Shown here: positions 1 to 64,000 of the stretch, piece by piece
Position numbering within the stretch: the first letter of the stretch is position 1
Layout of the letters: every line of letters begins with the position of its first letter
Assembly: GCA_030672305.1 (NCBI GenBank)
Contig: DAOVGR010000064.1
Location: 33,080-97,079, forward strand
DNA: 64,000 nt
Source: Thermoplasmatales archaeon
Lineage (GTDB): Archaea; Thermoplasmatota; E2; DHVEG-1
Direction: 5' to 3'
Notes under the pieces: generated by a model
Told to the model about the DNA's origin: nothing
The model's input: the letters and a program-made list of their open reading frames with translations, nothing else
Database searches by the model: none
Program-made: the position numbers and the translations under genes

Positions 1-1086
1 TTAAAGCGTGAAATTGGTCAATTATTCCCTTTTTATGATTTGAGATTTGATGCTAAAACTGCTGCATTCTATTGTAGGATTGATGAGGAAACTTTAGAAG
101 AAAAATTTGATATGCTTAGAAAGTCCCTTGCAGAAAAAGGATATATTCCAATGCTGAGGTATGAGAAAGGAGAACATATTATATATGTAATAAAAAAAAT
201 TAAGAAAAAAGAAAAACCTGTATGGATAAATATATTCCTCTTAATAGCAGTGATTATTACAACTATCATTACAGGTTCAATTTTGCATATTGGATATTCT
301 GATATTTGGAGTTTGTCAAATCCAATGGAGATTTTAACTCCAAATAATTTATTTTTTGGAGCAATTTTTTTTGCCTTACCCTTGATGAGTATATTAATAA
401 TTCATGAAATGGGTCACTACTTTATTTCAAAAAAACATGGTGTTGCGACATCCTTACCATTTTTTTTACCAATTCCTCCAATTCTTCCTAGTTTCAACAT
501 TGGAACATTTGGAGCATTGATTTCAAGCAGGGATCCTATGCCAAATAAGAAGGCATTATTTGATATTGGAATAGCAGGACCTTTAGCAGGATTCATTGTT
601 GCTATACCAGTAACAGCCATTGGTCTTATTACTGCAAAAATAATACCAGCAATTCCTTTAGATGAACTTCCTTCAGGACAAGCAGTTTTTAATCCTTCCT
701 TTCTAATTGAACTTTTGTCAAGAGGAATATTAGATATTCCAAAAGGTTTTATGATTGAAATGAATCCAATTTTATTTGCAGGATGGGTTGGACTTCTAAT
801 AACTTCTATTAATCTTTTACCAGCAGGTCAGCTTGATGGTGGCCATATTTTCCGTGCAGTTCTTGGTGAAAAACAAAAATATGCTGGATGGATAGCAATT
901 GTCATTATGATCTTTACGGGATGGTGGTTTTTTGCATTCATCATCATTTTTGCAATGGGTTTGATGCATCCACCACCATTAAATGATGACACAGGACTAG
1001 ATATAAAAAGAAAACTACTATTCTTTGTTGCAATTGCTATGCTACTCTTATGTTTTATTCCCGACCCTATTTATGTGATACCTTAA
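1..1086 (+). CDS. Site-2 protease family (M50) intramembrane metalloprotease, probably 5'-truncated by the window edge
   Basis: HEMGH zinc motif and NLLPAGQLDGGH motif, multiple TM segments; frame is open back to base 1. Confidence 0.9.
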   Translation, partial: LKREIGQLFPFYDLRFDAKTAAFYCRIDEETLEEKFDMLRKSLAEKGYIPMLRYEKGEHIIYVIKKIKKKEKPVWINIFLLIAVIITTIITGSILHIGYSDIWSLSNPMEILTPNNLFFGAIFFALPLMSILIIHEMGHYFISKKHGVATSLPFFLPIPPILPSFNIGTFGALISSRDPMPNKKALFDIGIAGPLAGFIVAIPVTAIGLITAKIIPAIPLDELPSGQAVFNPSFLIELLSRGILDIPKGFMIEMNPILFAGWVGLLITSINLLPAGQLDGGHIFRAVLGEKQKYAGWIAIVIMIFTGWWFFAFIIIFAMGLMHPPPLNDDTGLDIKRKLLFFVAIAMLLLCFIPDPIYVIP

Positions 1087-1150
1087 CAATTTTGAATAGT
1101 ATCGCAAAAATTTAATACCTTTATATCAATTTACTTTTGAAGCGATACAA

Positions 1151-1375
1151 ATGAAGACATACTTAACAATCATATTTAATAGTGAAGGAAGTTCTCCATC
1201 TCATGTAAGAGATCAACTATTGAACTTGGGTTTTAAAGTAACCAAAGGAAATTACGATTTTGTTTATGATTGGGGACAAGAGGATGCAAGTAAGGACGAA
1301 CTAATATGGTTTGCTGACAAAGTACATTCTGCATTAAAAGAGGGTAATGTTTATTTTACAATTGAAACCGTTTAA
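1151..1375 (+). CDS. Small conserved hypothetical protein
   Basis: 74-aa ORF with host-like composition in a compact gene context. Confidence 0.65.
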   Translation: MKTYLTIIFNSEGSSPSHVRDQLLNLGFKVTKGNYDFVYDWGQEDASKDELIWFADKVHSALKEGNVYFTIETV

Positions 1376-2082
1376 TTCTTTTTATTTTTCATTTCCTCAA
1401 TACTTTTACTAAATATACCCATCAGAGTATGATATTCCCATTTTGATGGCATTGCACGTCCCATTATTCTTTTAAACATAATCTCAGTTTTTTCTTTTTT
1501 ATGCTCTGGATAATTTATTTCTTTGAGTAACTGTGAAAAGTAATTGTAAAGTTTTTCTTTTTCAATATTTCCAATTGTTATCTTATCTCTTGGTTCATAT
1601 TTTTGCTTAATATAAAGTGAATATAATATCAAACCAACAGAATGTGATAGGTTAAGGGATGGATACGAATCACTAGTTGGTATTCTAAGCATAATATCAC
1701 ATGTGGCGATTTCTTTGTTAAAAAGACCATAATCTTCTCTTCCAAAAACAAATCCAACCTTTCCATCTATTTTAAAAATCTTATCAGTTAAATCTTCGAG
1801 AATAACTGCATTTCTTAGATGTCTTTTGTCATTTTTACTCTCAATTGATGACGTAGCTACAAGATAATCAATATTTTTTATTGATTCTTCAAATGATTTA
1901 AAAATTATAGCATTATCAATAATTTTATAGGCATGCATAGCTCTAGAATAACATTCATCATTTAGTTCACAAGGATTTACTAGATATAGATTTTCAAAGT
2001 CAAAGTTTGCCATAATTCTTGCTACTGCACCAACATTTCCACTATATTTTGGTTCAACAAGTATAATATAAAACTCTGGAAT
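1372..2082 (-). CDS. trmJ: TrmJ/TrmH (SPOUT) tRNA/rRNA methyltransferase
   Basis: VFGREDYGL and PSLNLSHSV SPOUT motifs; frame extends upstream of the track start through ILVEPKYSGNVGAVARIM to a probable ATT start at 2082 behind GGGGAG. Confidence 0.85.
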   Translation of the reverse strand: MPEFYIILVEPKYSGNVGAVARIMANFDFENLYLVNPCELNDECYSRAMHAYKIIDNAIIFKSFEESIKNIDYLVATSSIESKNDKRHLRNAVILEDLTDKIFKIDGKVGFVFGREDYGLFNKEIATCDIMLRIPTSDSYPSLNLSHSVGLILYSLYIKQKYEPRDKITIGNIEKEKLYNYFSQLLKEINYPEHKKEKTEIMFKRIMGRAMPSKWEYHTLMGIFSKSIEEMKNKKN

Positions 2083-2106
2083 TTTATCTCCCCATGATTA
2101 AGATTA

Positions 2107-2487
2107 TTATTTAATACCTAATTCTCGTTCTTTTTCCTTTAACATTTTTCGATATTTGGAGGGTAGATGTTTGACAACACTTTTAAGTTCAGCATGTTTT
2201 TTTATTAGTTCTGAACGTTTGTTAGTATTTATTTCCTTTAAAATAAATTTTCTGTTGTTATAATATGTATACAAATACCATATACCAGTTCCAAATATAA
2301 TAAAACCAATTATTAAAAAATATAAGCCCCATTCCAAAATCTCATTTGTGAGATTTAAAAAATTCATGGGATGATTCTCCAAAATACCTGTAATTCCAAT
2401 AAAAAGGATAAAAAAACCAATTATTGCCAATATAATACTAAACAATAGTACAAATTCTCTAAAAAATCCTGTTATTTTTCCAGCCAT
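2107..2487 (-). CDS. Two-TM membrane protein, hypothetical
   Basis: Hydrophobic helices; likely start is the ATG at 2487 (MAGKITG), downstream of the proS stop. Confidence 0.7.
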   Translation of the reverse strand: MAGKITGFFREFVLLFSIILAIIGFFILFIGITGILENHPMNFLNLTNEILEWGLYFLIIGFIIFGTGIWYLYTYYNNRKFILKEINTNKRSELIKKHAELKSVVKHLPSKYRKMLKEKERELGIK

Positions 2488-2501
2488 TTTTTCTAACCTC
2501 T

Positions 2502-3929
2502 TTAATACGATTTTGCATATCTCATCCAAGTTGTGCCAGGTTTGCCACATACTGGACAAGAATTATTACACGCATTATCTTCTATTGGTTCTCCTAGCGT
2601 GTTTCCATCTAGAATATTTTCTATCTCAAGTGCACAATCCTTAATTCCGCACCATGGAAGTTCCACAATTCCTTTTAAATTTTTTGCTTCATCAATAGTA
2701 TTAACCCTATTTATGTTTTCATTTAGAAGCCTATTTGCAGTTTCATACAAGTTTTTTGATAGTTTATTGAGTTCTTCTTTAATTATATTTACAGCAGAAT
2801 CATTTGAAATAGATTGCTTTTCAGCAGTATCTCTTCTTACAAGTACAACTTGGTTGTTCTTTATATCTTTAGGTCCTATTTCAACACGTAATGGGACTCC
2901 TTTTAATTCCCAATCATAAAATTTATTCCCTGGAGTAATATCACGTTTATCAATATGTGATTTAATACCCTCCTTAGAGAGTTTTATATTTAGATCATCA
3001 CATGCTTCCAAAACTACCTTTTCTTCCCCTCTGAATATAATTGGTATCAAAACCACTTGAACAGGTGCAACCTCAGGAGGCATAACAAGTCCTTTATTAT
3101 CTCCATGTATTCCAACAAGAGCCCCAAGGATTCGCTCACTCATACCATATGTTGTTTGATGACAATAATTATGTTTTCCATCCTCACCTTCAAAAGAGAT
3201 CTCATAGGGTTTTGAAAAATTATCTTTATATTGATGAATTGATCCTAGTTGTAATGTCCTAAACGAAGGCATTAATACATCTATACTTATTGTATAAAAT
3301 GCTCCAGCAAATTTATCCCATTCCGGTCTCTTGCTTAGAATATATGGTAGACTAAGTTTTTCAAATAGTCTATATGCAATATCCTTGTCTTCTTGAATTT
3401 GTTTTTCTGCATCGTTAAAATCCACGTGACATGTATGGGCTTCAAAGAAATGAATTTCTCTAACTCTAATAAATGCACGTGTTTGTTTTGTTTCATATCT
3501 AAATGTATTTACAATTTGAAAAGTTTTTAAAGGTAAATCAGCATGAGATCTAATCCAAATTGAGAAAATTGGATACATTGCTGTTTCAGAAGTAGGGCGA
3601 AGAAGCCATCTTTCTTCAAGTTTATTGAGACCTGCATGACTAATCCAATAAACCTCACTACCAAATCCCTCAATGTGTTCTTCTTCTTTCTTAAAAGAGG
3701 ATTCTGGAATTAACAGTGGAAAATTAACTTCTTGATGATCAGTCCTTATCATCTCCTCTCGTATCAATTGATCCACATGGGTCATCAATTTCCAACCATA
3801 TGGTCTCCATACATTCATACCTTTGATTGGATACCTTTTATCGCATAAATCTGCAAGCTCAACAATTTCGTTGTACCATTCATTAAAATCTTCGGTTTTT
3901 TTAACCTTTGTCTCTGGCATAGGCTCCAA
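2502..3929 (-). CDS. proS: Proline--tRNA ligase, archaeal/eukaryotic type
   Basis: LRPTSETAMY, FRYETKQTRAFIRVREI, QTTYGMSER motifs, anticodon-binding domain, C-terminal Zn (CxxC) domain. Confidence 0.97.
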   Translation of the reverse strand: MEPMPETKVKKTEDFNEWYNEIVELADLCDKRYPIKGMNVWRPYGWKLMTHVDQLIREEMIRTDHQEVNFPLLIPESSFKKEEEHIEGFGSEVYWISHAGLNKLEERWLLRPTSETAMYPIFSIWIRSHADLPLKTFQIVNTFRYETKQTRAFIRVREIHFFEAHTCHVDFNDAEKQIQEDKDIAYRLFEKLSLPYILSKRPEWDKFAGAFYTISIDVLMPSFRTLQLGSIHQYKDNFSKPYEISFEGEDGKHNYCHQTTYGMSERILGALVGIHGDNKGLVMPPEVAPVQVVLIPIIFRGEEKVVLEACDDLNIKLSKEGIKSHIDKRDITPGNKFYDWELKGVPLRVEIGPKDIKNNQVVLVRRDTAEKQSISNDSAVNIIKEELNKLSKNLYETANRLLNENINRVNTIDEAKNLKGIVELPWCGIKDCALEIENILDGNTLGEPIEDNACNNSCPVCGKPGTTWMRYAKSY

Positions 3930-3981
3930 CCTTCAAACCAAAAAAGAAAGATTACTATTAAAGATGACGGTTTATAAGGGA

Positions 3982-4131
3982 TTAGACTCCTCGTCCTTCC
4001 TTTGCTTTTAAACGCAGTTCTTTTGATCTACATCTTCTACATCTTTCTGCTTTTGGTGCATTTAATGCTCCACATTTCATACAAACCTTTTTGTTTAACA
4101 ACCGAGCTTCTGCTTCAGGAAATCTTGCCAT
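3982..4131 (-). CDS. rpl40e: 50S ribosomal protein L40e (not in ORF track)
   Basis: Manual translation [49 protein letters not shown]. Confidence 0.95.
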
Positions 4132-4290
4132 TTCATAACCGCCTTTTTAGTGTATCGGAATAATAGAATCATTATTTAAACATAATGTACTCTAAAATTT
4201 TATGAAAAATCAAGCAAAACTATAACAATCTTTGGAATTTATAGAAATATTCTTAACCATGAATGTATATTTCTCAGCGGTGGAACATTA

Positions 4291-5115
4291 ATGAAGGGGA
4301 GGACAACTTGTCCAAAATGTAAAAATGAAATAATTTTGGATTTACCCGATAAAGGAAAACATGAGGTTGTTTGCCCTAAATGCGACAATAAATTCTCAAT
4401 TCAAGCAAAATGTGATGATTCTAAATCATTTGAAGAATGCTCTTGGGAAGAACATGGTGAACCTCGTAAAACTGTTTTATCCTCAATGAAACCAAAGACA
4501 AAAATGCCAATGATCGCTGCGATAATTCTTGCTTGTGTTTTTATAATAGGAATTACAACAGCAGCATTTTCAGAAAGTTTTATTGAATCATCACTGGACG
4601 TAGCTTCGTATGCTGGGTTGACAGGGTCTATGAAAATATTAGTTACTGATCAATCAAATAATACTCTGAGTAATGTTAAAATAAAAATTGATGATATCAA
4701 CGGTGTTACAAATTCAGAGGGATATTTTTCTTCTGAAAAAATAGAATTAGGTATACAACAATTAGTAATCTCAAAAGAAAATTATAAAAATCAAACTCGT
4801 GAAATCTTAGTTACTCCTTTTTTCAAATCTGAGAGTATAATAAAGTTAGAAAATGAAAGTGGCAATGAAAAAAATATACAATTTAACAGTACAGGTTGTG
4901 CAATTATTTTAGTAATTTTTTCAGTTATTGCATTAATAGGAGCTATATCTTGTTTGAAACGGCAACATTTTGATATTGCAATTGTAGGGGCATTAATTGG
5001 TATATTTTCCTTTGGATTTTTCTTAATAGGATCAATACTTGCAATTATTGCATTTATAATCATTTTTAAATCTAAGGATGAATTTGAAAATGGAAAGAAG
5101 GGAAGGATCTTCTAG
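4291..5115 (+). CDS. Zn-ribbon plus carboxypeptidase-regulatory-like domain membrane protein
   Basis: Two CPKC motifs, central beta-rich segment, N- and C-terminal TM helices. Confidence 0.6.
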   Translation: MKGRTTCPKCKNEIILDLPDKGKHEVVCPKCDNKFSIQAKCDDSKSFEECSWEEHGEPRKTVLSSMKPKTKMPMIAAIILACVFIIGITTAAFSESFIESSLDVASYAGLTGSMKILVTDQSNNTLSNVKIKIDDINGVTNSEGYFSSEKIELGIQQLVISKENYKNQTREILVTPFFKSESIIKLENESGNEKNIQFNSTGCAIILVIFSVIALIGAISCLKRQHFDIAIVGALIGIFSFGFFLIGSILAIIAFIIIFKSKDEFENGKKGRIF

Positions 5116-5647
5116 ATGGATCATTCTTTTATTCATTCCATTTCTAATATGGATTATACTTCAGTTTATTGCTCCATTAATATTACCCTATGGAAGCGTT
5201 GATGACCTATCCGGAAATGTTGGAGTAGCTGATAATAAAATTCTGACAAATAAGATACCATCTCCATGGGATGCAATATATGATTGTGGTGATAGATTAT
5301 GTCATCAACAAGCAGAGCGTTCTTTTTTTATTAACGGAAATCAAATGTCTTTCTGTAGCAGATGCACAGCTATATGGCTAGGTTTTGCTGTTGGACTGGG
5401 TTTCATGGTTTTTTACAAAATTAAACTTAATGAAAAATTTCTATTTTTAATAATAATCGGTATTGTTCCTATTGGAGCTGATGGAATTGGTCAACTCTTA
5501 CAATTATGGGAAAGCACAAACATTATTCGATTGATAACGGGTCTTTTGGCAGGTATTGTTTGTGGTATTGCTATCGCGTTAATCATCGATGAAATAATTG
5601 AATTAATAGCCGTTAAAAAAACAAATAAACTAAATAAACAAAATTAA
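5078..5647 (+). CDS. DUF2085-like membrane protein
   Basis: CHQxxERSF...CSRCTAI motif with TM helices; true start probably the later ATG. Confidence 0.75.
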   Translation: MNLKMERREGSSRWIILLFIPFLIWIILQFIAPLILPYGSVDDLSGNVGVADNKILTNKIPSPWDAIYDCGDRLCHQQAERSFFINGNQMSFCSRCTAIWLGFAVGLGFMVFYKIKLNEKFLFLIIIGIVPIGADGIGQLLQLWESTNIIRLITGLLAGIVCGIAIALIIDEIIELIAVKKTNKLNKQN

Positions 5648-5657
5648 AAGAATTTAT

Positions 5658-6128
5658 TTATTGAAAGTTTTGCCTAGATAGAATCAATAGGACTAGTCCG
5701 ATTAGTGAAAGGATACTGGATGAAAACATGATTCCAATTGAAAATAAACCGATAATACTAGTTGCAATTGTTATATAATATAGTTTCTTTTTTATTGCTA
5801 GAAGACCACCTAAAATTGGAAAAACTGAAATAATAATTCCAATAATAGCACAAGTTTGAAGGAATCCAAGTAGTTGTTCATAAGTTATTGAAGGATTAAT
5901 GACTTGAATTTGACTAATATCTATGAATGATTCAATTGTTATAGCATCTAATAGAAAAAATTGAATCCAATTAAATATTCCAAGAATTCCTGCAACTATT
6001 AGTAATAAACCTGCGATTGTTGTAAACGACCTTCTATTTGAAGACTGTTGAGATGCAGGTTCAATATTAACAGAATCAAAAGGTTTTTTTTCATCAAAAT
6101 CAGAATTAAATCCTTTATTAAATTCCAT
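5658..6128 (-). CDS. Hypothetical membrane protein
   Basis: Four hydrophobic segments. Confidence 0.7.
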   Translation of the reverse strand: MEFNKGFNSDFDEKKPFDSVNIEPASQQSSNRRSFTTIAGLLLIVAGILGIFNWIQFFLLDAITIESFIDISQIQVINPSITYEQLLGFLQTCAIIGIIISVFPILGGLLAIKKKLYYITIATSIIGLFSIGIMFSSSILSLIGLVLLILSRQNFQ

Positions 6129-6143
6129 ATATACTCACATCAA

Positions 6144-6812
6144 TTATTTATTTTTTATATTGTTTAATTTTACATCTTTTTTACTTTCATTTAATATCCT
6201 TGGCATTATTTTTTTAGTAGCATACCAATAAACAATTAAACCATATATTATCAGAATTACTTGTAAATGTCCAACATTATATAAAGCTGTAAGAAAAATC
6301 GTAAAAGTTACTGGTAGATATACCAATATTGAAAACATTAGATATTTTCTCAGATTGTAGGTATATATCCCATAAGCAATTCCTAATCCTGTTGCAGCAT
6401 GCATTAGAATAATTCCAAAAGAACCCAATGCTACTAACACAACTAAAAGATCATTTCCACCTTCTACATTTGTAACAATTATTGAAAATGGAGTAAATAT
6501 TGAACCAAAACCAAGTCCAAGGGAAAGGCCATAAACTACAGTTTCTTTTTTACCATGAAATCTAGAGACGTTTAAAATTATGGTTTTAACCAGCTGTTCA
6601 AGTATTGGAAATAGAATAATAAACCAAATACCCACACCAACGGTGTACCATTCAATTAAAATAGAAATAAATCCTGCAATTATACCTGAAATGAAAGTAA
6701 GAAAGACTATTTTATCTTTATAAAAGCCATCATACCCCTTTAAACTTACAAATAATAAAACAAGGGCCGGAATAATCCCTAGAAAAAGTAATGTTTGAGG
6801 TAGAACGCTCAT
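6144..6812 (-). CDS. Polytopic membrane protein, PrsW-like protease
   Basis: PILEQLVK and MHAATG resemble PrsW EExxK and H motifs, partly degenerate. Confidence 0.5.
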   Translation of the reverse strand: MSVLPQTLLFLGIIPALVLLFVSLKGYDGFYKDKIVFLTFISGIIAGFISILIEWYTVGVGIWFIILFPILEQLVKTIILNVSRFHGKKETVVYGLSLGLGFGSIFTPFSIIVTNVEGGNDLLVVLVALGSFGIILMHAATGLGIAYGIYTYNLRKYLMFSILVYLPVTFTIFLTALYNVGHLQVILIIYGLIVYWYATKKIMPRILNESKKDVKLNNIKNK

Positions 6813-6889
6813 ATAGAATCACGAGTGAAATAGAGAAGAATATATTAAAGCCCATCGATTACCTTGATAGTGTTTTAGGAGAGTGTATT

Positions 6890-7561
6890 ATGCTAAAAAC
6901 TCCAGTTATTGTTTTAAATGTTAAAACCTATGCTGAAGCAACAGGAAATAAGTCAATAGAAATCGCTATGCTAATGGACAAAATATCTAAAGAATCTGGA
7001 GCTAGTATGGCAATTGCCGTACAACCAACAGATATTACAATATGTTCAAATAAAGTATCAATACCAATTTTTGCAGAACATATCGACCCAATTAAACCAG
7101 GGAGCCATACAGGTTGGATTCTACCAGAGGCAGTTAAAATAGCAGGAGCGGTTGGAACGCTTGTAAATCATAGTGAACATAGGTTAAAATTAGCTGATAT
7201 TGATGTTTGTATTAATCGAGCAAAAGAACTCGACCTCGATCATATTATATGTTCAAACAATGTTGCAACATCAAGAGCAATTGCAGCATTTTCACCTAAT
7301 TTTTTAGCTGTTGAACCACCAGAACTTATTGGAGGAGATATATCAGTTACAACGGCAAATCCAGATATTATAAGTAAAAGTGTTGAAGTTGTTAAAAATA
7401 TTGATAATAAAGTAAAAATATTATGTGGTGCTGGAGTAAAAAACGGAAAAGACGTATCCAAAGCAATTGAGCTTGGCGCAGATGGTGTTCTTTTAGCCAG
7501 TGGAGTAGTAAAAGCAGAAGATAAAGAAAGTGTCATCCGTAACCTAGCATCCGGATTATAG
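6890..7561 (+). CDS. tpiA: Triosephosphate isomerase, archaeal type
   Basis: LNVKTY, NHSE, AVEPPELIG, CGAG, GVLLASG; ATG at 6890 after GGAG. Confidence 0.97.
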   Translation: MLKTPVIVLNVKTYAEATGNKSIEIAMLMDKISKESGASMAIAVQPTDITICSNKVSIPIFAEHIDPIKPGSHTGWILPEAVKIAGAVGTLVNHSEHRLKLADIDVCINRAKELDLDHIICSNNVATSRAIAAFSPNFLAVEPPELIGGDISVTTANPDIISKSVEVVKNIDNKVKILCGAGVKNGKDVSKAIELGADGVLLASGVVKAEDKESVIRNLASGL

Positions 7562-7596
7562 TTGATATTTCAATTATGATAGAAAATCGAGATGCT

Positions 7597-7752
7597 TTAT
7601 TTTTTTAATTTTCTTATTTTAAACTCTCCGATCCCTATAGGGATGATTTCTATCTCATCTCCATCCTGAATATCATGTGCTTTAGCTATTTGGCTAGGTA
7701 TCGTCAGAACTAGACTACTACCTACCACTCGAGCTTTACGAGTTAGAGGCAT
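7597..7752 (-). CDS. AbrB/MazE/SpoVT-like small DNA-binding protein (not in track)
   Basis: MPLTRKARVVGSSLVLTIPSQIAKAHDIQDGDEIEII; GGTGG SD upstream. Confidence 0.8.
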   Translation of the reverse strand: MPLTRKARVVGSSLVLTIPSQIAKAHDIQDGDEIEIIPIGIGEFKIRKLKK

Positions 7753-7924
7753 ATCCCATCCACCACACGTTGTAATGTATACCTGAATATATATATGTTT
7801 TGATTTTTTTTAATATATCCAAACATATTTATCATGTGTTAGGAAATTTAACAATAATCAATAAATTAAAAGATTATGAATATTAGTAAAAAAACTTCAG
7901 GTTTGGGTTATTTTTTTAACTTTA

Positions 7925-7938
7925 CCAAATTCCTTTTT
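7925..7938. repeat. att core of element 1, distal copy
   Basis: CCAAATTCCTTTTT identical to 19046-19059; read on the minus strand it continues KEFGKVKKITQT-stop, the displaced gene end. Confidence 0.85.
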
Positions 7939-7995
7939 AGAAATTGTTTACAATATAATTATGTTTTTAACTTTGATTAGTTTTTTAGCATTCAA

Positions 7996-8080
7996 CAGAT
8001 ATAGACGGTTTTTTACTATTTTCATGAATCCATGTATTTTTGTTACAAATGTTATAAAATCATTAAAATTGTCTTAATCA
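7996..8080 (+). repeat. 85-bp subterminal sequence of element 1, repeated at 63740-63824
   Basis: 72/85 identical, ungapped manual alignment. Confidence 0.9.
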
Positions 8081-8246
8081 TGCTATAATACACCAATATT
8101 CCAATTTTTAATTAATGTATAGAAAAACCAATAGATCCATTTGAAATATGGAAAAAGCTCGATCAAAAAATTGGAAAAGAATACTTGAGACCAACACAAA
8201 AACAAGAAATGCTCATTATATAATCTATAATCTAAAATATTGATTT

Positions 8247-9962
8247 TTATTCGGCAGAATTTAAATGTTTTTTGAGATCGATAATGTATATGGGTCTTGT
8301 AAAACCTGACAACGATAACTTATGAGTCGAATTAGGAATAACATCATCGGATTTTGAAAAGATTGAAGCGGAAATTTCTTCCAGGTCAACGCCAACTTTT
8401 TTAAAGGCCTGTATATCTTCTTCTGTTACATCCCAACAAACAATACAATTAATTTCGTCAAACATTTTTTTGGCATCAGAAAAATCTTTTATGATATTTT
8501 TTAATTTAGATTTAAATTCAATTACTAATTTTTTACTACCCCATAAAGCATAAAGGTCATATTTGCTCCTGTAACCCATTGTTAAAGGTGTTATGTCGCT
8601 TATTCGCCCATTACCAATGCATTCAAAAAATAGTGCAAATACGCTTGCTTCTTGATTTCGTGGGTTCTTTTTCAGTTTAATTCCTTTAATAGTTAAATTG
8701 AGCATTTTATCTATTTCTGCAAATATTTCGTCCCTATCCCACTCTGAAGTTACAGTAACTTCTCCAGATACGTACTTAGTTACAAATTTCAAATAATCAT
8801 TGAATATCTGTCTTGAATATTGCTGTATTAATCTAGATTGAGCACCAGGTAGTGATTTTCTGCCAATATCAAATTTAAGCATCGGGTCCTCAATAAGTAT
8901 GAATATATTGGCCCAATAACCAGCATATCCTGTACTTGGACTATTTGTAGGAATCCCCGTAGGCATACCTTTTACAGATGTAAAAATTCCCTCCTCGAAT
9001 TTTGCGTATCCAAAACGATCTAACCATTCCTCTCGTTCCAATTGATCTTCGTCACATAATTTATTTTTTACCGAAAGTATATCCCAAACTTTTCTTTTTG
9101 GAACAAAACATGTGACATACTTTAACTTTCTTTGATCACTGTGCTTAAATTCCCCTTTTTTATAAATAATCCTATCTTTTAGTTTTTTTCTTTTTTCAGC
9201 ATCTGTTCTTTCTGCAGATCTTGCAAATGTGACAAAATCGTCATAATCAATTATAGAATTTGAAGGTAGATTTTCATATATTAACCAATATTTATATGGT
9301 AATTCTTCTTCAAAATCATTACCACTTTGGTCTTTAAAACGTAATATTATCTTGACATTCTTGTCTTCTTCCCAAATAGATTTAGTATTACCTAAAGCAG
9401 TTTTTGTTCTTAATATAAATTTTAATTGTTCAAAAGTCCATGTAAAAATCGGGCAATCAATTGTATCTGTCAAAATTAGTTCTGTTCCAAAAAAAACATC
9501 ATCTAATTTATTATACACTAAAGTAAGCGGTTCATTATCTGACCTATGTTTCCAATTGTGCCCATCTGTTACTTTACCAATGCTTGTTCCATTTTTATTA
9601 CCAGATTTAATTGAAAAATGATTACATGAGAACATTACAAAAGTTAGACCAACTCCTTTCTCACCTATTGAAATGGCTTTCCCTCTTTTATTTGTTGAAA
9701 ATGGTTTTAAAAGTTCTGGTAAATCATTCGGATCTATACCAATACCGTTATCAACAAGTCTTATTTTTTTTAACTGAGAATCAATTTCTAAAACTATTTC
9801 ACCTGTTTTATTGTCTGACTCCCTAATAGCGTCTATAGAGTTTTGACATAATTCAGCCAATAAATCCCAGTCATGATTGTAACTATCATCAATTTCTAAT
9901 ATTTGATGTCTAATTTGATTTAAACCAGGTTTTAAAAAATCTGCGATTTGTTTTTGACACAT
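8247..9962 (-). CDS. GHKL (MORC/MutL/Hsp90-like) ATPase with C-terminal PD-(D/E)xK-like nuclease domain
   Basis: ELCQNSIDA, DNGIGI, GEKGVG GHKL motifs; C-terminal YDL...IEFK...IVCWD. Confidence 0.75.
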   Translation of the reverse strand: MCQKQIADFLKPGLNQIRHQILEIDDSYNHDWDLLAELCQNSIDAIRESDNKTGEIVLEIDSQLKKIRLVDNGIGIDPNDLPELLKPFSTNKRGKAISIGEKGVGLTFVMFSCNHFSIKSGNKNGTSIGKVTDGHNWKHRSDNEPLTLVYNKLDDVFFGTELILTDTIDCPIFTWTFEQLKFILRTKTALGNTKSIWEEDKNVKIILRFKDQSGNDFEEELPYKYWLIYENLPSNSIIDYDDFVTFARSAERTDAEKRKKLKDRIIYKKGEFKHSDQRKLKYVTCFVPKRKVWDILSVKNKLCDEDQLEREEWLDRFGYAKFEEGIFTSVKGMPTGIPTNSPSTGYAGYWANIFILIEDPMLKFDIGRKSLPGAQSRLIQQYSRQIFNDYLKFVTKYVSGEVTVTSEWDRDEIFAEIDKMLNLTIKGIKLKKNPRNQEASVFALFFECIGNGRISDITPLTMGYRSKYDLYALWGSKKLVIEFKSKLKNIIKDFSDAKKMFDEINCIVCWDVTEEDIQAFKKVGVDLEEISASIFSKSDDVIPNSTHKLSLSGFTRPIYIIDLKKHLNSAE

Positions 9963-10020
9963 TATTTTTGAAAAGAAGTATATCCTTATATATTTTAAGG
10001 CTCACAATAGTTTAGATGAC

Positions 10021-10133
10021 CATAATAAAAATAAACCCTGTTGCAATCCTGTTTTTACATCTAAACTCCCTGCTTTACAGAAGAAAAACACCCTTTTAAG
10101 ACATTATTACTCCTTATTCCCTCCTGGAGAATT
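10021..10133 (-). other. Conserved non-coding element shared with element 2 (34113-34226)
   Basis: 94/110 identical in reverse complement. Confidence 0.85.
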
Positions 10134-10168
10134 TGACTATTTGCAATCTATCTTAAAAAAAGTAGTTA

Positions 10169-10348
10169 CTATTTTTTTGGTTTTTTAGTTTTCATCTCTG
10201 TTATAATACTAAGATCTTTTAATGTGTTACCAATTGCAGAACGTACAAAATCAGATCTGTTCATGCTATAGCCTAGTTCTACAGCTCGATCAATACCTTC
10301 TATTGTTTCTTTGGATATCACAATATGTAGAGTAGGTTTTACATCCAT
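10169..10348 (-). CDS. Ribbon-helix-helix (CopG/Arc/MetJ) regulator
   Basis: LHIVISKETIEGIDRAVELGYSMNRSDFVRSAI pattern; likely start ATG 10348. Confidence 0.8.
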   Translation of the reverse strand: MDVKPTLHIVISKETIEGIDRAVELGYSMNRSDFVRSAIGNTLKDLSIITEMKTKKPKK

Positions 10349-10386
10349 AGTATGGACATAGCATAAACCTTTTATATACATTGCTA

Positions 10387-10412
10387 TTACATAGTTATTA
10401 CATACTATGTAA
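10387..10412. promoter_or_regulatory. Inverted-repeat operator between divergent RHH and AbrB genes
   Basis: TTACATAG-N10-CTATGTAA, perfect 8-bp arms. Confidence 0.55.
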
Positions 10413-10441
10413 CTTGTATGTGATGGTAGGTGATGAATGAA

Positions 10442-10609
10442 ATGAAGAGAAAAGTAATAGTTGGTAAAAAAGGCAAGATAACTCTACCAAAAGAGATGCT
10501 TGATGCAATGAATTTAAAAGAAGGGGACACTATTAAATTTGAAGTGGAATGGTTTCATCAAGAAAATCCTCATAAGGATTACAAGGGAGTAGTAATATCA
10601 AAAGCATAA
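10442..10609 (+). CDS. AbrB/MazE/SpoVT-like protein (not in track)
   Basis: MKRKVIVGKKGKITLPKEMLDAMNLKEGDTIKFEV; GGTGA SD. Confidence 0.85.
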   Translation: MKRKVIVGKKGKITLPKEMLDAMNLKEGDTIKFEVEWFHQENPHKDYKGVVISKA

Positions 10610-10626
10610 ATTGGAGGATTTGAAAC

Positions 10627-10950
10627 ATGGAAATACCGATAAATAATAAGATTGGAGATATATATTCCGATCTTATAGAAACACAATGCTCAATAGATTA
10701 TGATAAATTGAGACCAACAGATATTACACGACATATTTTAATGATATTTGAAGAAAGAAATCTCAAAGATTTAACAGTAGATATAGTACACGGACTTATA
10801 CAAAAAATACATGAAAACTTCGAAGTACATGATTATTGTAATATGACTGATTTTATAGGTTTTAATTTGTTAAATGAAGTTACTGAAACTATAAATTTTT
10901 ACAAGGAAAACGACAAAAATAATAATCCAGAGGAATTAAACAATGACTGA
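10627..10950 (+). CDS. Hypothetical protein
   Basis: 107-aa ORF with GGAGG SD, in operon. Confidence 0.65.
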   Translation: MEIPINNKIGDIYSDLIETQCSIDYDKLRPTDITRHILMIFEERNLKDLTVDIVHGLIQKIHENFEVHDYCNMTDFIGFNLLNEVTETINFYKENDKNNNPEELNND

Positions 10951-11158
10951 AAAAGATATACATGAAAAAGATATACATGAAGGAGAAATCCAACATCTAG
11001 TTCAATGTTATGATGAAGAAGATATGTTTGAGCATCTATCAGGGAAACCAATAAGAGAATCAGACCTGAAAAAGTATAATCTAAAAGAGGGGGATAAAAT
11101 TAGATATACTATTGATAAAGATGGATATGCAGTTGTGGTTAGCAAATTAAATGAATAA
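10943..11158 (+). CDS. Small protein with AbrB-like C-terminal half
   Basis: YNLKEGDKIRYTIDKDG resembles the AbrB core; overlaps the upstream stop. Confidence 0.5.
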   Translation: MTEKDIHEKDIHEGEIQHLVQCYDEEDMFEHLSGKPIRESDLKKYNLKEGDKIRYTIDKDGYAVVVSKLNE

Positions 11159-11301
11159 ATCCTTCCTGTAATAGTTCCAATATCAGGGAAAAAGCAACAA
11201 AATCACCAAAATATATTTGCAATAGATGCAAGGAAGAATTTGATAAACCAGAAACATGATTTTTGTTTCCATACCTGTTGCTTCTGGTTAGTATAGTTAT
11301 T

Positions 11302-11799
11302 TTAAAATGAAATCGTTCTATATAAAGCAATTATTGCAACTATTATTACAAACAAAATTAAGAAATATCTTACTAATCTTATGTGTTTTTTTAGCTTTGG
11401 TTCTAGGATTTTTTCACTATATTTTATCAACTTATCACTTGAATTGGGTGACATAAATGCAAAAGTAAAAATTGCAGTCAATACAATAAAGGTAGTTATA
11501 AAATCAATGTCTGAGATTGGTTCGCCCTCGGTATTTACAAAGTGTAATAGAAGTAAACTAAACATGTAGGAACTGAAAAATCCCCAAAAATTGATAAAAT
11601 AATCATTTTCTGTTCTTGTTAAATAGATGTAATATAAGATCGCAAACAGGATGAATAAACTAAATAAAGGGATTATCGACTGCTTTGAATACGCTAAAAG
11701 AAAACCACTTATTATTAGAAAAACTTGCATTATTCTTTCTCTTGTCTGAATTTCCCGATAACGTTTCTCATCTTTCATTGTATTTTTCTTCCTCAACAA
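11302..11799 (-). CDS. Hypothetical multi-TM membrane protein
   Basis: About five hydrophobic segments. Confidence 0.7.
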   Translation of the reverse strand: MLRKKNTMKDEKRYREIQTRERIMQVFLIISGFLLAYSKQSIIPLFSLFILFAILYYIYLTRTENDYFINFWGFFSSYMFSLLLLHFVNTEGEPISDIDFITTFIVLTAIFTFAFMSPNSSDKLIKYSEKILEPKLKKHIRLVRYFLILFVIIVAIIALYRTISF

Positions 11800-11853
11800 T
11801 TATAATTATTCAAATGAGTAATAGTTAATTATACTATTTAAAAATAACAGAAA

Positions 11854-11959
11854 TGCCGTCATTTTAACACAGCTGAAGATCCTGCAGAAGACTATTTTGC
11901 CGTCAAAAAACTCCACGTGGAGTCAGGATCTGTGCGATATCACTTTCAAAATGACGACA
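11854..11959 (-). repeat. Phased palindromic site C, inverted copy of site A
   Basis: TGCCGTCA at 11854 and 11898, TGACGACA at 11952; 73/106 identical to 17565-17670 in reverse complement. Confidence 0.9.
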
Positions 11960-12136
11960 TTTTAGCATTCTGGGTTTAAAGAAAAACCTTTTTTCGCAGA
12001 TACAGTAAAAAAACAGATACAACTAAACCTATCATTGGAAAAGTTATCTCACAGCAAAAATCAGTCATATCCAATAGATTCATTATATTTACTCCATTAA
12101 CTTTCCATCTTTTTCTAATATTGTTTATTTGTTTCA

Positions 12137-12544
12137 TTAATTCCCTTTTAGTTTTAAAACACAGCCATATTCAACATAGAAATAATATTCAACATCGGGA
12201 TAAATAAAAATTAGTTCATTTATCTCCTTAGTTTCAAACCAGGCACAAACCCCAAAATCTGGATCAGAATTAGTAAAAATATTGACATCCCCACCGGTAC
12301 CAATAATTGATGATATCGCTTTTTCAACCTCTATTTTTCCTGAATCTGGAAAAACACATTCCGGGAATACCACAGTATTATATCGATTTCCCCCGGAACC
12401 TTCCGCATTTAATTGTTGTTTAAAATTACACGAATCATTAAAAAAACCTAGGCAACCTGAAAAAGCAGATACAATAATAAATAAAACTATTAGAATAAGA
12501 GAGATACTGGATTTCTTACTAATATTTCTGATACCTTTTTTCAT
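12137..12544 (-). CDS. Putative lipoprotein
   Basis: Basic N-terminus, hydrophobic core, FSGC lipobox-like motif. Confidence 0.65.
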   Translation of the reverse strand: MKKGIRNISKKSSISLILIVLFIIVSAFSGCLGFFNDSCNFKQQLNAEGSGGNRYNTVVFPECVFPDSGKIEVEKAISSIIGTGGDVNIFTNSDPDFGVCAWFETKEINELIFIYPDVEYYFYVEYGCVLKLKGN

Positions 12545-12614
12545 CTTTTATCAACTCTATACGATTAAATATACCTCACCACACCACACCAAAAAATAGA
12601 CAGAATTATACTTG

Positions 12615-12785
12615 TTAATCTTCCTCGACTATGACATAAACAGATTTACCTATCAACTCAAAGGGTAATGTGACCTTACCGCTCGAACTATTAGATTTGT
12701 GTACTCTCCGTTGATAGATCTGTTCAAATTTGATTTCTTTAAGAACCAATTGACCTTGAGTTTTTTTTACTGTCATGGTTGCCAT
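12615..12785 (-). CDS. DUF2080-like (AbrB-fold) small protein (not in track)
   Basis: MATMTVKKTQGQLVLKEIKFEQIYQRRVHKSNSSSGKVTLPFELIGKSVYVIVEED; paralog at 29146-29310. Confidence 0.75.
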   Translation of the reverse strand: MATMTVKKTQGQLVLKEIKFEQIYQRRVHKSNSSSGKVTLPFELIGKSVYVIVEED

Positions 12786-12908
12786 CTGTCCTAAATATAT
12801 AGCCTATAATTAGAATGAATATAGTCTACAATATTAATATTTTTCGAACCTGAAGAAGATAAGGAGGGATTGAAAAAACATGTTATCATAAAAGTATTCA
12901 TATTAAAA

Positions 12909-13004
12909 TGCCGTCAAAACAAACCATGATCAAGATCTGGCCATGCTGGAAATGACGGCAAAATAGCATGGTCCAGGATCTAGATCTATATCAAAATGAC
13001 GGCA
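12909..13004. repeat. Phased palindromic site B
   Basis: TGCCGTCA 12909, TGACGGCA 12953 and 12997 (44-bp steps); 46/52 identical to part of site D in reverse complement. Confidence 0.9.
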
Positions 13005-13089
13005 AAACACTATTTAGATATCATTATAAAAATTAATGTGAAGATATCTACCACGTGGGCCCAAGAATCAAATAATGATAGATTGAAGA

Positions 13090-13790
13090 TAAAGTATTAG
13101 AGATCAATTAATCAATATACTATAATGATATCACACTCTATGGTAGGATACACAATCAGAAAAATAATACAAAACAAGTAATTACTTCAAGAGATTAGTA
13201 TTGAATAAACAAGAAAATTATAAGAAATATTGAGAAACTCATTCATCAGATCCTGGTCCTTCTTATCTAGATGATAGAAGATTAGAGATCAATAAATCTA
13301 TAGTATTAATGATATCTCTCTCTATGGTAGGATACACTAAGAAAGATTCATAATAAAATACAAGATTATATCTAGAAAAATTCTAATAAAATTGAAAGAT
13401 TAATGCAAGACTATGCAAGATTTCCATTTTCTTTTATATCAATCGATGGCTCATCCAGAACTCTATATTGACCATGGCCTAATCTAGATGATAAAGATTA
13501 GAGATCAATTAAGTCATTACAATTACTTATAATATATTTCCCATCCCATTAGTTGTTTTAAAAGGTTAGTTAGTTATCACTTCTTCATTATTCTGAAGAA
13601 ATTCACCATGAATATCACATACACTTTGATAACTTGCCTTGTATTTTTTAAATAGAAGATTAGAGATAAGAAAGTCAATACAATTAATTAATAATATCTT
13701 TCCCATCCCATTAGTTGTTTTATAAAAACATACATACATACCAAATCAACCATTACTCCTGTAAAAATTAAAAAATAAATGTACACAATG
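13090..13790 (-). repeat. Non-coding tandem array of element 1, four units
   Basis: ATTAGAG-anchored repeats at 13096, 13281, 13497, 13659; homologous to 26700-27720. Confidence 0.9.
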
Positions 13791-13836
13791 GTAGGTTTTA
13801 AATATTTTAGATCTACTTCGATCTATGTTTTAGTAT

Positions 13837-14232
13837 CTATTTATCTTTCTTAACAAATCTACCCGTATTATCCCGTGGTTGATCTATCTTATTACCACGG
13901 ACAAAACGACCATGACCATTCCGACCACTACCATCTATAGACACATCTGAATCTTTATCGTCTAACTCCAAGAGTTTATGTTCTAAGTTCCTAGTCCTCT
14001 CTTTTTCATCATAATAAGAATTCTTCCAAGAGTCCACAGATTTTTCCAGATCTTTAATCCTTGAATGAGTTTTTTCTAACTCTAGGAGTTTATTCCTGAT
14101 TGCATCTGTATACAGATTAAAATATTTCTTTCCTTCAAATTTAATAAAACCGTGGTCAATAAGAGACACCAATGATTCCTCGCTATCTACAAAGATTACT
14201 TTTTTACCACGGACCGTATTAGTCATTTCCAA
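13837..14232 (-). CDS. Coiled-coil protein with two C-terminal GRFV motifs
   Basis: RNGHGRFVRGN and RDNTGRFV; function unknown. Confidence 0.65.
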   Translation of the reverse strand: MEMTNTVRGKKVIFVDSEESLVSLIDHGFIKFEGKKYFNLYTDAIRNKLLELEKTHSRIKDLEKSVDSWKNSYYDEKERTRNLEHKLLELDDKDSDVSIDGSGRNGHGRFVRGNKIDQPRDNTGRFVKKDK

Positions 14233-14242
14233 TTATACCTCC

Positions 14243-14470
14243 TCAATTTCTTTTTATAAATTTTTTAAATTTTACAACATTAATCGCGTGTACTCCTCTA
14301 TGATCTTCAACCAAGTCAAAGACCACAGGATCATCTTTTTTAAGAAAAACAGGAATGTTAGATACATCTGATTTATGAAAGAAAATACCCACGGAGTCAC
14401 CATTTGAATCACTACTATTGATGAATCCGTATCCCTTTTGAAGATTAAATGATTTAATTATTCCATTCAT
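14243..14470 (-). CDS. Cold-shock domain (CspA-like) protein
   Basis: GIIKSFNLQKGYGFI (RNP-1) and IFFHKSD (RNP-2). Confidence 0.9.
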   Translation of the reverse strand: MNGIIKSFNLQKGYGFINSSDSNGDSVGIFFHKSDVSNIPVFLKKDDPVVFDLVEDHRGVHAINVVKFKKFIKRN

Positions 14471-14473
14471 GTT

Positions 14474-14815
14474 TTATATTCTCCTGAAAGAATTTGAAAT
14501 AGGATTAAAATTTACAACATAGACCTCTGGATTTGAAGAAGACGGATTTTTAGGGTTGATTTCATCCCATTTCCTAAAAAATTCCTCCCGGGTATAACCT
14601 CCCTCACACCAAGCATCCTTGTCAGAAATATCAAGTAAAAATTCTTTATGAACACTAATTATGAAGAGCTCTGCGAAAAACTCTTTAGAAAGCATCTTTG
14701 TTTTTGCTTTATGAATAGATCCAGGTTTACAACGTGGTTTTTTCCAGATACATCTAGTCTGGATTTTAAGGCCCTGTTGAATCAGTCCTATATGCTCAGG
14801 TTTAAACAAAATCAT
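14474..14815 (-). CDS. ASCH domain protein
   Basis: LFKPEH...GLKIQTR ASCH motif, DAWCEGG; 90/113 identical to 26321-26665. Confidence 0.85.
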   Translation of the reverse strand: MILFKPEHIGLIQQGLKIQTRCIWKKPRCKPGSIHKAKTKMLSKEFFAELFIISVHKEFLLDISDKDAWCEGGYTREEFFRKWDEINPKNPSSSNPEVYVVNFNPISNSFRRI

Positions 14816-14933
14816 TATTTCATATCCTTACAATTTCGTGGGTTTCCAACATTTACCATCAAATAAATAGGGGCACCCACAACAATTTTTACTCCCCTGA
14901 TAATCACTACAATCATTCATTTTTTCAGATCCA

Positions 14934-16916
14934 TTATTTACCATCTAAATCCTCCCTATTTTCATTAAAATAATTATCATCAGAATCAATTTTTAAAGTA
15001 GTTTCAAAAGAAGAATCTGAAACAACTTGTTTCAAAATCCTTTCAATACGATCTATGTCTTTCAAGCTTTTTTTATTCATCCGTCTAGCAATTTGCAGGG
15101 CAGGTAATTTTTCAGATCCTAGAATTTTTTCTATTTGCTGAATTGTCATCTTATATTTTGATAAATCAATTTCTGGACCTGTTTTTTCAACAGTAGTATT
15201 TTCATTTTGAATCGTTTCTAACGTTTTCTGTTGATCTTCTTTATTTATCTTTTCTAATTTATCTAAATCTCTCTCTTCAAAATATTTACTATACCGTTTT
15301 TCGTCTCTCTCACGTAAATATTGCCTTAAAACTAAGAAAACCGCGAAAACCTTCCTGTTGAATGGTATTTCATGGCCTAAGAAAACCAAAGAAAACCCAT
15401 CGTCCTTCTTATTTTTTGGTTTTCTTGGTTTTATTTTATTATCAGAAAACCACTTTTCTAAGATATCGTCATCGTCGGTTTTCTTGGTATTCTTGGTTTT
15501 ATTAATGATTTTATCTATTTTTTGTTGTATCTCATACCATGTCGGGATAGCATTGAAATTTAATCCTGGTGAATATTGATAAGTAACGATGTTTTTGTTA
15601 GCATTTTCATCTGGCCTCTGACTTTTAACTACTAATTTTGTTTTAACTATCTTTGCTAAATTTCTATAAAGCCAATCTTTGCTTTTATCACATTTAAGAA
15701 AAATCTCTGCGACGCTCATTGGTTCGACGTTTTCTTGAAGTATTGTAAGGACATCTCGGTACTCCTTACTCATTGGTATCATTTTAGGATTTGAAGTAGT
15801 ATAGATCAACACTAATCTCGCGATCATATAGTCATCTGGTGTTGTAATCAGTTCTCCGTTCTCTGTTTTTTTCCTCTGGGCTTGATGAAAAACAGCACTT
15901 GCACAAATATAAATTAAAAATCTATGAAAATGAGTTCTCATAAGAATGTCATCTGGAAAAAAATGCTGTATTAATTCAGCATAAGGTATTATCACAGAAT
16001 ATGAATCTAAACTAATCAAAGCACTTCTCAGAATATTGTCAGGTTTATTGATTTCCCTTCCTGTAAATGCTTTTGAAATTTTATCCTTGACTCTCTTTGT
16101 TTGATCTATGGTATCGTTTAAACTTCCTATTGGAAAACGTCTTAATCCCTCGTCTTCAAGGTTCGCATGGTGAGAAGTAAGAATCATACAGGGTTTACCG
16201 TTGACTATAGGTTCTATGACTTTTTGATCTTTCAGCACTGCTGCTTTAGAATTTCCACTAGCCATTACCTTAAAAGTAGAGCAATTTAGAAGATCTTGAG
16301 TAATATCTTCAAAATGAATTACTTTTCCATCCCAACTCCAATCTTTTTCATCAGCATGCCAATAGGTAAATACTTGATTGCTCATTTTTGTTACATGTAA
16401 ATGATTTTTTTCTGGAATTATTGTTTTAAGGACTTTTTTTGTAGTATGATCTTTTCCTATACCTGTTGTATCAGATAATAGTAAATTTCTGCTTTCTGGT
16501 GTTGCATTTTTAACTAAACGAGTTGACGCAATAATTATTAATGTAATTATTGTGTCTTCTTCACCGGCTACACCGTTATTCTGCACTTCTTTAATTGTTT
16601 TGATTAAGAGTTCAGGATCTTTAAGAAATTTTTTTTGTTTTTCATGTTCATCTTTAATAATTTCTTTTGCAGGTTTAAACTCTGATTCTTTGAATTCTTC
16701 CGGGGTAACAAAATAAGTTTTTCTCCAACATCCACCTTTGGACTTATGCAGGCAACGTCCAATTTTACGGCCAATTTTATCTTTTTTAATTGGATGGTTT
16801 TTTGGTATTTTTTTACCGCATCTAAAACACTGTAATTGTTTTTTCTTTTCTTCTAGTTCTTTCTGTCTTTCTAGTTCTCTGATTTTCAGATCCTTAACTG
16901 TTTTCTTAGAATTCAT
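14934..16916 (-). CDS. Putative replication protein: N-terminal Zn finger, P-loop NTPase, HTH-like C-terminus
   Basis: CFRC...CLHKSKGGC; DTTGIGKD Walker-A-like; VIHFED Walker-B-like. Confidence 0.6.
   Translation of the reverse strand: MNSKKTVKDLKIRELERQKELEEKKKQLQCFRCGKKIPKNHPIKKDKIGRKIGRCLHKSKGGCWRKTYFVTPEEFKESEFKPAKEIIKDEHEKQKKFLKDPELLIKTIKEVQNNGVAGEEDTIITLIIIASTRLVKNATPESRNLLLSDTTGIGKDHTTKKVLKTIIPEKNHLHVTKMSNQVFTYWHADEKDWSWDGKVIHFEDITQDLLNCSTFKVMASGNSKAAVLKDQKVIEPIVNGKPCMILTSHHANLEDEGLRRFPIGSLNDTIDQTKRVKDKISKAFTGREINKPDNILRSALISLDSYSVIIPYAELIQHFFPDDILMRTHFHRFLIYICASAVFHQAQRKKTENGELITTPDDYMIARLVLIYTTSNPKMIPMSKEYRDVLTILQENVEPMSVAEIFLKCDKSKDWLYRNLAKIVKTKLVVKSQRPDENANKNIVTYQYSPGLNFNAIPTWYEIQQKIDKIINKTKNTKKTDDDDILEKWFSDNKIKPRKPKNKKDDGFSLVFLGHEIPFNRKVFAVFLVLRQYLRERDEKRYSKYFEERDLDKLEKINKEDQQKTLETIQNENTTVEKTGPEIDLSKYKMTIQQIEKILGSEKLPALQIARRMNKKSLKDIDRIERILKQVVSDSSFETTLKIDSDDNYFNENREDLDGK
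15334..15503. repeat. Convergent 9-bp iteron-like repeats inside the rep ORF, putative origin of element 1
   Basis: AAGAAAACC at 15334, 15379, 15389; GGTTTTCTT at 15418, 15477; variants at 15343, 15427, 15443, 15486, 15495. Confidence 0.6.
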
Positions 16917-17041
16917 GGTGTGAGTCTCCGATGTCTTTCCTCCATACGATCAATTATGTTCTTCATCATTTGAATGTCTGATTCCATAGATGCTAGTTTA
17001 AGCCTCATTAGTTCCAAGTCGTTCAAAGTCTGTGTTTGCAT
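16913..17041 (-). CDS. Small coiled-coil protein
   Basis: Likely ATG at 17041 after GGAGGT; heptad pattern. Confidence 0.55.
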   Translation of the reverse strand: MQTQTLNDLELMRLKLASMESDIQMMKNIIDRMEERHRRLTP

Positions 17042-17045
17042 CCCA

Positions 17046-17288
17046 TCAACCTCCGTTTCTCCTTCTGTTTTCATCAGAAAATTTTCTATCTTTATGGATA
17101 TCCAAGATTTCTTCAATTCTAATACTTTTAAAACCGCCGTCTTTGTGTAATTTCAGTAAAATAGTTTCTTGAGTTACCTCTATTAACTCTCCAAAAAAGA
17201 AGTATGGTATTTCCCTAAAGCGATTTGGTACCCCGATACAAACAAAAAATCCAATAAAACTAACTAAATTCTGCCGTTGCATCCCCAA
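17046..17288 (-). CDS. Sm/LSm-like small protein
   Basis: FFGELIEVTQETILLK...IRIEEILDI fits an Sm-fold pattern; paralog at 24050-24286. Confidence 0.55.
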   Translation of the reverse strand: MGMQRQNLVSFIGFFVCIGVPNRFREIPYFFFGELIEVTQETILLKLHKDGGFKSIRIEEILDIHKDRKFSDENRRRNGG

Positions 17289-17564
17289 CTCGCCTCACTT
17301 TTTTTATCTTATTTTGTGTCTTTTTCATTTCCACTCACCATCATTTACATCTTATTTTTTTTAGGTGAGATCCCGATCCCTTCCACAAAATCAATTTTTT
17401 AACTCAGATATTTGTTGATTAATATTTTCTAATGCCTCTTTTACCGTCAGACCTGTTTCTTCGAACAATTCATTTGCGGTCCGATATTTGGTAAAATCCA
17501 TCATTGCTAAAAAGAGTTAACCGGAATTATATAATACTCTCTATTTTTTCAAAAAATATGGTTT

Positions 17565-17670
17565 TGCCGTCAAATTGAAGTTGATATCGACTGGATCCTG
17601 CGATGGTCCATGTTGTTTTGACGGCAAAAAGGTGTTCTGCAGGATCTCAACGTGCATCAAAATGACGGCA
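17565..17670 (+). repeat. Phased palindromic site A, just downstream of integrase 1
   Basis: TGCCGTCA 17565, TGACGGCA 17619 and 17663 (54 and 44 bp steps). Confidence 0.9.
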
Positions 17671-17716
17671 AAATAAATTCTAGTAAATTATCTCAAATTA
17701 ATAAAATTACAGAAAA

Positions 17717-18982
17717 TCATTTAGAATTCAACTTATTTTTGATTTTTTCTTGTTCTACTTGCATTTCCAATAATTTAAGCAAGTGTTCTTTTTGATTCAT
17801 CAAAAATTCCATTTTTCCCATCTTTTCCTGCAATTCTTTTATCTGTATATCTTTTTCATCAAGCCGTTTCGTCGTCTCTGTTGATGTATCAGATTCAAAG
17901 ATTAATAAACAACTGGCATGTGTATCATATTCAGTTTTCAATTTGGTCTCCATAACTTTATTCTCAAATTTATATATGTTATCTAAAAATGTAGTGTGAC
18001 CTCCCATGTAGTTTATGAATTCTTCATTTGTCCGGTCAAACATTAAATTTGTAAACCAGAAACGACGGATACTGTGAACATTATACATATATCTGGGGTA
18101 TTGTAATTTTGGATTGTTATCTTTTTTATTGTACGGGTGTCCTGCTTTTTCGAGTAGATTCTCCCACATTCTTCGAGCCGTAACATAATCAAAAGGAAAT
18201 ATCCTTTTTTCTAATTGAATAATTTCTTCTTTTGTAAGTTCCTCCCCATCTTTAGAAATAATCCAATTATTATAAACAATACCGTTTGATTCTGCAACCT
18301 TCTTCTTGGTTAAAGTATAACCCATTTTTTCAAATTGATTTCTTACAAATACACTGGTTTTATAGCGTTTCTGTAGCATCCGCTTTCTTTCAGGTATCCA
18401 AAGCTCTAATAGTTCTTTGGCTTCGGTTGTAAAAAAGGTATATCTTGGTATCTCAAATTTTGCTTTATCTGTTAGCATTACCTTTTTTTCGTTTAAATCA
18501 ATGTCATCAAATGTCAGGTTCAATGCTTCATCAATTCTTAGCCCTGTTGATGCTAATAATACAAATAAAGACCGTGATTTTACACCTGTAGCATAGCTTA
18601 AAATCTTTTTAAGGTCATTACCTGTCGGAGTTTCTTTCTTCGTCAAAGGTCTACTTCCTCCTTTTTTCAGGTTATTTCTGATTTGTAGATCTTCCCATGT
18701 TAACTCAGGTATATCGATTCTATTTCTTGTCAAGAACTTTTTTAGTATTGATAACATTGTTTTCTGGGTTTTCTTAGGTTTATCCTCTATCTTTTTAGCA
18801 TATTCAAATAAGAGGTTCTGTATTTCTTCTAGTGGTAGTTGTACTAATTCATCTGGTTCTTTTTTAATCCTTTCAAAAAAAGCTTTCAAATATACTCTTA
18901 CAGTATCTCGTGAATCTTTATTTTTGTAGTATTTCACAAGATATGATTCTATTATTTTTGGATGCCAATCATGGGTTCTCAT
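17717..18982 (-). CDS. Tyrosine recombinase/integrase of element 1
   Basis: STGLRIDE, HSIRRFW, MGGH and downstream Tyr; C-terminal coiled coil. Confidence 0.93.
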   Translation of the reverse strand: MRTHDWHPKIIESYLVKYYKNKDSRDTVRVYLKAFFERIKKEPDELVQLPLEEIQNLLFEYAKKIEDKPKKTQKTMLSILKKFLTRNRIDIPELTWEDLQIRNNLKKGGSRPLTKKETPTGNDLKKILSYATGVKSRSLFVLLASTGLRIDEALNLTFDDIDLNEKKVMLTDKAKFEIPRYTFFTTEAKELLELWIPERKRMLQKRYKTSVFVRNQFEKMGYTLTKKKVAESNGIVYNNWIISKDGEELTKEEIIQLEKRIFPFDYVTARRMWENLLEKAGHPYNKKDNNPKLQYPRYMYNVHSIRRFWFTNLMFDRTNEEFINYMGGHTTFLDNIYKFENKVMETKLKTEYDTHASCLLIFESDTSTETTKRLDEKDIQIKELQEKMGKMEFLMNQKEHLLKLLEMQVEQEKIKNKLNSK

Positions 18983-19029
18983 TTAATAATTCACCAATGC
19001 TGTAATGCACCCAAAGTTAAAATACTTTC

Positions 19030-19329
19030 TTATTGCTTACGCTTTCCAAATTCCTTTTTTCGTTCTTTTGATGTTAAACCTGTGGCTTCTAAAAGGAATT
19101 CATTCCATTTTTTTATGATACTTGGGTCGCCATATACTTTTTTAGGTGGTTCAATATCTATAGCAAGAAAGTTTTTATCCTGTTTCATATCAATTTTTCC
19201 AATACCTTCGACCTCAAATGTTAATCCTTCAAATATGTCTCCTTTTGTTCCAAAATATCTCTGAATTAATGAGTTGATATCTGCATTATGACCTTTCTTA
19301 ATCCTATATTCTCGCATGTACAATCCCAT
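19030..19329 (-). CDS. DUF5611-like conserved archaeal protein, integration target of element 1
   Basis: MREYRIKKGH...FLLEATGLTSKERKK; likely start ATG 19317. Confidence 0.65.
   Translation of the reverse strand: MGLYMREYRIKKGHNADINSLIQRYFGTKGDIFEGLTFEVEGIGKIDMKQDKNFLAIDIEPPKKVYGDPSIIKKWNEFLLEATGLTSKERKKEFGKRKQ
19046..19059. repeat. att core of element 1, integrase-proximal copy
   Basis: CCAAATTCCTTTTT within the last codons (KEFG) of the host gene. Confidence 0.85.
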
Positions 19330-19367
19330 CCAGACATCTAAATCCCAAATATTAAATTTTGGTTTTT

Positions 19368-19865
19368 CTATAACTCATAAGCTTTTTCAACTGCTTCTTC
19401 AGCAGAATTAGTAATATAATAATGAGATTCAATATCCTGCATTAAATTTCCGTTTATTATTTGATCAACACATCCCCCTGTACCTTTTATAAGGATAAGA
19501 GGTTTTTCAGAAACCATACTAAATGATATTTCATTTAGTGTTCCCCATCTACCACCGATAGCAATAACAGCATCACCTGCGTTTGCCACTAAATAATTTC
19601 TTATATTGCCGATATTTGTTGGAATTGCAATATCGATAAATTCATTAGCTTCATTTTTTATATTAGGTAATATACCAACAGTAATTCCATTTTCTTCTTT
19701 TGCACCTCTGCATGCTGCTTTCATCACACCTCCAAGTCCACCACAAACAAGAACACCGCCTCTATGAGCAATTAGTCTACCAACTTGCTCAGCTACTTCT
19801 AATGCATGTTGTGATAAATTATTATCATCAACATCACTTCCACAAATCGATATTACCTTTTTCAT
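19368..19865 (-). CDS. LOG/Rossmann-fold nucleotide-binding protein (TIGR00725-like)
   Basis: LVCGGLGGVM, GITVGILP, IGGRWGTLNEI. Confidence 0.9.
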   Translation of the reverse strand: MKKVISICGSDVDDNNLSQHALEVAEQVGRLIAHRGGVLVCGGLGGVMKAACRGAKEENGITVGILPNIKNEANEFIDIAIPTNIGNIRNYLVANAGDAVIAIGGRWGTLNEISFSMVSEKPLILIKGTGGCVDQIINGNLMQDIESHYYITNSAEEAVEKAYEL

Positions 19866-19965
19866 TGAAAGGCCTTAATTACAAATTGTTTTTAACCATT
19901 TCTCCCAAAAATATTATAAATACCCCATCCTTACACTACAATTCTCACATCTGGTGTTATGGTCT

Positions 19966-20331
19966 ATGGCAAAGAAATATACTAAGACAAATCCTGCTCT
20001 TACAGCATTAATTCACGAGCTGAAGAAGCAGGCAAATGAAAATGATGCACCTATTTGGAAAGATATAGCGTTAAGACTAGAGAAATCTTCGAAGAACTGG
20101 TCAGAGGTTAATCTTGATAGAATAGATAAGTATACAGGTGAAAAAGAAATAGCTCTTATACCAGGCAAGGTATTATCCAATGGAAATCTGTCTAAAAAAG
20201 TTTCAATTGCTGCTTGGTCATTTTCTGAGAAATCTCAAGAAAAAATTAAAAATGCTGGCGGCAAATATATGACAATTCAAGAACTTATTAAAAGCAATCC
20301 AAAAGGTAAAGATATTAGAATATTGGGTTAA
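19966..20331 (+). CDS. rpl18e: 50S ribosomal protein L18e
   Basis: KTNP...APIWKDIA...VNL...IPGKVL; likely start ATG 19966. Confidence 0.96.
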   Translation: MAKKYTKTNPALTALIHELKKQANENDAPIWKDIALRLEKSSKNWSEVNLDRIDKYTGEKEIALIPGKVLSNGNLSKKVSIAAWSFSEKSQEKIKNAGGKYMTIQELIKSNPKGKDIRILG

Positions 20332-20333
20332 TT

Positions 20334-20747
20334 ATGACAACTATTATTGATGCAAGTGGGGCAATACTTGGTAGACTCAGTACATTTACTGCTAAACGTT
20401 TGCTAAACGGAGAAGAAATTGCTGTAGTTAATTCTGAAAAAGCAATTATATCTGGTAAAAAATCATCAATTAAAAATCGCTATAAACAGAAAAGAGAAGT
20501 CGGGACATACCGTAAGGGACCATTTTATCCAAGGATGCCTGATATGATTGTAAAAAGGACAATTAGAGGTATGATTCCTTATCAAACACCTCATGGCAGA
20601 ACTGCCTTTAAAAGGTTGAAATGTTATATAGGTGTTCCAAAGGAATTTGAAGGGGGAAAATTTGAAAGTATTAAGGCAGCTGAAAAACAACCTATTGATT
20701 ATTTAACAATTAAAGAATTATCAAAATCATTAGGAGCAAAGATTTAA
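20334..20747 (+). CDS. rpl13: 50S ribosomal protein L13
   Basis: [12 protein letters not shown]...GPFYPRMPD...RGMIP. Confidence 0.97.
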
Positions 20748-21151
20748 TGGCTAAAAAGGTAATAAATACATCTGGAAAAAGAAAAACTGCTGTTGCAAGA
20801 GCAAACGTTCAAAAAGGAACTGGGCTTGTGAGAATTAACAGCAAACCTGTTGAGCTTTATGAGCCTGACATTGCTCGTTGGAAAATACTTGAGCCAATAA
20901 ATATCGCAAGTGATCATGTAAGTAAAGTAAACATTGATGTTAGTGTACAGGGAGGTGGTTTTATGAGTCAAGCAAATGCAGTTAGAACAGCTATTGCTAA
21001 AGGACTAGTAGAATTTACGGGGGACCCAAGTTTGAAAATTGCTTTTTTAGACCATGATAGAAGCTTACTTGTAAGTGATTCAAGAAGAAAAGAACCGAAA
21101 AAGCCTCTTGGACGTGGTGCAAGAAAAAAGAGGCAGAAGTCATATAGGTAA
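20747..21151 (+). CDS. rps9: 30S ribosomal protein S9
   Basis: [11 protein letters not shown]...GGGFMSQA...[11 protein letters not shown]. Confidence 0.98.
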
Positions 21152-21201
21152 GTAAATAACTTACTGCGAAATCATTAAATATTCCAATTGTATTCTACTT
21201 T

Positions 21202-22323
21202 TTGATAATTATGGATCCAATTGAGGAATTTTTAAAAAATAAAGGTAAGGTTACTCAAAAAAACTATAGGTGGGTTTTAAAACAATATTTCGATGATATT
21301 AAACAAGATCCAGAGGTTTATTTTCAAAGTAATAGGAATTTTAAAGATGATATTCAAAACTGGTGGAACATTCATAAAAGCGAAGTTCCAAAGACCAGGA
21401 ATACAAAACTTGCAATACTCAGAGGACTCTTTGAAGAATACTCAAAGATAATTAGTGATTTACCACCTAAGTATTTTAAGAAACTTAGAAAACAGCAAAA
21501 AGGATCCAAAAAAGCAACAACTGATCATATTTTGAAAAAAAATGAATTTAAAAAAATATTGGCACATGGAACTATCAAAGACCGCGCTTTTTTTCTTTTT
21601 TTAATAAGTTCAGGTTGCAGAGTTGGTGAAGTTTTACAATTAAAACTTACAGATGGATTTGTTAAACGATTGGAGAACAATCCACCACAAATAGAGATAT
21701 CTGGAAAATTCACTAAAACTGGAAATCCAAGAACTGTGTTTATCACACCAGAATCAAAGGAAAACCTTGAAGAATGGCTGAAAATCAGAAATGATTATAT
21801 TAGAACAGCAGTCAAAAAATGCAACAAAGAAAAAGGTGGAATATGCACAAAAGATCCAAATGATGATCGGGTGTTTCCATTCAGTTATGATGTTGCTTGG
21901 ACTTCCTGGAATAGGTTAGTAAAAAAAACTGGTCTTGGTGAAAGAGATGAAACAACCAATAATTACAAACTGCATATTCATTGTTTAAGAAAATTCTTTT
22001 TAAGTAAGTTGAAACTTGAAATTCCTGAAGTTGTTGCAGAGATACTTGCAGGTCATGAAGGATACTTGCAGGGAACATATGATAAATACTCATTAGAAAC
22101 ACAAGCAGAATTATACAAGAAGGGAATGAAACATCTTACTATCTTTGATACAACTTCAAGAGAACTTGAGGAGACAAACGAAGAAGTAAATAAGCTTAAA
22201 TATCAAATCGATAACAAGGACAAACAAATCAATGAAATGCAGGATATGATGCAAGAGATGAAAGCACAGATCCTGGAGCTTAGACTTGAGAAACTTGAAA
22301 AGATTAATGGATTAAAAAAGTGA
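21202..22323 (+). CDS. Tyrosine recombinase/integrase of element 2
   Basis: SSGCRVGE, KTG, HCLRKFF, LAGH...TY; likely start ATG 21211. Confidence 0.94.
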   Translation: MIIMDPIEEFLKNKGKVTQKNYRWVLKQYFDDIKQDPEVYFQSNRNFKDDIQNWWNIHKSEVPKTRNTKLAILRGLFEEYSKIISDLPPKYFKKLRKQQKGSKKATTDHILKKNEFKKILAHGTIKDRAFFLFLISSGCRVGEVLQLKLTDGFVKRLENNPPQIEISGKFTKTGNPRTVFITPESKENLEEWLKIRNDYIRTAVKKCNKEKGGICTKDPNDDRVFPFSYDVAWTSWNRLVKKTGLGERDETTNNYKLHIHCLRKFFLSKLKLEIPEVVAEILAGHEGYLQGTYDKYSLETQAELYKKGMKHLTIFDTTSRELEETNEEVNKLKYQIDNKDKQINEMQDMMQEMKAQILELRLEKLEKINGLKK

Positions 22324-22440
22324 TATCATTTCCAGCTGACCTGTTGGCCATTTTTGATATCATTTTTGCTGTGATATCGTCTGGATCCGGTGCTATTGTG
22401 ATATCAAAACAATGATCAGCTGGATCTACAAATGATATCA
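22321..22440 (+). repeat. Phased palindromic site E, overlapping the integrase stop codon
   Basis: TGATATCA at 22321, 22355, 22399, 22433 (34/44/34 steps); 22355-22440 is 64/86 identical to site F in reverse complement. Confidence 0.9.
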
Positions 22441-22458
22441 TTGGTTGATTTTAAATCC

Positions 22459-23562
22459 CTAATAATTATTCTGTAAACTATAGTTATCGCTATAAATATG
22501 AAATTTTGAATAAGCAATCTCTATTGGAATTGCAAGTTTTATAAACTCTTTATTGTCCCATCCCCACTGTATCAATTCCTTAATTTCACCTAATGATAAA
22601 TCATAATCTTTATAAAAAAAAGATTTACTCCAAATTCTACAAAATTCTTCAAGATATGAATCAACAGATTTCTTATCTTTTAAATTAAATAGTTTATTCA
22701 TAGCATCAGAAATATTTTTTCTAATTCTTATTTCTTGATTAATGTTAATTTCTTTTTTTAGAGGATAACCAAAAACAAAAAAGAATAAAGTTTTTGATGT
22801 ACAAATATCAGCACCCTCATATAAGTTTAAAGCAATATAATTAAAAAAAATACCATATAAATGATCCTTAATTTCACTTAATATATTTTTTATTTTACTG
22901 CTTTTAGTGTTTCTTTGTAAAATATCTATAAGCTTGTCTCGTTCTTCAAAAAATCTTTTTTCCTTAATTTTATATATTTCATCCAGAAATATATCAATTT
23001 TCTTTAAATTATTCATTACCAAATTTCGATCATTCTGATTAAAAATATTCTTAAATAAATCATCTGATAATCCATAAATTATATGTTTTTCTAAATCATC
23101 TTTGCCTTGAAAAGCTTTTATTTTGTCTGATGGAAAAAAATCAATAGATTCTTTATTCTGATTTTTTAAACTCTCTTTATATGCAATATCATTTATAAAG
23201 TATTTAACTCCTTTATCATGGCCCTTACCATGTCCCTTTTTATGTATTAAATCTAGATCTTCTTCTCCCAATAGCTTTAGATAATATTTTAATTGTCCCC
23301 GATTCTTAATAATCCCTCTTTTAATAACATTATTTTTTTCTAATGACTCTAATCTTTTTCCAAAAAAGGTTTTCATTCGCGTTATATTCCGTTTCAATTC
23401 TGGATCATCTTTTATTTGTTTATTTGATGCATATTCAATTTGAAGTGCATATCTGATAAATCTAGGTGGTAATCCTTCTTCTTTGTATATACTCAAAAGA
23501 TTAAGGATACTTTTTGTAATTTTATTTTCAAATGCATCTTCAAATGTAATTGCTTTTTTTAT
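22459..23562 (-). CDS. Hypothetical protein, possible N-terminal winged helix, transcribed divergently from the core operon
   Basis: Track ORF extends in frame to a probable ATA start at 23562 behind AAGGAG. Confidence 0.6.
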   Translation of the reverse strand: MKKAITFEDAFENKITKSILNLLSIYKEEGLPPRFIRYALQIEYASNKQIKDDPELKRNITRMKTFFGKRLESLEKNNVIKRGIIKNRGQLKYYLKLLGEEDLDLIHKKGHGKGHDKGVKYFINDIAYKESLKNQNKESIDFFPSDKIKAFQGKDDLEKHIIYGLSDDLFKNIFNQNDRNLVMNNLKKIDIFLDEIYKIKEKRFFEERDKLIDILQRNTKSSKIKNILSEIKDHLYGIFFNYIALNLYEGADICTSKTLFFFVFGYPLKKEININQEIRIRKNISDAMNKLFNLKDKKSVDSYLEEFCRIWSKSFFYKDYDLSLGEIKELIQWGWDNKEFIKLAIPIEIAYSKFHIYSDNYSLQNNY

Positions 23563-23653
23563 GGTTATCTCTCCTTAGTTGTGGAATTTTAAATGATACA
23601 AATCACACAAATGATATAAAATAATCATTATTTAATCTTAGTGGAACTTATTT

Positions 23654-23806
23654 ATGAAAAATGATAAAATAACATCAATAGCGCTCAGTAAAAACGAACA
23701 AAATCTTATCGATTCCTATAGGAAGAAATATGGGTTGTCTAGATCTGCATGTATTCGCTTAATTCTGAATGATTTTTTTATTAAAAATCAGGGAGTAACA
23801 CAATGA
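23654..23806 (+). CDS. RHH-like small regulator (not in track)
   Basis: ITSIALSKNEQNLIDSYRKKYGLSRSACIRLIL. Confidence 0.7.
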   Translation: MKNDKITSIALSKNEQNLIDSYRKKYGLSRSACIRLILNDFFIKNQGVTQ

Positions 23807-23952
23807 TCTCTAATGAACTTCTTGATAAATATCCAAGAGTTCGTAAGTTTCTAAGAAAACACCCGGAGATGAATCTAGATTCAGCATTAGTTTATACAGA
23901 AAATAAACTTAAGGAATCAAGTAAAGCCGATTCCCCTATTTTGAGAAGATAA
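23803..23952 (+). CDS. Small hypothetical protein (not in track)
   Basis: 49 aa, ATGA-coupled to the upstream gene, GGGAG SD. Confidence 0.55.
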   Translation: MISNELLDKYPRVRKFLRKHPEMNLDSALVYTENKLKESSKADSPILRR

Positions 23953-24049
23953 ACCACTCTTCTCAAAGTAGATCTTAAATATAATTTCAGTAGGAGGAAG
24001 TCAAATTGATGGGATATAATAAGATAAATAAGGTGAGGAGAGGTCTAGG

Positions 24050-24286
24050 ATGCACCAAAAAGATCTAATTCCTTTTAATGGTTTATTTGTTGCTATTGGG
24101 ATCTCATGTTATTCTAGAACAGCGCCTTTCTTTTTTTATGGAGAATTATTAGAAATTAATGAAGCAAATATTCTTCTAAAGTTGGATAAAAATTCAGGAT
24201 TAAAATCCATAAGAATCGCAGAAATTGTTGATATCCATTTGGATCCGAAATACAATAACATAAACAGGAGGAAAAACAGGCATTGA
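24050..24286 (+). CDS. Sm/LSm-like small protein
   Basis: FYGELLEINEANILLK...IRIAEIVDI; paralog of 17046-17288. Confidence 0.55.
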   Translation: MHQKDLIPFNGLFVAIGISCYSRTAPFFFYGELLEINEANILLKLDKNSGLKSIRIAEIVDIHLDPKYNNINRRKNRH

Positions 24287-24531
24287 TCATATTTATTATT
24301 ACTCAAAGTGAAAGTGATTTTTCCGATATTTACAATTCTATTGGTGCTGTTCGCAATAAACTTAAAATTACAAAAGCTTGTGAGTTAACATTGAAATCTC
24401 CAGTTACAAAAAAGAAGATAAAAAAAACGGTAAAACTAGTTGGTATATTGTATAAAATAATTGACGGTGAAATGGATACAATTTTTAGAACAACTCAAAG
24501 ATTGGAGAATCGACACCGAGGGAAACAATGA
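24283..24531 (+). CDS. Hypothetical protein
   Basis: Overlap-coupled on both sides. Confidence 0.55.
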   Translation: MIIFIITQSESDFSDIYNSIGAVRNKLKITKACELTLKSPVTKKKIKKTVKLVGILYKIIDGEMDTIFRTTQRLENRHRGKQ

Positions 24532-25901
24532 CTTATCAAGTCTCAGAACCTGTAAAAAATGACAAAGGAGAATTATGTTGGTTAATTGATAAGGGAAATA
24601 AACCAGTATCTACAGTTTCAAAAGATAAATCGATAAAACAGATAATAAAACAGAATAATCCAATCGATTACAAACAAGTATTTGAATTAAAACCAGAAGG
24701 ATTATGGCAATGTCGAAAATGTGGAGCGCAAATGCAAAGCAGTCCAAATCCACCTTTAGAATGTTACAAAGAACAAGGTGGTTGTGATAGATCTACAAAT
24801 TTTGAAATAGTAACAAAAACAATAAATACTGATTTATGGAAATTACCAAATTGGAATGACATCCCACTAGATGATATAGATATTCAAGGATTATTTGTAG
24901 ATATAAAAAACTTGATGAAACAATGCTTGATTTTTGTAGAAGATATACACTATACAATACTTACATTATGGATTATAAGCACATGGAAATTAGAATCATG
25001 GAATACTGTAGGTTTCCCAACATTTTTAGGAATGGTAAGCAGTGGTAAATCAAAATGCCTAGACTTCATAAATGAAATAGGATACCGAATGATAAACAGT
25101 AGTGGAATAACATTTCCAGCAATAGTAAGAGCATCGCACTATCATAATGCTGGAATATTAATGGATGAAGTCCAAAATAGATTAAATCCTAAAGATGAAT
25201 CAGGACGAGAATATATTAATTTCATAAAACCAAGTTATAGACGTGGAAATAAATATACAGTAGCTGACAAAGAAGATCAAGAAAACCTACTTAGTTATAG
25301 AAATTTTGGATTCAAAGCATTTGCAGGTGAAAGAGGTTTTGATCTAGGTTTAATGGATCGAACAATACTTTTTGAAATGGAACAGGATTACCCAGAGGTT
25401 ACTAATTTTAAAGAAATAGAAACAGATTTTGACATTATGAGAACACGATTGCTAAATTATAGATATAAAACACAAGAACCAGAATCATTGGATACTAGGA
25501 TATTTAAAAACAGTAGAACACATGAAATATTTGAAAGTATAATAGCAACAGGAAAACACATAGGAACAGTTACAGATGATATAATTGATTATGCAAAAAA
25601 ATGTGAAATTGAAAAAGAGGAAGAATTACAAGATACAATTGAATGGAATATATTAGAAATAATTAAAAATAAGGAATGCAACGAAACATTAGACGATGCA
25701 CCAACAGAAACACAGTATGGGGATATAGTAACAGCATTAGGATGGGAACCTGGAAGAAAAAGCTCACAATCATTAGGATATATTATTACAAAAAAATTCA
25801 GACTAATAACTAAAAGAAAAACAAGTGGGACTGTTATCCTTTTGACCAATCCTAAAAACGAAAGGAAGTTAAAATATCTTTTTAAGAGGTATAAATTATG
25901 A
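24528..25901 (+). CDS. Putative replication protein: Zn finger, P-loop NTPase, C-terminal HTH-like region
   Basis: CRKC...CYKEQGGC; GMVSSGKS Walker A; ILMDE Walker B. Confidence 0.65.
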   Translation: MTYQVSEPVKNDKGELCWLIDKGNKPVSTVSKDKSIKQIIKQNNPIDYKQVFELKPEGLWQCRKCGAQMQSSPNPPLECYKEQGGCDRSTNFEIVTKTINTDLWKLPNWNDIPLDDIDIQGLFVDIKNLMKQCLIFVEDIHYTILTLWIISTWKLESWNTVGFPTFLGMVSSGKSKCLDFINEIGYRMINSSGITFPAIVRASHYHNAGILMDEVQNRLNPKDESGREYINFIKPSYRRGNKYTVADKEDQENLLSYRNFGFKAFAGERGFDLGLMDRTILFEMEQDYPEVTNFKEIETDFDIMRTRLLNYRYKTQEPESLDTRIFKNSRTHEIFESIIATGKHIGTVTDDIIDYAKKCEIEKEEELQDTIEWNILEIIKNKECNETLDDAPTETQYGDIVTALGWEPGRKSSQSLGYIITKKFRLITKRKTSGTVILLTNPKNERKLKYLFKRYKL

Positions 25902-25904
25902 ATT

Positions 25905-26152
25905 ATGAATACTTCTATGAATACTTTATGAATACTTTTATGAATACTTTTCTCCGAGAAATGAATACTATGTATACTTTGAGTGTAAATATACCCTTTT
26001 TTATTAAAATAAATAGGTTGTATACAACTATATTACTTATTATAATAGACAGACGTGAGTGTGTGTGTATTGTCATAAAGTATTCATTGTATTCATTAAC
26101 AGATATGAAGTATTCATGGAAGTATTCATTAACTATCCATTTGACTATTCAT
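25905..26152. repeat. Convergent 10-bp iterons flanking an AT-rich spacer, putative origin of element 2
   Basis: ATGAATACTT at 25905, 25917, 25928, 25940 (variants 25961, 25970); AAGTATTCAT at 26078, 26108, 26120 (variants 26087, 26143). Confidence 0.75.
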
Positions 26153-26169
26153 TTTTTGGAGATTGTTGA

Positions 26170-26319
26170 ATGATCTCTGCAAGTACAAAAATTCAACTAT
26201 TGAAAAACAGGATATCTAGACTTGAAAATGAGATTCATAAGAGACAGATTGAAATTGATAATTGTAAGGAGCAACTTGAACGTTTAGATAATAGAATAAA
26301 TTCAGAGGTGAAAGTCTAA
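26170..26319 (+). CDS. Small coiled-coil protein (not in track)
   Basis: 49 aa, heptad pattern; its end carries the GAGGTGA SD for the ASCH gene. Confidence 0.55.
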   Translation: MISASTKIQLLKNRISRLENEIHKRQIEIDNCKEQLERLDNRINSEVKV

Positions 26320-26320
26320 A

Positions 26321-26665
26321 TTGCTTCTTTTCAAACCTGAGCATATAAAACTGATTCAACAAGGTCTTAAAACTCAGACTAGACGTATCTGGAAAAAACC
26401 TCATTGTAAACCTGGATCTGTTCATAAAGCTAAGACTATGATGCTTTCAAAGGATTATTATGCTGAGCTTTTCATAATCAGTATTCATAAAGAACATTTG
26501 CTTGATATTTCAGATAAGGATGCTTGGTGTGAAGGAGGTTACACCCGGGAGGAATTTCTAAACAAATGGGATGATATCAATCCTAGATTTCCTTCTTCTA
26601 CAAATCCAGAGGTCTATGTTGTGCCTTTTAATCCTATTGTGAAATCTTTCAGGATTTTAGATTAA
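26321..26665 (+). CDS. ASCH domain protein
   Basis: GLKTQTRR ASCH motif; TTG start. Confidence 0.87.
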   Translation: MLLFKPEHIKLIQQGLKTQTRRIWKKPHCKPGSVHKAKTMMLSKDYYAELFIISIHKEHLLDISDKDAWCEGGYTREEFLNKWDDINPRFPSSTNPEVYVVPFNPIVKSFRILD

Positions 26666-26699
26666 CTATAATTAAATTTTACATTATTTTACATGAATT

Positions 26700-27720
26700 T
26701 GACGTTAGTATACTATTTTTTTCTAGGAGTAGTTGACAGTATTGTAATGTTTTGATGGTGCTGTGTCCACCTAGGGATGGGGATATATAATATATTGTAT
26801 AGATTTATTGATTCTCTAATCTTCTAATATCTTACTTTATTAGGTGTATAGAATAGATTCTTTTAGTATCCTATAGGTTATATCTAAAGAAAGTTAAAGC
26901 TGTTTAAAGTTGGTATACTGAAATCTCTAAGAAGAAACTTAAAGTAATGCAATGTATCAAAAGTTCACTGTCCACCATAGAGAGAGATATCATTATAGTA
27001 TATTGATTAATTGATCTCTAATCTTCTATCTATAAAAAACATGGGACTTCATACAGTTATGTTAGAGATCTTCATTCACATTTTCTTCAAGAAAATGAAT
27101 GACTTGTATGTATGTCTTAGAAATGTTTCACCTAGGGATGGGTATAATTTATTATTATTGATTTATTGATCTCTAATCTTCTATCTATAAAATTCATGAT
27201 AAGTTATCAGTATGTATGTAATAGTCATGGAGAATTTCTTCAGGAAAATCAATAATTAATAACTAACTAATCTATTATGTTTTACCTAGGGATGGGGATA
27301 TATAATATTGTTATTGATTTATACTCTAGTCTTATGATAATTGATGGTAATTGATATTGTGGTTATAGCTGGTATACTGATTTTTCCTAGGAAAAATTGA
27401 CAATATTGTACTATTTTGATATTATGGTGTCCCACCTTCGAGAGAGATATCATTATAGTATATTGATTTATATAATCTCTAACTTTGTTATGCAATGTTA
27501 CAAGGATGTTATAGAAATATTTTAAAAATTTCTAGAGAAGATGTTGTATAACCCATTCAATGTTATATGCAATGTCCACCATAGAGAGAGATATCATTAT
27601 AGTATATTGATTAATTGATCTCTAATCTTCTAACTAACTAACTATATATGTTTCACCTAGAGATAGAGTATAATTTATTATTATTGATTTATTGAATCTC
27701 AAATCTTCTAGATGATAAGG
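26700..27720 (+). repeat. Non-coding tandem array of element 2, seven units
   Basis: CTCTAAT-type anchors at 26814, 27016, 27171, 27324, 27477, 27620, 27698; each ~45 bp after a CCACC/TCACC/TACC motif. Confidence 0.92.
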
Positions 27721-27841
27721 TAGATATCGTCACTAGTGACGATTTAAGAGTCTAGGTAATATTCCATAGATTTTTTTTTAAAGGTTGATTATCATCCATG
27801 GATCCAATCGGTTTTTGTATTTGTTTTTCTTATTATAGAAA

Positions 27842-27980
27842 TGCCGTCAAAAAAGAAGATATCAAAAAATGGTCCAGTAAATAATGACGGCAAAATTGAG
27901 TTCGAACCAGCTGGACCTGATCTAGTTTTGCCGTCATTTCCTGGATGGCCCGATCTTGATCATGTATAGTTTTGACGGCA
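27842..27980. repeat. Phased palindromic site D
   Basis: TGCCGTCA 27842, TGACGGCA 27885, TGCCGTCA 27929, TGACGGCA 27973 (43/44/44 steps). Confidence 0.9.
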
Positions 27981-28035
27981 ATATTTAAGATTAAAAGAGA
28001 ATGAATAAATTTTATATTACAGATTTAAAAGGAAT

Positions 28036-28890
28036 TTAGTATGGAGTACTAGGATGTGGAATTACTCCGATAACATATAAAATTGAAAGGATGACTGCAA
28101 TGAGAACAATGATAGTTTTTTCATGATCTGAAATTCTATGACTGAATTCTCCAATCTTTTCTTTAAAAGTTTTAGTTTTTAAGACTCCATTTGTACCTAT
28201 AAATTCATTAAATAATTTCATATTTTCTTTAAGGATTTTACCAAGTAAAATATAATCAATACTATCCGTTTTAAAGCATTCACTTATTTTATAATACACA
28301 TTATTGACATCATTATTGTTGCAATAGATATTTAAATTTTCAAGAAAAACTACAAGATCATAAAGGGTTTTATAAATGAATTTTGCTCTATGATATCTAT
28401 AATCAGTATAGGACCTTATTGATGATGGATTAAGTCTTTTTTGAGGTGCATTAAAACAATAAAGGAGTCTTGATAAATTATAATAAATATGCATTAAAAT
28501 TTCATATTTTCTATTTTCATCAGGTTCTTTAGATAACTCTTTAAAAAACTGATTAATTATGATATATTCATTATATTTGTTATAGCGTATATACAACCTT
28601 TCATAGATTATAACACAGAGTGAAATAATTAATAAAATAAAACCAGAATAGATAAATCCAACAGTGACAATGATCATCAATAATAATTCAATTAAATTAT
28701 CAACTATTAAATTTCCAGAACCAAATAAAAAAAGGAAAAACACACCCAATACTAAAAAAACACTGGACAAGATAATAAGTCGCATTCCCCAAATATCTAG
28801 TTTTATGATTCTATTACCTATTTTTTCATAATTTTGGATCGTGATTTCTTCAGAATTTTTAGAAATTTTTTTTTGATTTGTTTTTTTCAA
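28036..28890 (-). CDS. Hypothetical membrane protein (cargo)
   Basis: Two N-terminal and one C-terminal TM helices; TTG start after GGGGGA. Confidence 0.7.
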   Translation of the reverse strand: MKKTNQKKISKNSEEITIQNYEKIGNRIIKLDIWGMRLIILSSVFLVLGVFFLFLFGSGNLIVDNLIELLLMIIVTVGFIYSGFILLIISLCVIIYERLYIRYNKYNEYIIINQFFKELSKEPDENRKYEILMHIYYNLSRLLYCFNAPQKRLNPSSIRSYTDYRYHRAKFIYKTLYDLVVFLENLNIYCNNNDVNNVYYKISECFKTDSIDYILLGKILKENMKLFNEFIGTNGVLKTKTFKEKIGEFSHRISDHEKTIIVLIAVILSILYVIGVIPHPSTPY

Positions 28891-29145
28891 ATAATCCCCC
28901 TGCTATATTTTGAACTTTTAATTGACTCTTAAATGTTTCTAAAAACAGGATATGTATAAGGAATTAAGAAAATTACGTAATAAAAATTTGTAACCCTAGG
29001 ATAGTTTTTACATTTGATGACTTTTTCAGAGTATCATTGTTTTTCTATAATTTTTTTATTTTTTTCTTCTAAAGGTTCTCCTGGTTCAAAATATTTAAAT
29101 AGTAGTCTACTAATAGACTATTGATAGACTATATTATTAGGACAG

Positions 29146-29310
29146 ATGGCAACTATGACAGCAAAAAAAACATCAGGCCGATTAATACTCAAAGAAATCA
29201 AATTCGAACAGATCTACCAACGAACAGTTAGCAGATGCAATGAAACAAGTGGTAAAGTCACAGTACCAAGTAAACTTATAGGTAAACGTGTCTATGTTGT
29301 AGTCGAATAA
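29146..29310 (+). CDS. DUF2080-like small protein (not in track)
   Basis: MATMTAKKTSGRLILKEIKFEQIYQRTVSRCNETSGKVTVPSKLIGKRVYVVVE. Confidence 0.75.
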   Translation: MATMTAKKTSGRLILKEIKFEQIYQRTVSRCNETSGKVTVPSKLIGKRVYVVVE

Positions 29311-29393
29311 ATCCTAGTATTATTACTGTTATAGTTCTGTCTTTTTTTGGTGAGGTGGGGTGGAAATATTAATTTCATTGGAGTTGTAGAAAG

Positions 29394-31016
29394 ATGAAGA
29401 GATTATTGATAATTGGTGTAATTATAGCTGTTTTCATACTCATAGGAAGTCTATTCTATACAGGTATAATCCCAGGGCTTGGAGTCCTGGATAACGATAC
29501 CAATACAATATCAAAAACCCATATATGCATCAAAGGAAATGGAAGAAGTGAACTACTGGATAAAAAAGGATACATCCTGAGTTATAAAAATGATGAATTC
29601 AGTGAAAAAATAAGCATCATAGGTCAACTGCAAAAAACTGGTTCTGATTGTGCTCATTGTGGTTTTTTGTATGAAAAAGTAAGATATCTTGTTTATCTGA
29701 AACTGGATTCTTCGCATGAGTATGAACTTATGAGTTCACCAGGAGATACAAAGAGATATTTTAGTAATCCTAACCCTGGTGAGATGTATAAACCTGCTCT
29801 TGGATGCTGGAAGGACAATGCAGGGAACCCCAGAGATGATGGATATCAAAGACCTTATGATTTTTACTTGGTTGGAAATGATTATTCAAATGGCGCAATC
29901 AAAGCGGTAATCCAATGTAAACTAGACTTGAGCATGTGGGATGATAAAGGTTCAAAATGGTACACCATGGCCATTGATGAAGCATTCCTATACAGCGGAT
30001 ATGGTGGACTACATCTCCCCAGGGGACTTGAAGATGAACTAGATAAACCATATAGCACATTTGAAGTAGGACAAACAGTCAAAATAGGAGTAGAAACCGC
30101 AAAAGGTGGACAAACCGGAGATAACCAAAACTGGCGCGTAACACTCAATAAACCCTATTCTGGAAACATTGACAGTCCTGAAGATGGAACAGTGGTGGTT
30201 TCTCAGAATTTCCCGGATGATTGTGATCCTAGTAATACATTTTTTGAATTTACTGTTACTGATGAAATGGCCAGGCAATCAATGAGTAATTCTTATCCGT
30301 ATACTGTTAGGATTTGGAATACACTTCTCCCCAAGGGTTCACTTCAGATTGATTTTGTTGATTTTGTTGCTGGTTGTCCCAGTGATGTTGATTTTGTAGG
30401 ATCAATAAAGGTCAAAGTTGGTGAAACTACAACTGTTGATCTTTCTGCAACTGTAAGCAGTGGATCCAGTGCAAGTATTGATTATTTCAGAGTTGCAGTG
30501 ATCTATGGAACCAATGATGCATTGCTTCCAGGGGATCATAGCAGTAGTCTTTGGATTATTCATACAACACCAGTTGGAAATGATGATAGCAAAGCATGTG
30601 GTGTTCCACAGACTATCCAGTTTAAAGCAGATAGGGAAGAATTTGTAACTGTTCATGCAAAAGCATTTGATACTGATGGAAGGGGATCTAAAACAACCCG
30701 GACATTTACAATGAAGATATGGGGTGAATCTGGTGAACCACCAGATGAAACCATTGCAGATGAAACAGGTGATGCTGATTATGGTGGTGGACATACAAGT
30801 GGATGGCATCCTTGGGATCCCAGTGAAGGAACCTGGGAACAAGGACTCCCAATAAAAATTGATACAACAGGAGTTATCATTGCTATAGTTATCCTGGCTA
30901 TTTTTGCATTGATTGCCTTACTTATTCCTAATCTGAATCAATATATCCGGTTCGCAATCATACTTGTTGGAGTTGCAATTGCAATCATCCAATATCTATT
31001 ATTCTTCATATCCTGA
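29394..31016 (+). CDS. 540-aa membrane-anchored surface protein
   Basis: N-terminal signal/anchor, beta-rich ectodomain with 8 Cys, acidic Gly-rich linker, two C-terminal TM helices. Confidence 0.75.
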   Translation: MKRLLIIGVIIAVFILIGSLFYTGIIPGLGVLDNDTNTISKTHICIKGNGRSELLDKKGYILSYKNDEFSEKISIIGQLQKTGSDCAHCGFLYEKVRYLVYLKLDSSHEYELMSSPGDTKRYFSNPNPGEMYKPALGCWKDNAGNPRDDGYQRPYDFYLVGNDYSNGAIKAVIQCKLDLSMWDDKGSKWYTMAIDEAFLYSGYGGLHLPRGLEDELDKPYSTFEVGQTVKIGVETAKGGQTGDNQNWRVTLNKPYSGNIDSPEDGTVVVSQNFPDDCDPSNTFFEFTVTDEMARQSMSNSYPYTVRIWNTLLPKGSLQIDFVDFVAGCPSDVDFVGSIKVKVGETTTVDLSATVSSGSSASIDYFRVAVIYGTNDALLPGDHSSSLWIIHTTPVGNDDSKACGVPQTIQFKADREEFVTVHAKAFDTDGRGSKTTRTFTMKIWGESGEPPDETIADETGDADYGGGHTSGWHPWDPSEGTWEQGLPIKIDTTGVIIAIVILAIFALIALLIPNLNQYIRFAIILVGVAIAIIQYLLFFIS

Positions 31017-31122
31017 AATATTTAGACTTGCCAAAATATCTAGAAGAAGGGCTAATGGCAAGAGGTTAAACTATTCACCTTCATAATAGCCCTCTTCTCT
31101 CCTTAAAAAAAGAGGTAAAAAA

Positions 31123-31521
31123 ATGAATCTAACAGATCTAACTGATTTATGCTGTGGAATCACTTTTCCAATAATTGGAATAGTTGTTACAGTGTTTTTG
31201 CTGTATCTTAGAAAGAAAGGATATTCTTTCAATCTTAGAAGTCTATGGGATGATGATGATGCTGTAATGGTTATTTCCAGAGCTTTTGCAATTGGCGTTC
31301 CATTGATCCTGGTAACAATTTTTCATACTGCTAATGCTTTTGGGATTGGAATATGGGAACCACTTCTCAGTATAGCATTAGCATCAGCAATTATAATTTC
31401 TGGTGCTGTTATCGCTGTTCTTGGTCTAAAAGTAGGTTTTTATTATCCGATGATGCTGATTTTCATCATCTGGGTTCTATTGATCTATGTTTATCTTCAA
31501 TTTGAAGCTAACATAATATAA
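31123..31521 (+). CDS. Small four-TM membrane protein
   Basis: Hydrophobicity pattern; AGAGGT SD. Confidence 0.75.
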   Translation: MNLTDLTDLCCGITFPIIGIVVTVFLLYLRKKGYSFNLRSLWDDDDAVMVISRAFAIGVPLILVTIFHTANAFGIGIWEPLLSIALASAIIISGAVIAVLGLKVGFYYPMMLIFIIWVLLIYVYLQFEANII

Positions 31522-31544
31522 AAAAAATAATAAAAAAAAGAGTT

Positions 31545-31853
31545 TTAGATATCTATACCAAATTGATGCATCAACTGATACCCACGATTCTTGAAATAAC
31601 CCTTTTCTAAAATCTGATTGAATAATAAATCATCGATATTATCGTTTATTATTCCCAGGTAATCACAACCTTTGGAATCTTTTTCTGGTTCTCCCTTTTC
31701 ATCTGTAAGTTGATTTTTCAAAACTTTATCATAGATCTTCCAGGTAACAAGAACACCATCCACAAAAGTTAATTGATTCTCTTGATCATCTGCATAATAT
31801 CTTTCTGTGTATTCACTTAAACTTTCTTTTTTTTTCTTTTTCAGTTCTGTCAA
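31545..31853 (-). CDS. Hypothetical protein
   Basis: 102-aa ORF with GAGGTG SD. Confidence 0.6.
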   Translation of the reverse strand: MTELKKKKKESLSEYTERYYADDQENQLTFVDGVLVTWKIYDKVLKNQLTDEKGEPEKDSKGCDYLGIINDNIDDLLFNQILEKGYFKNRGYQLMHQFGIDI

Positions 31854-31869
31854 GATTCAACACCTCTTT

Positions 31870-32094
31870 TTAATCTATTAAGAAATACTGATTCATTTTG
31901 TCGAATTTATCTTCTTTTAATCTTCGGATCATACTTCGAAGAGTCTCTTTAAGTTTTTCTAAAGGATCTTTATCCTTTTTCCACGTGTCACTGATCTCAT
32001 AAAGGAACTCTAGCACATCTTCAGAGCTCATATTCTTTATTTCTTCTAAAGCTTCTATTTTGTCTTCATTTTCCATATGTTTCAATTCTCCCAA
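31870..32094 (-). CDS. Hypothetical acidic helical protein
   Basis: 74-aa ORF in operon with the previous gene. Confidence 0.55.
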   Translation of the reverse strand: MGELKHMENEDKIEALEEIKNMSSEDVLEFLYEISDTWKKDKDPLEKLKETLRSMIRRLKEDKFDKMNQYFLID

Positions 32095-32140
32095 TTTTTT
32101 AAATTCATATTATAAAACTACTATTTAAATCTGCGTAGAA

Positions 32141-32338
32141 ATGTTTAAGTATGCGCAAAAGTATTTTAAGACTATGCCTGATTTAAAGAATTCTATGGGA
32201 TCTAAACCATTGAATATCAGTCTACCAGAAGAACAAAGAGATGAACTTAAAAGATTAGCAGAAAAAGAGAATAGAGCTATCAGTCATCAAATAATTCATA
32301 TGATGAAATTTTATATCAAACATAAAGATAAGATTTAA
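32141..32338 (+). CDS. Arc/CopG-like ribbon-helix-helix regulator
   Basis: LNISLPEEQRDELKRLAEKENRAISHQII. Confidence 0.85.
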   Translation: MFKYAQKYFKTMPDLKNSMGSKPLNISLPEEQRDELKRLAEKENRAISHQIIHMMKFYIKHKDKI

Positions 32339-32355
32339 TGATGAAAAGGTAGTAT

Positions 32356-32441
32356 TGATATCATTGTTAGATCCAACTGATCAGTGTTTTGATATCACTT
32401 TGTTGCGGGATCCTGTGGATATCCAACCGTTTTTGATATCA
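32356..32441 (-). repeat. Phased palindromic site F, inverted copy of site E
   Basis: TGATATCA at 32356, 32390, 32434 (34/44 steps). Confidence 0.9.
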
Positions 32442-32449
32442 TGATTAAT

Positions 32450-33148
32450 TTATTTAGTATTCACACATGTAAATTTAATTACATTTGGTGCAAAATTAAT
32501 ATCTTTTTCTAAAATAGAAATAGCTTTATTTGCTTCCTTAGAAAAATCTTTGACACGGGTATAACAATTAATAATAAATTCAATACGAGAATGAGTTGCC
32601 AATTCACAAAACGTATCTTTTAAAATTACATTTTTAAATCTAATTGATTTAATTGCTTGATGAATTTGAAAATATTTTTCAAAAACTATTCCATCCTCTA
32701 AATTTAATTCAATTAATAAAAAAGTTATTTTTTCTCTTAAAGCCGGAACAATAACTCTTATCATATTCAAAGACAGTTCTGAAAGATAATTTGATAATTT
32801 TTCAATAGGATTTCCTTTTAAAAAATCATATATTTTTTCATATAAAAACTTATAAAAATTTTCAGTTTTTTTATCCTCTTCAATAAGCTTATTAAAAGAT
32901 TTAATAAGATAAGAATCTCTTTCAAATTTAGAATCAATTTCAGCTATTTTTTTTATTTTTTTCAATGATTTTTCTACTACATATGTAATTTTGTGTCTTA
33001 TTTGCTCTTGTGTATTACTTATAGTACTTTCACAAAAAAAACAATCATTTTTCTCCTTTTTTAATAAATTAGTTACAAAAGAATGATTCTTATCAAATTT
33101 ATTTAATAAAGGTATAATAAGACTATAATCCAAAGTATAATATGCCAA
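32450..33148 (-). CDS. Hypothetical protein, weak PIN-like N-terminus
   Basis: YTLDYSLIIPLL...DKNH resembles the first PIN strand and helix. Confidence 0.45.
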   Translation of the reverse strand: MAYYTLDYSLIIPLLNKFDKNHSFVTNLLKKEKNDCFFCESTISNTQEQIRHKITYVVEKSLKKIKKIAEIDSKFERDSYLIKSFNKLIEEDKKTENFYKFLYEKIYDFLKGNPIEKLSNYLSELSLNMIRVIVPALREKITFLLIELNLEDGIVFEKYFQIHQAIKSIRFKNVILKDTFCELATHSRIEFIINCYTRVKDFSKEANKAISILEKDINFAPNVIKFTCVNTK

Positions 33149-33877
33149 TTATCCACCTAATAATCCTAATACAACATTATAATCAGATGATGTTATATAG
33201 TTAGCATCAGGAATTTTATTCATTTCCAAATAACTACAAGAAATAGATCTTTCAAGTTCTTTTAATTTAATCTTATTCCTTTTATAAGCTTCCATTTTTA
33301 AAACTAAATAAAGTGAAAAATTGAATTGTCTTACAATTTTTTTAGGATTCATATCAACTAAAATATCTTTTAAATTTTCTTCAATTTTGTAAAATAATTG
33401 ATCTGTTATCATTAATTCATTTATTTTAGAATTTTTCTTCCATATTCTATATCCAATTTCTCTTCTTAAAATATTAATGTTTGAAAACAATTTTAAAATG
33501 GCAAAACGAATAACTTGTTTTTTAAGAGTAGGATCTAATTTTTTAAATGATGTTTCTGCTGATTCAAAATATTTCTTTAAATCAGAGTCTAAAAATATAT
33601 CCCTAACATTATCTTTAAATTTTTCAAGATCGCTCATAATATTAATAGATATTAAATCGGTAAGCGAATCAATGAGTTTTTCTTGTTGTTTTGTATCACT
33701 ATTCAATATAAAATCAAAAACTTTTGCTTCGTGAGATTTTCTAATTCTTTTTAAAATATTTTTACCACTGACCATTGGTTCATATAGTATTACTGTTTGG
33801 TTATACATCTCATCAGAGAAATCATTTAATACTCCAACTGCTGATAAATAATTATCTTTATCTGATGAATTTCCCAT
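33149..33877 (-). CDS. Hypothetical protein, weak PIN-like motifs
   Basis: C-terminal D..YITSSD; directly abuts the next gene. Confidence 0.4.
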   Translation of the reverse strand: MGNSSDKDNYLSAVGVLNDFSDEMYNQTVILYEPMVSGKNILKRIRKSHEAKVFDFILNSDTKQQEKLIDSLTDLISINIMSDLEKFKDNVRDIFLDSDLKKYFESAETSFKKLDPTLKKQVIRFAILKLFSNINILRREIGYRIWKKNSKINELMITDQLFYKIEENLKDILVDMNPKKIVRQFNFSLYLVLKMEAYKRNKIKLKELERSISCSYLEMNKIPDANYITSSDYNVVLGLLGG

Positions 33878-34023
33878 TTATTGAACCACCAAACAGAATT
33901 ATAATGCTGTTATTATATTATATAGGCTTCTTATTATATTTAATTTTACTTACACTTTTGTTGTTCTTAGAGTAATAAAATAGTATAAATAAATCTTTTT
34001 ATTAAATTTTTATTCTTTTTTAT

Positions 34024-34073
34024 TACCGTCATTTGTTAAGATCCTGCGATGGACCAAGTCTTTTTTAATAGCA
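34024..34073 (+). repeat. Degenerate site G, related to site A
   Basis: TACCGTCA then GATCCTGCGATGGACCA, matching GATCCTGCGATGGTCCA in site A. Confidence 0.65.
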
Positions 34074-34112
34074 ATTTAACATTTTTTAATTAAGGTAAAA
34101 CTTGAACATTCT

Positions 34113-34226
34113 AATTCTTCAGGAGGAAATAAGGAGTAAAAATGCCTTAAAGGTATGTTTTTCTACTGTAAAACCAGGAGTTTAGTTGAAAAAACAGAGT
34201 TGTAACAGGGTTTATTTTTATTCATG
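34113..34226 (+). other. Conserved non-coding element shared with element 1
   Basis: 94/110 identical to reverse complement of 10021-10133. Confidence 0.85.
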
Positions 34227-34401
34227 ACTTATTTTAAAAAGAGCTGAGACAAATACTCAGTTGGTTGAGGGTTTATCATTGACCTGAAAGCTTTGTTTTA
34301 TCGTCATATGCCGAAAATTGGTATAATTGATAATTGGTCTATAATCACAACGCCTTATTATATTTCATAATAACATCTATTAACAAATAGTTTATTTTAA
34401 T

Positions 34402-35070
34402 TTGATTTTGAATATGAGCCAAAAAGAATTATTAAAAATAGTATTTGGTAGTCTTGCCCTAGCATTTAGTGGTATTGTAGTGATTTTTGGTTTAATGAAA
34501 GATATGCCAATGATGTTAGCATGTCTTTCTGTTTCTCTTGGTTTATTGTCTGCCTATCTGGTTTTTGAAGCTAGAGTAGAACGAGAAAAGAAACTTCAAG
34601 AAGAAATTCGAAGAAAATTAACTATAATGAAATGGGAAAATGATTCAAATCTAGAGCTATTAAAAAAATTTAAAGATAGAATGGATAAACTATATCCTAA
34701 GAAATTATTGGATAAAAAATTACAACAACCAAGTAGTCTAAAGTATTATCTTACTTCAGAAGAAATAGAAATAATCCGCGATGGTAAAATATGGATTCAA
34801 AAACAACATTGTTTGTATGATAGTGCAATTCAAGTTTTAGAAATTGGTCATTATTTTAACAATGAATTTATTGACGTAATCAAGGAAAGTATTAAAAAAT
34901 TAGATGATTTAAACCAACAGAAAGATTTTGTTCAATCATGGATTATTGAAAAAGGTTTTAGGCTTAATCCCGATGAAATGAACGATCTACGTAATAAAAT
35001 TAACGAAGCAGATGAAATAAGTAAGAAACTGCAAAAAATGATATTACATGAACAAAATACTATTCTTTAA
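34402..35070 (+). CDS. Hypothetical protein, two N-terminal TM helices plus helical domain
   Basis: Hydrophobic N-terminus, coiled coil. Confidence 0.7.
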   Translation: MILNMSQKELLKIVFGSLALAFSGIVVIFGLMKDMPMMLACLSVSLGLLSAYLVFEARVEREKKLQEEIRRKLTIMKWENDSNLELLKKFKDRMDKLYPKKLLDKKLQQPSSLKYYLTSEEIEIIRDGKIWIQKQHCLYDSAIQVLEIGHYFNNEFIDVIKESIKKLDDLNQQKDFVQSWIIEKGFRLNPDEMNDLRNKINEADEISKKLQKMILHEQNTIL

Positions 35071-35162
35071 AAATAACAACTCTCTCTTTCTACTTTTTTT
35101 TATTAAAGTTTATAAGTAATTTTTCTTTATCTATAAAAAAAGTAGGAAATGGGGGAGGAAAA

Positions 35163-36192
35163 ATGAAAGGATTTTTTGATAAAAAACATTATTATGAAAT
35201 TGTATTACCAATAGATAATTTAGAGTTGACTTATAAAAGTTTTACTATCGGTAAAGTAAAATTTTTTGAATACAATAAATATCATTACCAAAAATTTATG
35301 AAGGAAATCCGAAAAAAAATTAATCGAAATCAATATTATAGAGATAAACCTCAAGCAAAAAAAAATGTAATTAAAAATATCTCAAGATACTATAAACAAA
35401 ATATTAAAGATAATAAAAAAAAAAATATGTAGCATTACAACATCTTATGGTCATATAGATGATGCTTATCTACGTGCTCTTCATGATACGAAAATTGCAA
35501 TAAATGTTTTAAAATTATACCGTTATCCAAATGATGATTTTTATAAAAGATATTTCGGTATCCAGGGTGAAATAATCCCAAGAAATGCACGAGCAGTTCT
35601 TACAAAAGCACCTCCAGATAAGTATCGCCCTACTGTTGAAGCTTATGGTTGTAGTTATCCTTATATAATTAATAATCAAAGAATAAATTTTATGAAACAA
35701 AATGGATTCAATTTACTTAATAATCTAATCAAAAAGAAAAAACATAATGCTTTAGATAAAAGGATTATTTCTGCTATTAATTGGTTTGGAGAAAGTTTCA
35801 ACTCTCATATAGCTCTAAGGGAAAATTATAAATCAATACATCAAACAAAAAGAATTGGATCAGGACGGGCAAAAAATTATGGTTTATCTGAACCACAGAG
35901 ACTTGTTTATTGTATAACAGCATTGGAAGGTTTATTTTCTTTTAGTAATTTTGATGATTATAAAGAAATAGGTAAAAGAATTTCAAAGATTCTTGGGCAA
36001 GATATTACTGTAGAGTATAAGAGATTATACAAAATCAGATGTAGTATTGTTCACAGAGGTTTAAGCTATGTTGATAAACGAGATCTTAATTCTATTTTTC
36101 ATTTAACCAAAGTAGCAATAATAACTTTAATTAAAAGAAAAGGGCGGTTAGGAATTAATAATGAACCAGATCTTAGGAATTGGTTAAAATAG
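35163..36192 (+). pseudogene. HEPN-domain (ApeA-like) gene split by a frameshift in an A11 run
   Basis: ORF 35163-35432 and a frame open from 35425 to 36192 join if one A of 35415-35425 is removed (342 aa); ITALEGL and RCSIVH (RxxxxH). Confidence 0.75.
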
Positions 36193-36475
36193 TTTTTTTC
36201 TACAGTTATCAACTTTAACATATACTGCAAATATATGGAAGCAATATTAAAATCCAGGCTTTTAAAAAAAAATTAAAATTGTATAGCTAATAACTAGAAG
36301 GTAATTTTAATATACCCATTGGTTATAACAGTTGAAAAAATAATGGAAGATATTCAATGACAATTATTAACACGATTACATACAAAAGGTTTATATACTA
36401 TAATAAAAACACTCAAAATAATAAAAAAAAGAATGATTTAATCTCAGTTGGCAATAATATAATATAGGTGATATT

Positions 36476-36700
36476 GTGATAATTCCTGTAAGATGTTTTA
36501 CTTGTGGAAAGGTTATTAGTGACGTTTATGAGGATTACAAAAAGCGGTATGAAGATTATAAAAAAGCGATAAGTGCTGGCGAAAAACCAAAAGAAACTCC
36601 CAAACAGATTCTTGATAATCTTGGTCTTGATAGATACTGTTGCAGACGTATGGTCCTAACTCACGTTGATTTAATCGGAGAAGCAGCACCTTACGAATAA
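36476..36700 (+). CDS. rpoN: DNA-directed RNA polymerase subunit Rpo10 (N)
   Basis: [12 protein letters not shown]...RYCCRRM. Confidence 0.97.
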
Positions 36701-36763
36701 AAATAAAATCCATACTTTTATCAATTTTTATTTATTACATAGCTTTCCGATTAGTTTAATTTT

Positions 36764-36838
36764 GGGCGCGTGGCCTAGCCAGGATATGGCACTGGCCTTC
36801 TAAGCCAGTGATCGCGGGTTCGAATCCCGCCGCGTCCG
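36764..36838 (+). tRNA. tRNA-Arg (anticodon TCT)
   Basis: Acceptor GGGCGCG/CGCGTCC, anticodon arm CTGGC-CTTCTAA-GCCAG, GGTTCGAATCC T-loop. Confidence 0.97.
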
Positions 36839-37063
36839 TACCTCATCATACCGCTAATTTCTACTCGGAACAATAATTTATTCTGGTGTTTTTCATATTT
36901 CCCCACCGCCATTATAAACCTTAATTTTTTCATAGGTATGAAAATAATATCAATATTCTCAATATTTGTCAATAAATAATTAACAGAAATTTATAAATAT
37001 GATTTATAATAGTATAATATATAAAAATATTTACCATGTTATAATAGAGGTGAAGAACCAATA

Positions 37064-37195
37064 ATGATAATATATCACTGTAGAAACTGTAAAACTAATT
37101 TTGAGTTTCCAATGAAATTATCAGATGGATATGATCTTACACTATTAGTTTGTCCAAAATGTAAAAGCAATGATTGGGGAAATATTGCTGAATAA
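37064..37195 (+). CDS. Small Zn-ribbon protein (not in track)
   Basis: CRNC...CPKC, 43 aa, GAGGTGA SD. Confidence 0.65.
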   Translation: MIIYHCRNCKTNFEFPMKLSDGYDLTLLVCPKCKSNDWGNIAE

Positions 37196-37198
37196 GTT

Positions 37199-37642
37199 TT
37201 ATTCTCTAACACAGTTTAAAGTTAATATCATATTTTTTAATTTCATTATTTCATTATAATTATTATCTTTATCAATACCAGGTTCCTTTGTTACTGAATA
37301 TTGCTCAAGATGCTCAATATATATGTTTACAAGATGGAAAAAAGATAAAATGTGATTATCGATTGATATTTTATCTGATGAAATTTTCCAAAGGTCAGAA
37401 TTATAGTAATTTAATAATTCATTCAAAGATAAAATAGTATATTGATTGGTCTTGATTTTCCCTTCCTTTATTTTACATAAAAAATCTTTAATAACACAAT
37501 TTTGAAGTTCTAAAATAAATTCTATATCCTTTATTCTCTTTAAATCACTCTTAGATTCATTATTCAAATGAATTTCTTGGTTCTTAAGTAATCTTTGATT
37601 TTCTTCTTCCCTTAATTCCTTTACAATATCAGGTTCTATCAA
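37199..37642 (-). CDS. Hypothetical protein
   Basis: 147-aa ORF; N-terminal EPDIVKEL shared with the histidine kinase. Confidence 0.6.
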   Translation of the reverse strand: MIEPDIVKELREEENQRLLKNQEIHLNNESKSDLKRIKDIEFILELQNCVIKDFLCKIKEGKIKTNQYTILSLNELLNYYNSDLWKISSDKISIDNHILSFFHLVNIYIEHLEQYSVTKEPGIDKDNNYNEIMKLKNMILTLNCVRE

Positions 37643-37906
37643 TTTGCATCCCGTTTTTTTTATTGTAATAATGTATTTAAAATTATTATTTAATGTTTAT
37701 GAATTATTATCAATTTTTAAATTAAGGTCAAGCAATAATCAATCACAATAAACTCGATTATTCATTAAACTAGCCATACAATCGTAACACATCCCAGTTT
37801 CTATTTCATCTTTATCAATTAGTTCATTAACTCCACAAACACCACCTCTTTGCATTAAATCACTTTTAAAAAAATGGTAGGAATATTTAGAGAAGATTTC
37901 TTGTAA

Positions 37907-40045
37907 TTAAACTCTTATTAAATCTAAAAGATATTGCAAGGTTGGAAACATGTTAAAGAAATGCTCAAACAATCTAAAATATAATACCTTATTTGATAGT
38001 TTACTCCGTGGTATTTCTATTTCAAATTCAGCAAAATCACTTTCTTCATTATAAGAGTCCTTTGCTTTAGCTTTGATTGTATAATCTCCTTTATTTGCCC
38101 ATGCATGTGAGATATTAATTGTTTCACCTGAGTTATATGGGCCAATCCATGCTTCAATATAGCCATCATCCCAAATAATATAATAATAAATATCATCTAA
38201 TTCAGGATCCGTTGTTGAAAATGTAAATTCATATTCAATTCCTGGTTTTGCTGATTTAGGTCCATCAATTTCTGGAATTAGAGGTGGATTATTAATAAAT
38301 GGGATAATATGTTGTATTGCATCAATATCAGCACCAGGATTTGTTTCATACGGATCACCATCATTATCATCAATTATTTTTATAAATTGAGCTTGCTCAA
38401 CTGAGAAATCATTTAAATCAAACTCAGATGTTCCAGTTGCAAGTCCTAGATATGTCCATGGTCCTGACCAATTTGATGAAATATAAACATCATAGTTATC
38501 ATCTGAATCGTCTTCTTCAAATATTTTAAAATCAACAGAGTCTTCATGATCAATTATTATTCCTTCTTCACCCATATCTAAAATTATATATCCACCTTTT
38601 CCTAAAGATGCACAAATTCCATCTGGTGGACCTAGCGCTGAAATTCCCTCAGTTGGATTATTCTGAAAATTATTCGGGTAACTATATGGATCATAAAAAT
38701 TACACAATGTTACTTGTTCTGCATAAAAATTATCTTCAGAAGTTAAAGAAACATCAAGAACGGTTGTACTACCTTCATTTACAATAACTTGATGTGTTTG
38801 TTCTTGATACCCATTTGCTCTGATAATTACATTGTATGAACCTGGCATTAAGGGTTTATGAAAGTCACCGATTTTTGGATCAGTAAAACAAGGCCAATAA
38901 ACTTCCTCAATCCATATTGTTGCTGCAACTGGAAGGCCCGTATCGATATCAGTTATAACTCCGTTTAAACCCATATCTGCTGCGTCAATTATTTCAAGCA
39001 TTGCATCTCGATTATAATCCCATGCTTGTGGAATATCATTATTTTGAACTTCTATAGTCCAGTCAATATCACCTCGACAACCATATGAAAAATCGTTTGT
39101 ATCTCCTCTTGTTTGATACCAATCATATCCTTCGACAACCCAATAACCATTATGAGATCCATACTGATCTGAAAGAGCTACAATTACCTCATTATCAGCT
39201 ACAGGAGCTCCTTTGTAATTCCAAATATAATTTACTATATCACCAGATGTATGAAATGACAAGGAAAAAACAAAATTATTTTCAAGTGCATGTTTCCGAA
39301 TTACTTTTGTTTCAGGCTGAGAAAATGGTGAAGGACTTCCACCCTCTCCACCCCACATATAACCATAATCTCTATTCAGATCAACACCATTTGCATTATA
39401 TCTCGAAATCATTTCTCGCCCATCTGGATTAACCAGGGGTATAATCCATGTTTCTCTGTTATCAACAAGGTCTTTAATATATGGATCGCTTTCATAATTA
39501 TCAACCAAGTACCAAGCAAGCATTAGGGGAAGCTCTACAGACATTATCTCATTTCCATGATGGCATCCGCAAATTCTAACTTCAGCTTCATTTTCTTCAA
39601 TATCAGGATTATCAGTTAATTTAAGCCCACATATGTTTCTTCCTTCCACGCTGTTTCCAAGAGTATAGAGTTTAGAGATAGAAGGATAGGTATTTGCAAT
39701 ATTTTGTAATTCAGCTATCATTTCAGAATAACTATGAAAATCATCAAGAAATTCAGGATTATTTTTCCATCCCACCATTTCAGCATAATCATTATACAAA
39801 ATTTTTGGTTTTAGATTTTGAGCTTCTAGCCAATTTATTTCTTCATATGATGAAAAAATAATTACATAATTTTCTTTAATTTCAAGTATTGCAAAATCAT
39901 TATCAATTATTTTACCTAATGTCGTAGGCGTAGATAGAGTTATTTGAACCACTGCAGGATTAAACTTGTTATATTTTTGATTATTAATAGCTGAAGCTTG
40001 TGCAAAGGGTAATGCAAACATTAGAATTACTATTATTATTGCCAA
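37907..40045 (-). CDS. Secreted M14 zinc carboxypeptidase with regulatory and PKD-like domains
   Basis: Signal peptide, HHGNE, NPDG, RYNANGVDLNRD, LSFHT; C-terminal amphipathic tail. Confidence 0.92.
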   Translation of the reverse strand: MAIIIVILMFALPFAQASAINNQKYNKFNPAVVQITLSTPTTLGKIIDNDFAILEIKENYVIIFSSYEEINWLEAQNLKPKILYNDYAEMVGWKNNPEFLDDFHSYSEMIAELQNIANTYPSISKLYTLGNSVEGRNICGLKLTDNPDIEENEAEVRICGCHHGNEIMSVELPLMLAWYLVDNYESDPYIKDLVDNRETWIIPLVNPDGREMISRYNANGVDLNRDYGYMWGGEGGSPSPFSQPETKVIRKHALENNFVFSLSFHTSGDIVNYIWNYKGAPVADNEVIVALSDQYGSHNGYWVVEGYDWYQTRGDTNDFSYGCRGDIDWTIEVQNNDIPQAWDYNRDAMLEIIDAADMGLNGVITDIDTGLPVAATIWIEEVYWPCFTDPKIGDFHKPLMPGSYNVIIRANGYQEQTHQVIVNEGSTTVLDVSLTSEDNFYAEQVTLCNFYDPYSYPNNFQNNPTEGISALGPPDGICASLGKGGYIILDMGEEGIIIDHEDSVDFKIFEEDDSDDNYDVYISSNWSGPWTYLGLATGTSEFDLNDFSVEQAQFIKIIDDNDGDPYETNPGADIDAIQHIIPFINNPPLIPEIDGPKSAKPGIEYEFTFSTTDPELDDIYYYIIWDDGYIEAWIGPYNSGETINISHAWANKGDYTIKAKAKDSYNEESDFAEFEIEIPRSKLSNKVLYFRLFEHFFNMFPTLQYLLDLIRV

Positions 40046-40481
40046 TATTTTTTTGTTAACGAAATTATTAATAATTTACTCCCCCTATTATTAAATAATA
40101 ACACGTAATTATATATAAAAATTTCATTCCCGTATTAAAATAAATTTACACTTATACAAGAATTTCTTGTTTTTAATCAATTTTGAAAAAAGATAACAAT
40201 CATTTTATCAATGTAAATCTGTTAAATAGCCCTAGAGTTAATGATCTTTTTATTTCTCTGTTTATACCTAAAATTGTAGATAAGAAATCTAATCATTTAC
40301 TCTTAGTACTTTTTCTTTATTTACAATTAATTAATATAGTAAAAACTTATTTCGTTTTATATATAATGGGATGCAAGATGGGATGCAAAACGCAGTTAGT
40401 CTACTTTATTATTAGATTATTCTTTTTTACAAAATTTCAACTTAAGAAAAAGAATTTAAATAATAATTTTGAGGCTTTATC

Positions 40482-43301
40482 ATGGAAAATGAACCAGATA
40501 TTGTCAAAGAGTTAAAAAAAGCAGAGAAACTTGGTCAATTGAATAGTCTATCACAGACTACAATAGAGATACAAAAAACTAGTAAAAAAGATGATAAAAC
40601 AGTAGATTTTCTTGAAAATTACTTAAATAAAATCAATAGTAACCTTCAGCATAGTAATATAAAAAATATAAGAAGCAAAAAAACAACTAAAAAAAAATTA
40701 ATTGAATCAGAGGAATTCTATAGAACAATATTTGAAAACTCTGCTGTTGCAATTACATTAACAGATGAGAATGAAAATATTATTTCTTGGAATAAATATA
40801 CTGAGAAACTTCTTGGTATGAGCAAAAAAGATCTCTTTTTGAAACCAGTTAATTCTCTATACCCTCCAGAGGAGTGGAGGAAAATCCGTAAGGAAAATGT
40901 TCGACAGAAAGGAATGCAACATCATTTAGAAACAAAAATTTTAAAAAAAGGAAATAAACCCATTGATATAGATATATCAATAAGTGTTTTAAAAAATAAT
41001 CAAGGTTCAATTATTGGATCTATAGGAGTAATCAAAGACATAACTGAGCAGAAAAGGATGGAATATGAACTTGAATCTAAACACAATCTATTGCAATCAC
41101 TTCTAGATAATCTACCAGATTCTATATACTTTAAAGATAAAGAAAGCAAGTTTATAAAAGTCAATAGGGCAAAAGCAAAACAATGGAATACAACACCTGA
41201 AAAAATGGTTGGAAAAACAGATTTTGATTTTTTCTTAAGAGATATTGCTGAAAAAAGATTTGAGGATGATAAAAAAATAATGAAAACAGGGAAATCTATT
41301 TTTAATAAAGTGGAGAAAATAAAGGATAACAAAGGTATTGAACGATGGGTTTTAACTACTAAAATTCCAAGATATAACAGTAGAGGAAATATAATTGGAA
41401 CCATGGGAATATCTAGTGATATTACCAAGTTAAAAAAATCTGAGGAAAAATATAAGAATTTATTTGAAACAGCAATAGATCCTATTGCAATACTTGATAA
41501 AAATGGAAATTTTGTAGATATAAATGCACAAGTCACAAATATTCTAGGATATCATAAGAATGATCTTATTGGAAAGAAATTTAATAAAGCAGAGATTCTT
41601 ACAAAAGAAAGTCTCAATAAAAGTTTAGATATTTTTTTAAAAAGAATGAAAGGTGAAAATGTCCCTACTTATGAAGTTGAAATTATTTCAAAAGATGGTG
41701 ACCTTATACCTGCTGAAATAAATGCCAGTGCTTTGTATGAAAATAACGAAGTAATAGGTGATTTTGTCATAATTAGAGATTTAAGAGAGAGGTATAAAAG
41801 AGAAGAAATTGAAAAGGAACTTGTTGAATCAGAAAATAGATTCAGAGATATCTTTGATTCAACAAGTGATTTTCTACTCTATATTGAAAAGAGCATTATT
41901 CTAGACGTAAATGAAACTGCAGAAAAATTTGGCGGTCTAAAAAAGAATTTGATAATTGGTAAAACAATTTCTGAATTAAACAAACTTTTTTCAAATGAAG
42001 ATTTGAAGAAACATCATGAAGCAGTAAAAAATGCAAGTCGCGGAATTAAAGTCCGGGATTATGAAAGTGATTTAATTTCAAAGGATGGAATAAGATATAA
42101 TTATTTATTTTCAGTTGACTGTATTAGAGATGTCAGAGGAATCAAAGGAATTCTTATCAGAGGAAGAGATATTACACAGCGCCATCAAGCATGGGAAGAA
42201 TTAGTAAAATTAGAAGAAAAATATAGAGTTCTTGCAGAAACATCTGCAGATGGTGTAGTAATTATAGACTCTTTAGGTCGGCTAACATATGTGAATCCTT
42301 CTTTTGAAAAACTTTGTGCCAGAAGGAAAAGTCAGATTTTAGCAACACTTTTTAGGGAGTATCTATCAGACGAATCAGTATACTTCTTTGAGCAGGTATT
42401 TATTGATGCTAGAAAAAAAGATGAAAAAATTGAAAACGTAGAACTTGAACTTGTTCATGCTAAAGGCCAAATTATACCTATTGAAGTGAACATGGCTCCT
42501 TTTAAGAAAGATTGTGAATTTACAGGTATGGTTTGTACAATACGAGATATTACTGAAAGAAGAAGTATAGAAGATGAACTTAAAAAATCAGAGCGGCTAA
42601 AGACTGAATTTATGAATATTGCAGCTCATGAGCTCAAATCTCCAGTCACACCAATCAAGGGTTATCTTGATTTGATTATTTCAGATAAGGATGCAAGTGA
42701 TAGATTAAAGGATTGGGCAAAGGTAAGCTTGAGAAATGCCGAAAGATTACTAAAACTTGTTAATGACATTCTTGATGTTTCAAGGCTTGATACTGATACC
42801 ATGAGATTTGAAATGGAGAGACTTGAAACCCTCGAGATTCTTGAGGAGATTGCAGAGGATATGAAAGCTCCAATTGAAAGTAAAGGTTTAAAATTTTTAA
42901 TAAAAATTCCTAATAATTTACCAAATATTATGGGTGATAGACATCGATTATCTCAAGTTTTAAAAAATCTTCTTGGTAATGCTATTAAATTCACTGATAA
43001 TGGATCAATTGGTATTGAAGTTCAAAAGAAGGATGACCATATCCTAATAATAATTACAGATACAGGTATAGGTATCTCAAAGGATGAGTTAAAAAAGATT
43101 TTTAATAAGTTCTATCAAGCATATACTGGTGATGACAGGAAAAATGAAGGAACCGGACTTGGTTTATTTATCTGCAGAGAAATCCTACAAAAACACGATG
43201 GTGATATATGGGTTGAAAGTGAGCTTGGGAAAGGGAGCCAATTCATTGTAAAGTTACCATATTTACATAAAATGGTCATAAATCTTGGTAATAAAATGTA
43301 G
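40482..43301 (+). CDS. Cytoplasmic multi-PAS sensor histidine kinase
   Basis: Repeated PAS/PAC units, AAHELKSP H-box, NLLGNAIKF, DTGIGI, GTGLGL. Confidence 0.95.
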   Translation: MENEPDIVKELKKAEKLGQLNSLSQTTIEIQKTSKKDDKTVDFLENYLNKINSNLQHSNIKNIRSKKTTKKKLIESEEFYRTIFENSAVAITLTDENENIISWNKYTEKLLGMSKKDLFLKPVNSLYPPEEWRKIRKENVRQKGMQHHLETKILKKGNKPIDIDISISVLKNNQGSIIGSIGVIKDITEQKRMEYELESKHNLLQSLLDNLPDSIYFKDKESKFIKVNRAKAKQWNTTPEKMVGKTDFDFFLRDIAEKRFEDDKKIMKTGKSIFNKVEKIKDNKGIERWVLTTKIPRYNSRGNIIGTMGISSDITKLKKSEEKYKNLFETAIDPIAILDKNGNFVDINAQVTNILGYHKNDLIGKKFNKAEILTKESLNKSLDIFLKRMKGENVPTYEVEIISKDGDLIPAEINASALYENNEVIGDFVIIRDLRERYKREEIEKELVESENRFRDIFDSTSDFLLYIEKSIILDVNETAEKFGGLKKNLIIGKTISELNKLFSNEDLKKHHEAVKNASRGIKVRDYESDLISKDGIRYNYLFSVDCIRDVRGIKGILIRGRDITQRHQAWEELVKLEEKYRVLAETSADGVVIIDSLGRLTYVNPSFEKLCARRKSQILATLFREYLSDESVYFFEQVFIDARKKDEKIENVELELVHAKGQIIPIEVNMAPFKKDCEFTGMVCTIRDITERRSIEDELKKSERLKTEFMNIAAHELKSPVTPIKGYLDLIISDKDASDRLKDWAKVSLRNAERLLKLVNDILDVSRLDTDTMRFEMERLETLEILEEIAEDMKAPIESKGLKFLIKIPNNLPNIMGDRHRLSQVLKNLLGNAIKFTDNGSIGIEVQKKDDHILIIITDTGIGISKDELKKIFNKFYQAYTGDDRKNEGTGLGLFICREILQKHDGDIWVESELGKGSQFIVKLPYLHKMVINLGNKM

Positions 43302-43314
43302 ATTATATCTCTAG

Positions 43315-43665
43315 GTGGTGATATGTATTAAAAAGAAATGCCCAGAATGTGGCTCAAAAGCAGTGAAACTTTATCAAAATAAAAGTTTCGAAGGAAAAAG
43401 ATCCTGGATTCCTATAGTATGGAACTGTACAAAATGTGGTTATACATATTATGTTGCTGCAGATACTCTAATGTACAAGATGGGTGGTGATGTTTATTCT
43501 CAATCATTCAAGAAAAAATGTCCAAAATGCAGTTTAGGTCTAGTAAGATTATATAGACACATTAATCCAAAGTATGGAAAACAAAAATGGATTTCGCAAG
43601 GTTGGTTTTGTTCCAGATGTAAATATGTTTGGATGGATAAAAAGTCCACTCAAAAAGAAAATTAA
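43315..43665 (+). CDS. Multi-Zn-ribbon protein
   Basis: Four CxxC motifs. Confidence 0.7.
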   Translation: MVICIKKKCPECGSKAVKLYQNKSFEGKRSWIPIVWNCTKCGYTYYVAADTLMYKMGGDVYSQSFKKKCPKCSLGLVRLYRHINPKYGKQKWISQGWFCSRCKYVWMDKKSTQKEN

Positions 43666-44591
43666 ACTTGTTTTTTAATTTCTTCAGATATTGGTTTTTT
43701 TTCAAGGCCTTCTTCTCTTTTAGTGATATAGTTTATCCCTAGCTCAGTTAGTTCTATTACATTATATGAAATATATTGAAGGAATTCATATTCTAAAAGT
43801 CTCTTAACAATAGTATCAAATTGAGTTTTTGGTATATGTAATAAAACAACTGCAGTTTCAGCATCCATATCTCTTGATTGAAGTAACTTCAAAAGTTCAA
43901 ACTCTTTTTCAGTTAAGTCTATTTTTTTTTCTAACTCTTCAGGGATTTCACTGATTTCATCAGATAAGTTTTTTACATAATTTTCAATTATTGATTCTAA
44001 ATGTAAATTGTCTAAAACCTCACCCTCCTTGTTGTATAGAAGACAAGATTTTTTTGCAGGGTCATATTTCCAAGAAGCAACATTTTTCCAAGTATAACCA
44101 AGCAAACTAACCTCAGAAGTTCTACCCTTACCCAGTTTTGCTTTTTTTCGTTCTCTACTTCTATAAAGATAATGCTGTTCAATTTGTAAACTTGCTAGGT
44201 CTACACCATAATCAAGAAGTGCATTCATAAGATCATCACCTGCACGTCTTTTCAACTCAGCTATGAAAAAAAGTCCTGCTTTTCCGATAATGTCCATATA
44301 TACTATTCTAATAATTGCCTCAATAGCTCTTCCAACATGCTCTGGTTCAACAGTATCTATTTCAGGTGAAATAGCAATAACCTCATCATCAATTAACTTA
44401 CCTTTATCATCAATTCTTACAAATAACAAAAATTCATGTTTTTGTTCAAGTGTTTTTATTATCGAACCGATAACTTTTGCTGCAAAACCTTCAGTAGTAC
44501 GCCTTCCAGCAACATGATAAAGTGACCTTAATATCTCACCAAGGACATAAGAATTTTTATAGGTTCCCATCTTATTTTTAACGTATTGCAA
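43662..44591 (-). CDS. Hypothetical protein with C-terminal winged-helix-like segment
   Basis: 309-aa ORF; LTEKEFELLKLL...LTELG pattern. Confidence 0.65.
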   Translation of the reverse strand: MQYVKNKMGTYKNSYVLGEILRSLYHVAGRRTTEGFAAKVIGSIIKTLEQKHEFLLFVRIDDKGKLIDDEVIAISPEIDTVEPEHVGRAIEAIIRIVYMDIIGKAGLFFIAELKRRAGDDLMNALLDYGVDLASLQIEQHYLYRSRERKKAKLGKGRTSEVSLLGYTWKNVASWKYDPAKKSCLLYNKEGEVLDNLHLESIIENYVKNLSDEISEIPEELEKKIDLTEKEFELLKLLQSRDMDAETAVVLLHIPKTQFDTIVKRLLEYEFLQYISYNVIELTELGINYITKREEGLEKKPISEEIKKQV

Positions 44592-44710
44592 ACCTATTTA
44601 ATTATCTTTCTCTTAAAAGATGCCTTAAATAAAATAAGATAAGTTTTTCCTAAATCATTATATATTGGAATTTGTTTAGGGCAAGCTATAACTCTTAAGG
44701 AAATCAAATT

Positions 44711-44809
44711 ATGAAACGTAGTTCAAGGGTCTGGAAGAAGAGACACAAAATGCGCTGGAAATGGCGAAAAAAACGTATGCGACGTGAAAAAAGGTCTAGG
44801 AAGAAATAA
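44711..44809 (+). CDS. rpl41e: Ribosomal protein L41e-like (not in track)
   Basis: MKRSSRVWKKRHKMRWKWRKKRMRREKRSRKK. Confidence 0.8.
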   Translation: MKRSSRVWKKRHKMRWKWRKKRMRREKRSRKK

Positions 44810-44820
44810 AAAAACTAACT

Positions 44821-44960
44821 GGGGGCATGGTGTAACCCGGCATCATTGTGGGCTCCAGTTAGGAATGATTAAAAAAGGGTCATCTGATTTGGTGATGAAT
44901 AACTGGAGCGATGACCTTAGAAGAGACCCGCCGATCTGGGTTCAAATCCCAGTGCCCCCA
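44821..44960 (+). tRNA. tRNA-Trp (CCA) with a 67-nt intron at 37/38
   Basis: Acceptor GGGGGCA/TGCCCCC, anticodon CCA at 44855-44857; removing 44859-44925 gives a 73-nt cloverleaf. Confidence 0.93.
44859..44925 (+). ncRNA. Intron-encoded box C/D guide RNA
   Basis: ATGATT, CTGA, GTGATGA and ATGA boxes; guides GGGTC and CTGGAGC complementary to the tRNA exons. Confidence 0.75.
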
Positions 44961-44984
44961 TCCGACTTAATAGGTGAATAAAAT

Positions 44985-45203
44985 ATGGACATGATAAAAA
45001 AAATCAACATAAAAAATTTCAATTTCTATACAATACTATCAATATTAGTTCTACTTGCTGGAATTTTTCTTTACATTGATTGGGCTATAAAATATGGTGT
45101 TTTATATGATCTTGGGATATATTCACTAGTAATAGTCTTTATAATATCTGGAATTATTGGATTTATATTATCTTTAATGAAAAAAGAAGAAATTGAAGAC
45201 TAA
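44985..45203 (+). CDS. Small two-TM membrane protein
   Basis: Hydrophobicity, GGTGA SD. Confidence 0.7.
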   Translation: MDMIKKINIKNFNFYTILSILVLLAGIFLYIDWAIKYGVLYDLGIYSLVIVFIISGIIGFILSLMKKEEIED

Positions 45204-46642
45204 ATCATTTTCCAGGTCAAAATTGGATTTTTTGAAGCACTTACTTCATCAACACGTTTAACTGATGTATTATTTGGCGCACCTTTAACAATATCAGGAT
45301 CTTCATTAGCAATTTTAATTAATGCATCAACATACCGATCTATATCATTCTTAGATTCGGTCTCAGGTGGTTCAATCATCAAAGCTTCCTTTACAATAAG
45401 GGGAAAGTAAATCGTTGGTGGATGAAAGCCATAATCAAGTAGTCGTTTAGCAACATCCATTGCTCTGATTCCTTTTTCCTGTTTTAATTTTTCACAACTT
45501 AATACAAATTCATGTTTTCTAATGGGCTTATAAGGCATTTCATATTGTTTAGAATCAAGAATTTTTTTCTTCATATAATTTGAATTAAGAACAGCAATTT
45601 CAGATGCTTCCTTTAAACCATCTTTACCCATCATTAGTATGTAAATATATGCTTTTAGAAGAACAGAAAAGTTACCATAATAAGCTCTTATTTTCCCAAT
45701 TGATTCAGGAGCATCATAATCAAAAATGTATTTTCCCTCTTTTGTTTTTCCAATCCTTGGAATTGGTAAGAACTTTTCTAATTTTATTTTTACACCAACA
45801 GGACCACTACCTGGACCTCCTCCACCATGAGGTGTGGCAAAAGTCTTATGCAAGTTAAGATGAACTATATCAAATCCCATGTCACCCGGTCTTGCCTTTC
45901 CCATTATTGCATTAATGTTTGCTCCATCATAATAAAGAAGAGCACCTGCATCATGAACCATTTTAGATATTTTAAGAATATCAGATTCAAAGATACCTAA
46001 TGTATTAGGATTTGTTAACATAAAACATGCAGTTTTTTCAGAAAGTGTCTCTTTAAGGATCTCCAGATTGACAGTTCCGTCTTTATTTGAAGGTATTTCA
46101 ATTAATTTATATCCCGCCATTGAAACACTTGCGGGATTTGTTCCATGTGATGTATCCGGAAGAATTACCTCATCTCTAATCCCTTCATTATTATCTTCAT
46201 GATAAGCTCTGGTAAGAATCATTCCTAAAAATTCTCCATGAGCACCAGCTGCTGGTTGAAGAGAGAAAAAATCCATTCCTGTTATCTCACATAGCATCCT
46301 TTCAAGATCAAAGAGTATTTGCAGGTTTCCTTGTATTGTTGATATATCCTGACATGGATGTGTGCCTGTAAATTTATCCCAAGAGGCAATTTCCTCACAT
46401 ATTTTAGGATTATATTTCATAGTACATGAACCAAGTGGATAAATTCCTGTATCAATACCATAATTCATTTGGCTAAGTCTATGAAAATGACGAACAATTT
46501 GAGTTTCATCAAGATCGGGAATATCAATATTTTTATCCCTTTGAAGAGAGTTTGGAATTTTAGAAAAAGTATTAATTTTTTCTTTTTTAGATATTACAAG
46601 CTCATTTAGAAGAGGTTCATCATATATTGCAGATCTATACAT
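45200..46642 (-). CDS. gcvPB: Glycine dehydrogenase (decarboxylating) subunit 2
   Basis: PLGSCTMKYNP, QPAAGAHGE, HLNLHKTFATPHGGGGPG. Confidence 0.97.
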   Translation of the reverse strand: MYRSAIYDEPLLNELVISKKEKINTFSKIPNSLQRDKNIDIPDLDETQIVRHFHRLSQMNYGIDTGIYPLGSCTMKYNPKICEEIASWDKFTGTHPCQDISTIQGNLQILFDLERMLCEITGMDFFSLQPAAGAHGEFLGMILTRAYHEDNNEGIRDEVILPDTSHGTNPASVSMAGYKLIEIPSNKDGTVNLEILKETLSEKTACFMLTNPNTLGIFESDILKISKMVHDAGALLYYDGANINAIMGKARPGDMGFDIVHLNLHKTFATPHGGGGPGSGPVGVKIKLEKFLPIPRIGKTKEGKYIFDYDAPESIGKIRAYYGNFSVLLKAYIYILMMGKDGLKEASEIAVLNSNYMKKKILDSKQYEMPYKPIRKHEFVLSCEKLKQEKGIRAMDVAKRLLDYGFHPPTIYFPLIVKEALMIEPPETESKNDIDRYVDALIKIANEDPDIVKGAPNNTSVKRVDEVSASKNPILTWKMI

Positions 46643-47984
46643 ATGAAACCTCCCTTAATGAATTAACAAGTCTTTCAATATCCTCATCTGAATGAATTTC
46701 TGATATACCAAATAGAATGCAGTTTTTCAGTTCAGGAAAAAATTCATCAAGTATTAAACCGCCTTGAATATCTTTTTGCAGAAGTCTTTTGTTCACCTTT
46801 TTTGCGTCATCTGAACACTTTACAACAAACTCATTAAAATGCGTACCATTAAACCTTAATTTAAAATTATTAATTGAAGCTATTAACTTAGTAAGTTCTT
46901 GTCCTTTTTCAAAATTGATTTTTGAAAGCTTAAAAAATCCTTCAGAACCTAACCATGAAAGGTATACTACAGCAGCAAGCGCATATAAACCTTCATTTGT
47001 ACAAATATTGCTTGTTGCTTTTGCTCTTCTTATATGTTGCTCTCGAGTTTGCAATGTCATACAAAATGCTCTTTTATCATCGCTGTCTTTTGTTATTCCG
47101 ATAACTCTCCCAGGCATTTGTCGCAGGAATTCATTTTTACAAGCAAAAATTCCCAGAGAAGAGCCACCAAAATTCATTGGATTACCTAAAGCTCTACCCT
47201 CACCAATAACTATATCAGCACCATACTCTCCAGGACTTTTAGTAATACCAAGAGAGACTGGGTCAACTCCTACAACAAATAAAGAGCTAGCATCTTTTAC
47301 AATACCTTTAATTTCTTTGATATCATCTTCAAATATCCCAAAGAAATTTGGATTTTCAATATATACACCTGCAGTATCTCCATCGATTTTTTTATTAAGT
47401 TCATCAATATCTATTTTTCCTGTTTTATTATCATAAGAAACTTCTTTGATTTTAATTCCAGGTCCTTTTGCATAATTACTCAAAACATATTTTTTTTCCC
47501 TTGAGATGTTATGAGGCATAATAAAAGTCTTTTTTCTTGTAATACGAGTACACATCAATGCAGCTTCCGAAAGAGAAGTAACTCCATCATAAAGTGAGCA
47601 GTTTGCAACATCCATTCCAGTTATTTCTGCAATCAAGCTTTGGTATTCAAACATAGCTTGAAGAAAGCCCTGACTGGCTTCAGATTGATATGGTGTATAT
47701 GCAGTATAAAATTCAGAACGTGAAGTAATCGATTTTACAATAGCTGGAATATAATGAGGTTTAATTCCACCTCCTAAAAAGCTTAAGAAATCATTATATG
47801 ATTTGTTTTTAACTATAATTTGTCTTAATTTTCGTTCTGTATCTTGTTGAGATAAACCATCAGGAAGATTAATATTTTTAATTTTAATTTTTTGAGGAAT
47901 ATCTAAAAATAAATCATCAATATTGTTTAGTCCCAATTCTTTAAGCATTAGGGTTTTTACAGATGAGTTTGGAACAAACTTCAT
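46635..47984 (-). CDS. gcvPA: Glycine dehydrogenase (decarboxylating) subunit 1
   Basis: YTPYQSEASQG, TREQHIRRAKATSNICTN. Confidence 0.97.
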   Translation of the reverse strand: MKFVPNSSVKTLMLKELGLNNIDDLFLDIPQKIKIKNINLPDGLSQQDTERKLRQIIVKNKSYNDFLSFLGGGIKPHYIPAIVKSITSRSEFYTAYTPYQSEASQGFLQAMFEYQSLIAEITGMDVANCSLYDGVTSLSEAALMCTRITRKKTFIMPHNISREKKYVLSNYAKGPGIKIKEVSYDNKTGKIDIDELNKKIDGDTAGVYIENPNFFGIFEDDIKEIKGIVKDASSLFVVGVDPVSLGITKSPGEYGADIVIGEGRALGNPMNFGGSSLGIFACKNEFLRQMPGRVIGITKDSDDKRAFCMTLQTREQHIRRAKATSNICTNEGLYALAAVVYLSWLGSEGFFKLSKINFEKGQELTKLIASINNFKLRFNGTHFNEFVVKCSDDAKKVNKRLLQKDIQGGLILDEFFPELKNCILFGISEIHSDEDIERLVNSLREVSYV

Positions 47985-48069
47985 AAATTCCCCAAAACGG
48001 TAATAATAATATGTTAAAGAAGCTTTAGGTAATTGAAATAATTTTGTTAATTAGTATAGCGCCTTCGTT

Positions 48070-49374
48070 TTAACAATTGAAATAAAATTCATAGTCTAAG
48101 TCTGTAATTTCACCCATATATCTGTTCCATTCATTTCTTTTCTTTTCAATAAAAAGATCTGCAGCATCTCTACCGATACCATTTATAAGAACATTATCAT
48201 TTTCAAATTCTTCAAGAGCTTCCATTAGATTTGTTGGTAATTGTTTTATTTTATATTTTTTTATTTCCTCAGCACTCATCTTGTAGATATTTCTAGAAAC
48301 TGGTTTATAAGTAATTTTTTTCTTTATACCATCTAAACCAGCATAAATAAGAGCGGAAAAAAGCAGATATGGATTTGCAGCAGGGTCTGCATTTCTAATT
48401 TCTATATCTAAATTTTTTCTGGCAGGTATCCTTATCAAACTACTTCGGTTATACTGATCCCAAGCAATATAAATCGGTGCTTCAAAATTTGGAATTAATC
48501 TTTTATAAGAATTAAGAGTAGGATTGGCCAATGCAGCAATTCCCCTGGAATGGTCAAGAATTCCACCAATAAAATAAAGTGCTGTTTGACTCAAATGATA
48601 TGTATTAGAATTATCAAAAAAAATGTTTTTCCCTTTTTTAAATAATGCAATATGTGCATGCATACCGTTACCTGCTTCATCTGAAAGAGGTTTTGGCATA
48701 AATGTAATATCTATATTGAATAATGTGGCGATTTCACGCGCTAAAAATTTAAAAAAACTGCAAAAATCTGCTGCCTCAACTGTTTCTAATTCTTTTACTT
48801 CGATTTCATGTTGAAATTTTCCTTTCTCATGATGTTGGTATTTAACTTGATATCCACTTTCCATTAAAACATCTGATAATCTTTTTCGATATTCCATTAA
48901 ATTGTCCAATGGCGGAGGAGAAAAATAGCTAGTTTTTTCACTTGTATCAACATCTTGATTAGAATCTCTTAAGTTAAATGAACAAAACTCCATCTCAGGT
49001 GAAATTCTTATTTCATCATATCCTTCTTTTTTTGCTTTTGCTACTGCTTTTTTTAAGATATTTCGTGGATCAGCCCGGTATATCTTATAATCTGTATCAT
49101 AAAGGTCTGCACGTATCATAGCCTCGTCTTTTTTATATGGTAAATATTTGAAAGTTTCAATGTCTGGTAGGGCAATCATGTCAGATTTTTCTACCCTCCG
49201 AAATCCTATTGATGACCCATCGAAATTAATTCCTTTTTTCAAAATATTATCTTCTAAAAAACGACTTGCTGGAATGTGTAAAACTCTTAATCCACCAATG
49301 ATGTCTGTAAAATGTACTTGTATCCATTTTATGTCTTTTTTTTTGACTAGTTCCGCAATATCTTTTTTATTCAT
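48070..49374 (-). CDS. glnA: Glutamine synthetase type I family
   Basis: FDGSSI, HHE...QHEI, FMPKP...GNGMHAH, NRSSLIRIP, EIRNADPAANPYL. Confidence 0.9.
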   Translation of the reverse strand: MNKKDIAELVKKKDIKWIQVHFTDIIGGLRVLHIPASRFLEDNILKKGINFDGSSIGFRRVEKSDMIALPDIETFKYLPYKKDEAMIRADLYDTDYKIYRADPRNILKKAVAKAKKEGYDEIRISPEMEFCSFNLRDSNQDVDTSEKTSYFSPPPLDNLMEYRKRLSDVLMESGYQVKYQHHEKGKFQHEIEVKELETVEAADFCSFFKFLAREIATLFNIDITFMPKPLSDEAGNGMHAHIALFKKGKNIFFDNSNTYHLSQTALYFIGGILDHSRGIAALANPTLNSYKRLIPNFEAPIYIAWDQYNRSSLIRIPARKNLDIEIRNADPAANPYLLFSALIYAGLDGIKKKITYKPVSRNIYKMSAEEIKKYKIKQLPTNLMEALEEFENDNVLINGIGRDAADLFIEKKRNEWNRYMGEITDLDYEFYFNC

Positions 49375-49476
49375 AAAGGGATTAGAAAAGCGTTTTTGTT
49401 ATAAATATTTCTATTAAGTAAAAATAATAAAATCTTATTATGAAATCTTTAAATTGAAATATCTAATGTAAGGTTT

Positions 49477-50136
49477 ATGATAAATTATATTTTTAAAGAT
49501 GGAGTAAAAAGAGATATCACAATTGGAAAACTTATTTGTTTAGCTAGATCGTATAAAAAACATGCGCAAGAAATGAATTCTGATATTCCTAAAGAACCTG
49601 TGATATTTTTAAAACCTGCAAGCTCTGTAATATTTAATGGAGATAATATAAAGATTCCAAAAATGTCGAAATGTATACATCATGAAGTAGAATTAGGAAT
49701 TGTTATCGGGGAGAAATGTAAAAATATATTAAAAAAAGATGCAATGGACTATGTCTTTGGTTATTTAGTTGCTCTTGATATTACAGCAAGAGATATTCAG
49801 TCAGAGTTTAAAAAAAAGGGATGGCCTTGGACCATTGCAAAAAGTTTTGATACTTTTTCACCAATTAGTGAGGTTGTTTTAAAAGAAAATGTTACAAGTC
49901 CACAAAACCTTGACATTTCTTTAAAAGTAAATGGTGAAGTAAAACAGAATTCAAACACAAGCTTCATGATTTTTTCGATTGAAAAAATTATTGAATTTAT
50001 ATCCAAGGTAATGACACTTGAACGCGGAGATTTAATTATGACAGGTACACCTGAGGGTGTTGATGAAATTTTTAAAGGAGACATGTTAGAAGCAAAACTT
50101 GGAAATTTTTGTTCATTAAAAGTTAATGTTGATTAA
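49477..50136 (+). CDS. Fumarylacetoacetate hydrolase family protein
   Basis: FLKP, HHEVELG, DITARD, TGTPEGV. Confidence 0.93.
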   Translation: MINYIFKDGVKRDITIGKLICLARSYKKHAQEMNSDIPKEPVIFLKPASSVIFNGDNIKIPKMSKCIHHEVELGIVIGEKCKNILKKDAMDYVFGYLVALDITARDIQSEFKKKGWPWTIAKSFDTFSPISEVVLKENVTSPQNLDISLKVNGEVKQNSNTSFMIFSIEKIIEFISKVMTLERGDLIMTGTPEGVDEIFKGDMLEAKLGNFCSLKVNVD

Positions 50137-50204
50137 TTTTGGAAAATGTTTTAAGTATTAATCATATTGCCAGACTGCATTAGATATTGGAGGAGGTTTA
50201 ACAT

Positions 50205-51383
50205 ATGAAAGACGTTGTAATTGTTTCTGGTGTTAGAATAGCTCAGGGAAGATTTGCCGGAGCATTAAAGGGATTTTCAGCAGCACAACTTGGCAGTATT
50301 GTAATTAAGGAAGCAATTAAACATGCAGGAGTTAAATCAACTGATGTTGATGAAGTTATTATGGGTAATGTCGTATCTGCTGGTCTAGGTCAAAATGTGG
50401 CAAGGCAAGCAGCTATAGGAGCAGATATACCCTACGAAGTTGGAGCATTTCATGTCGATAAAGTTTGTGGTTCAGGTCTAAAAGCAATTGTTATTGCTGC
50501 TCAAGCTATTAAATGCGGAGATGCCGATGTCGTTATTGCTGGCGGTATGGAAAGTATGACAAATTGTCCATATCTATTACCAAAAGCACGTTTTGGTTAT
50601 CGGTTATTTGATGGTAAGATTGTTGATTCTATGGTTCATGATGGTCTTTGGGATGTCTATAATGATTTTCATATGGGCAACACTGGCGAGTATGTAGCTG
50701 AAAAACATAATATCACAAGAGAAGACTGTGATAAGTTTGCCCTTGGCAGCCATCAAAAAGCAGCAAAAGCAACAGAAAATGGATGGTTCAAAGATGAAAT
50801 AATACCTGTAGAAATAAAGCAGAAGAAAGGAGACCCAATTATCTTTGATAAAGATGAGGGTATTAGGGGAGACTCAAGCTTAGAAAAACTAGCTAAACTT
50901 AAACCTTTTTTTAAAAAAGATGGAGTAGTAACTGCAGGTAATGCCTCTCAAATAACTGATGGTGCTTCTGCTGTTGTTGTAATGAGTGAAGAAAGAGCAA
51001 AAAAAGAAGGAATTGAACCATTAGCAACTATAAAAGGTTACAATACTAGTGGTGTTGAACCTGCTTATGTTATGGGAGCTCCAATTCCTGGTGTGAAAGC
51101 TTTAATGAAAAAGATGAATCTTACTGTTGATGATATCGATTTATTTGAACATAACGAAGCTTTTTCATCTGCTTCAGTTGCAGTATTGAAGGAAATTGGT
51201 ATTCCTGAGAAAAAATTCAATGTTCATGGTGGTGCTGTTGCAATAGGTCATCCTATTGGTTGTAGTGGATCTAGAATTCTGATAACTTTGATGCATGCTA
51301 TGAAAAATCTTAATAAAAAGCGTGGTTTAGCGACTGTATGCCTTGGTGGGGGGAATGCAGTTACAATGGTAATTGAGAGGTGA
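50205..51383 (+). CDS. Acetyl-CoA C-acetyltransferase (thiolase)
   Basis: [26 protein letters not shown]. Confidence 0.96.
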
Positions 51384-52243
51384 AAGTTATGTCAGTGAAA
51401 AAAATTGGTGTTATTGGTGCTGGGCAAATGGGACATGGTATTGCTCTTGTTGCTGCTAAAGCAGGTTTTGATGTAGTTTTAAGAGATATAAAAGATGATT
51501 TTGTTCAGAATGGAATGAATAAAATTCAGCGTTTTCTTGATAAAAGTATCGAGAAGGGAAAAATGACTGAAAATGATAAGAAAAAGATACTATCTCATAT
51601 TAAGGGAACAATAAAACTTGAAGATCTTAAAGATGCAGATCTTGTTATCGAGGCGATATTTGAAAATATAAAGGTAAAAAAAGAATTGTTTAGAGATCTT
51701 GATAAAATCTGTAAGAAAGAAACTATTCTTGCATCAAACACATCTACTATTCCAATTACTGATCTTGCTTCTGTTACTGGCAGACCGGATCATTTCATTG
51801 GTATGCATTTTATGAATCCAGTTCCAATAATGAAACTAGTTGAAGTAATAAGAGGACTTCGAACAGATGATCAAACAACCAAACTCATAAAAGAGCTTTC
51901 AGAGAAAATGGGTAAGATTCCAGTTGAAGTAAACGATGGACCCGGATTTGTTTCCAATCGTGTTTTAATTCCTATGATAAATGAGGCAGTTTTTTGTTTG
52001 ATGGATGGAACCGGAACTGCTGAGGCAATAGATAATGTTATGAAGCTTGGTATGAACCATCCAATGGGACCACTTGCACTTGCAGATCTTATTGGTTTGG
52101 ATGTCTGTTTAGATATTATGAATGTCTTGTATGAAGGATTTAATGATTCAAAGTATCGACCATGTCCACTATTAAAAAAGATGGTGCAGGCAGGCAATCT
52201 TGGTAGAAAAACAGGCAAAGGATTTTATGATTATAGCAAGTAG
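51380..52243 (+). CDS. hbd: 3-hydroxybutyryl-CoA dehydrogenase
   Basis: GAGQMG, SNTS, GMHFMNP, HPMGP. Confidence 0.94.
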
Positions 52244-52254
52244 GAGTTGAATTT

Positions 52255-53037
52255 ATGACTTTTAAAAATATCAAAATTGAAAAAAAAGAGGGTATTGCAA
52301 CAATTAAAATCAATAGACCTCAGGTATTAAATGCTCTTAATAAAGATACAATTTCTGAACTAGCATCTGCTGTCGAAGAATTAGATGCAGATAAGAATGT
52401 AAAGGTTGTAATTTTAACTGGTGAGGGAGATAAGGCATTTATTGCAGGTGCAGACATAAAACAGATGGCTGATATGACTTCCTTAGATGCTAAAAAGTTT
52501 GCAGAGCTTGGACATAACATGCTTATGAAAATCGAAAACTCTCGACTGCCATTTATTGCAGCAATTAATGGTTATGCTCTTGGAGGTGGCTGTGAGGTTT
52601 TAATGGCATGCGACATTTGTATTGCTGTAAAAAGTGCAAAGATTGGCCAACCGGAAATAAACCTTGGCGTTCATCCAGGGTTTGGAGGAACACAACGACT
52701 ACCTAGACTTGTTGGAAGAATGAAAGCAAAAGAGCTTTTGTTTACTGGTAAAAATATCGATGCAGAAGAAGCATATAAAATAGGTCTTGTAAACATGGTT
52801 GTAGATGATGATAAACTAATGGAAACAGTTCATAAACTTGCAGGACAAATAGCTAGTAAATCCACAGTTCAGACTGCATTTATAAAATCACTTGTAAATA
52901 AAGGTACTGATATTGATATTAATTCAGCATGTTCACTAGAGATTTCATATTTTTCATCTAGTTTTTCTACAAATGATCAAAAAGAGGGAATGAAGGCATT
53001 TCTTGAGAAAAGAAAACCTGAGTTTAAAGGTAAATAA
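52255..53037 (+). CDS. crt: Enoyl-CoA hydratase (crotonase)
   Basis: FIAGADI, ALGGGCE, GQPEINLG. Confidence 0.92.
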   Translation: MTFKNIKIEKKEGIATIKINRPQVLNALNKDTISELASAVEELDADKNVKVVILTGEGDKAFIAGADIKQMADMTSLDAKKFAELGHNMLMKIENSRLPFIAAINGYALGGGCEVLMACDICIAVKSAKIGQPEINLGVHPGFGGTQRLPRLVGRMKAKELLFTGKNIDAEEAYKIGLVNMVVDDDKLMETVHKLAGQIASKSTVQTAFIKSLVNKGTDIDINSACSLEISYFSSSFSTNDQKEGMKAFLEKRKPEFKGK

Positions 53038-53058
53038 TTCCCAATTTTTTTCTTTTTT

Positions 53059-54000
53059 TTATTTTAAAATTTTTCCTAATATCTCCTCAGCAGCAGTATA
53101 TGGATCAACTTCTTTTTTACTAATCTGATCAATTAATGACTCAACTTTTCCTTTAAAAGTTGATTCATCAAAAATAAAATTCATCAATCTTTTTCTTATA
53201 ATTTCAACAAGTTCTGCTTCGTATCGCTTTCTTCTTTTAGCATCAAACATTTTTGTTTTTTTCAAGTGCTTTTTATGATTCTCAATTTCATTAATAAGTT
53301 CTACAATACCCTTGTTTTCTTTAGCAACTGTTGTAAGAACAGGTGTTTTTCTATCTTTTCCAGTACATGCAATATCTATTAAAGATTCCAATTCAGCAAC
53401 TGCCTGCTCCACGCCAAACCTATCAGCTTTGTTTACTATATATATGTCAGCGATTTCCATGATACCTGCTTTAATTGTTTGAATAGAATCTCCTAGACCT
53501 GGAACTAGGACAACAAGTGTTGTATCAGCAATCTTAATTACATCAACTTCAGCCTGGCCTACTCCAACAGTTTCAACTAATACTAAATCTTTACCTGATG
53601 CATCTAAAATCTCAACTACATCATAAACTGCACTTGTAAGTCCTCCAAGCATACCACGGGTGCCCATACTTCTTATAAAAACACCATCATCTGTTGCAAG
53701 ATCCATCATTCTGATTCGGTCGCCTAATAAAGCACCTCCACTGAAAGGACTTGTTGGGTCAATTGCTATTATTCCAACCTTTAAACCTTTTCTTCGATAT
53801 TCTTTAGTTAACTCATAAATTAATGTACTTTTTCCACTTCCCATAACACCAGTAATGCCGATAACATAGGCGTTTCCAGTATATGGATGAATTTTTTTCA
53901 TTCCACTAGCTGCTAAAGGGGAACCGTTTTCTGCAAGTGTAATTAATCTTGCAATTGATCTTTGATCACCTTCTAAAACTTTAGCAGCAATATCGTTCAT
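53059..54000 (-). CDS. meaB: MeaB/ArgK G-protein chaperone of B12-dependent mutases
   Basis: [35 protein letters not shown]. Confidence 0.95.
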
Positions 54001-54410
54001 TTTTTCACATTCTTGCGAATAAACCTAACAATATCTTCACAATGAGTACCAGGACCAAATACTCCAGACACACCTGCTTTTTTTAATTTTGAAACATCTT
54101 CTTCTGGTATTATTCCGCCACCAATAATCAATACATCATTCAATCCTTTCGCATTTAATAATTTAGTTACATCCTTAAACAATGTCATATGGGCTCCAGA
54201 CAACAAACTAAGACCAATTACATTGACATCTTCTTGAATTGCAGTTTCAACAATCATTTCAGCTGTTTGATGAAGTCCAGTATAAACCACCTCCATACCA
54301 GCATCACGTAGAGCACGAGCAACAATCTTTGCTCCCCGATCATGGCCATCAAGACCTGGTTTAGCTATTAAAACTCTAATTTTTTGATCCATAAAAAACA
54401 TCCTCCTCAA
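53997..54410 (-). CDS. Acyl-CoA mutase cobalamin-binding small subunit
   Basis: [12 protein letters not shown]12 motif, SLLSGAH. Confidence 0.96.
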
Positions 54411-56098
54411 TATATTGCAGGTTCAGTGTACTCTCCAAAAACCTCCCTTAATATATCACAAGTCTCACCCAATGTAGCATATGAATGAACACATTCAAGA
54501 ATAAATGGCATAAGATTTTTATCACCATCTGCAGCCTTTCTAAGATTAGAAAGATTTCGATCAACCTTAGAATTATTTCTATTTTTACGAAGCTTTTTCA
54601 AACGATTAATCTGACGTTCCTCTCCCTTTTCATCCATTTTTAAAATTGGAATTTCAATAGGTTCATCCATCTGATATTTATTAACACCAACCATAATACG
54701 CTCTTTTTCATCTATCTCTTTTTGGTATTTATAGGAAGATTCAGCTATTTCACGCTGGAAAAAACCTTTCTCAATAGCAGGTATTACACCACCTAATTTT
54801 TCAACCTTATCAAAATATTTGTAAGTCTCTTCCACCATCTTATCAGTTAACCACTCAATATAGTAAGAACCTCCCAGAGGATCAACAGTATCAGTAACTC
54901 CACTTTCTTCAGCAATGACTTGCTGAGTTCTTAAGGCAATTCGAGCGGCTTTTGCAGATGGCAAGGCCAATGCTTCATCCATTGAATTTGTATGAAGTGA
55001 CTGAGTTCCCCCTAGTATAGAAGAAAGAGCTTGCATTGTAACTCGAGCAATATTAATCTCAGGTTGCTGAGCAGTTAATGTACATCCAGCTGTCTGAGTA
55101 TGAAACCGCATATACAAAGATCGATCTTTTTTTGCTCCTAAATTTCTCATTTCCTGAGACCAAATACGTCTTGCAGCACGATATTTTGCAATCTCTTCAA
55201 AGAAATCATTATGCGCATTAAAGAAGAAACTTAAACGTTGAGCAAAATCATCGATTTTAAGACCACGTTTTATAGCCCATCTAACATATTCTAGACCATC
55301 ACCTAAAGTAAATGCTAACTCTTGGATTGCTGTGCTACCTGCTTCACGTATATGGTACCCACTGATACTAATTGTATTCCAACGCGGAACCTCCTTAAAG
55401 CCATATTCAAATGTATCAACAATTAAACGCATACTAGGTTCTGGTGGAAAAATAAAAGATTTCTGAGCAATATATTCCTTTAAAATGTCATTTTGTATAG
55501 TACCACCTATACTTTGTTTACTTATACCCCGATTTTCGGCATTGGCCATATAAAAAGCCCAAACAATAGCAGCAGGTCCATTGATAGTCATACTAGTAGT
55601 TACTTCATCAATAGAAATCCCATTAAATAAAATCTCCATATCCTTAAGAGAAGAAATTGCGACTCCGCATTTTCCAAACTCACCTCGTGAAAGTGGCTGA
55701 TCAGTATCATAACCATATAATGTTGGATAGTCAAATGCAACACTTAATCCAGTTTCACCATGCTCCAGTAGATACTTATATCGTTTATTAGTCTCCTCAG
55801 CAGACCCAAATCCACTAAATTGGCGCATAGTCCACAGGCGTCCTCTATACATAGTTGGATGAATTCCTCTTAAAAATGGATAAATTCCAGGGAAACCTAA
55901 GTGCTTATCATAATCAAGATGAGCGACATCATCAGGTGTGTAAATATTCTCAATCTTTAATGAGGATAGGTTATTAAATTTCTTCTTACGCTCTGCTCGA
56001 TTTTTTACATGTTGTGAATAACATTCTTTATTCCATTCTACTTTCTTTCTTTTAATATTATCCAACTCTTTTTTATCATACATAGAAGAAACCCCCAT
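54407..56098 (-). CDS. Acyl-CoA mutase large subunit, isobutyryl-CoA mutase-like specificity residues
   Basis: [36 protein letters not shown]. Confidence 0.92.
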
Positions 56099-56617
56099 TT
56101 AGAAATCAATACCTTTTCGAGCAGGTACACCTTGTTGATAAGGGTGTTTTATTTCAAGCATCTCTGTAACAAGATCAGCGTATCTTACTAGTTCAGGATG
56201 AGCATCTCTACCTGTTAATATAAGTTCAAGTTTTTCTGGTTTTCCTTCAAGAAGTTTTATCACATCTTTTAAGGAAATGAGATTATAATCAATTGCAACG
56301 TTAATTTCATCAAGAATAATCATATCATATTTTCCATTGTTTACAATCTCTTTAGAATATTTGAAACCTTTTTGAGCTAGATCAATATCAACTTGATCAG
56401 GTTTTTCTTTTGATACAAATTCGTCTCTACCATGCTGTGTAATTGTAAAATTTGAGATATTTTCAATAGTATCTATCTCACTGTATCTTCGACCTTTCAT
56501 AAACTGGACCATATGAACTTTCATTCCAGCACCAGCAGCACGAATTCCTAGTCCCAAAGCTGCAGTAGTTTTGCCTTTTCCTGGGCCAGTGTATACATGG
56601 ACATATCCTTTTTTCAA
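56099..56617 (-). CDS. cobO: Cob(I)alamin adenosyltransferase (CobO/BtuR)
   Basis: YTGPGKGKTTAALG, VQFMKG, ILDEI, LTGR. Confidence 0.95.
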   Translation of the reverse strand: MKKGYVHVYTGPGKGKTTAALGLGIRAAGAGMKVHMVQFMKGRRYSEIDTIENISNFTITQHGRDEFVSKEKPDQVDIDLAQKGFKYSKEIVNNGKYDMIILDEINVAIDYNLISLKDVIKLLEGKPEKLELILTGRDAHPELVRYADLVTEMLEIKHPYQQGVPARKGIDF

Positions 56618-56712
56618 TGAAATCTCCTCTCCGTGTATTGTCTACATTATTATATTTCTTTCCTTAGAGGGATATAGAAACCTTTATGATTAATAACTAG
56701 ATTCCAAGCCTC

Positions 56713-57852
56713 ATGAAATTAGAGTTAAATGATCAGCAAAAAATGATACAAAAAATGGTTCGAGAGTTTGCTGAAAAAGAGATTAGCCCAGTCGCCGCAG
56801 AACTTGATCAAAAAGAAGAGTACCCAACAAAAATTCTTGAGAAAATGTCTAAACTAGGACTTCTTGGAACAATTATTCCAACTGCGTATAGTGGAGCAGG
56901 CCTTGATACAATTAGTTATTCTATTGTTGTTGAAGAAATATCAAGAAAATGTGCTTCAACAGGGGTTATCACATCAGTTCATATTTCTCTTGTTAGTTGG
57001 CCAATAATGAAATATGGAACTGATGAACAGAAAAAAAAGTATCTTCCAATGCTTGCAAAAGGAGAAAAAATTGGTGCATTTGCTGCAACAGAACCAAATG
57101 CTGGTTCTGATCTTGGTGCAATGCAAACAACAGCAGTTCTTAAAGGCGATAAATATATTATAAATGGAGATAAAACATTTATCACAAGCGGGCCGGAAGC
57201 AGGTATCATTATTGTTTTTGCTGTAACTGATAAAAGTGCTGGGTCTAAAGGCATCAGTGCATTTATTGTTGAAAGTTCTTTCAAAGGTTATAAGGTTGGA
57301 AGTATCTTTGAAAAATTAGGAATAAATGCATCTAAAACTTCAGAGTTAATTTTTGAAAATATGGAAGTACCTAAGGAAAATCTTCTTGGTAAAGAAGGTG
57401 AAGGATTTAAAATTGCTTTAACTACACTTGATGGAGGAAGAATCGGAATTGGTGCTCAAGCTGTAGGTATTGCTCAAGCAGCTCTTGATGAAAGTATTGA
57501 ATATTCAAAACAAAGGCAACAATTTGGTAGACCACTTGCAAAATTTCAAGCAATTCAATGGATGGTTGCAGATATGGCAACTCGAATAGAAGCATCACGA
57601 TATCTTGTTTATAATGCATCTTATAAAAAAGATCTTGGGGAAAGATTTAGCAAGGAAGCTGCAATGGCAAAATTATTTGCTTCTGAGACAGCTGTTGAAT
57701 CGGTTATTAAAGCAGTTCAGATACATGGTGGTTATGGTTATACTAAGGAATATACAGTCGAGAGGTTATTCCGAGATGCTAAAATAACCGAAATTTATGA
57801 AGGTACTTCTGAAGTACAAAGGTTGGTAATTGCTGCAAGTCTTCTAAGATAA
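56713..57852 (+). CDS. Acyl-CoA dehydrogenase (short/branched chain)
   Basis: TEPNAGSD, GGRIGI, QIHGGYGY, IYEGTSE. Confidence 0.95.
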   Translation: MKLELNDQQKMIQKMVREFAEKEISPVAAELDQKEEYPTKILEKMSKLGLLGTIIPTAYSGAGLDTISYSIVVEEISRKCASTGVITSVHISLVSWPIMKYGTDEQKKKYLPMLAKGEKIGAFAATEPNAGSDLGAMQTTAVLKGDKYIINGDKTFITSGPEAGIIIVFAVTDKSAGSKGISAFIVESSFKGYKVGSIFEKLGINASKTSELIFENMEVPKENLLGKEGEGFKIALTTLDGGRIGIGAQAVGIAQAALDESIEYSKQRQQFGRPLAKFQAIQWMVADMATRIEASRYLVYNASYKKDLGERFSKEAAMAKLFASETAVESVIKAVQIHGGYGYTKEYTVERLFRDAKITEIYEGTSEVQRLVIAASLLR

Positions 57853-57873
57853 AATTTTACTGAGGTATACATA

Positions 57874-59502
57874 ATGGGGGAGTTTAATTACGAAAAAGAA
57901 TATCAGAGTTGGAAATGGGATATTCCAAAAAAATATAATATTGGTTATGATTGTGTTGATAAACATACTGAAACAAAAAAAAGAAACAAGGTAGCATTAT
58001 ACTGGGAGAATGCTGAAGGAGATTCTGATAAGTATACATATAATGATATGAAAAGACTTACCAATAAGTTTGGTAATGCTCTTAAAAAACTTGGTTTTAA
58101 GAAAGGGGATAGATTTCTTATAAGGCTTCCTAATCATCCAGAATTCCAAGTATCTTTCTTAGGTGGAGTGAAGATAGGTGCAATCCCTATTCCCTCAAGT
58201 GTTATGTTCAGGCCTCATGAGATAGAATATAGGATAAACAATAGTAATTCAAAAGCCGTTATTACAACGTCAAAATATGTTAATGAAGTAAACGAGGTAA
58301 AGGATGAATGTCCAAGCCTAGAGCAAATAATAATTGTTGATGATGCATATGGAGATCAGCTTTTATATGACGATTTAATGAAGGAATCATCTAGTAATTT
58401 AGATATTGAACCTACTAGTAACGAGGATATGGCTTTTTTCTGTTATACATCTGGAACTACAGGAAATCCTAAAGGCGCGGTTCACCTTCACCGCTGGGTT
58501 CCAGGTAATGACCCTAGTGTTTTATTTTGGCAACAAGGAAGGGATGATGATTTGTTGGCCCATACTGGTGATCTTAACTGGATTTTTCCACTTGGAAATG
58601 GTTTTCTTTATCCATGGCGATGGGGATTTTCTACATTAATATATGACGGTAGGTTTAATCCTGAACGTTGGTTTGAATTATTAGAAAAATATAAGATTAC
58701 AAACCTTGCATCAGTACCAACTGCGTACCGTATGTTTGTTGCAGTTAAAGATGCAGAAAAGAAATATGATCTATCATCACTTAGACATTGTATTTCAGCT
58801 GGTGAACCTCTAAATCCACGAGTTATTCAGCTCTGGAAAAAAAGGTTTGGACTTGATATCTATGATGGAATAGGAATGACAGAAATCATGGTATACCTAT
58901 CTAATTTTGAAGGTATGAAAATTAAACCAGGTTCCTGTGGAAAACCTCAACCGGGCAGAATTTGTAAAATAGTTGACCATGATGGAAAGGAGCTACTACA
59001 GGGAGAATCCGGAGTTCTTGCAATTAAGGATAGTGATCCTGGTTTATTCAAAGAATATTGGAACAAACCAGATAAAACAAATGAGAGTTTTAAGAATGGT
59101 TTTTTCCTTTCAGGTGATGTTCTTTATCAGGATGGAGATGAATACTTTTGGTTTAGTGGACGTGATGATGACTTAATTATGGCTGCAGGATACAGAATTT
59201 CACCTTTTGAGGTTGAATCAGCAATTATATCTCACCCGGAAGTATTGGAGTGTGCGGTAGTTGCTAGTCCTGATAAAATGAGAGGAGTTATTGTTAAAGC
59301 ATTTGTAATATTATTAGATCAATCTAAAGCATCTGATGATTTAGCTAAGGATATTCAGGAGCATACAAAAATGGTTGCAGCGCCTTATAAATATCCTCGT
59401 GAAATTGAATTTGTTGAAGAGCTTCCTAAGACCCAAAGTGGTAAGATTAAAAGGAAGCAATTAAGAGAATTAGAGATTGGTAGAAAAGGAGTGAAAAAAT
59501 GA
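57874..59502 (+). CDS. AMP-forming acyl-CoA synthetase
   Basis: YTSGTTGNPKG, YDGIGMTE, GRDDD, PKTQSGK. Confidence 0.93.
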   Translation: MGEFNYEKEYQSWKWDIPKKYNIGYDCVDKHTETKKRNKVALYWENAEGDSDKYTYNDMKRLTNKFGNALKKLGFKKGDRFLIRLPNHPEFQVSFLGGVKIGAIPIPSSVMFRPHEIEYRINNSNSKAVITTSKYVNEVNEVKDECPSLEQIIIVDDAYGDQLLYDDLMKESSSNLDIEPTSNEDMAFFCYTSGTTGNPKGAVHLHRWVPGNDPSVLFWQQGRDDDLLAHTGDLNWIFPLGNGFLYPWRWGFSTLIYDGRFNPERWFELLEKYKITNLASVPTAYRMFVAVKDAEKKYDLSSLRHCISAGEPLNPRVIQLWKKRFGLDIYDGIGMTEIMVYLSNFEGMKIKPGSCGKPQPGRICKIVDHDGKELLQGESGVLAIKDSDPGLFKEYWNKPDKTNESFKNGFFLSGDVLYQDGDEYFWFSGRDDDLIMAAGYRISPFEVESAIISHPEVLECAVVASPDKMRGVIVKAFVILLDQSKASDDLAKDIQEHTKMVAAPYKYPREIEFVEELPKTQSGKIKRKQLRELEIGRKGVKK

Positions 59503-60260
59503 ATATAATTGTTTGTGCAAAGCAGGTTATTGATGTATCAGAAATGAAGGTAGATCCTAGCACTAAAAAACCAATTTTACAAGGAGTCCCTCAAAAAATA
59601 AGTGATATCGATAAAAATGCTATGGAGGAAGCAATAAAAATAAAAGAAAAGCATGGTGGAAAAATAACAGTTGTGACAATTGGACCAACCGATGCAAAAG
59701 AAAGGATAAAAGAACTTCTTGCTATGGGCGCAGATGAAGGAGTTTTAGTTTCTCCTCCAGAAAAATATGACTATTATGTTATATCAAATCTCTTAGCTAG
59801 TGCAATAAAAAAAATTGGTGAATACGATATTATCCTATGCGGGGAAGCATCTATCGATATGTTTTCAGGTCAAGCAGGTCCTCGCTTAGCTGGACTGCTT
59901 GGTATTCCTCAAATAACCTATGCTCAGAACGTTGTTGTTGATAAAGATAAAGTGACTGCTGATAGAAATATGGGTGATACTGCAGTTACTACTGAATCCT
60001 CTTATCCTGTTCTAATTACAGTTACAAAAGAAATCAATGAACCTAGACTTCCTAGTTTAATGCAGATACTTGGTGCGGCAAATAAACCTATAAATGAAAT
60101 GACAGCTGATTCTCTTACTGATGGATTAAATCCTAAGGTTGAAATGCTTGAACTCAAAGGAGTTTCAATGGAGAGAAAAAATATTGTTTATAAGGATGAC
60201 ATTGATGAATCCATTAGTAAACTTGTGGATAGTCTTGCTAAAGAAGGAGTTTTGAGGTGA
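59499..60260 (+). CDS. etfB: Electron transfer flavoprotein beta subunit
   Basis: CAKQV, DKNAMEEA, EINEPRLPS. Confidence 0.94.
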   Translation: MNIIVCAKQVIDVSEMKVDPSTKKPILQGVPQKISDIDKNAMEEAIKIKEKHGGKITVVTIGPTDAKERIKELLAMGADEGVLVSPPEKYDYYVISNLLASAIKKIGEYDIILCGEASIDMFSGQAGPRLAGLLGIPQITYAQNVVVDKDKVTADRNMGDTAVTTESSYPVLITVTKEINEPRLPSLMQILGAANKPINEMTADSLTDGLNPKVEMLELKGVSMERKNIVYKDDIDESISKLVDSLAKEGVLR

Positions 60261-60266
60261 TAAAAG

Positions 60267-61223
60267 ATGGTTCTTGTTTTTTCAGATGATAAAAAATTAA
60301 CATTTGAGTTACTCAATAAAGGTAGTGAACTTGCAAAGGAGCTCGGTGAAAAACTCACAGCAGTTATTATCGGAAAAACTGATGACACACTTTCAAAAGA
60401 GTATATTTCGTATGGTGCAGATAAAGTGTTTGTCGCAGAAACAGATATTGATACTTTTAAGGCTGAAGAATATGCAAATTATTTTGAAAATATTATTAAA
60501 GAGACTAATTCAGAAACAATTATTATTGGATCAAATAAAAATGGTAAAGAATTAGCATCACGTTTAGCCGGCAGATTGGATGTTGGGTGCATTATTGATT
60601 GTACTAATATATATTTGAAAGATAAGAAATTGACTTCTGAACGTATTGTTTATAGTGGAAATGCAATTGCAGTTGAACAATTCAACTCTAAACCAGCAAT
60701 AATTACAGTTCCTTCAAAAGTATTTGATCCGTTACCAAAGGATGACTCAAGAAAGGGAGAGATAACAAAAAAGAAGTTTGATGTTGAAAAATCAGCATCC
60801 AAGATATTGAAAGTTCAAGAAATGAAAAGTGAAGATGTAAATGTTGAAGATGCTGAAATCATTGTTTCATGTGGTCGTGGATTTAAAAATAAAGAAGATA
60901 TCAAAATGGTTAAGGATTTAGCAGAGGCTATAAAAGGTAAAACTGTTGGGTGCAGTAGACCTATTGCTGCTGACTTAAAATGGCTTTCTGAAGATCATTG
61001 GATTGGATTATCAGGTCATAAGGTAAAACCTAAACTCTATATTGCTGCTGGTATTTCTGGTCAAATACAACACATTGCTGGAATGAGAGACTCAGGAATA
61101 ATTGTTGCAATTAATAAAGATCCAGATGCATTAATTTTTAAATCTGCTGATTATGGAATTGTAGGTGATCTTTATGAGGTTTTACCAAAGTTAACAAGTG
61201 CTGTAAAAGAAAAAATTGGATAA
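60267..61223 (+). CDS. etfA: Electron transfer flavoprotein alpha subunit
   Basis: GCSRP, IGLSG, GISGQIQH, AINKD. Confidence 0.95.
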   Translation: MVLVFSDDKKLTFELLNKGSELAKELGEKLTAVIIGKTDDTLSKEYISYGADKVFVAETDIDTFKAEEYANYFENIIKETNSETIIIGSNKNGKELASRLAGRLDVGCIIDCTNIYLKDKKLTSERIVYSGNAIAVEQFNSKPAIITVPSKVFDPLPKDDSRKGEITKKKFDVEKSASKILKVQEMKSEDVNVEDAEIIVSCGRGFKNKEDIKMVKDLAEAIKGKTVGCSRPIAADLKWLSEDHWIGLSGHKVKPKLYIAAGISGQIQHIAGMRDSGIIVAINKDPDALIFKSADYGIVGDLYEVLPKLTSAVKEKIG

Positions 61224-61349
61224 AACATACAATCTTCGTTAAAAGATTGGTTTAACCATTGTTCAAGGGGGTATAAGGTTATTAGTAGAGAGATAGATAG
61301 AAAGCTTATTTCTAAAATACCTAAGGATAAGCTAGCTGATTTTATTTTT

Positions 61350-61817
61350 ATGCATTTAAGAAATATGTGGGCTGTAGATGGATTATATTACCTTGGAATC
61401 GAAGAGTCTATTGGAACTGAGGTTGCAACTGAAATTGATAGAAAAGTATGGGATGTAATGGGTAGGATTGAGGCTCAGCGAATAAAAAAGCTTTTTAATA
61501 TTACTGGTACAGACATAAAGTCTATGATCAAAGCTCTTGGTTATTCTGGATGGGCTCTTGATCTTGAGGATAAAGAAATATTTGTTGAAAAAAATAAGGC
61601 AATTGTTAGAAATACTAAATGTCGAGTTCAAAATACAAGGATTAAAAAAGGATTAATAGAATTTGGTTGTAAACCAGTTAGATTTGGATTTCTAAAGGCT
61701 TTTGCTAAAGAGTTTAATCCAAATATTGTTGTAACTTGTAATGTCTGTCCACCTGATAATCATCCTGAGGACCTTTGGTGTGAATGGGAGTTTAAAATGA
61801 AGGGAAATAAAATATGA
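61350..61817 (+). CDS. Conserved hypothetical protein (DUF6125-like)
   Basis: MWAVDGLYY and terminal CPPD...WCEWEF motif. Confidence 0.65.
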   Translation: MHLRNMWAVDGLYYLGIEESIGTEVATEIDRKVWDVMGRIEAQRIKKLFNITGTDIKSMIKALGYSGWALDLEDKEIFVEKNKAIVRNTKCRVQNTRIKKGLIEFGCKPVRFGFLKAFAKEFNPNIVVTCNVCPPDNHPEDLWCEWEFKMKGNKI

Positions 61818-63271
61818 AAACATCAGATGAATATAAAAAAAGTCTAAAAAAAATGAGACCAAATATTTACAAATTTGGTAAATTAATAAAGGATGTAACT
61901 ACTCATCCTGCAACTAAAAGGACAGTTGAAGGTCATGCACAAATATTTGACGCTGCTAAAGATGATGAATACAAAGATATTCTTACGACAAAGTCGAGCC
62001 TAACGGGAAAAAGAATCTCTAGGTATCTTTCTATTATAAACAGTGCTGAGGATATGATTTCAAATGTTCGTATGAAACGGCTTATGTTTAATTTAACAGG
62101 AACTTGTACAGGAGGAAGATGTGTAGGATTCAATGCACTAAATTCTATGTGGGCTACAACATATGATATGGATAAAGATTTAGGAACTGATTATCACAAA
62201 ATTCTTAGGAAATGGTTAATAGATGCCCAAGAAAGAGATATTACTCTTTCTGGTGCACTTACAGATCCAAAAGGTGAACGTTCATTATCTCCATCACAAC
62301 AAAAAGATCCAGATATGAATCTACATATCATTAAAAAGAGAGACGAGGGCATAGTTGTAAGAGGAGCAAAAGTAATGATCTGTGGTGTGGCTGCAGCAAA
62401 TGAAATTTTTGTTATGCCCGGATCAGGTTATAAAGAGGCTGATAAGGACTATTCAGTTTCTTTTGTAATACCAAGAGATATCGAAAATCTTACAATTGTT
62501 GAAACAAGAAGACCTAGTGATGAAAGAGAACTCAGTGAAGGTTTTGACAATCCTGTTAATATTGGTGGTATTACACAAGCATATCTTTTATTTGAGGATG
62601 TATTTATACCAAAAGAAAGAGTTTTTATGTGTGGAGAGTTTGATTATTCAAATAAAGCAGTTTTGAATTTTATTGCTCCATATAGAACTGCTATTGGTGG
62701 CTGTGTTGCTGGTCAAGGAGATGTTATGATAGGTGCTGCAGCATTGATGGCACGAGCAAACGGTCTATCAGAAAAGGTTTTTAGAGAAAAAATAACACAG
62801 ATGATAATTAACAATGAAACAACCTTTGGAATGGGTGTAGCAGCTGGAATTCTTGGAAAGAAACATCCATCAGGAGTATGGATTCCAAACCAATTAATTT
62901 CAAATGTAAATAAGGTACATGTTGCTACACTTCCTTATGACACAAAACGTTTAACACAGGAGATATCTGGTGGAATTGCTGAAACAGGATGTTTACCTTC
63001 ATGCAGAGATATTAACGACTCAAGATATGGTGATCTTCTTAAGAAATATTTGAAGGCAAATTGTTCTGGGGAATCTCGTGCAAAGATTGCAAGACTTATT
63101 GAGTGGTTGACTATCGGTTCAGGTGTACCAGGTTGTATGCATGGAGGAGGTTCGCCAGAAGGTGCTAAGTTAATGATTAACGCAAAAACAGATATCAATA
63201 ATTACATCGATCTTGCAAAACGTCTTGCAAATATAAAAGAGGATATTAAAGTTAAAAACAACAAGAAATAA
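61814..63271 (+). CDS. 4-hydroxybutyryl-CoA dehydratase / HpaB-family homolog, divergent
   Basis: GTCTGGRC, GALTDPKG, RGAK, GGC, MHGGGSP. Confidence 0.85.
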   Translation: MKTSDEYKKSLKKMRPNIYKFGKLIKDVTTHPATKRTVEGHAQIFDAAKDDEYKDILTTKSSLTGKRISRYLSIINSAEDMISNVRMKRLMFNLTGTCTGGRCVGFNALNSMWATTYDMDKDLGTDYHKILRKWLIDAQERDITLSGALTDPKGERSLSPSQQKDPDMNLHIIKKRDEGIVVRGAKVMICGVAAANEIFVMPGSGYKEADKDYSVSFVIPRDIENLTIVETRRPSDERELSEGFDNPVNIGGITQAYLLFEDVFIPKERVFMCGEFDYSNKAVLNFIAPYRTAIGGCVAGQGDVMIGAAALMARANGLSEKVFREKITQMIINNETTFGMGVAAGILGKKHPSGVWIPNQLISNVNKVHVATLPYDTKRLTQEISGGIAETGCLPSCRDINDSRYGDLLKKYLKANCSGESRAKIARLIEWLTIGSGVPGCMHGGGSPEGAKLMINAKTDINNYIDLAKRLANIKEDIKVKNNKK

Positions 63272-63378
63272 AATTTTTAATTATAAATAAGATATTTTGC
63301 TATTAAATCATTTTTTAATTTTATAGAGATATATTTTTAAACTAGTGTGTTTATATTCATTTTGGGGACTATATTACT

Positions 63379-63522
63379 ATGAAAAAAGAGAACTGTCCAT
63401 TTTGTGGGCATAGATGGACTAGAAGCACACAAGAATCACCAGTTGAATGTCCAAGTTGTCATAGTAAATTTTATACTCAAGAAGAATTGGCAGAAAAAAG
63501 ACTTGAAAAAGATAACGGATAA
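63379..63522 (+). CDS. Small Zn-finger protein (not in track)
   Basis: CPFCGHRW...CPSC, 47 aa. Confidence 0.7.
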   Translation: MKKENCPFCGHRWTRSTQESPVECPSCHSKFYTQEELAEKRLEKDNG

Positions 63523-63616
63523 TCATTTACTTTGAATATGTTTTCATTTTGACATTTTTACCCACTAGATTTAAATATTATAATTCACAGAGATTATTCT
63601 GGTATGTGATAGTAAG

Positions 63617-63682
63617 ATTGGAGATATTTGGTATCTACCTATCTTACTGCCACGAGGAAATTGGAGATATTTGGTATCTACC
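63617..63682. repeat. Two exact 23-bp direct repeats with internal dyad, 43-bp period
   Basis: ATTGGAGATATTTGGTATCTACC at 63617 and 63660. Confidence 0.9.
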
Positions 63683-63739
63683 AATTTATCACTTGTGGCT
63701 TATTCATACCAAACAATTATTATTTTGAAATTAATTTTA

Positions 63740-63824
63740 CAGGTATAGACGATTTTTTGTTTATTTCACGAAATCGTGTATTTTTGTTACAAATGTTATA
63801 AAATCGCTAAAATTGTCTTAATCG
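63740..63824 (+). repeat. Copy of the element-1 subterminal sequence
   Basis: 72/85 identical to 7996-8080. Confidence 0.9.
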
Positions 63825-63843
63825 TTGCAATATTATGTTAATC

Positions 63844-63978
63844 TTAATTATCAAGTTCGAAAGCAGGGCAATTCTCATCACCAGTACATGTAGACTTCTT
63901 TAATGGTGAATATGAACAACGATCCCCTAGTTCTTCTTCTTTATACCACATACAATCTTTCCGATTACATTTTTTCAT
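63844..63978 (-). CDS. Small Cys-rich protein (not in track)
   Basis: MKKCNRKDCMWYKEEELGDRCSYSPLKKSTCTGDENCPAFELDN, 5 Cys. Confidence 0.55.
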   Translation of the reverse strand: MKKCNRKDCMWYKEEELGDRCSYSPLKKSTCTGDENCPAFELDN

Positions 63979-64000
63979 TTAAATCATGTCCTTTATTTCA

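Follow-up and report, generated by a model that had tools for sequence, protein, structure and literature searches.

Non-coding module arrays in two related mobile elements of an archaeon: possible operator-gated small RNA units

The closest described systems to the locus analyzed in this work are of different kinds. LhrC1-5 of Listeria represent tandem "sibling" small RNAs of bacteria; iteron clusters of plasmids are found at origins and at auxiliary inc loci (P1 incA, F incC); some plasmid centromeres are arrays whose units, placed in tandem, contain an inverted repeat, for example F sopC (12 x 43 bp) and the omega/ParG-type heptad arrays; and the SSV1 F55 sites are tandem operator repeats of 10-11 bp in archaeal virus promoters.

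The locus compared with them lies in a window of 64,000 nucleotides (the whole stretch of DNA analyzed) from an uncultured, low-GC Thermoplasmatales archaeon (assembly GCA_030672305.1, contig DAOVGR010000064.1, positions 33,080 to 97,079). The host genes of this window are heterotrophic in type. Two related mobile elements of this archaeon, E1 and E2, were confirmed to carry each a real and rare array of non-coding modules. The array is indeed non-coding and common to both elements, as an earlier note made from the DNA sequence had proposed, and it is also harbored by two further metagenomic elements (L035 and L116), the only ones with related arrays besides E1 and E2. Samples containing such related elements are ERZ27247725, SRR9617867, and SRR12235900.

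In E2, the array (26666-27720, plus strand, like all the E2 positions that follow) embeds seven modules and extends from the stop codon (26665) of the gene encoding an ASCH-domain protein (26321-26665; Pfam E-value of 3.5e-4, at the cut-off) to a site of TGACGGCA boxes. It includes seven blocks of ~60 nt, all in one orientation, between positions 26768 and 27715. The seven units of the earlier note were found again, while its steps (202, 155, 153, 153, 143, and 78) were re-measured, start to start, as 205, 156, 154, 150, 144, and 77; the subtype order given there, X-Y-X-X-Y-Y-X, was correct. Block 1 (26768-26829) is of the X type, CACC-TAGGGATGGGGAT...ATTCTCTAATCTTCTA, and block 2 (26973-27034; 91.9 bits) of the Y type, CACCA-TAGAGAGAGATATCA...TGATCTCTAATCTTCTA. 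They are followed by block 3 (X, 27129-27190), block 4 (X, 27283-27344; 15.3 bits), whose 3' arm is the most diverged, block 5 (Y, 27433-27494), block 6 (Y, 27577-27638), sharing 97% identity with block 2, and block 7 (X, 27654-27715), which lies 15 nt behind block 6 and is preceded by TAACTAACTAA, a three-frame stop also present ahead of blocks in E1 and L116. The arms TAG(R)GA...TCTCTA previously pointed out were retrieved, those of the X type requiring G-U pairs on the ASCH-sense strand; the CCACC/TCACC motif holds in E2 but not as a universal motif, since elsewhere TACC, CAAC, or AACC occurs.

Four of the E2 inter-blocks are of an iteron type. That of unit 1 (26666-26767) harbors two copies of ATTTTACAT plus ATTTGACGT (26676-26705), a GTATACT box (26708), a T7 run (26716-26722), and a fourth word, AGTTGACAGT, at ~26731. 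In unit 2 (26880-26972), the word (N)TTAAAG is present three times (26884-26909), with a fourth copy at ~26939 and a GTATACTGA box at 26912-26920. Unit 5 (27345-27432) has the same box, two copies of TAATTGAT (27338-27355), a fourth word, AAATTGACAAT, and the palindrome ATTTTTCCTAGGAAAAAT (27380-27397), and unit 6 (27495-27576) has the word (G)ATGTTRT at ~27494, 27505, 27540, and 27560. The inter-blocks of units 3 (27035-27128) and 4 (27191-27282) are of a non-iteron type (type C); the former contains the dyad CATTTTC-TTCAA-GAAAATG (27079-27097) and TATGTATGT, and the latter ends with the three-frame stop TAACTAACTAA and shares ~84% identity with the inter-block of E1 unit 2. Both dyads reported in the earlier note, this one and ATTTTTCCTAGGAAAAAT, do exist. 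Downstream of the array, four TGACGGCA/TGCCGTCA boxes are located at 27840-27980, and the 3' 55 bp of this site share 89% identity with the E1 counterpart.

The E1 array (13080-13836, minus strand) comprises four modules, in agreement with the four units originally counted, in the order X-X-Y-Y; the blocks, lying within 13084-13717, occupy 13656-13717 (X), 13494-13555 (X), 13268-13329 (Y), and 13084-13145 (Y), with starts at 13717, 13555, 13329, and 13145, respectively. On the same strand, the words of units 3 and 4 are ATCTTGCAT and TTTCTT, and the counterpart of the TGACGGCA-box site is found 3' of the array (12905-13010). Phased box sites, either TGACGGCA or TGATATCA, follow the arrays downstream.

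A 26-nt core pattern of the block gave 5 matches in the window vs. 0.00 expected from 100 shuffles, and in the whole 2.8-Mb genome the core was found in these two arrays alone. A MITE or another dispersed repeat was ruled out, the block-model matches in the own genome being confined to the two arrays. No block was retrieved from the 108 family genomes and the 197 class genomes searched, and scanning viral and genome collections for the exact pattern returned single chance matches only. Anchoring the search on ASCH homologues led to L035 (with its copy L036), L116, and a degenerate array in L033; anchoring on Rep, spike-like, DUF2080, and 251-aa proteins did not yield any new block-bearing element, Rep recovering only L052, a copy of the L035 array. 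The number of modules is one (degenerate) in L033, two in L116, and four, four, and seven in the others, and all 17 blocks of the four elements point in the same direction as their neighboring genes. The array accounts for ~10% of an element of roughly 10 kb. Moreover, an identical stretch of 22 nt is common to the Y blocks of elements that have just 49% identity in their Rep proteins. E1 and E2 have an identical 37-nt core, which suggests a recent exchange between them.

According to the earlier note, the region between the blocks should be a variable part; it does not vary freely, however, since nine inter-blocks represent one homologous scaffold of ~105 nt with repeated words private to each unit. 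The scaffold embeds a word of 8-10 nt in three tandem copies (with a period of 10-11 bp) plus one or two distal ones, a GTATAC box, and a T5-7 run. In the nine units the words are spaced by 10, 11, 34-35, and 19 bp, so that they lie roughly on one helix face, as helix-phased direct repeats do in an iteron-type origin or inc locus. The words are TCTTGCAT, TGTTGCAT, ATTTGGA, TTTTACAT, AATTGAT, TTAAAG, ATGTTRT, and TTTCTT, and a whole-genome search revealed each of them to be private to its own unit. Between the paralogous units U2 and U3 of L035, all four word copies differ by an identical C/G change.

Furthermore, the scaffold resembles the iteron, T-run, and GGAG region that lies past rep, immediately 5' of the following operon, and the GGAG leader remnant is retained in just two or three of the nine units. 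In E2, where Rep is encoded at 24528-25901, the iteron region 3' of rep (25900-26135, plus strand) consists of five direct copies of ATGAATACTT, an AT-rich portion with GTATAC palindromes, and four inverted copies of AAGTATTCAT; the same grammar trails rep in nine related elements. The rep-proximal words of these nine elements are RTGAAYRCTT, and no array word is the same. The arrays share with P1 incA and F incC the short helix-phased direct repeats, a nearby rep with its own iteron field, the concerted repeat change, and AT-rich DNA with interspersed palindromes; they differ from them in that the words are not the rep-adjacent ones, that each unit has a different word, that the units are 150-230 bp long with a conserved 60-bp dyad block, and that binding is putative. 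The three tandem ~10-nt words and the concerted change between copies of a promoter- or leader-like module also recall the SSV1 F55 sites, but the array module leads to a non-coding block and not to a protein gene. A protein-binding or promoter array, given in the earlier note as an alternative, is a good fit to these inter-block parts.

Other readings of the inter-blocks were discarded. If the words were decoys imitating the origin iterons of other family members, they should match them, but none of the nine rep-proximal sets did. A CRISPR-like array, expected to have near-identical repeats of 23-50 nt and unique spacers that are unrelated and match invaders, is at odds with ~60-nt repeats of two subtypes and with inter-blocks that are homologous both mutually and across elements. 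Host targeting by spacer-like sequences was also rejected: all the inter-blocks, probed by blastn-short against the 2.8-Mb genome, retrieved outside the arrays only chance matches of 14-19 nt (one of 20 nt).

As for the blocks, there is moderate evidence that they act as RNA. In an alignment fitted to the hairpin model, 84.4% of the pair cells are standard vs. 77.8 +/- 1.9 in the shuffles (2 of 500), even if these counts are inflated by the fitting of paralogues to the model and the column composition alone (a purine arm opposite a pyrimidine arm) gives 78% pairing; the covariation score of the same fitted alignment is 0.397 vs. 0.276 (0 of 500 shuffles), and slid controls reach 41-59% of paired cells. 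The strand asymmetry of the hairpin, with G-U pairs on the sense strand, was borne out (84% vs. 72% paired): the opposite strand, with a mirror-image model fitted to it, has only 71.9% of paired cells, and the G-U and A-C cells number 28 and 4, respectively, in sense, as against 4 and 27 in the opposite orientation. Summed over 15 blocks, the fold energy is -157 kcal/mol in sense vs. -119 in antisense. Compensatory-looking changes are found in the outer stem of L116 (AUAGA/UCUAU to AAAGA/UCUUU) and in unit 4 of both E1 and L035, where a 5'-arm GAGUG is paired with a 3'-arm ...ACU....

A significant structure was not supported by three other analyses: RNAalifold on the MAFFT alignment returned no consensus structure, the fold energies are no better than those of dinucleotide shuffles (z from -2.7 to +1.3, mostly near 0), and swapping the arms gave no advantage to the cognate ones (-8.71 vs. 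-8.56 kcal/mol, p = 0.36). The best-conserved part is represented by the loop and the 3' arm, which is a conservation of sequence, and the first block of L116 has lost its hairpin potential. An Rfam cmscan of positions 12300-28100 on both strands (E <= 5) retrieved no family but one sub-threshold snR75 match, outside the arrays. C/D-box, BHB, and K-turn readings were dropped upon inspection by eye, the defining boxes being absent.

From this genome, 1528 upstream regions served to train a BRE/TATA matrix, which did not reveal any promoter above the AT-rich background at a constant spacing from the start of the block (p = 0.26) or from the 3' arm (p = 0.97), and no canonical archaeal promoter per unit was found either 5' of the block or inside it. 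Promoter-like sites are present at the array heads of E1 (13808, minus strand; 10.2), E2 (26665; 6.4), and L035 (7286; 6.7). In L035, a GC-rich hairpin with a T-run starts no more than about 10 nt 3' of the block in three cases out of four; both are absent 3' of the E2 blocks.

Both elements also encode a protein for which an Sm/Hfq-like fold is predicted, as the earlier note had proposed. It is 78 aa long in E2 (24050-24286, plus strand), with a homologue in E1 (17046-17288, minus strand); its AF2 model (pLDDT 89, topology H-E-E-E-E-E) has the N-terminal helix and the five-stranded bent beta-sheet of this fold, and the best PDB matches in Foldseek are mostly Hfq/Lsm chains (TM <= 0.79 by target, E ~1e-2). 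The likeness to LhrC1-5 consists of several paralogous units of ~60-110 nt arranged head to tail, a conserved CU-rich stretch that could pair with purine-rich mRNA sites, the hairpin and U-run after the L035 units, and the predicted Hfq/Sm-type protein on the same replicon. Unlike LhrC1-5, the array consists of putative RNA units, belongs to a mobile element of an archaeal host, lacks a canonical promoter per unit, has a private upstream word set in each of them, and contains blocks whose fold stability does not exceed that of the shuffles.

The explanation that we tentatively put forward, with a confidence falling somewhat short of even, is that the modules are operator-gated small sense RNA units. 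Each module would serve the mobile element as a small and self-contained unit of control, made up of two parts. The inter-block would act at the DNA level as an iteron- or operator-like docking site for a protein, copying the grammar of the iteron region 3' of rep; the block of ~60 nt would give the product, a short non-coding RNA of the sense strand starting near CACC and folding as an AU-rich hairpin, with a purine-rich 5' arm (GAGAGAGA or GGGAUGGGG) over a near-invariant CU-rich 3' arm (AUCUCUAAUCUUCUA). As a whole, the array would correspond to a set of "sibling" small RNAs, each separately addressed and possibly served by the Sm/Hfq-like protein of the element. What we observe is the module anatomy, with its concerted word changes, strand asymmetry, conservation, and rarity; we infer the binding of proteins to the words, the transcription of the blocks, and any function of the RNAs. 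A bolder version, which we regard as very improbable, is an address-coded system, where the private word, written four or five times at fixed positions, is read by something that its own unit specifies: one candidate would be an RNA starting 5' of the block, carrying the promoter-proximal word copies and directing a protein common to the units to the triplet of its own word. If true, the mobile element would possess several non-coding units that can be switched independently, with no need for a DNA-binding protein dedicated to each word.

Only slightly less probable than the operator-gated units is a purely DNA-level array, in which words and blocks would be protein-docking sites of the maintenance machinery with no RNA product. 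It might serve as an additional cluster of iterons (in the control of copy number, in incompatibility, or in handcuffing), as a site resembling a centromere, or as a set of auxiliary origins, with the blocks as AT-rich unwinding or second-factor sites. The phasing of the words on the helix, their privacy genome-wide, the change shared by the four copies in L035, and the recurrence of phased words, GTATAC palindrome, and AT-rich DNA in the region trailing rep in nine elements are all consistent with this possibility, as are the phased box sites 3' of the arrays, the absence of a canonical promoter per unit, and fold energies no higher than those of shuffles. However, the array words are unlike the rep-proximal iterons in every element examined, which excludes a simple titration of one Rep; there are at least eight different words vs. 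few candidate DNA-binding proteins per element, and no reader protein co-varying with the words was identified. A 50-aa RHH-like protein is encoded at 23654-23806. The arm G-T asymmetry and the terminator-like hairpins after the L035 blocks, moreover, would have no role. Concerning a centromere, the arrays resemble sopC and the omega/ParG-type sites in being tandem and non-coding, with a dyad per unit, and in three elements (L033, L035, and L116) the gene directly 5' of the array codes for a long coiled-coil protein (251 aa in L035), putatively DNA-binding, whose C-terminal domain is winged-helix-like (the best matches in the PDB are all wHTH regulators, with weak E-values). Yet this gene is missing from E1 and E2, Pfam scans of 25 element proteins did not reveal any ParA/ParB-type family, and the array units are much longer and heterogeneous, with two block types and two inter-block types.

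It is unlikely, in our opinion, that the modules are decaying duplicates, i.e., non-functional relics of a repeated duplication of the rep-proximal iteron and leader region, kept similar by gene conversion between co-resident elements. The varying copy number, the scarcity of the GGAG remnant, the identical 37-nt core of E1 and E2, and the near-identity of E2 blocks 2 and 6 would agree with such a decay. Nevertheless, the blocks are conserved across elements from different samples with proteins ~50% identical, the array fills ~10% of the element, and the copies of a word, located at four or five fixed positions, change together, a pattern that drift does not generate.

The model put forward in the earlier note appears decidedly improbable. 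It assumed a polycistronic transcript of the ASCH operon yielding unit-length small RNAs, whose UCACC/CCACC motif would mask ribosome-binding sites, and which the ASCH, Sm-like, and cold-shock proteins would handle. The G-U pairing on the sense strand, the predicted Sm/Hfq-like fold, and a CSD protein encoded by E1 are in line with it, and the conserved GGTG-repeat that all four elements have 3' of their DUF2080 gene might in principle base-pair with CACC. On the other hand, the T7 run ~50 nt past the ASCH stop and the T5-7 run inside each iteron-type unit do not support a single transcript. The functional link with ASCH is not maintained either: the E1 copy (14474-14815, minus strand), 80% identical to that of E2, is separated from the array by other genes, as in L035 and L116, and close homologues (70-75% identity) occur in L038, L041, L044, and L048, all without an array; Sm-like genes, too, are present in array-free elements. 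The proposed masking relies on a motif of 4-5 nt that is not invariant, CAAC, AACC, or TACC replacing the 4-nt CACC in 7 out of 17 blocks, and its variants do not co-vary with the GGTG-repeat.

Finally, that the array encodes micro-proteins is hardly credible: a 57-aa ORF (13566-13739, minus strand) does span E1 block 1, the inter-blocks of E2 unit 4 and E1 unit 2 share a frame for ~20 codons (a peptide-like SYQxVCxxHGEFLQ), and TAACTAACTAA stops all three frames, but paralogous units and X vs. Y blocks are in different frames, a stop inside the E2 block breaks the matching frame, the shared stretch shows ~2 synonymous vs. 8 non-synonymous differences, and the Y-block frames differ between the window and L035, so that small ORFs, whose frames are not conserved from unit to unit or from element to element, were ruled out as a general explanation, in accordance with the earlier statement that no consistent ones exist.

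If the blocks are RNAs, as in the operator-gated small RNA units that we tentatively favor, the arrays would represent an archaeal family of tandem small RNAs carried by mobile elements, encoded beside a predicted Sm/Hfq-like protein of the same element; to our knowledge, the post-transcriptional control exerted by plasmids and viruses of archaea has hardly been explored. If the array works at the DNA level, its interest would lie in a different word per unit on the same scaffold, with copies changing in concert, and the question would be how an element of ~10 kb reads so many specificities. Either way, this strongly conserved locus, about a tenth of the element, represents a clean and small experimental target.

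The repeated array that the earlier note had read in both mobile elements is real. In element 2 (E2) it consists of seven copies of a ~60-nt block on the plus strand (starting at positions 26768, 26973, 27129, 27283, 27433, 27577, and 27654), and in element 1 (E1) of four copies on the minus strand (starting at 13717, 13555, 13329, and 13145); a 26-nt core pattern has five matches in the window, versus 0.00 expected from shuffles, and a search of the 2.8-Mb assembly located the block in these two arrays alone. Two subtypes, X (CACC-TAGGGATGGGGAT...) and Y (CACCA-TAGAGAGAGATATCA...), have the 3' half ATTGATTWATTGATCTCTAATCTTCTA in common; they are arranged as X-Y-X-X-Y-Y-X in E2, exactly as had been proposed, and as X-X-Y-Y in E1. 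Both short dyads quoted in that note are also present (27079–27097 and 27380–27397).

Four independent elements were found to carry arrays: E1, E2, and two metagenomic elements, L035 (four units, X-X-Y-Y; L036 and L052 are identical copies of it in further samples) and L116 (two units). A further homologous locus, L033, has one degenerate block left. Neither a sequence profile nor the two covariance models used retrieved any block from the other Rep/ASCH homologue loci, and none was detected in any other genome of two sets, 108 for the family and 197 for the class (own genome included); exact-pattern scans of viral and genome collections gave single chance matches only, and Rfam contains no match to the arrays. 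The host genome has 31.9% G+C, an archaeal BRE/TATA consensus, and an archaeal-type rpL18e-rpL13-rpS9 context. A search for AmoA gave no match in it, nor in the control genomes. E2 and L035 share, in different samples, an integration site directly 3' of these three genes (window 19954–22323; L035 110–2414), with the integrase gene adjoining rpS9.

The sequence between blocks, previously described as a variable part, does not vary freely: nine inter-blocks (E2 units 1, 2, 5, and 6, E1 units 3 and 4, and L035 units 2, 3, and 4) can be aligned with one another over ~105 nt. Their scaffold starts with three tandem copies of an 8–10-nt word at a 10–11-bp period, followed by a GTATACTGA box, a run of 5–7 T, CTWGRAG, another word copy (the fourth), AT-rich sequence, a less exact fifth copy, and TGTRTATCC, up to the ACC of the block. 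Each word is private to its unit (TTTTACAT / TTGACRT in E2-U1, TTAAAG in E2-U2, AATTGAT in E2-U5, ATGTTRT in E2-U6, TTTCTT in E1-U4, TGTTGCAT in L035-U3, and ATTTGGA in L035-U4), except for TCTTGCAT, common to E1-U3 and L035-U2. For most words no tandem pair occurs elsewhere in the host genome, the low-complexity TTAAAG and TTTCTT having a few; moreover, an identical C/G change separates all four aligned word copies of L035-U2 from those of its paralogue L035-U3.

Inter-blocks of a second kind, which lack words, lie in front of units 3 and 4 of E2 and units 1 and 2 of E1, and one also separates the two blocks of L116. They contain TATGTATGT and a short hairpin with arms that are not the same in E2 as in E1, with the three-frame stop TAACTAACTAA placed 10–20 nt 5' of the block. 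A 57-aa ORF (window 13566–13739, minus strand) crosses E1 block 1, and its C-terminal part, SYQSVCDIHGEFLQNN, shares its frame with SYQYVCNSHGEFLQEN of E2 unit 4 (27191–27260, plus strand); this likeness probably reflects conservation of the DNA, because the frames break in other units.

The word-bearing parts resemble DNA sites at which proteins dock: their words are helix-phased and vary together, and the elements have a GTATAC palindrome at other places too. The same grammar is found directly 3' of rep in nine family members, after the stop codon (window 25900–26135; L035 5745–5990; L033, L051, L053–L056, and L059): four to five direct copies of RTGAAYRCTT are followed by the palindrome TTCTCGAGAA, AT-rich DNA with GTATAC, and four copies of the inverted word, and then by a T-run, GGAG, and the next gene with its Shine–Dalgarno (SD) sequence. 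The word of this iteron field differs by element (ATGAATAC, GTGAATGC, and ATGAACAC; GTCGGCACAA in a relative of higher GC content). The 85–93-aa ORF that gene callers place over the field is probably spurious. Furthermore, in L033, L035, and L116 the gene immediately 5' of the array, between it and ASCH (L033 6347–7120; L035 6345–7100; L116 1124–1918), codes for a 251–264-aa protein with an N-terminal helical part, a coiled coil of ~110 residues, and a C-terminal domain whose top structural matches, although with weak E-values, are all winged-helix DNA-binding regulators; two TGTATACA palindromes lie 3' of this gene. The protein may serve as the reader of the array, and its gene is absent from E1 and E2. 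The array might act purely at the DNA level, in copy control, in handcuffing, or as a centromere-like site, a possibility that we consider nearly as likely as the reading favored below; no partition-type genes were found. The array words are in the style of the rep words, many of them ending in CAT, and none equals a rep-proximal word in the nine elements sampled, so that neither a simple titration of Rep nor the mimicry of a relative's origin is supported.

Phased TGACGGCA boxes (TGATATCA in L116) lie 3' of each array, and 3' of them is the strong promoter of the DUF2080 gene, with TAGACTA dyads (matrix score 12.6). A 42-aa ORF (MPSKKKISKNGPVNNDGK..., window 27841–27969, plus strand) overlaps the boxes and at its N-terminus almost matches a 40-aa gene called after ASCH in the array-less L038 (6345–6467); its frame is not conserved in E1 and L035. 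The conserved feature of this site may be the boxes, the peptide, or both. Just 3' of the DUF2080 gene, E1, E2, L033, and L035 keep a T6-7 run and then a GGTG repeat (GGTGAGGTGGGGTGG, GGTGTGGTGTGGTGAGG; window 29345–29362, plus strand, and 12577–12600, minus strand; L033 ~7908–7925; L035 ~8788–8805), ~35 nt 5' of the next gene's own SD. A 540-aa protein (window 29394–31521), with an anchor at the N-terminus and TM helices toward the C-terminus, has homologues in L033 and L035 (34–35% identity); neither Pfam nor the viral collection gave a match to it. It is possibly located at the surface or in the virion, and a 132-aa multi-TM protein is encoded next.

Close ASCH homologues (70–75% identity) occur in a different, array-less type of element with downstream resolvase and integrase, and other genes separate ASCH from the array in E1, L035, and L116; the array therefore tracks the DUF2080/box-site side rather than ASCH, to which it had been linked. 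The ASCH assignment itself is at the Pfam cut-off. One array-less ASCH/resolvase element carries a RelA/SpoT-domain gene (L044 1601–2704). A protein of 78–80 aa is encoded just upstream of the rep operon (window 24050–24286, plus strand; E1 17046–17288, minus strand; also L033). The confident models (pLDDT 89) of the 78-aa E2 protein and of its homologues show an N-terminal helix and a five-stranded bent sheet, and Hfq and Lsm chains make up most of their best PDB matches, which supports an Sm/Hfq-like fold in the model, from which we infer RNA binding. Array-less elements encode small beta-rich proteins in the corresponding position, perhaps also of this kind, so this protein would not be array-specific. 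A cold-shock protein is present in E1 only.

A BRE/TATA matrix trained on 1528 upstream regions of the own genome (consensus RAAAnATTTAWATA) recovers the DUF2080 promoters; measured from either the block start or the 3' arm, no site at a constant distance exceeds the AT-rich background, and each array has a single promoter-like site, at its head. A T7 run (26716–26722) and the T5-7 run of every word-bearing unit speak against a single long transcript. The specific version first advanced, a polycistronic, ASCH-linked RNA pairing with ribosome-binding sites via CACC, is mostly unsupported.

The block as RNA was analyzed with a covariance model built from eight Y blocks (14-pair hairpin) and used to align 13 blocks. 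Standard pairs occupy 84.4% of pair cells versus 77.8 ± 1.9 with shuffled partners (reached by 2 of 500 shuffles), counts that are inflated by fitted alignments and paralogue relatedness, the 78% arising from composition alone because a purine-rich arm faces a pyrimidine-rich one. Two-sided changes affect seven pairs, and the covariation score is 0.397 versus 0.276 in shuffles (0/500 reach it). Pairing falls to 41–59% when partner columns are slid, and a mirror-image model of the opposite strand, identically fitted, gives 71.9%. The sense strand has 28 G-U and 4 A-C cells and the antisense strand 4 and 27, and the summed MFE of 15 blocks is −157 and −119 kcal/mol, respectively. Changes that look compensatory include AUAGA/UCUAU to AAAGA/UCUUU in L116 and the co-occurrence of GAGUG with an ACU-containing 3' arm in both E1-U4 and L035-U4; a GC-rich hairpin with a T-run lies 3' of three of the four L035 blocks. 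RNAalifold predicted no structure from the unfitted block alignment, block fold energies are at the dinucleotide-shuffle level, cognate arms pair no better than arms exchanged between blocks (p = 0.36), and the first L116 block has no hairpin.

The locus is real, rare, strongly conserved, and non-coding, with a modular grammar, and each module, as read from sequence, is a private-word iteron/operator-like part joined to a conserved hairpin-prone block. Our tentative preference, held at somewhat less than even probability, is that the word part would be a DNA-level switch and the block a short sense RNA, whose purine arm would cover the conserved CU-rich arm; the array would then represent a set of sibling small RNAs of a mobile element.
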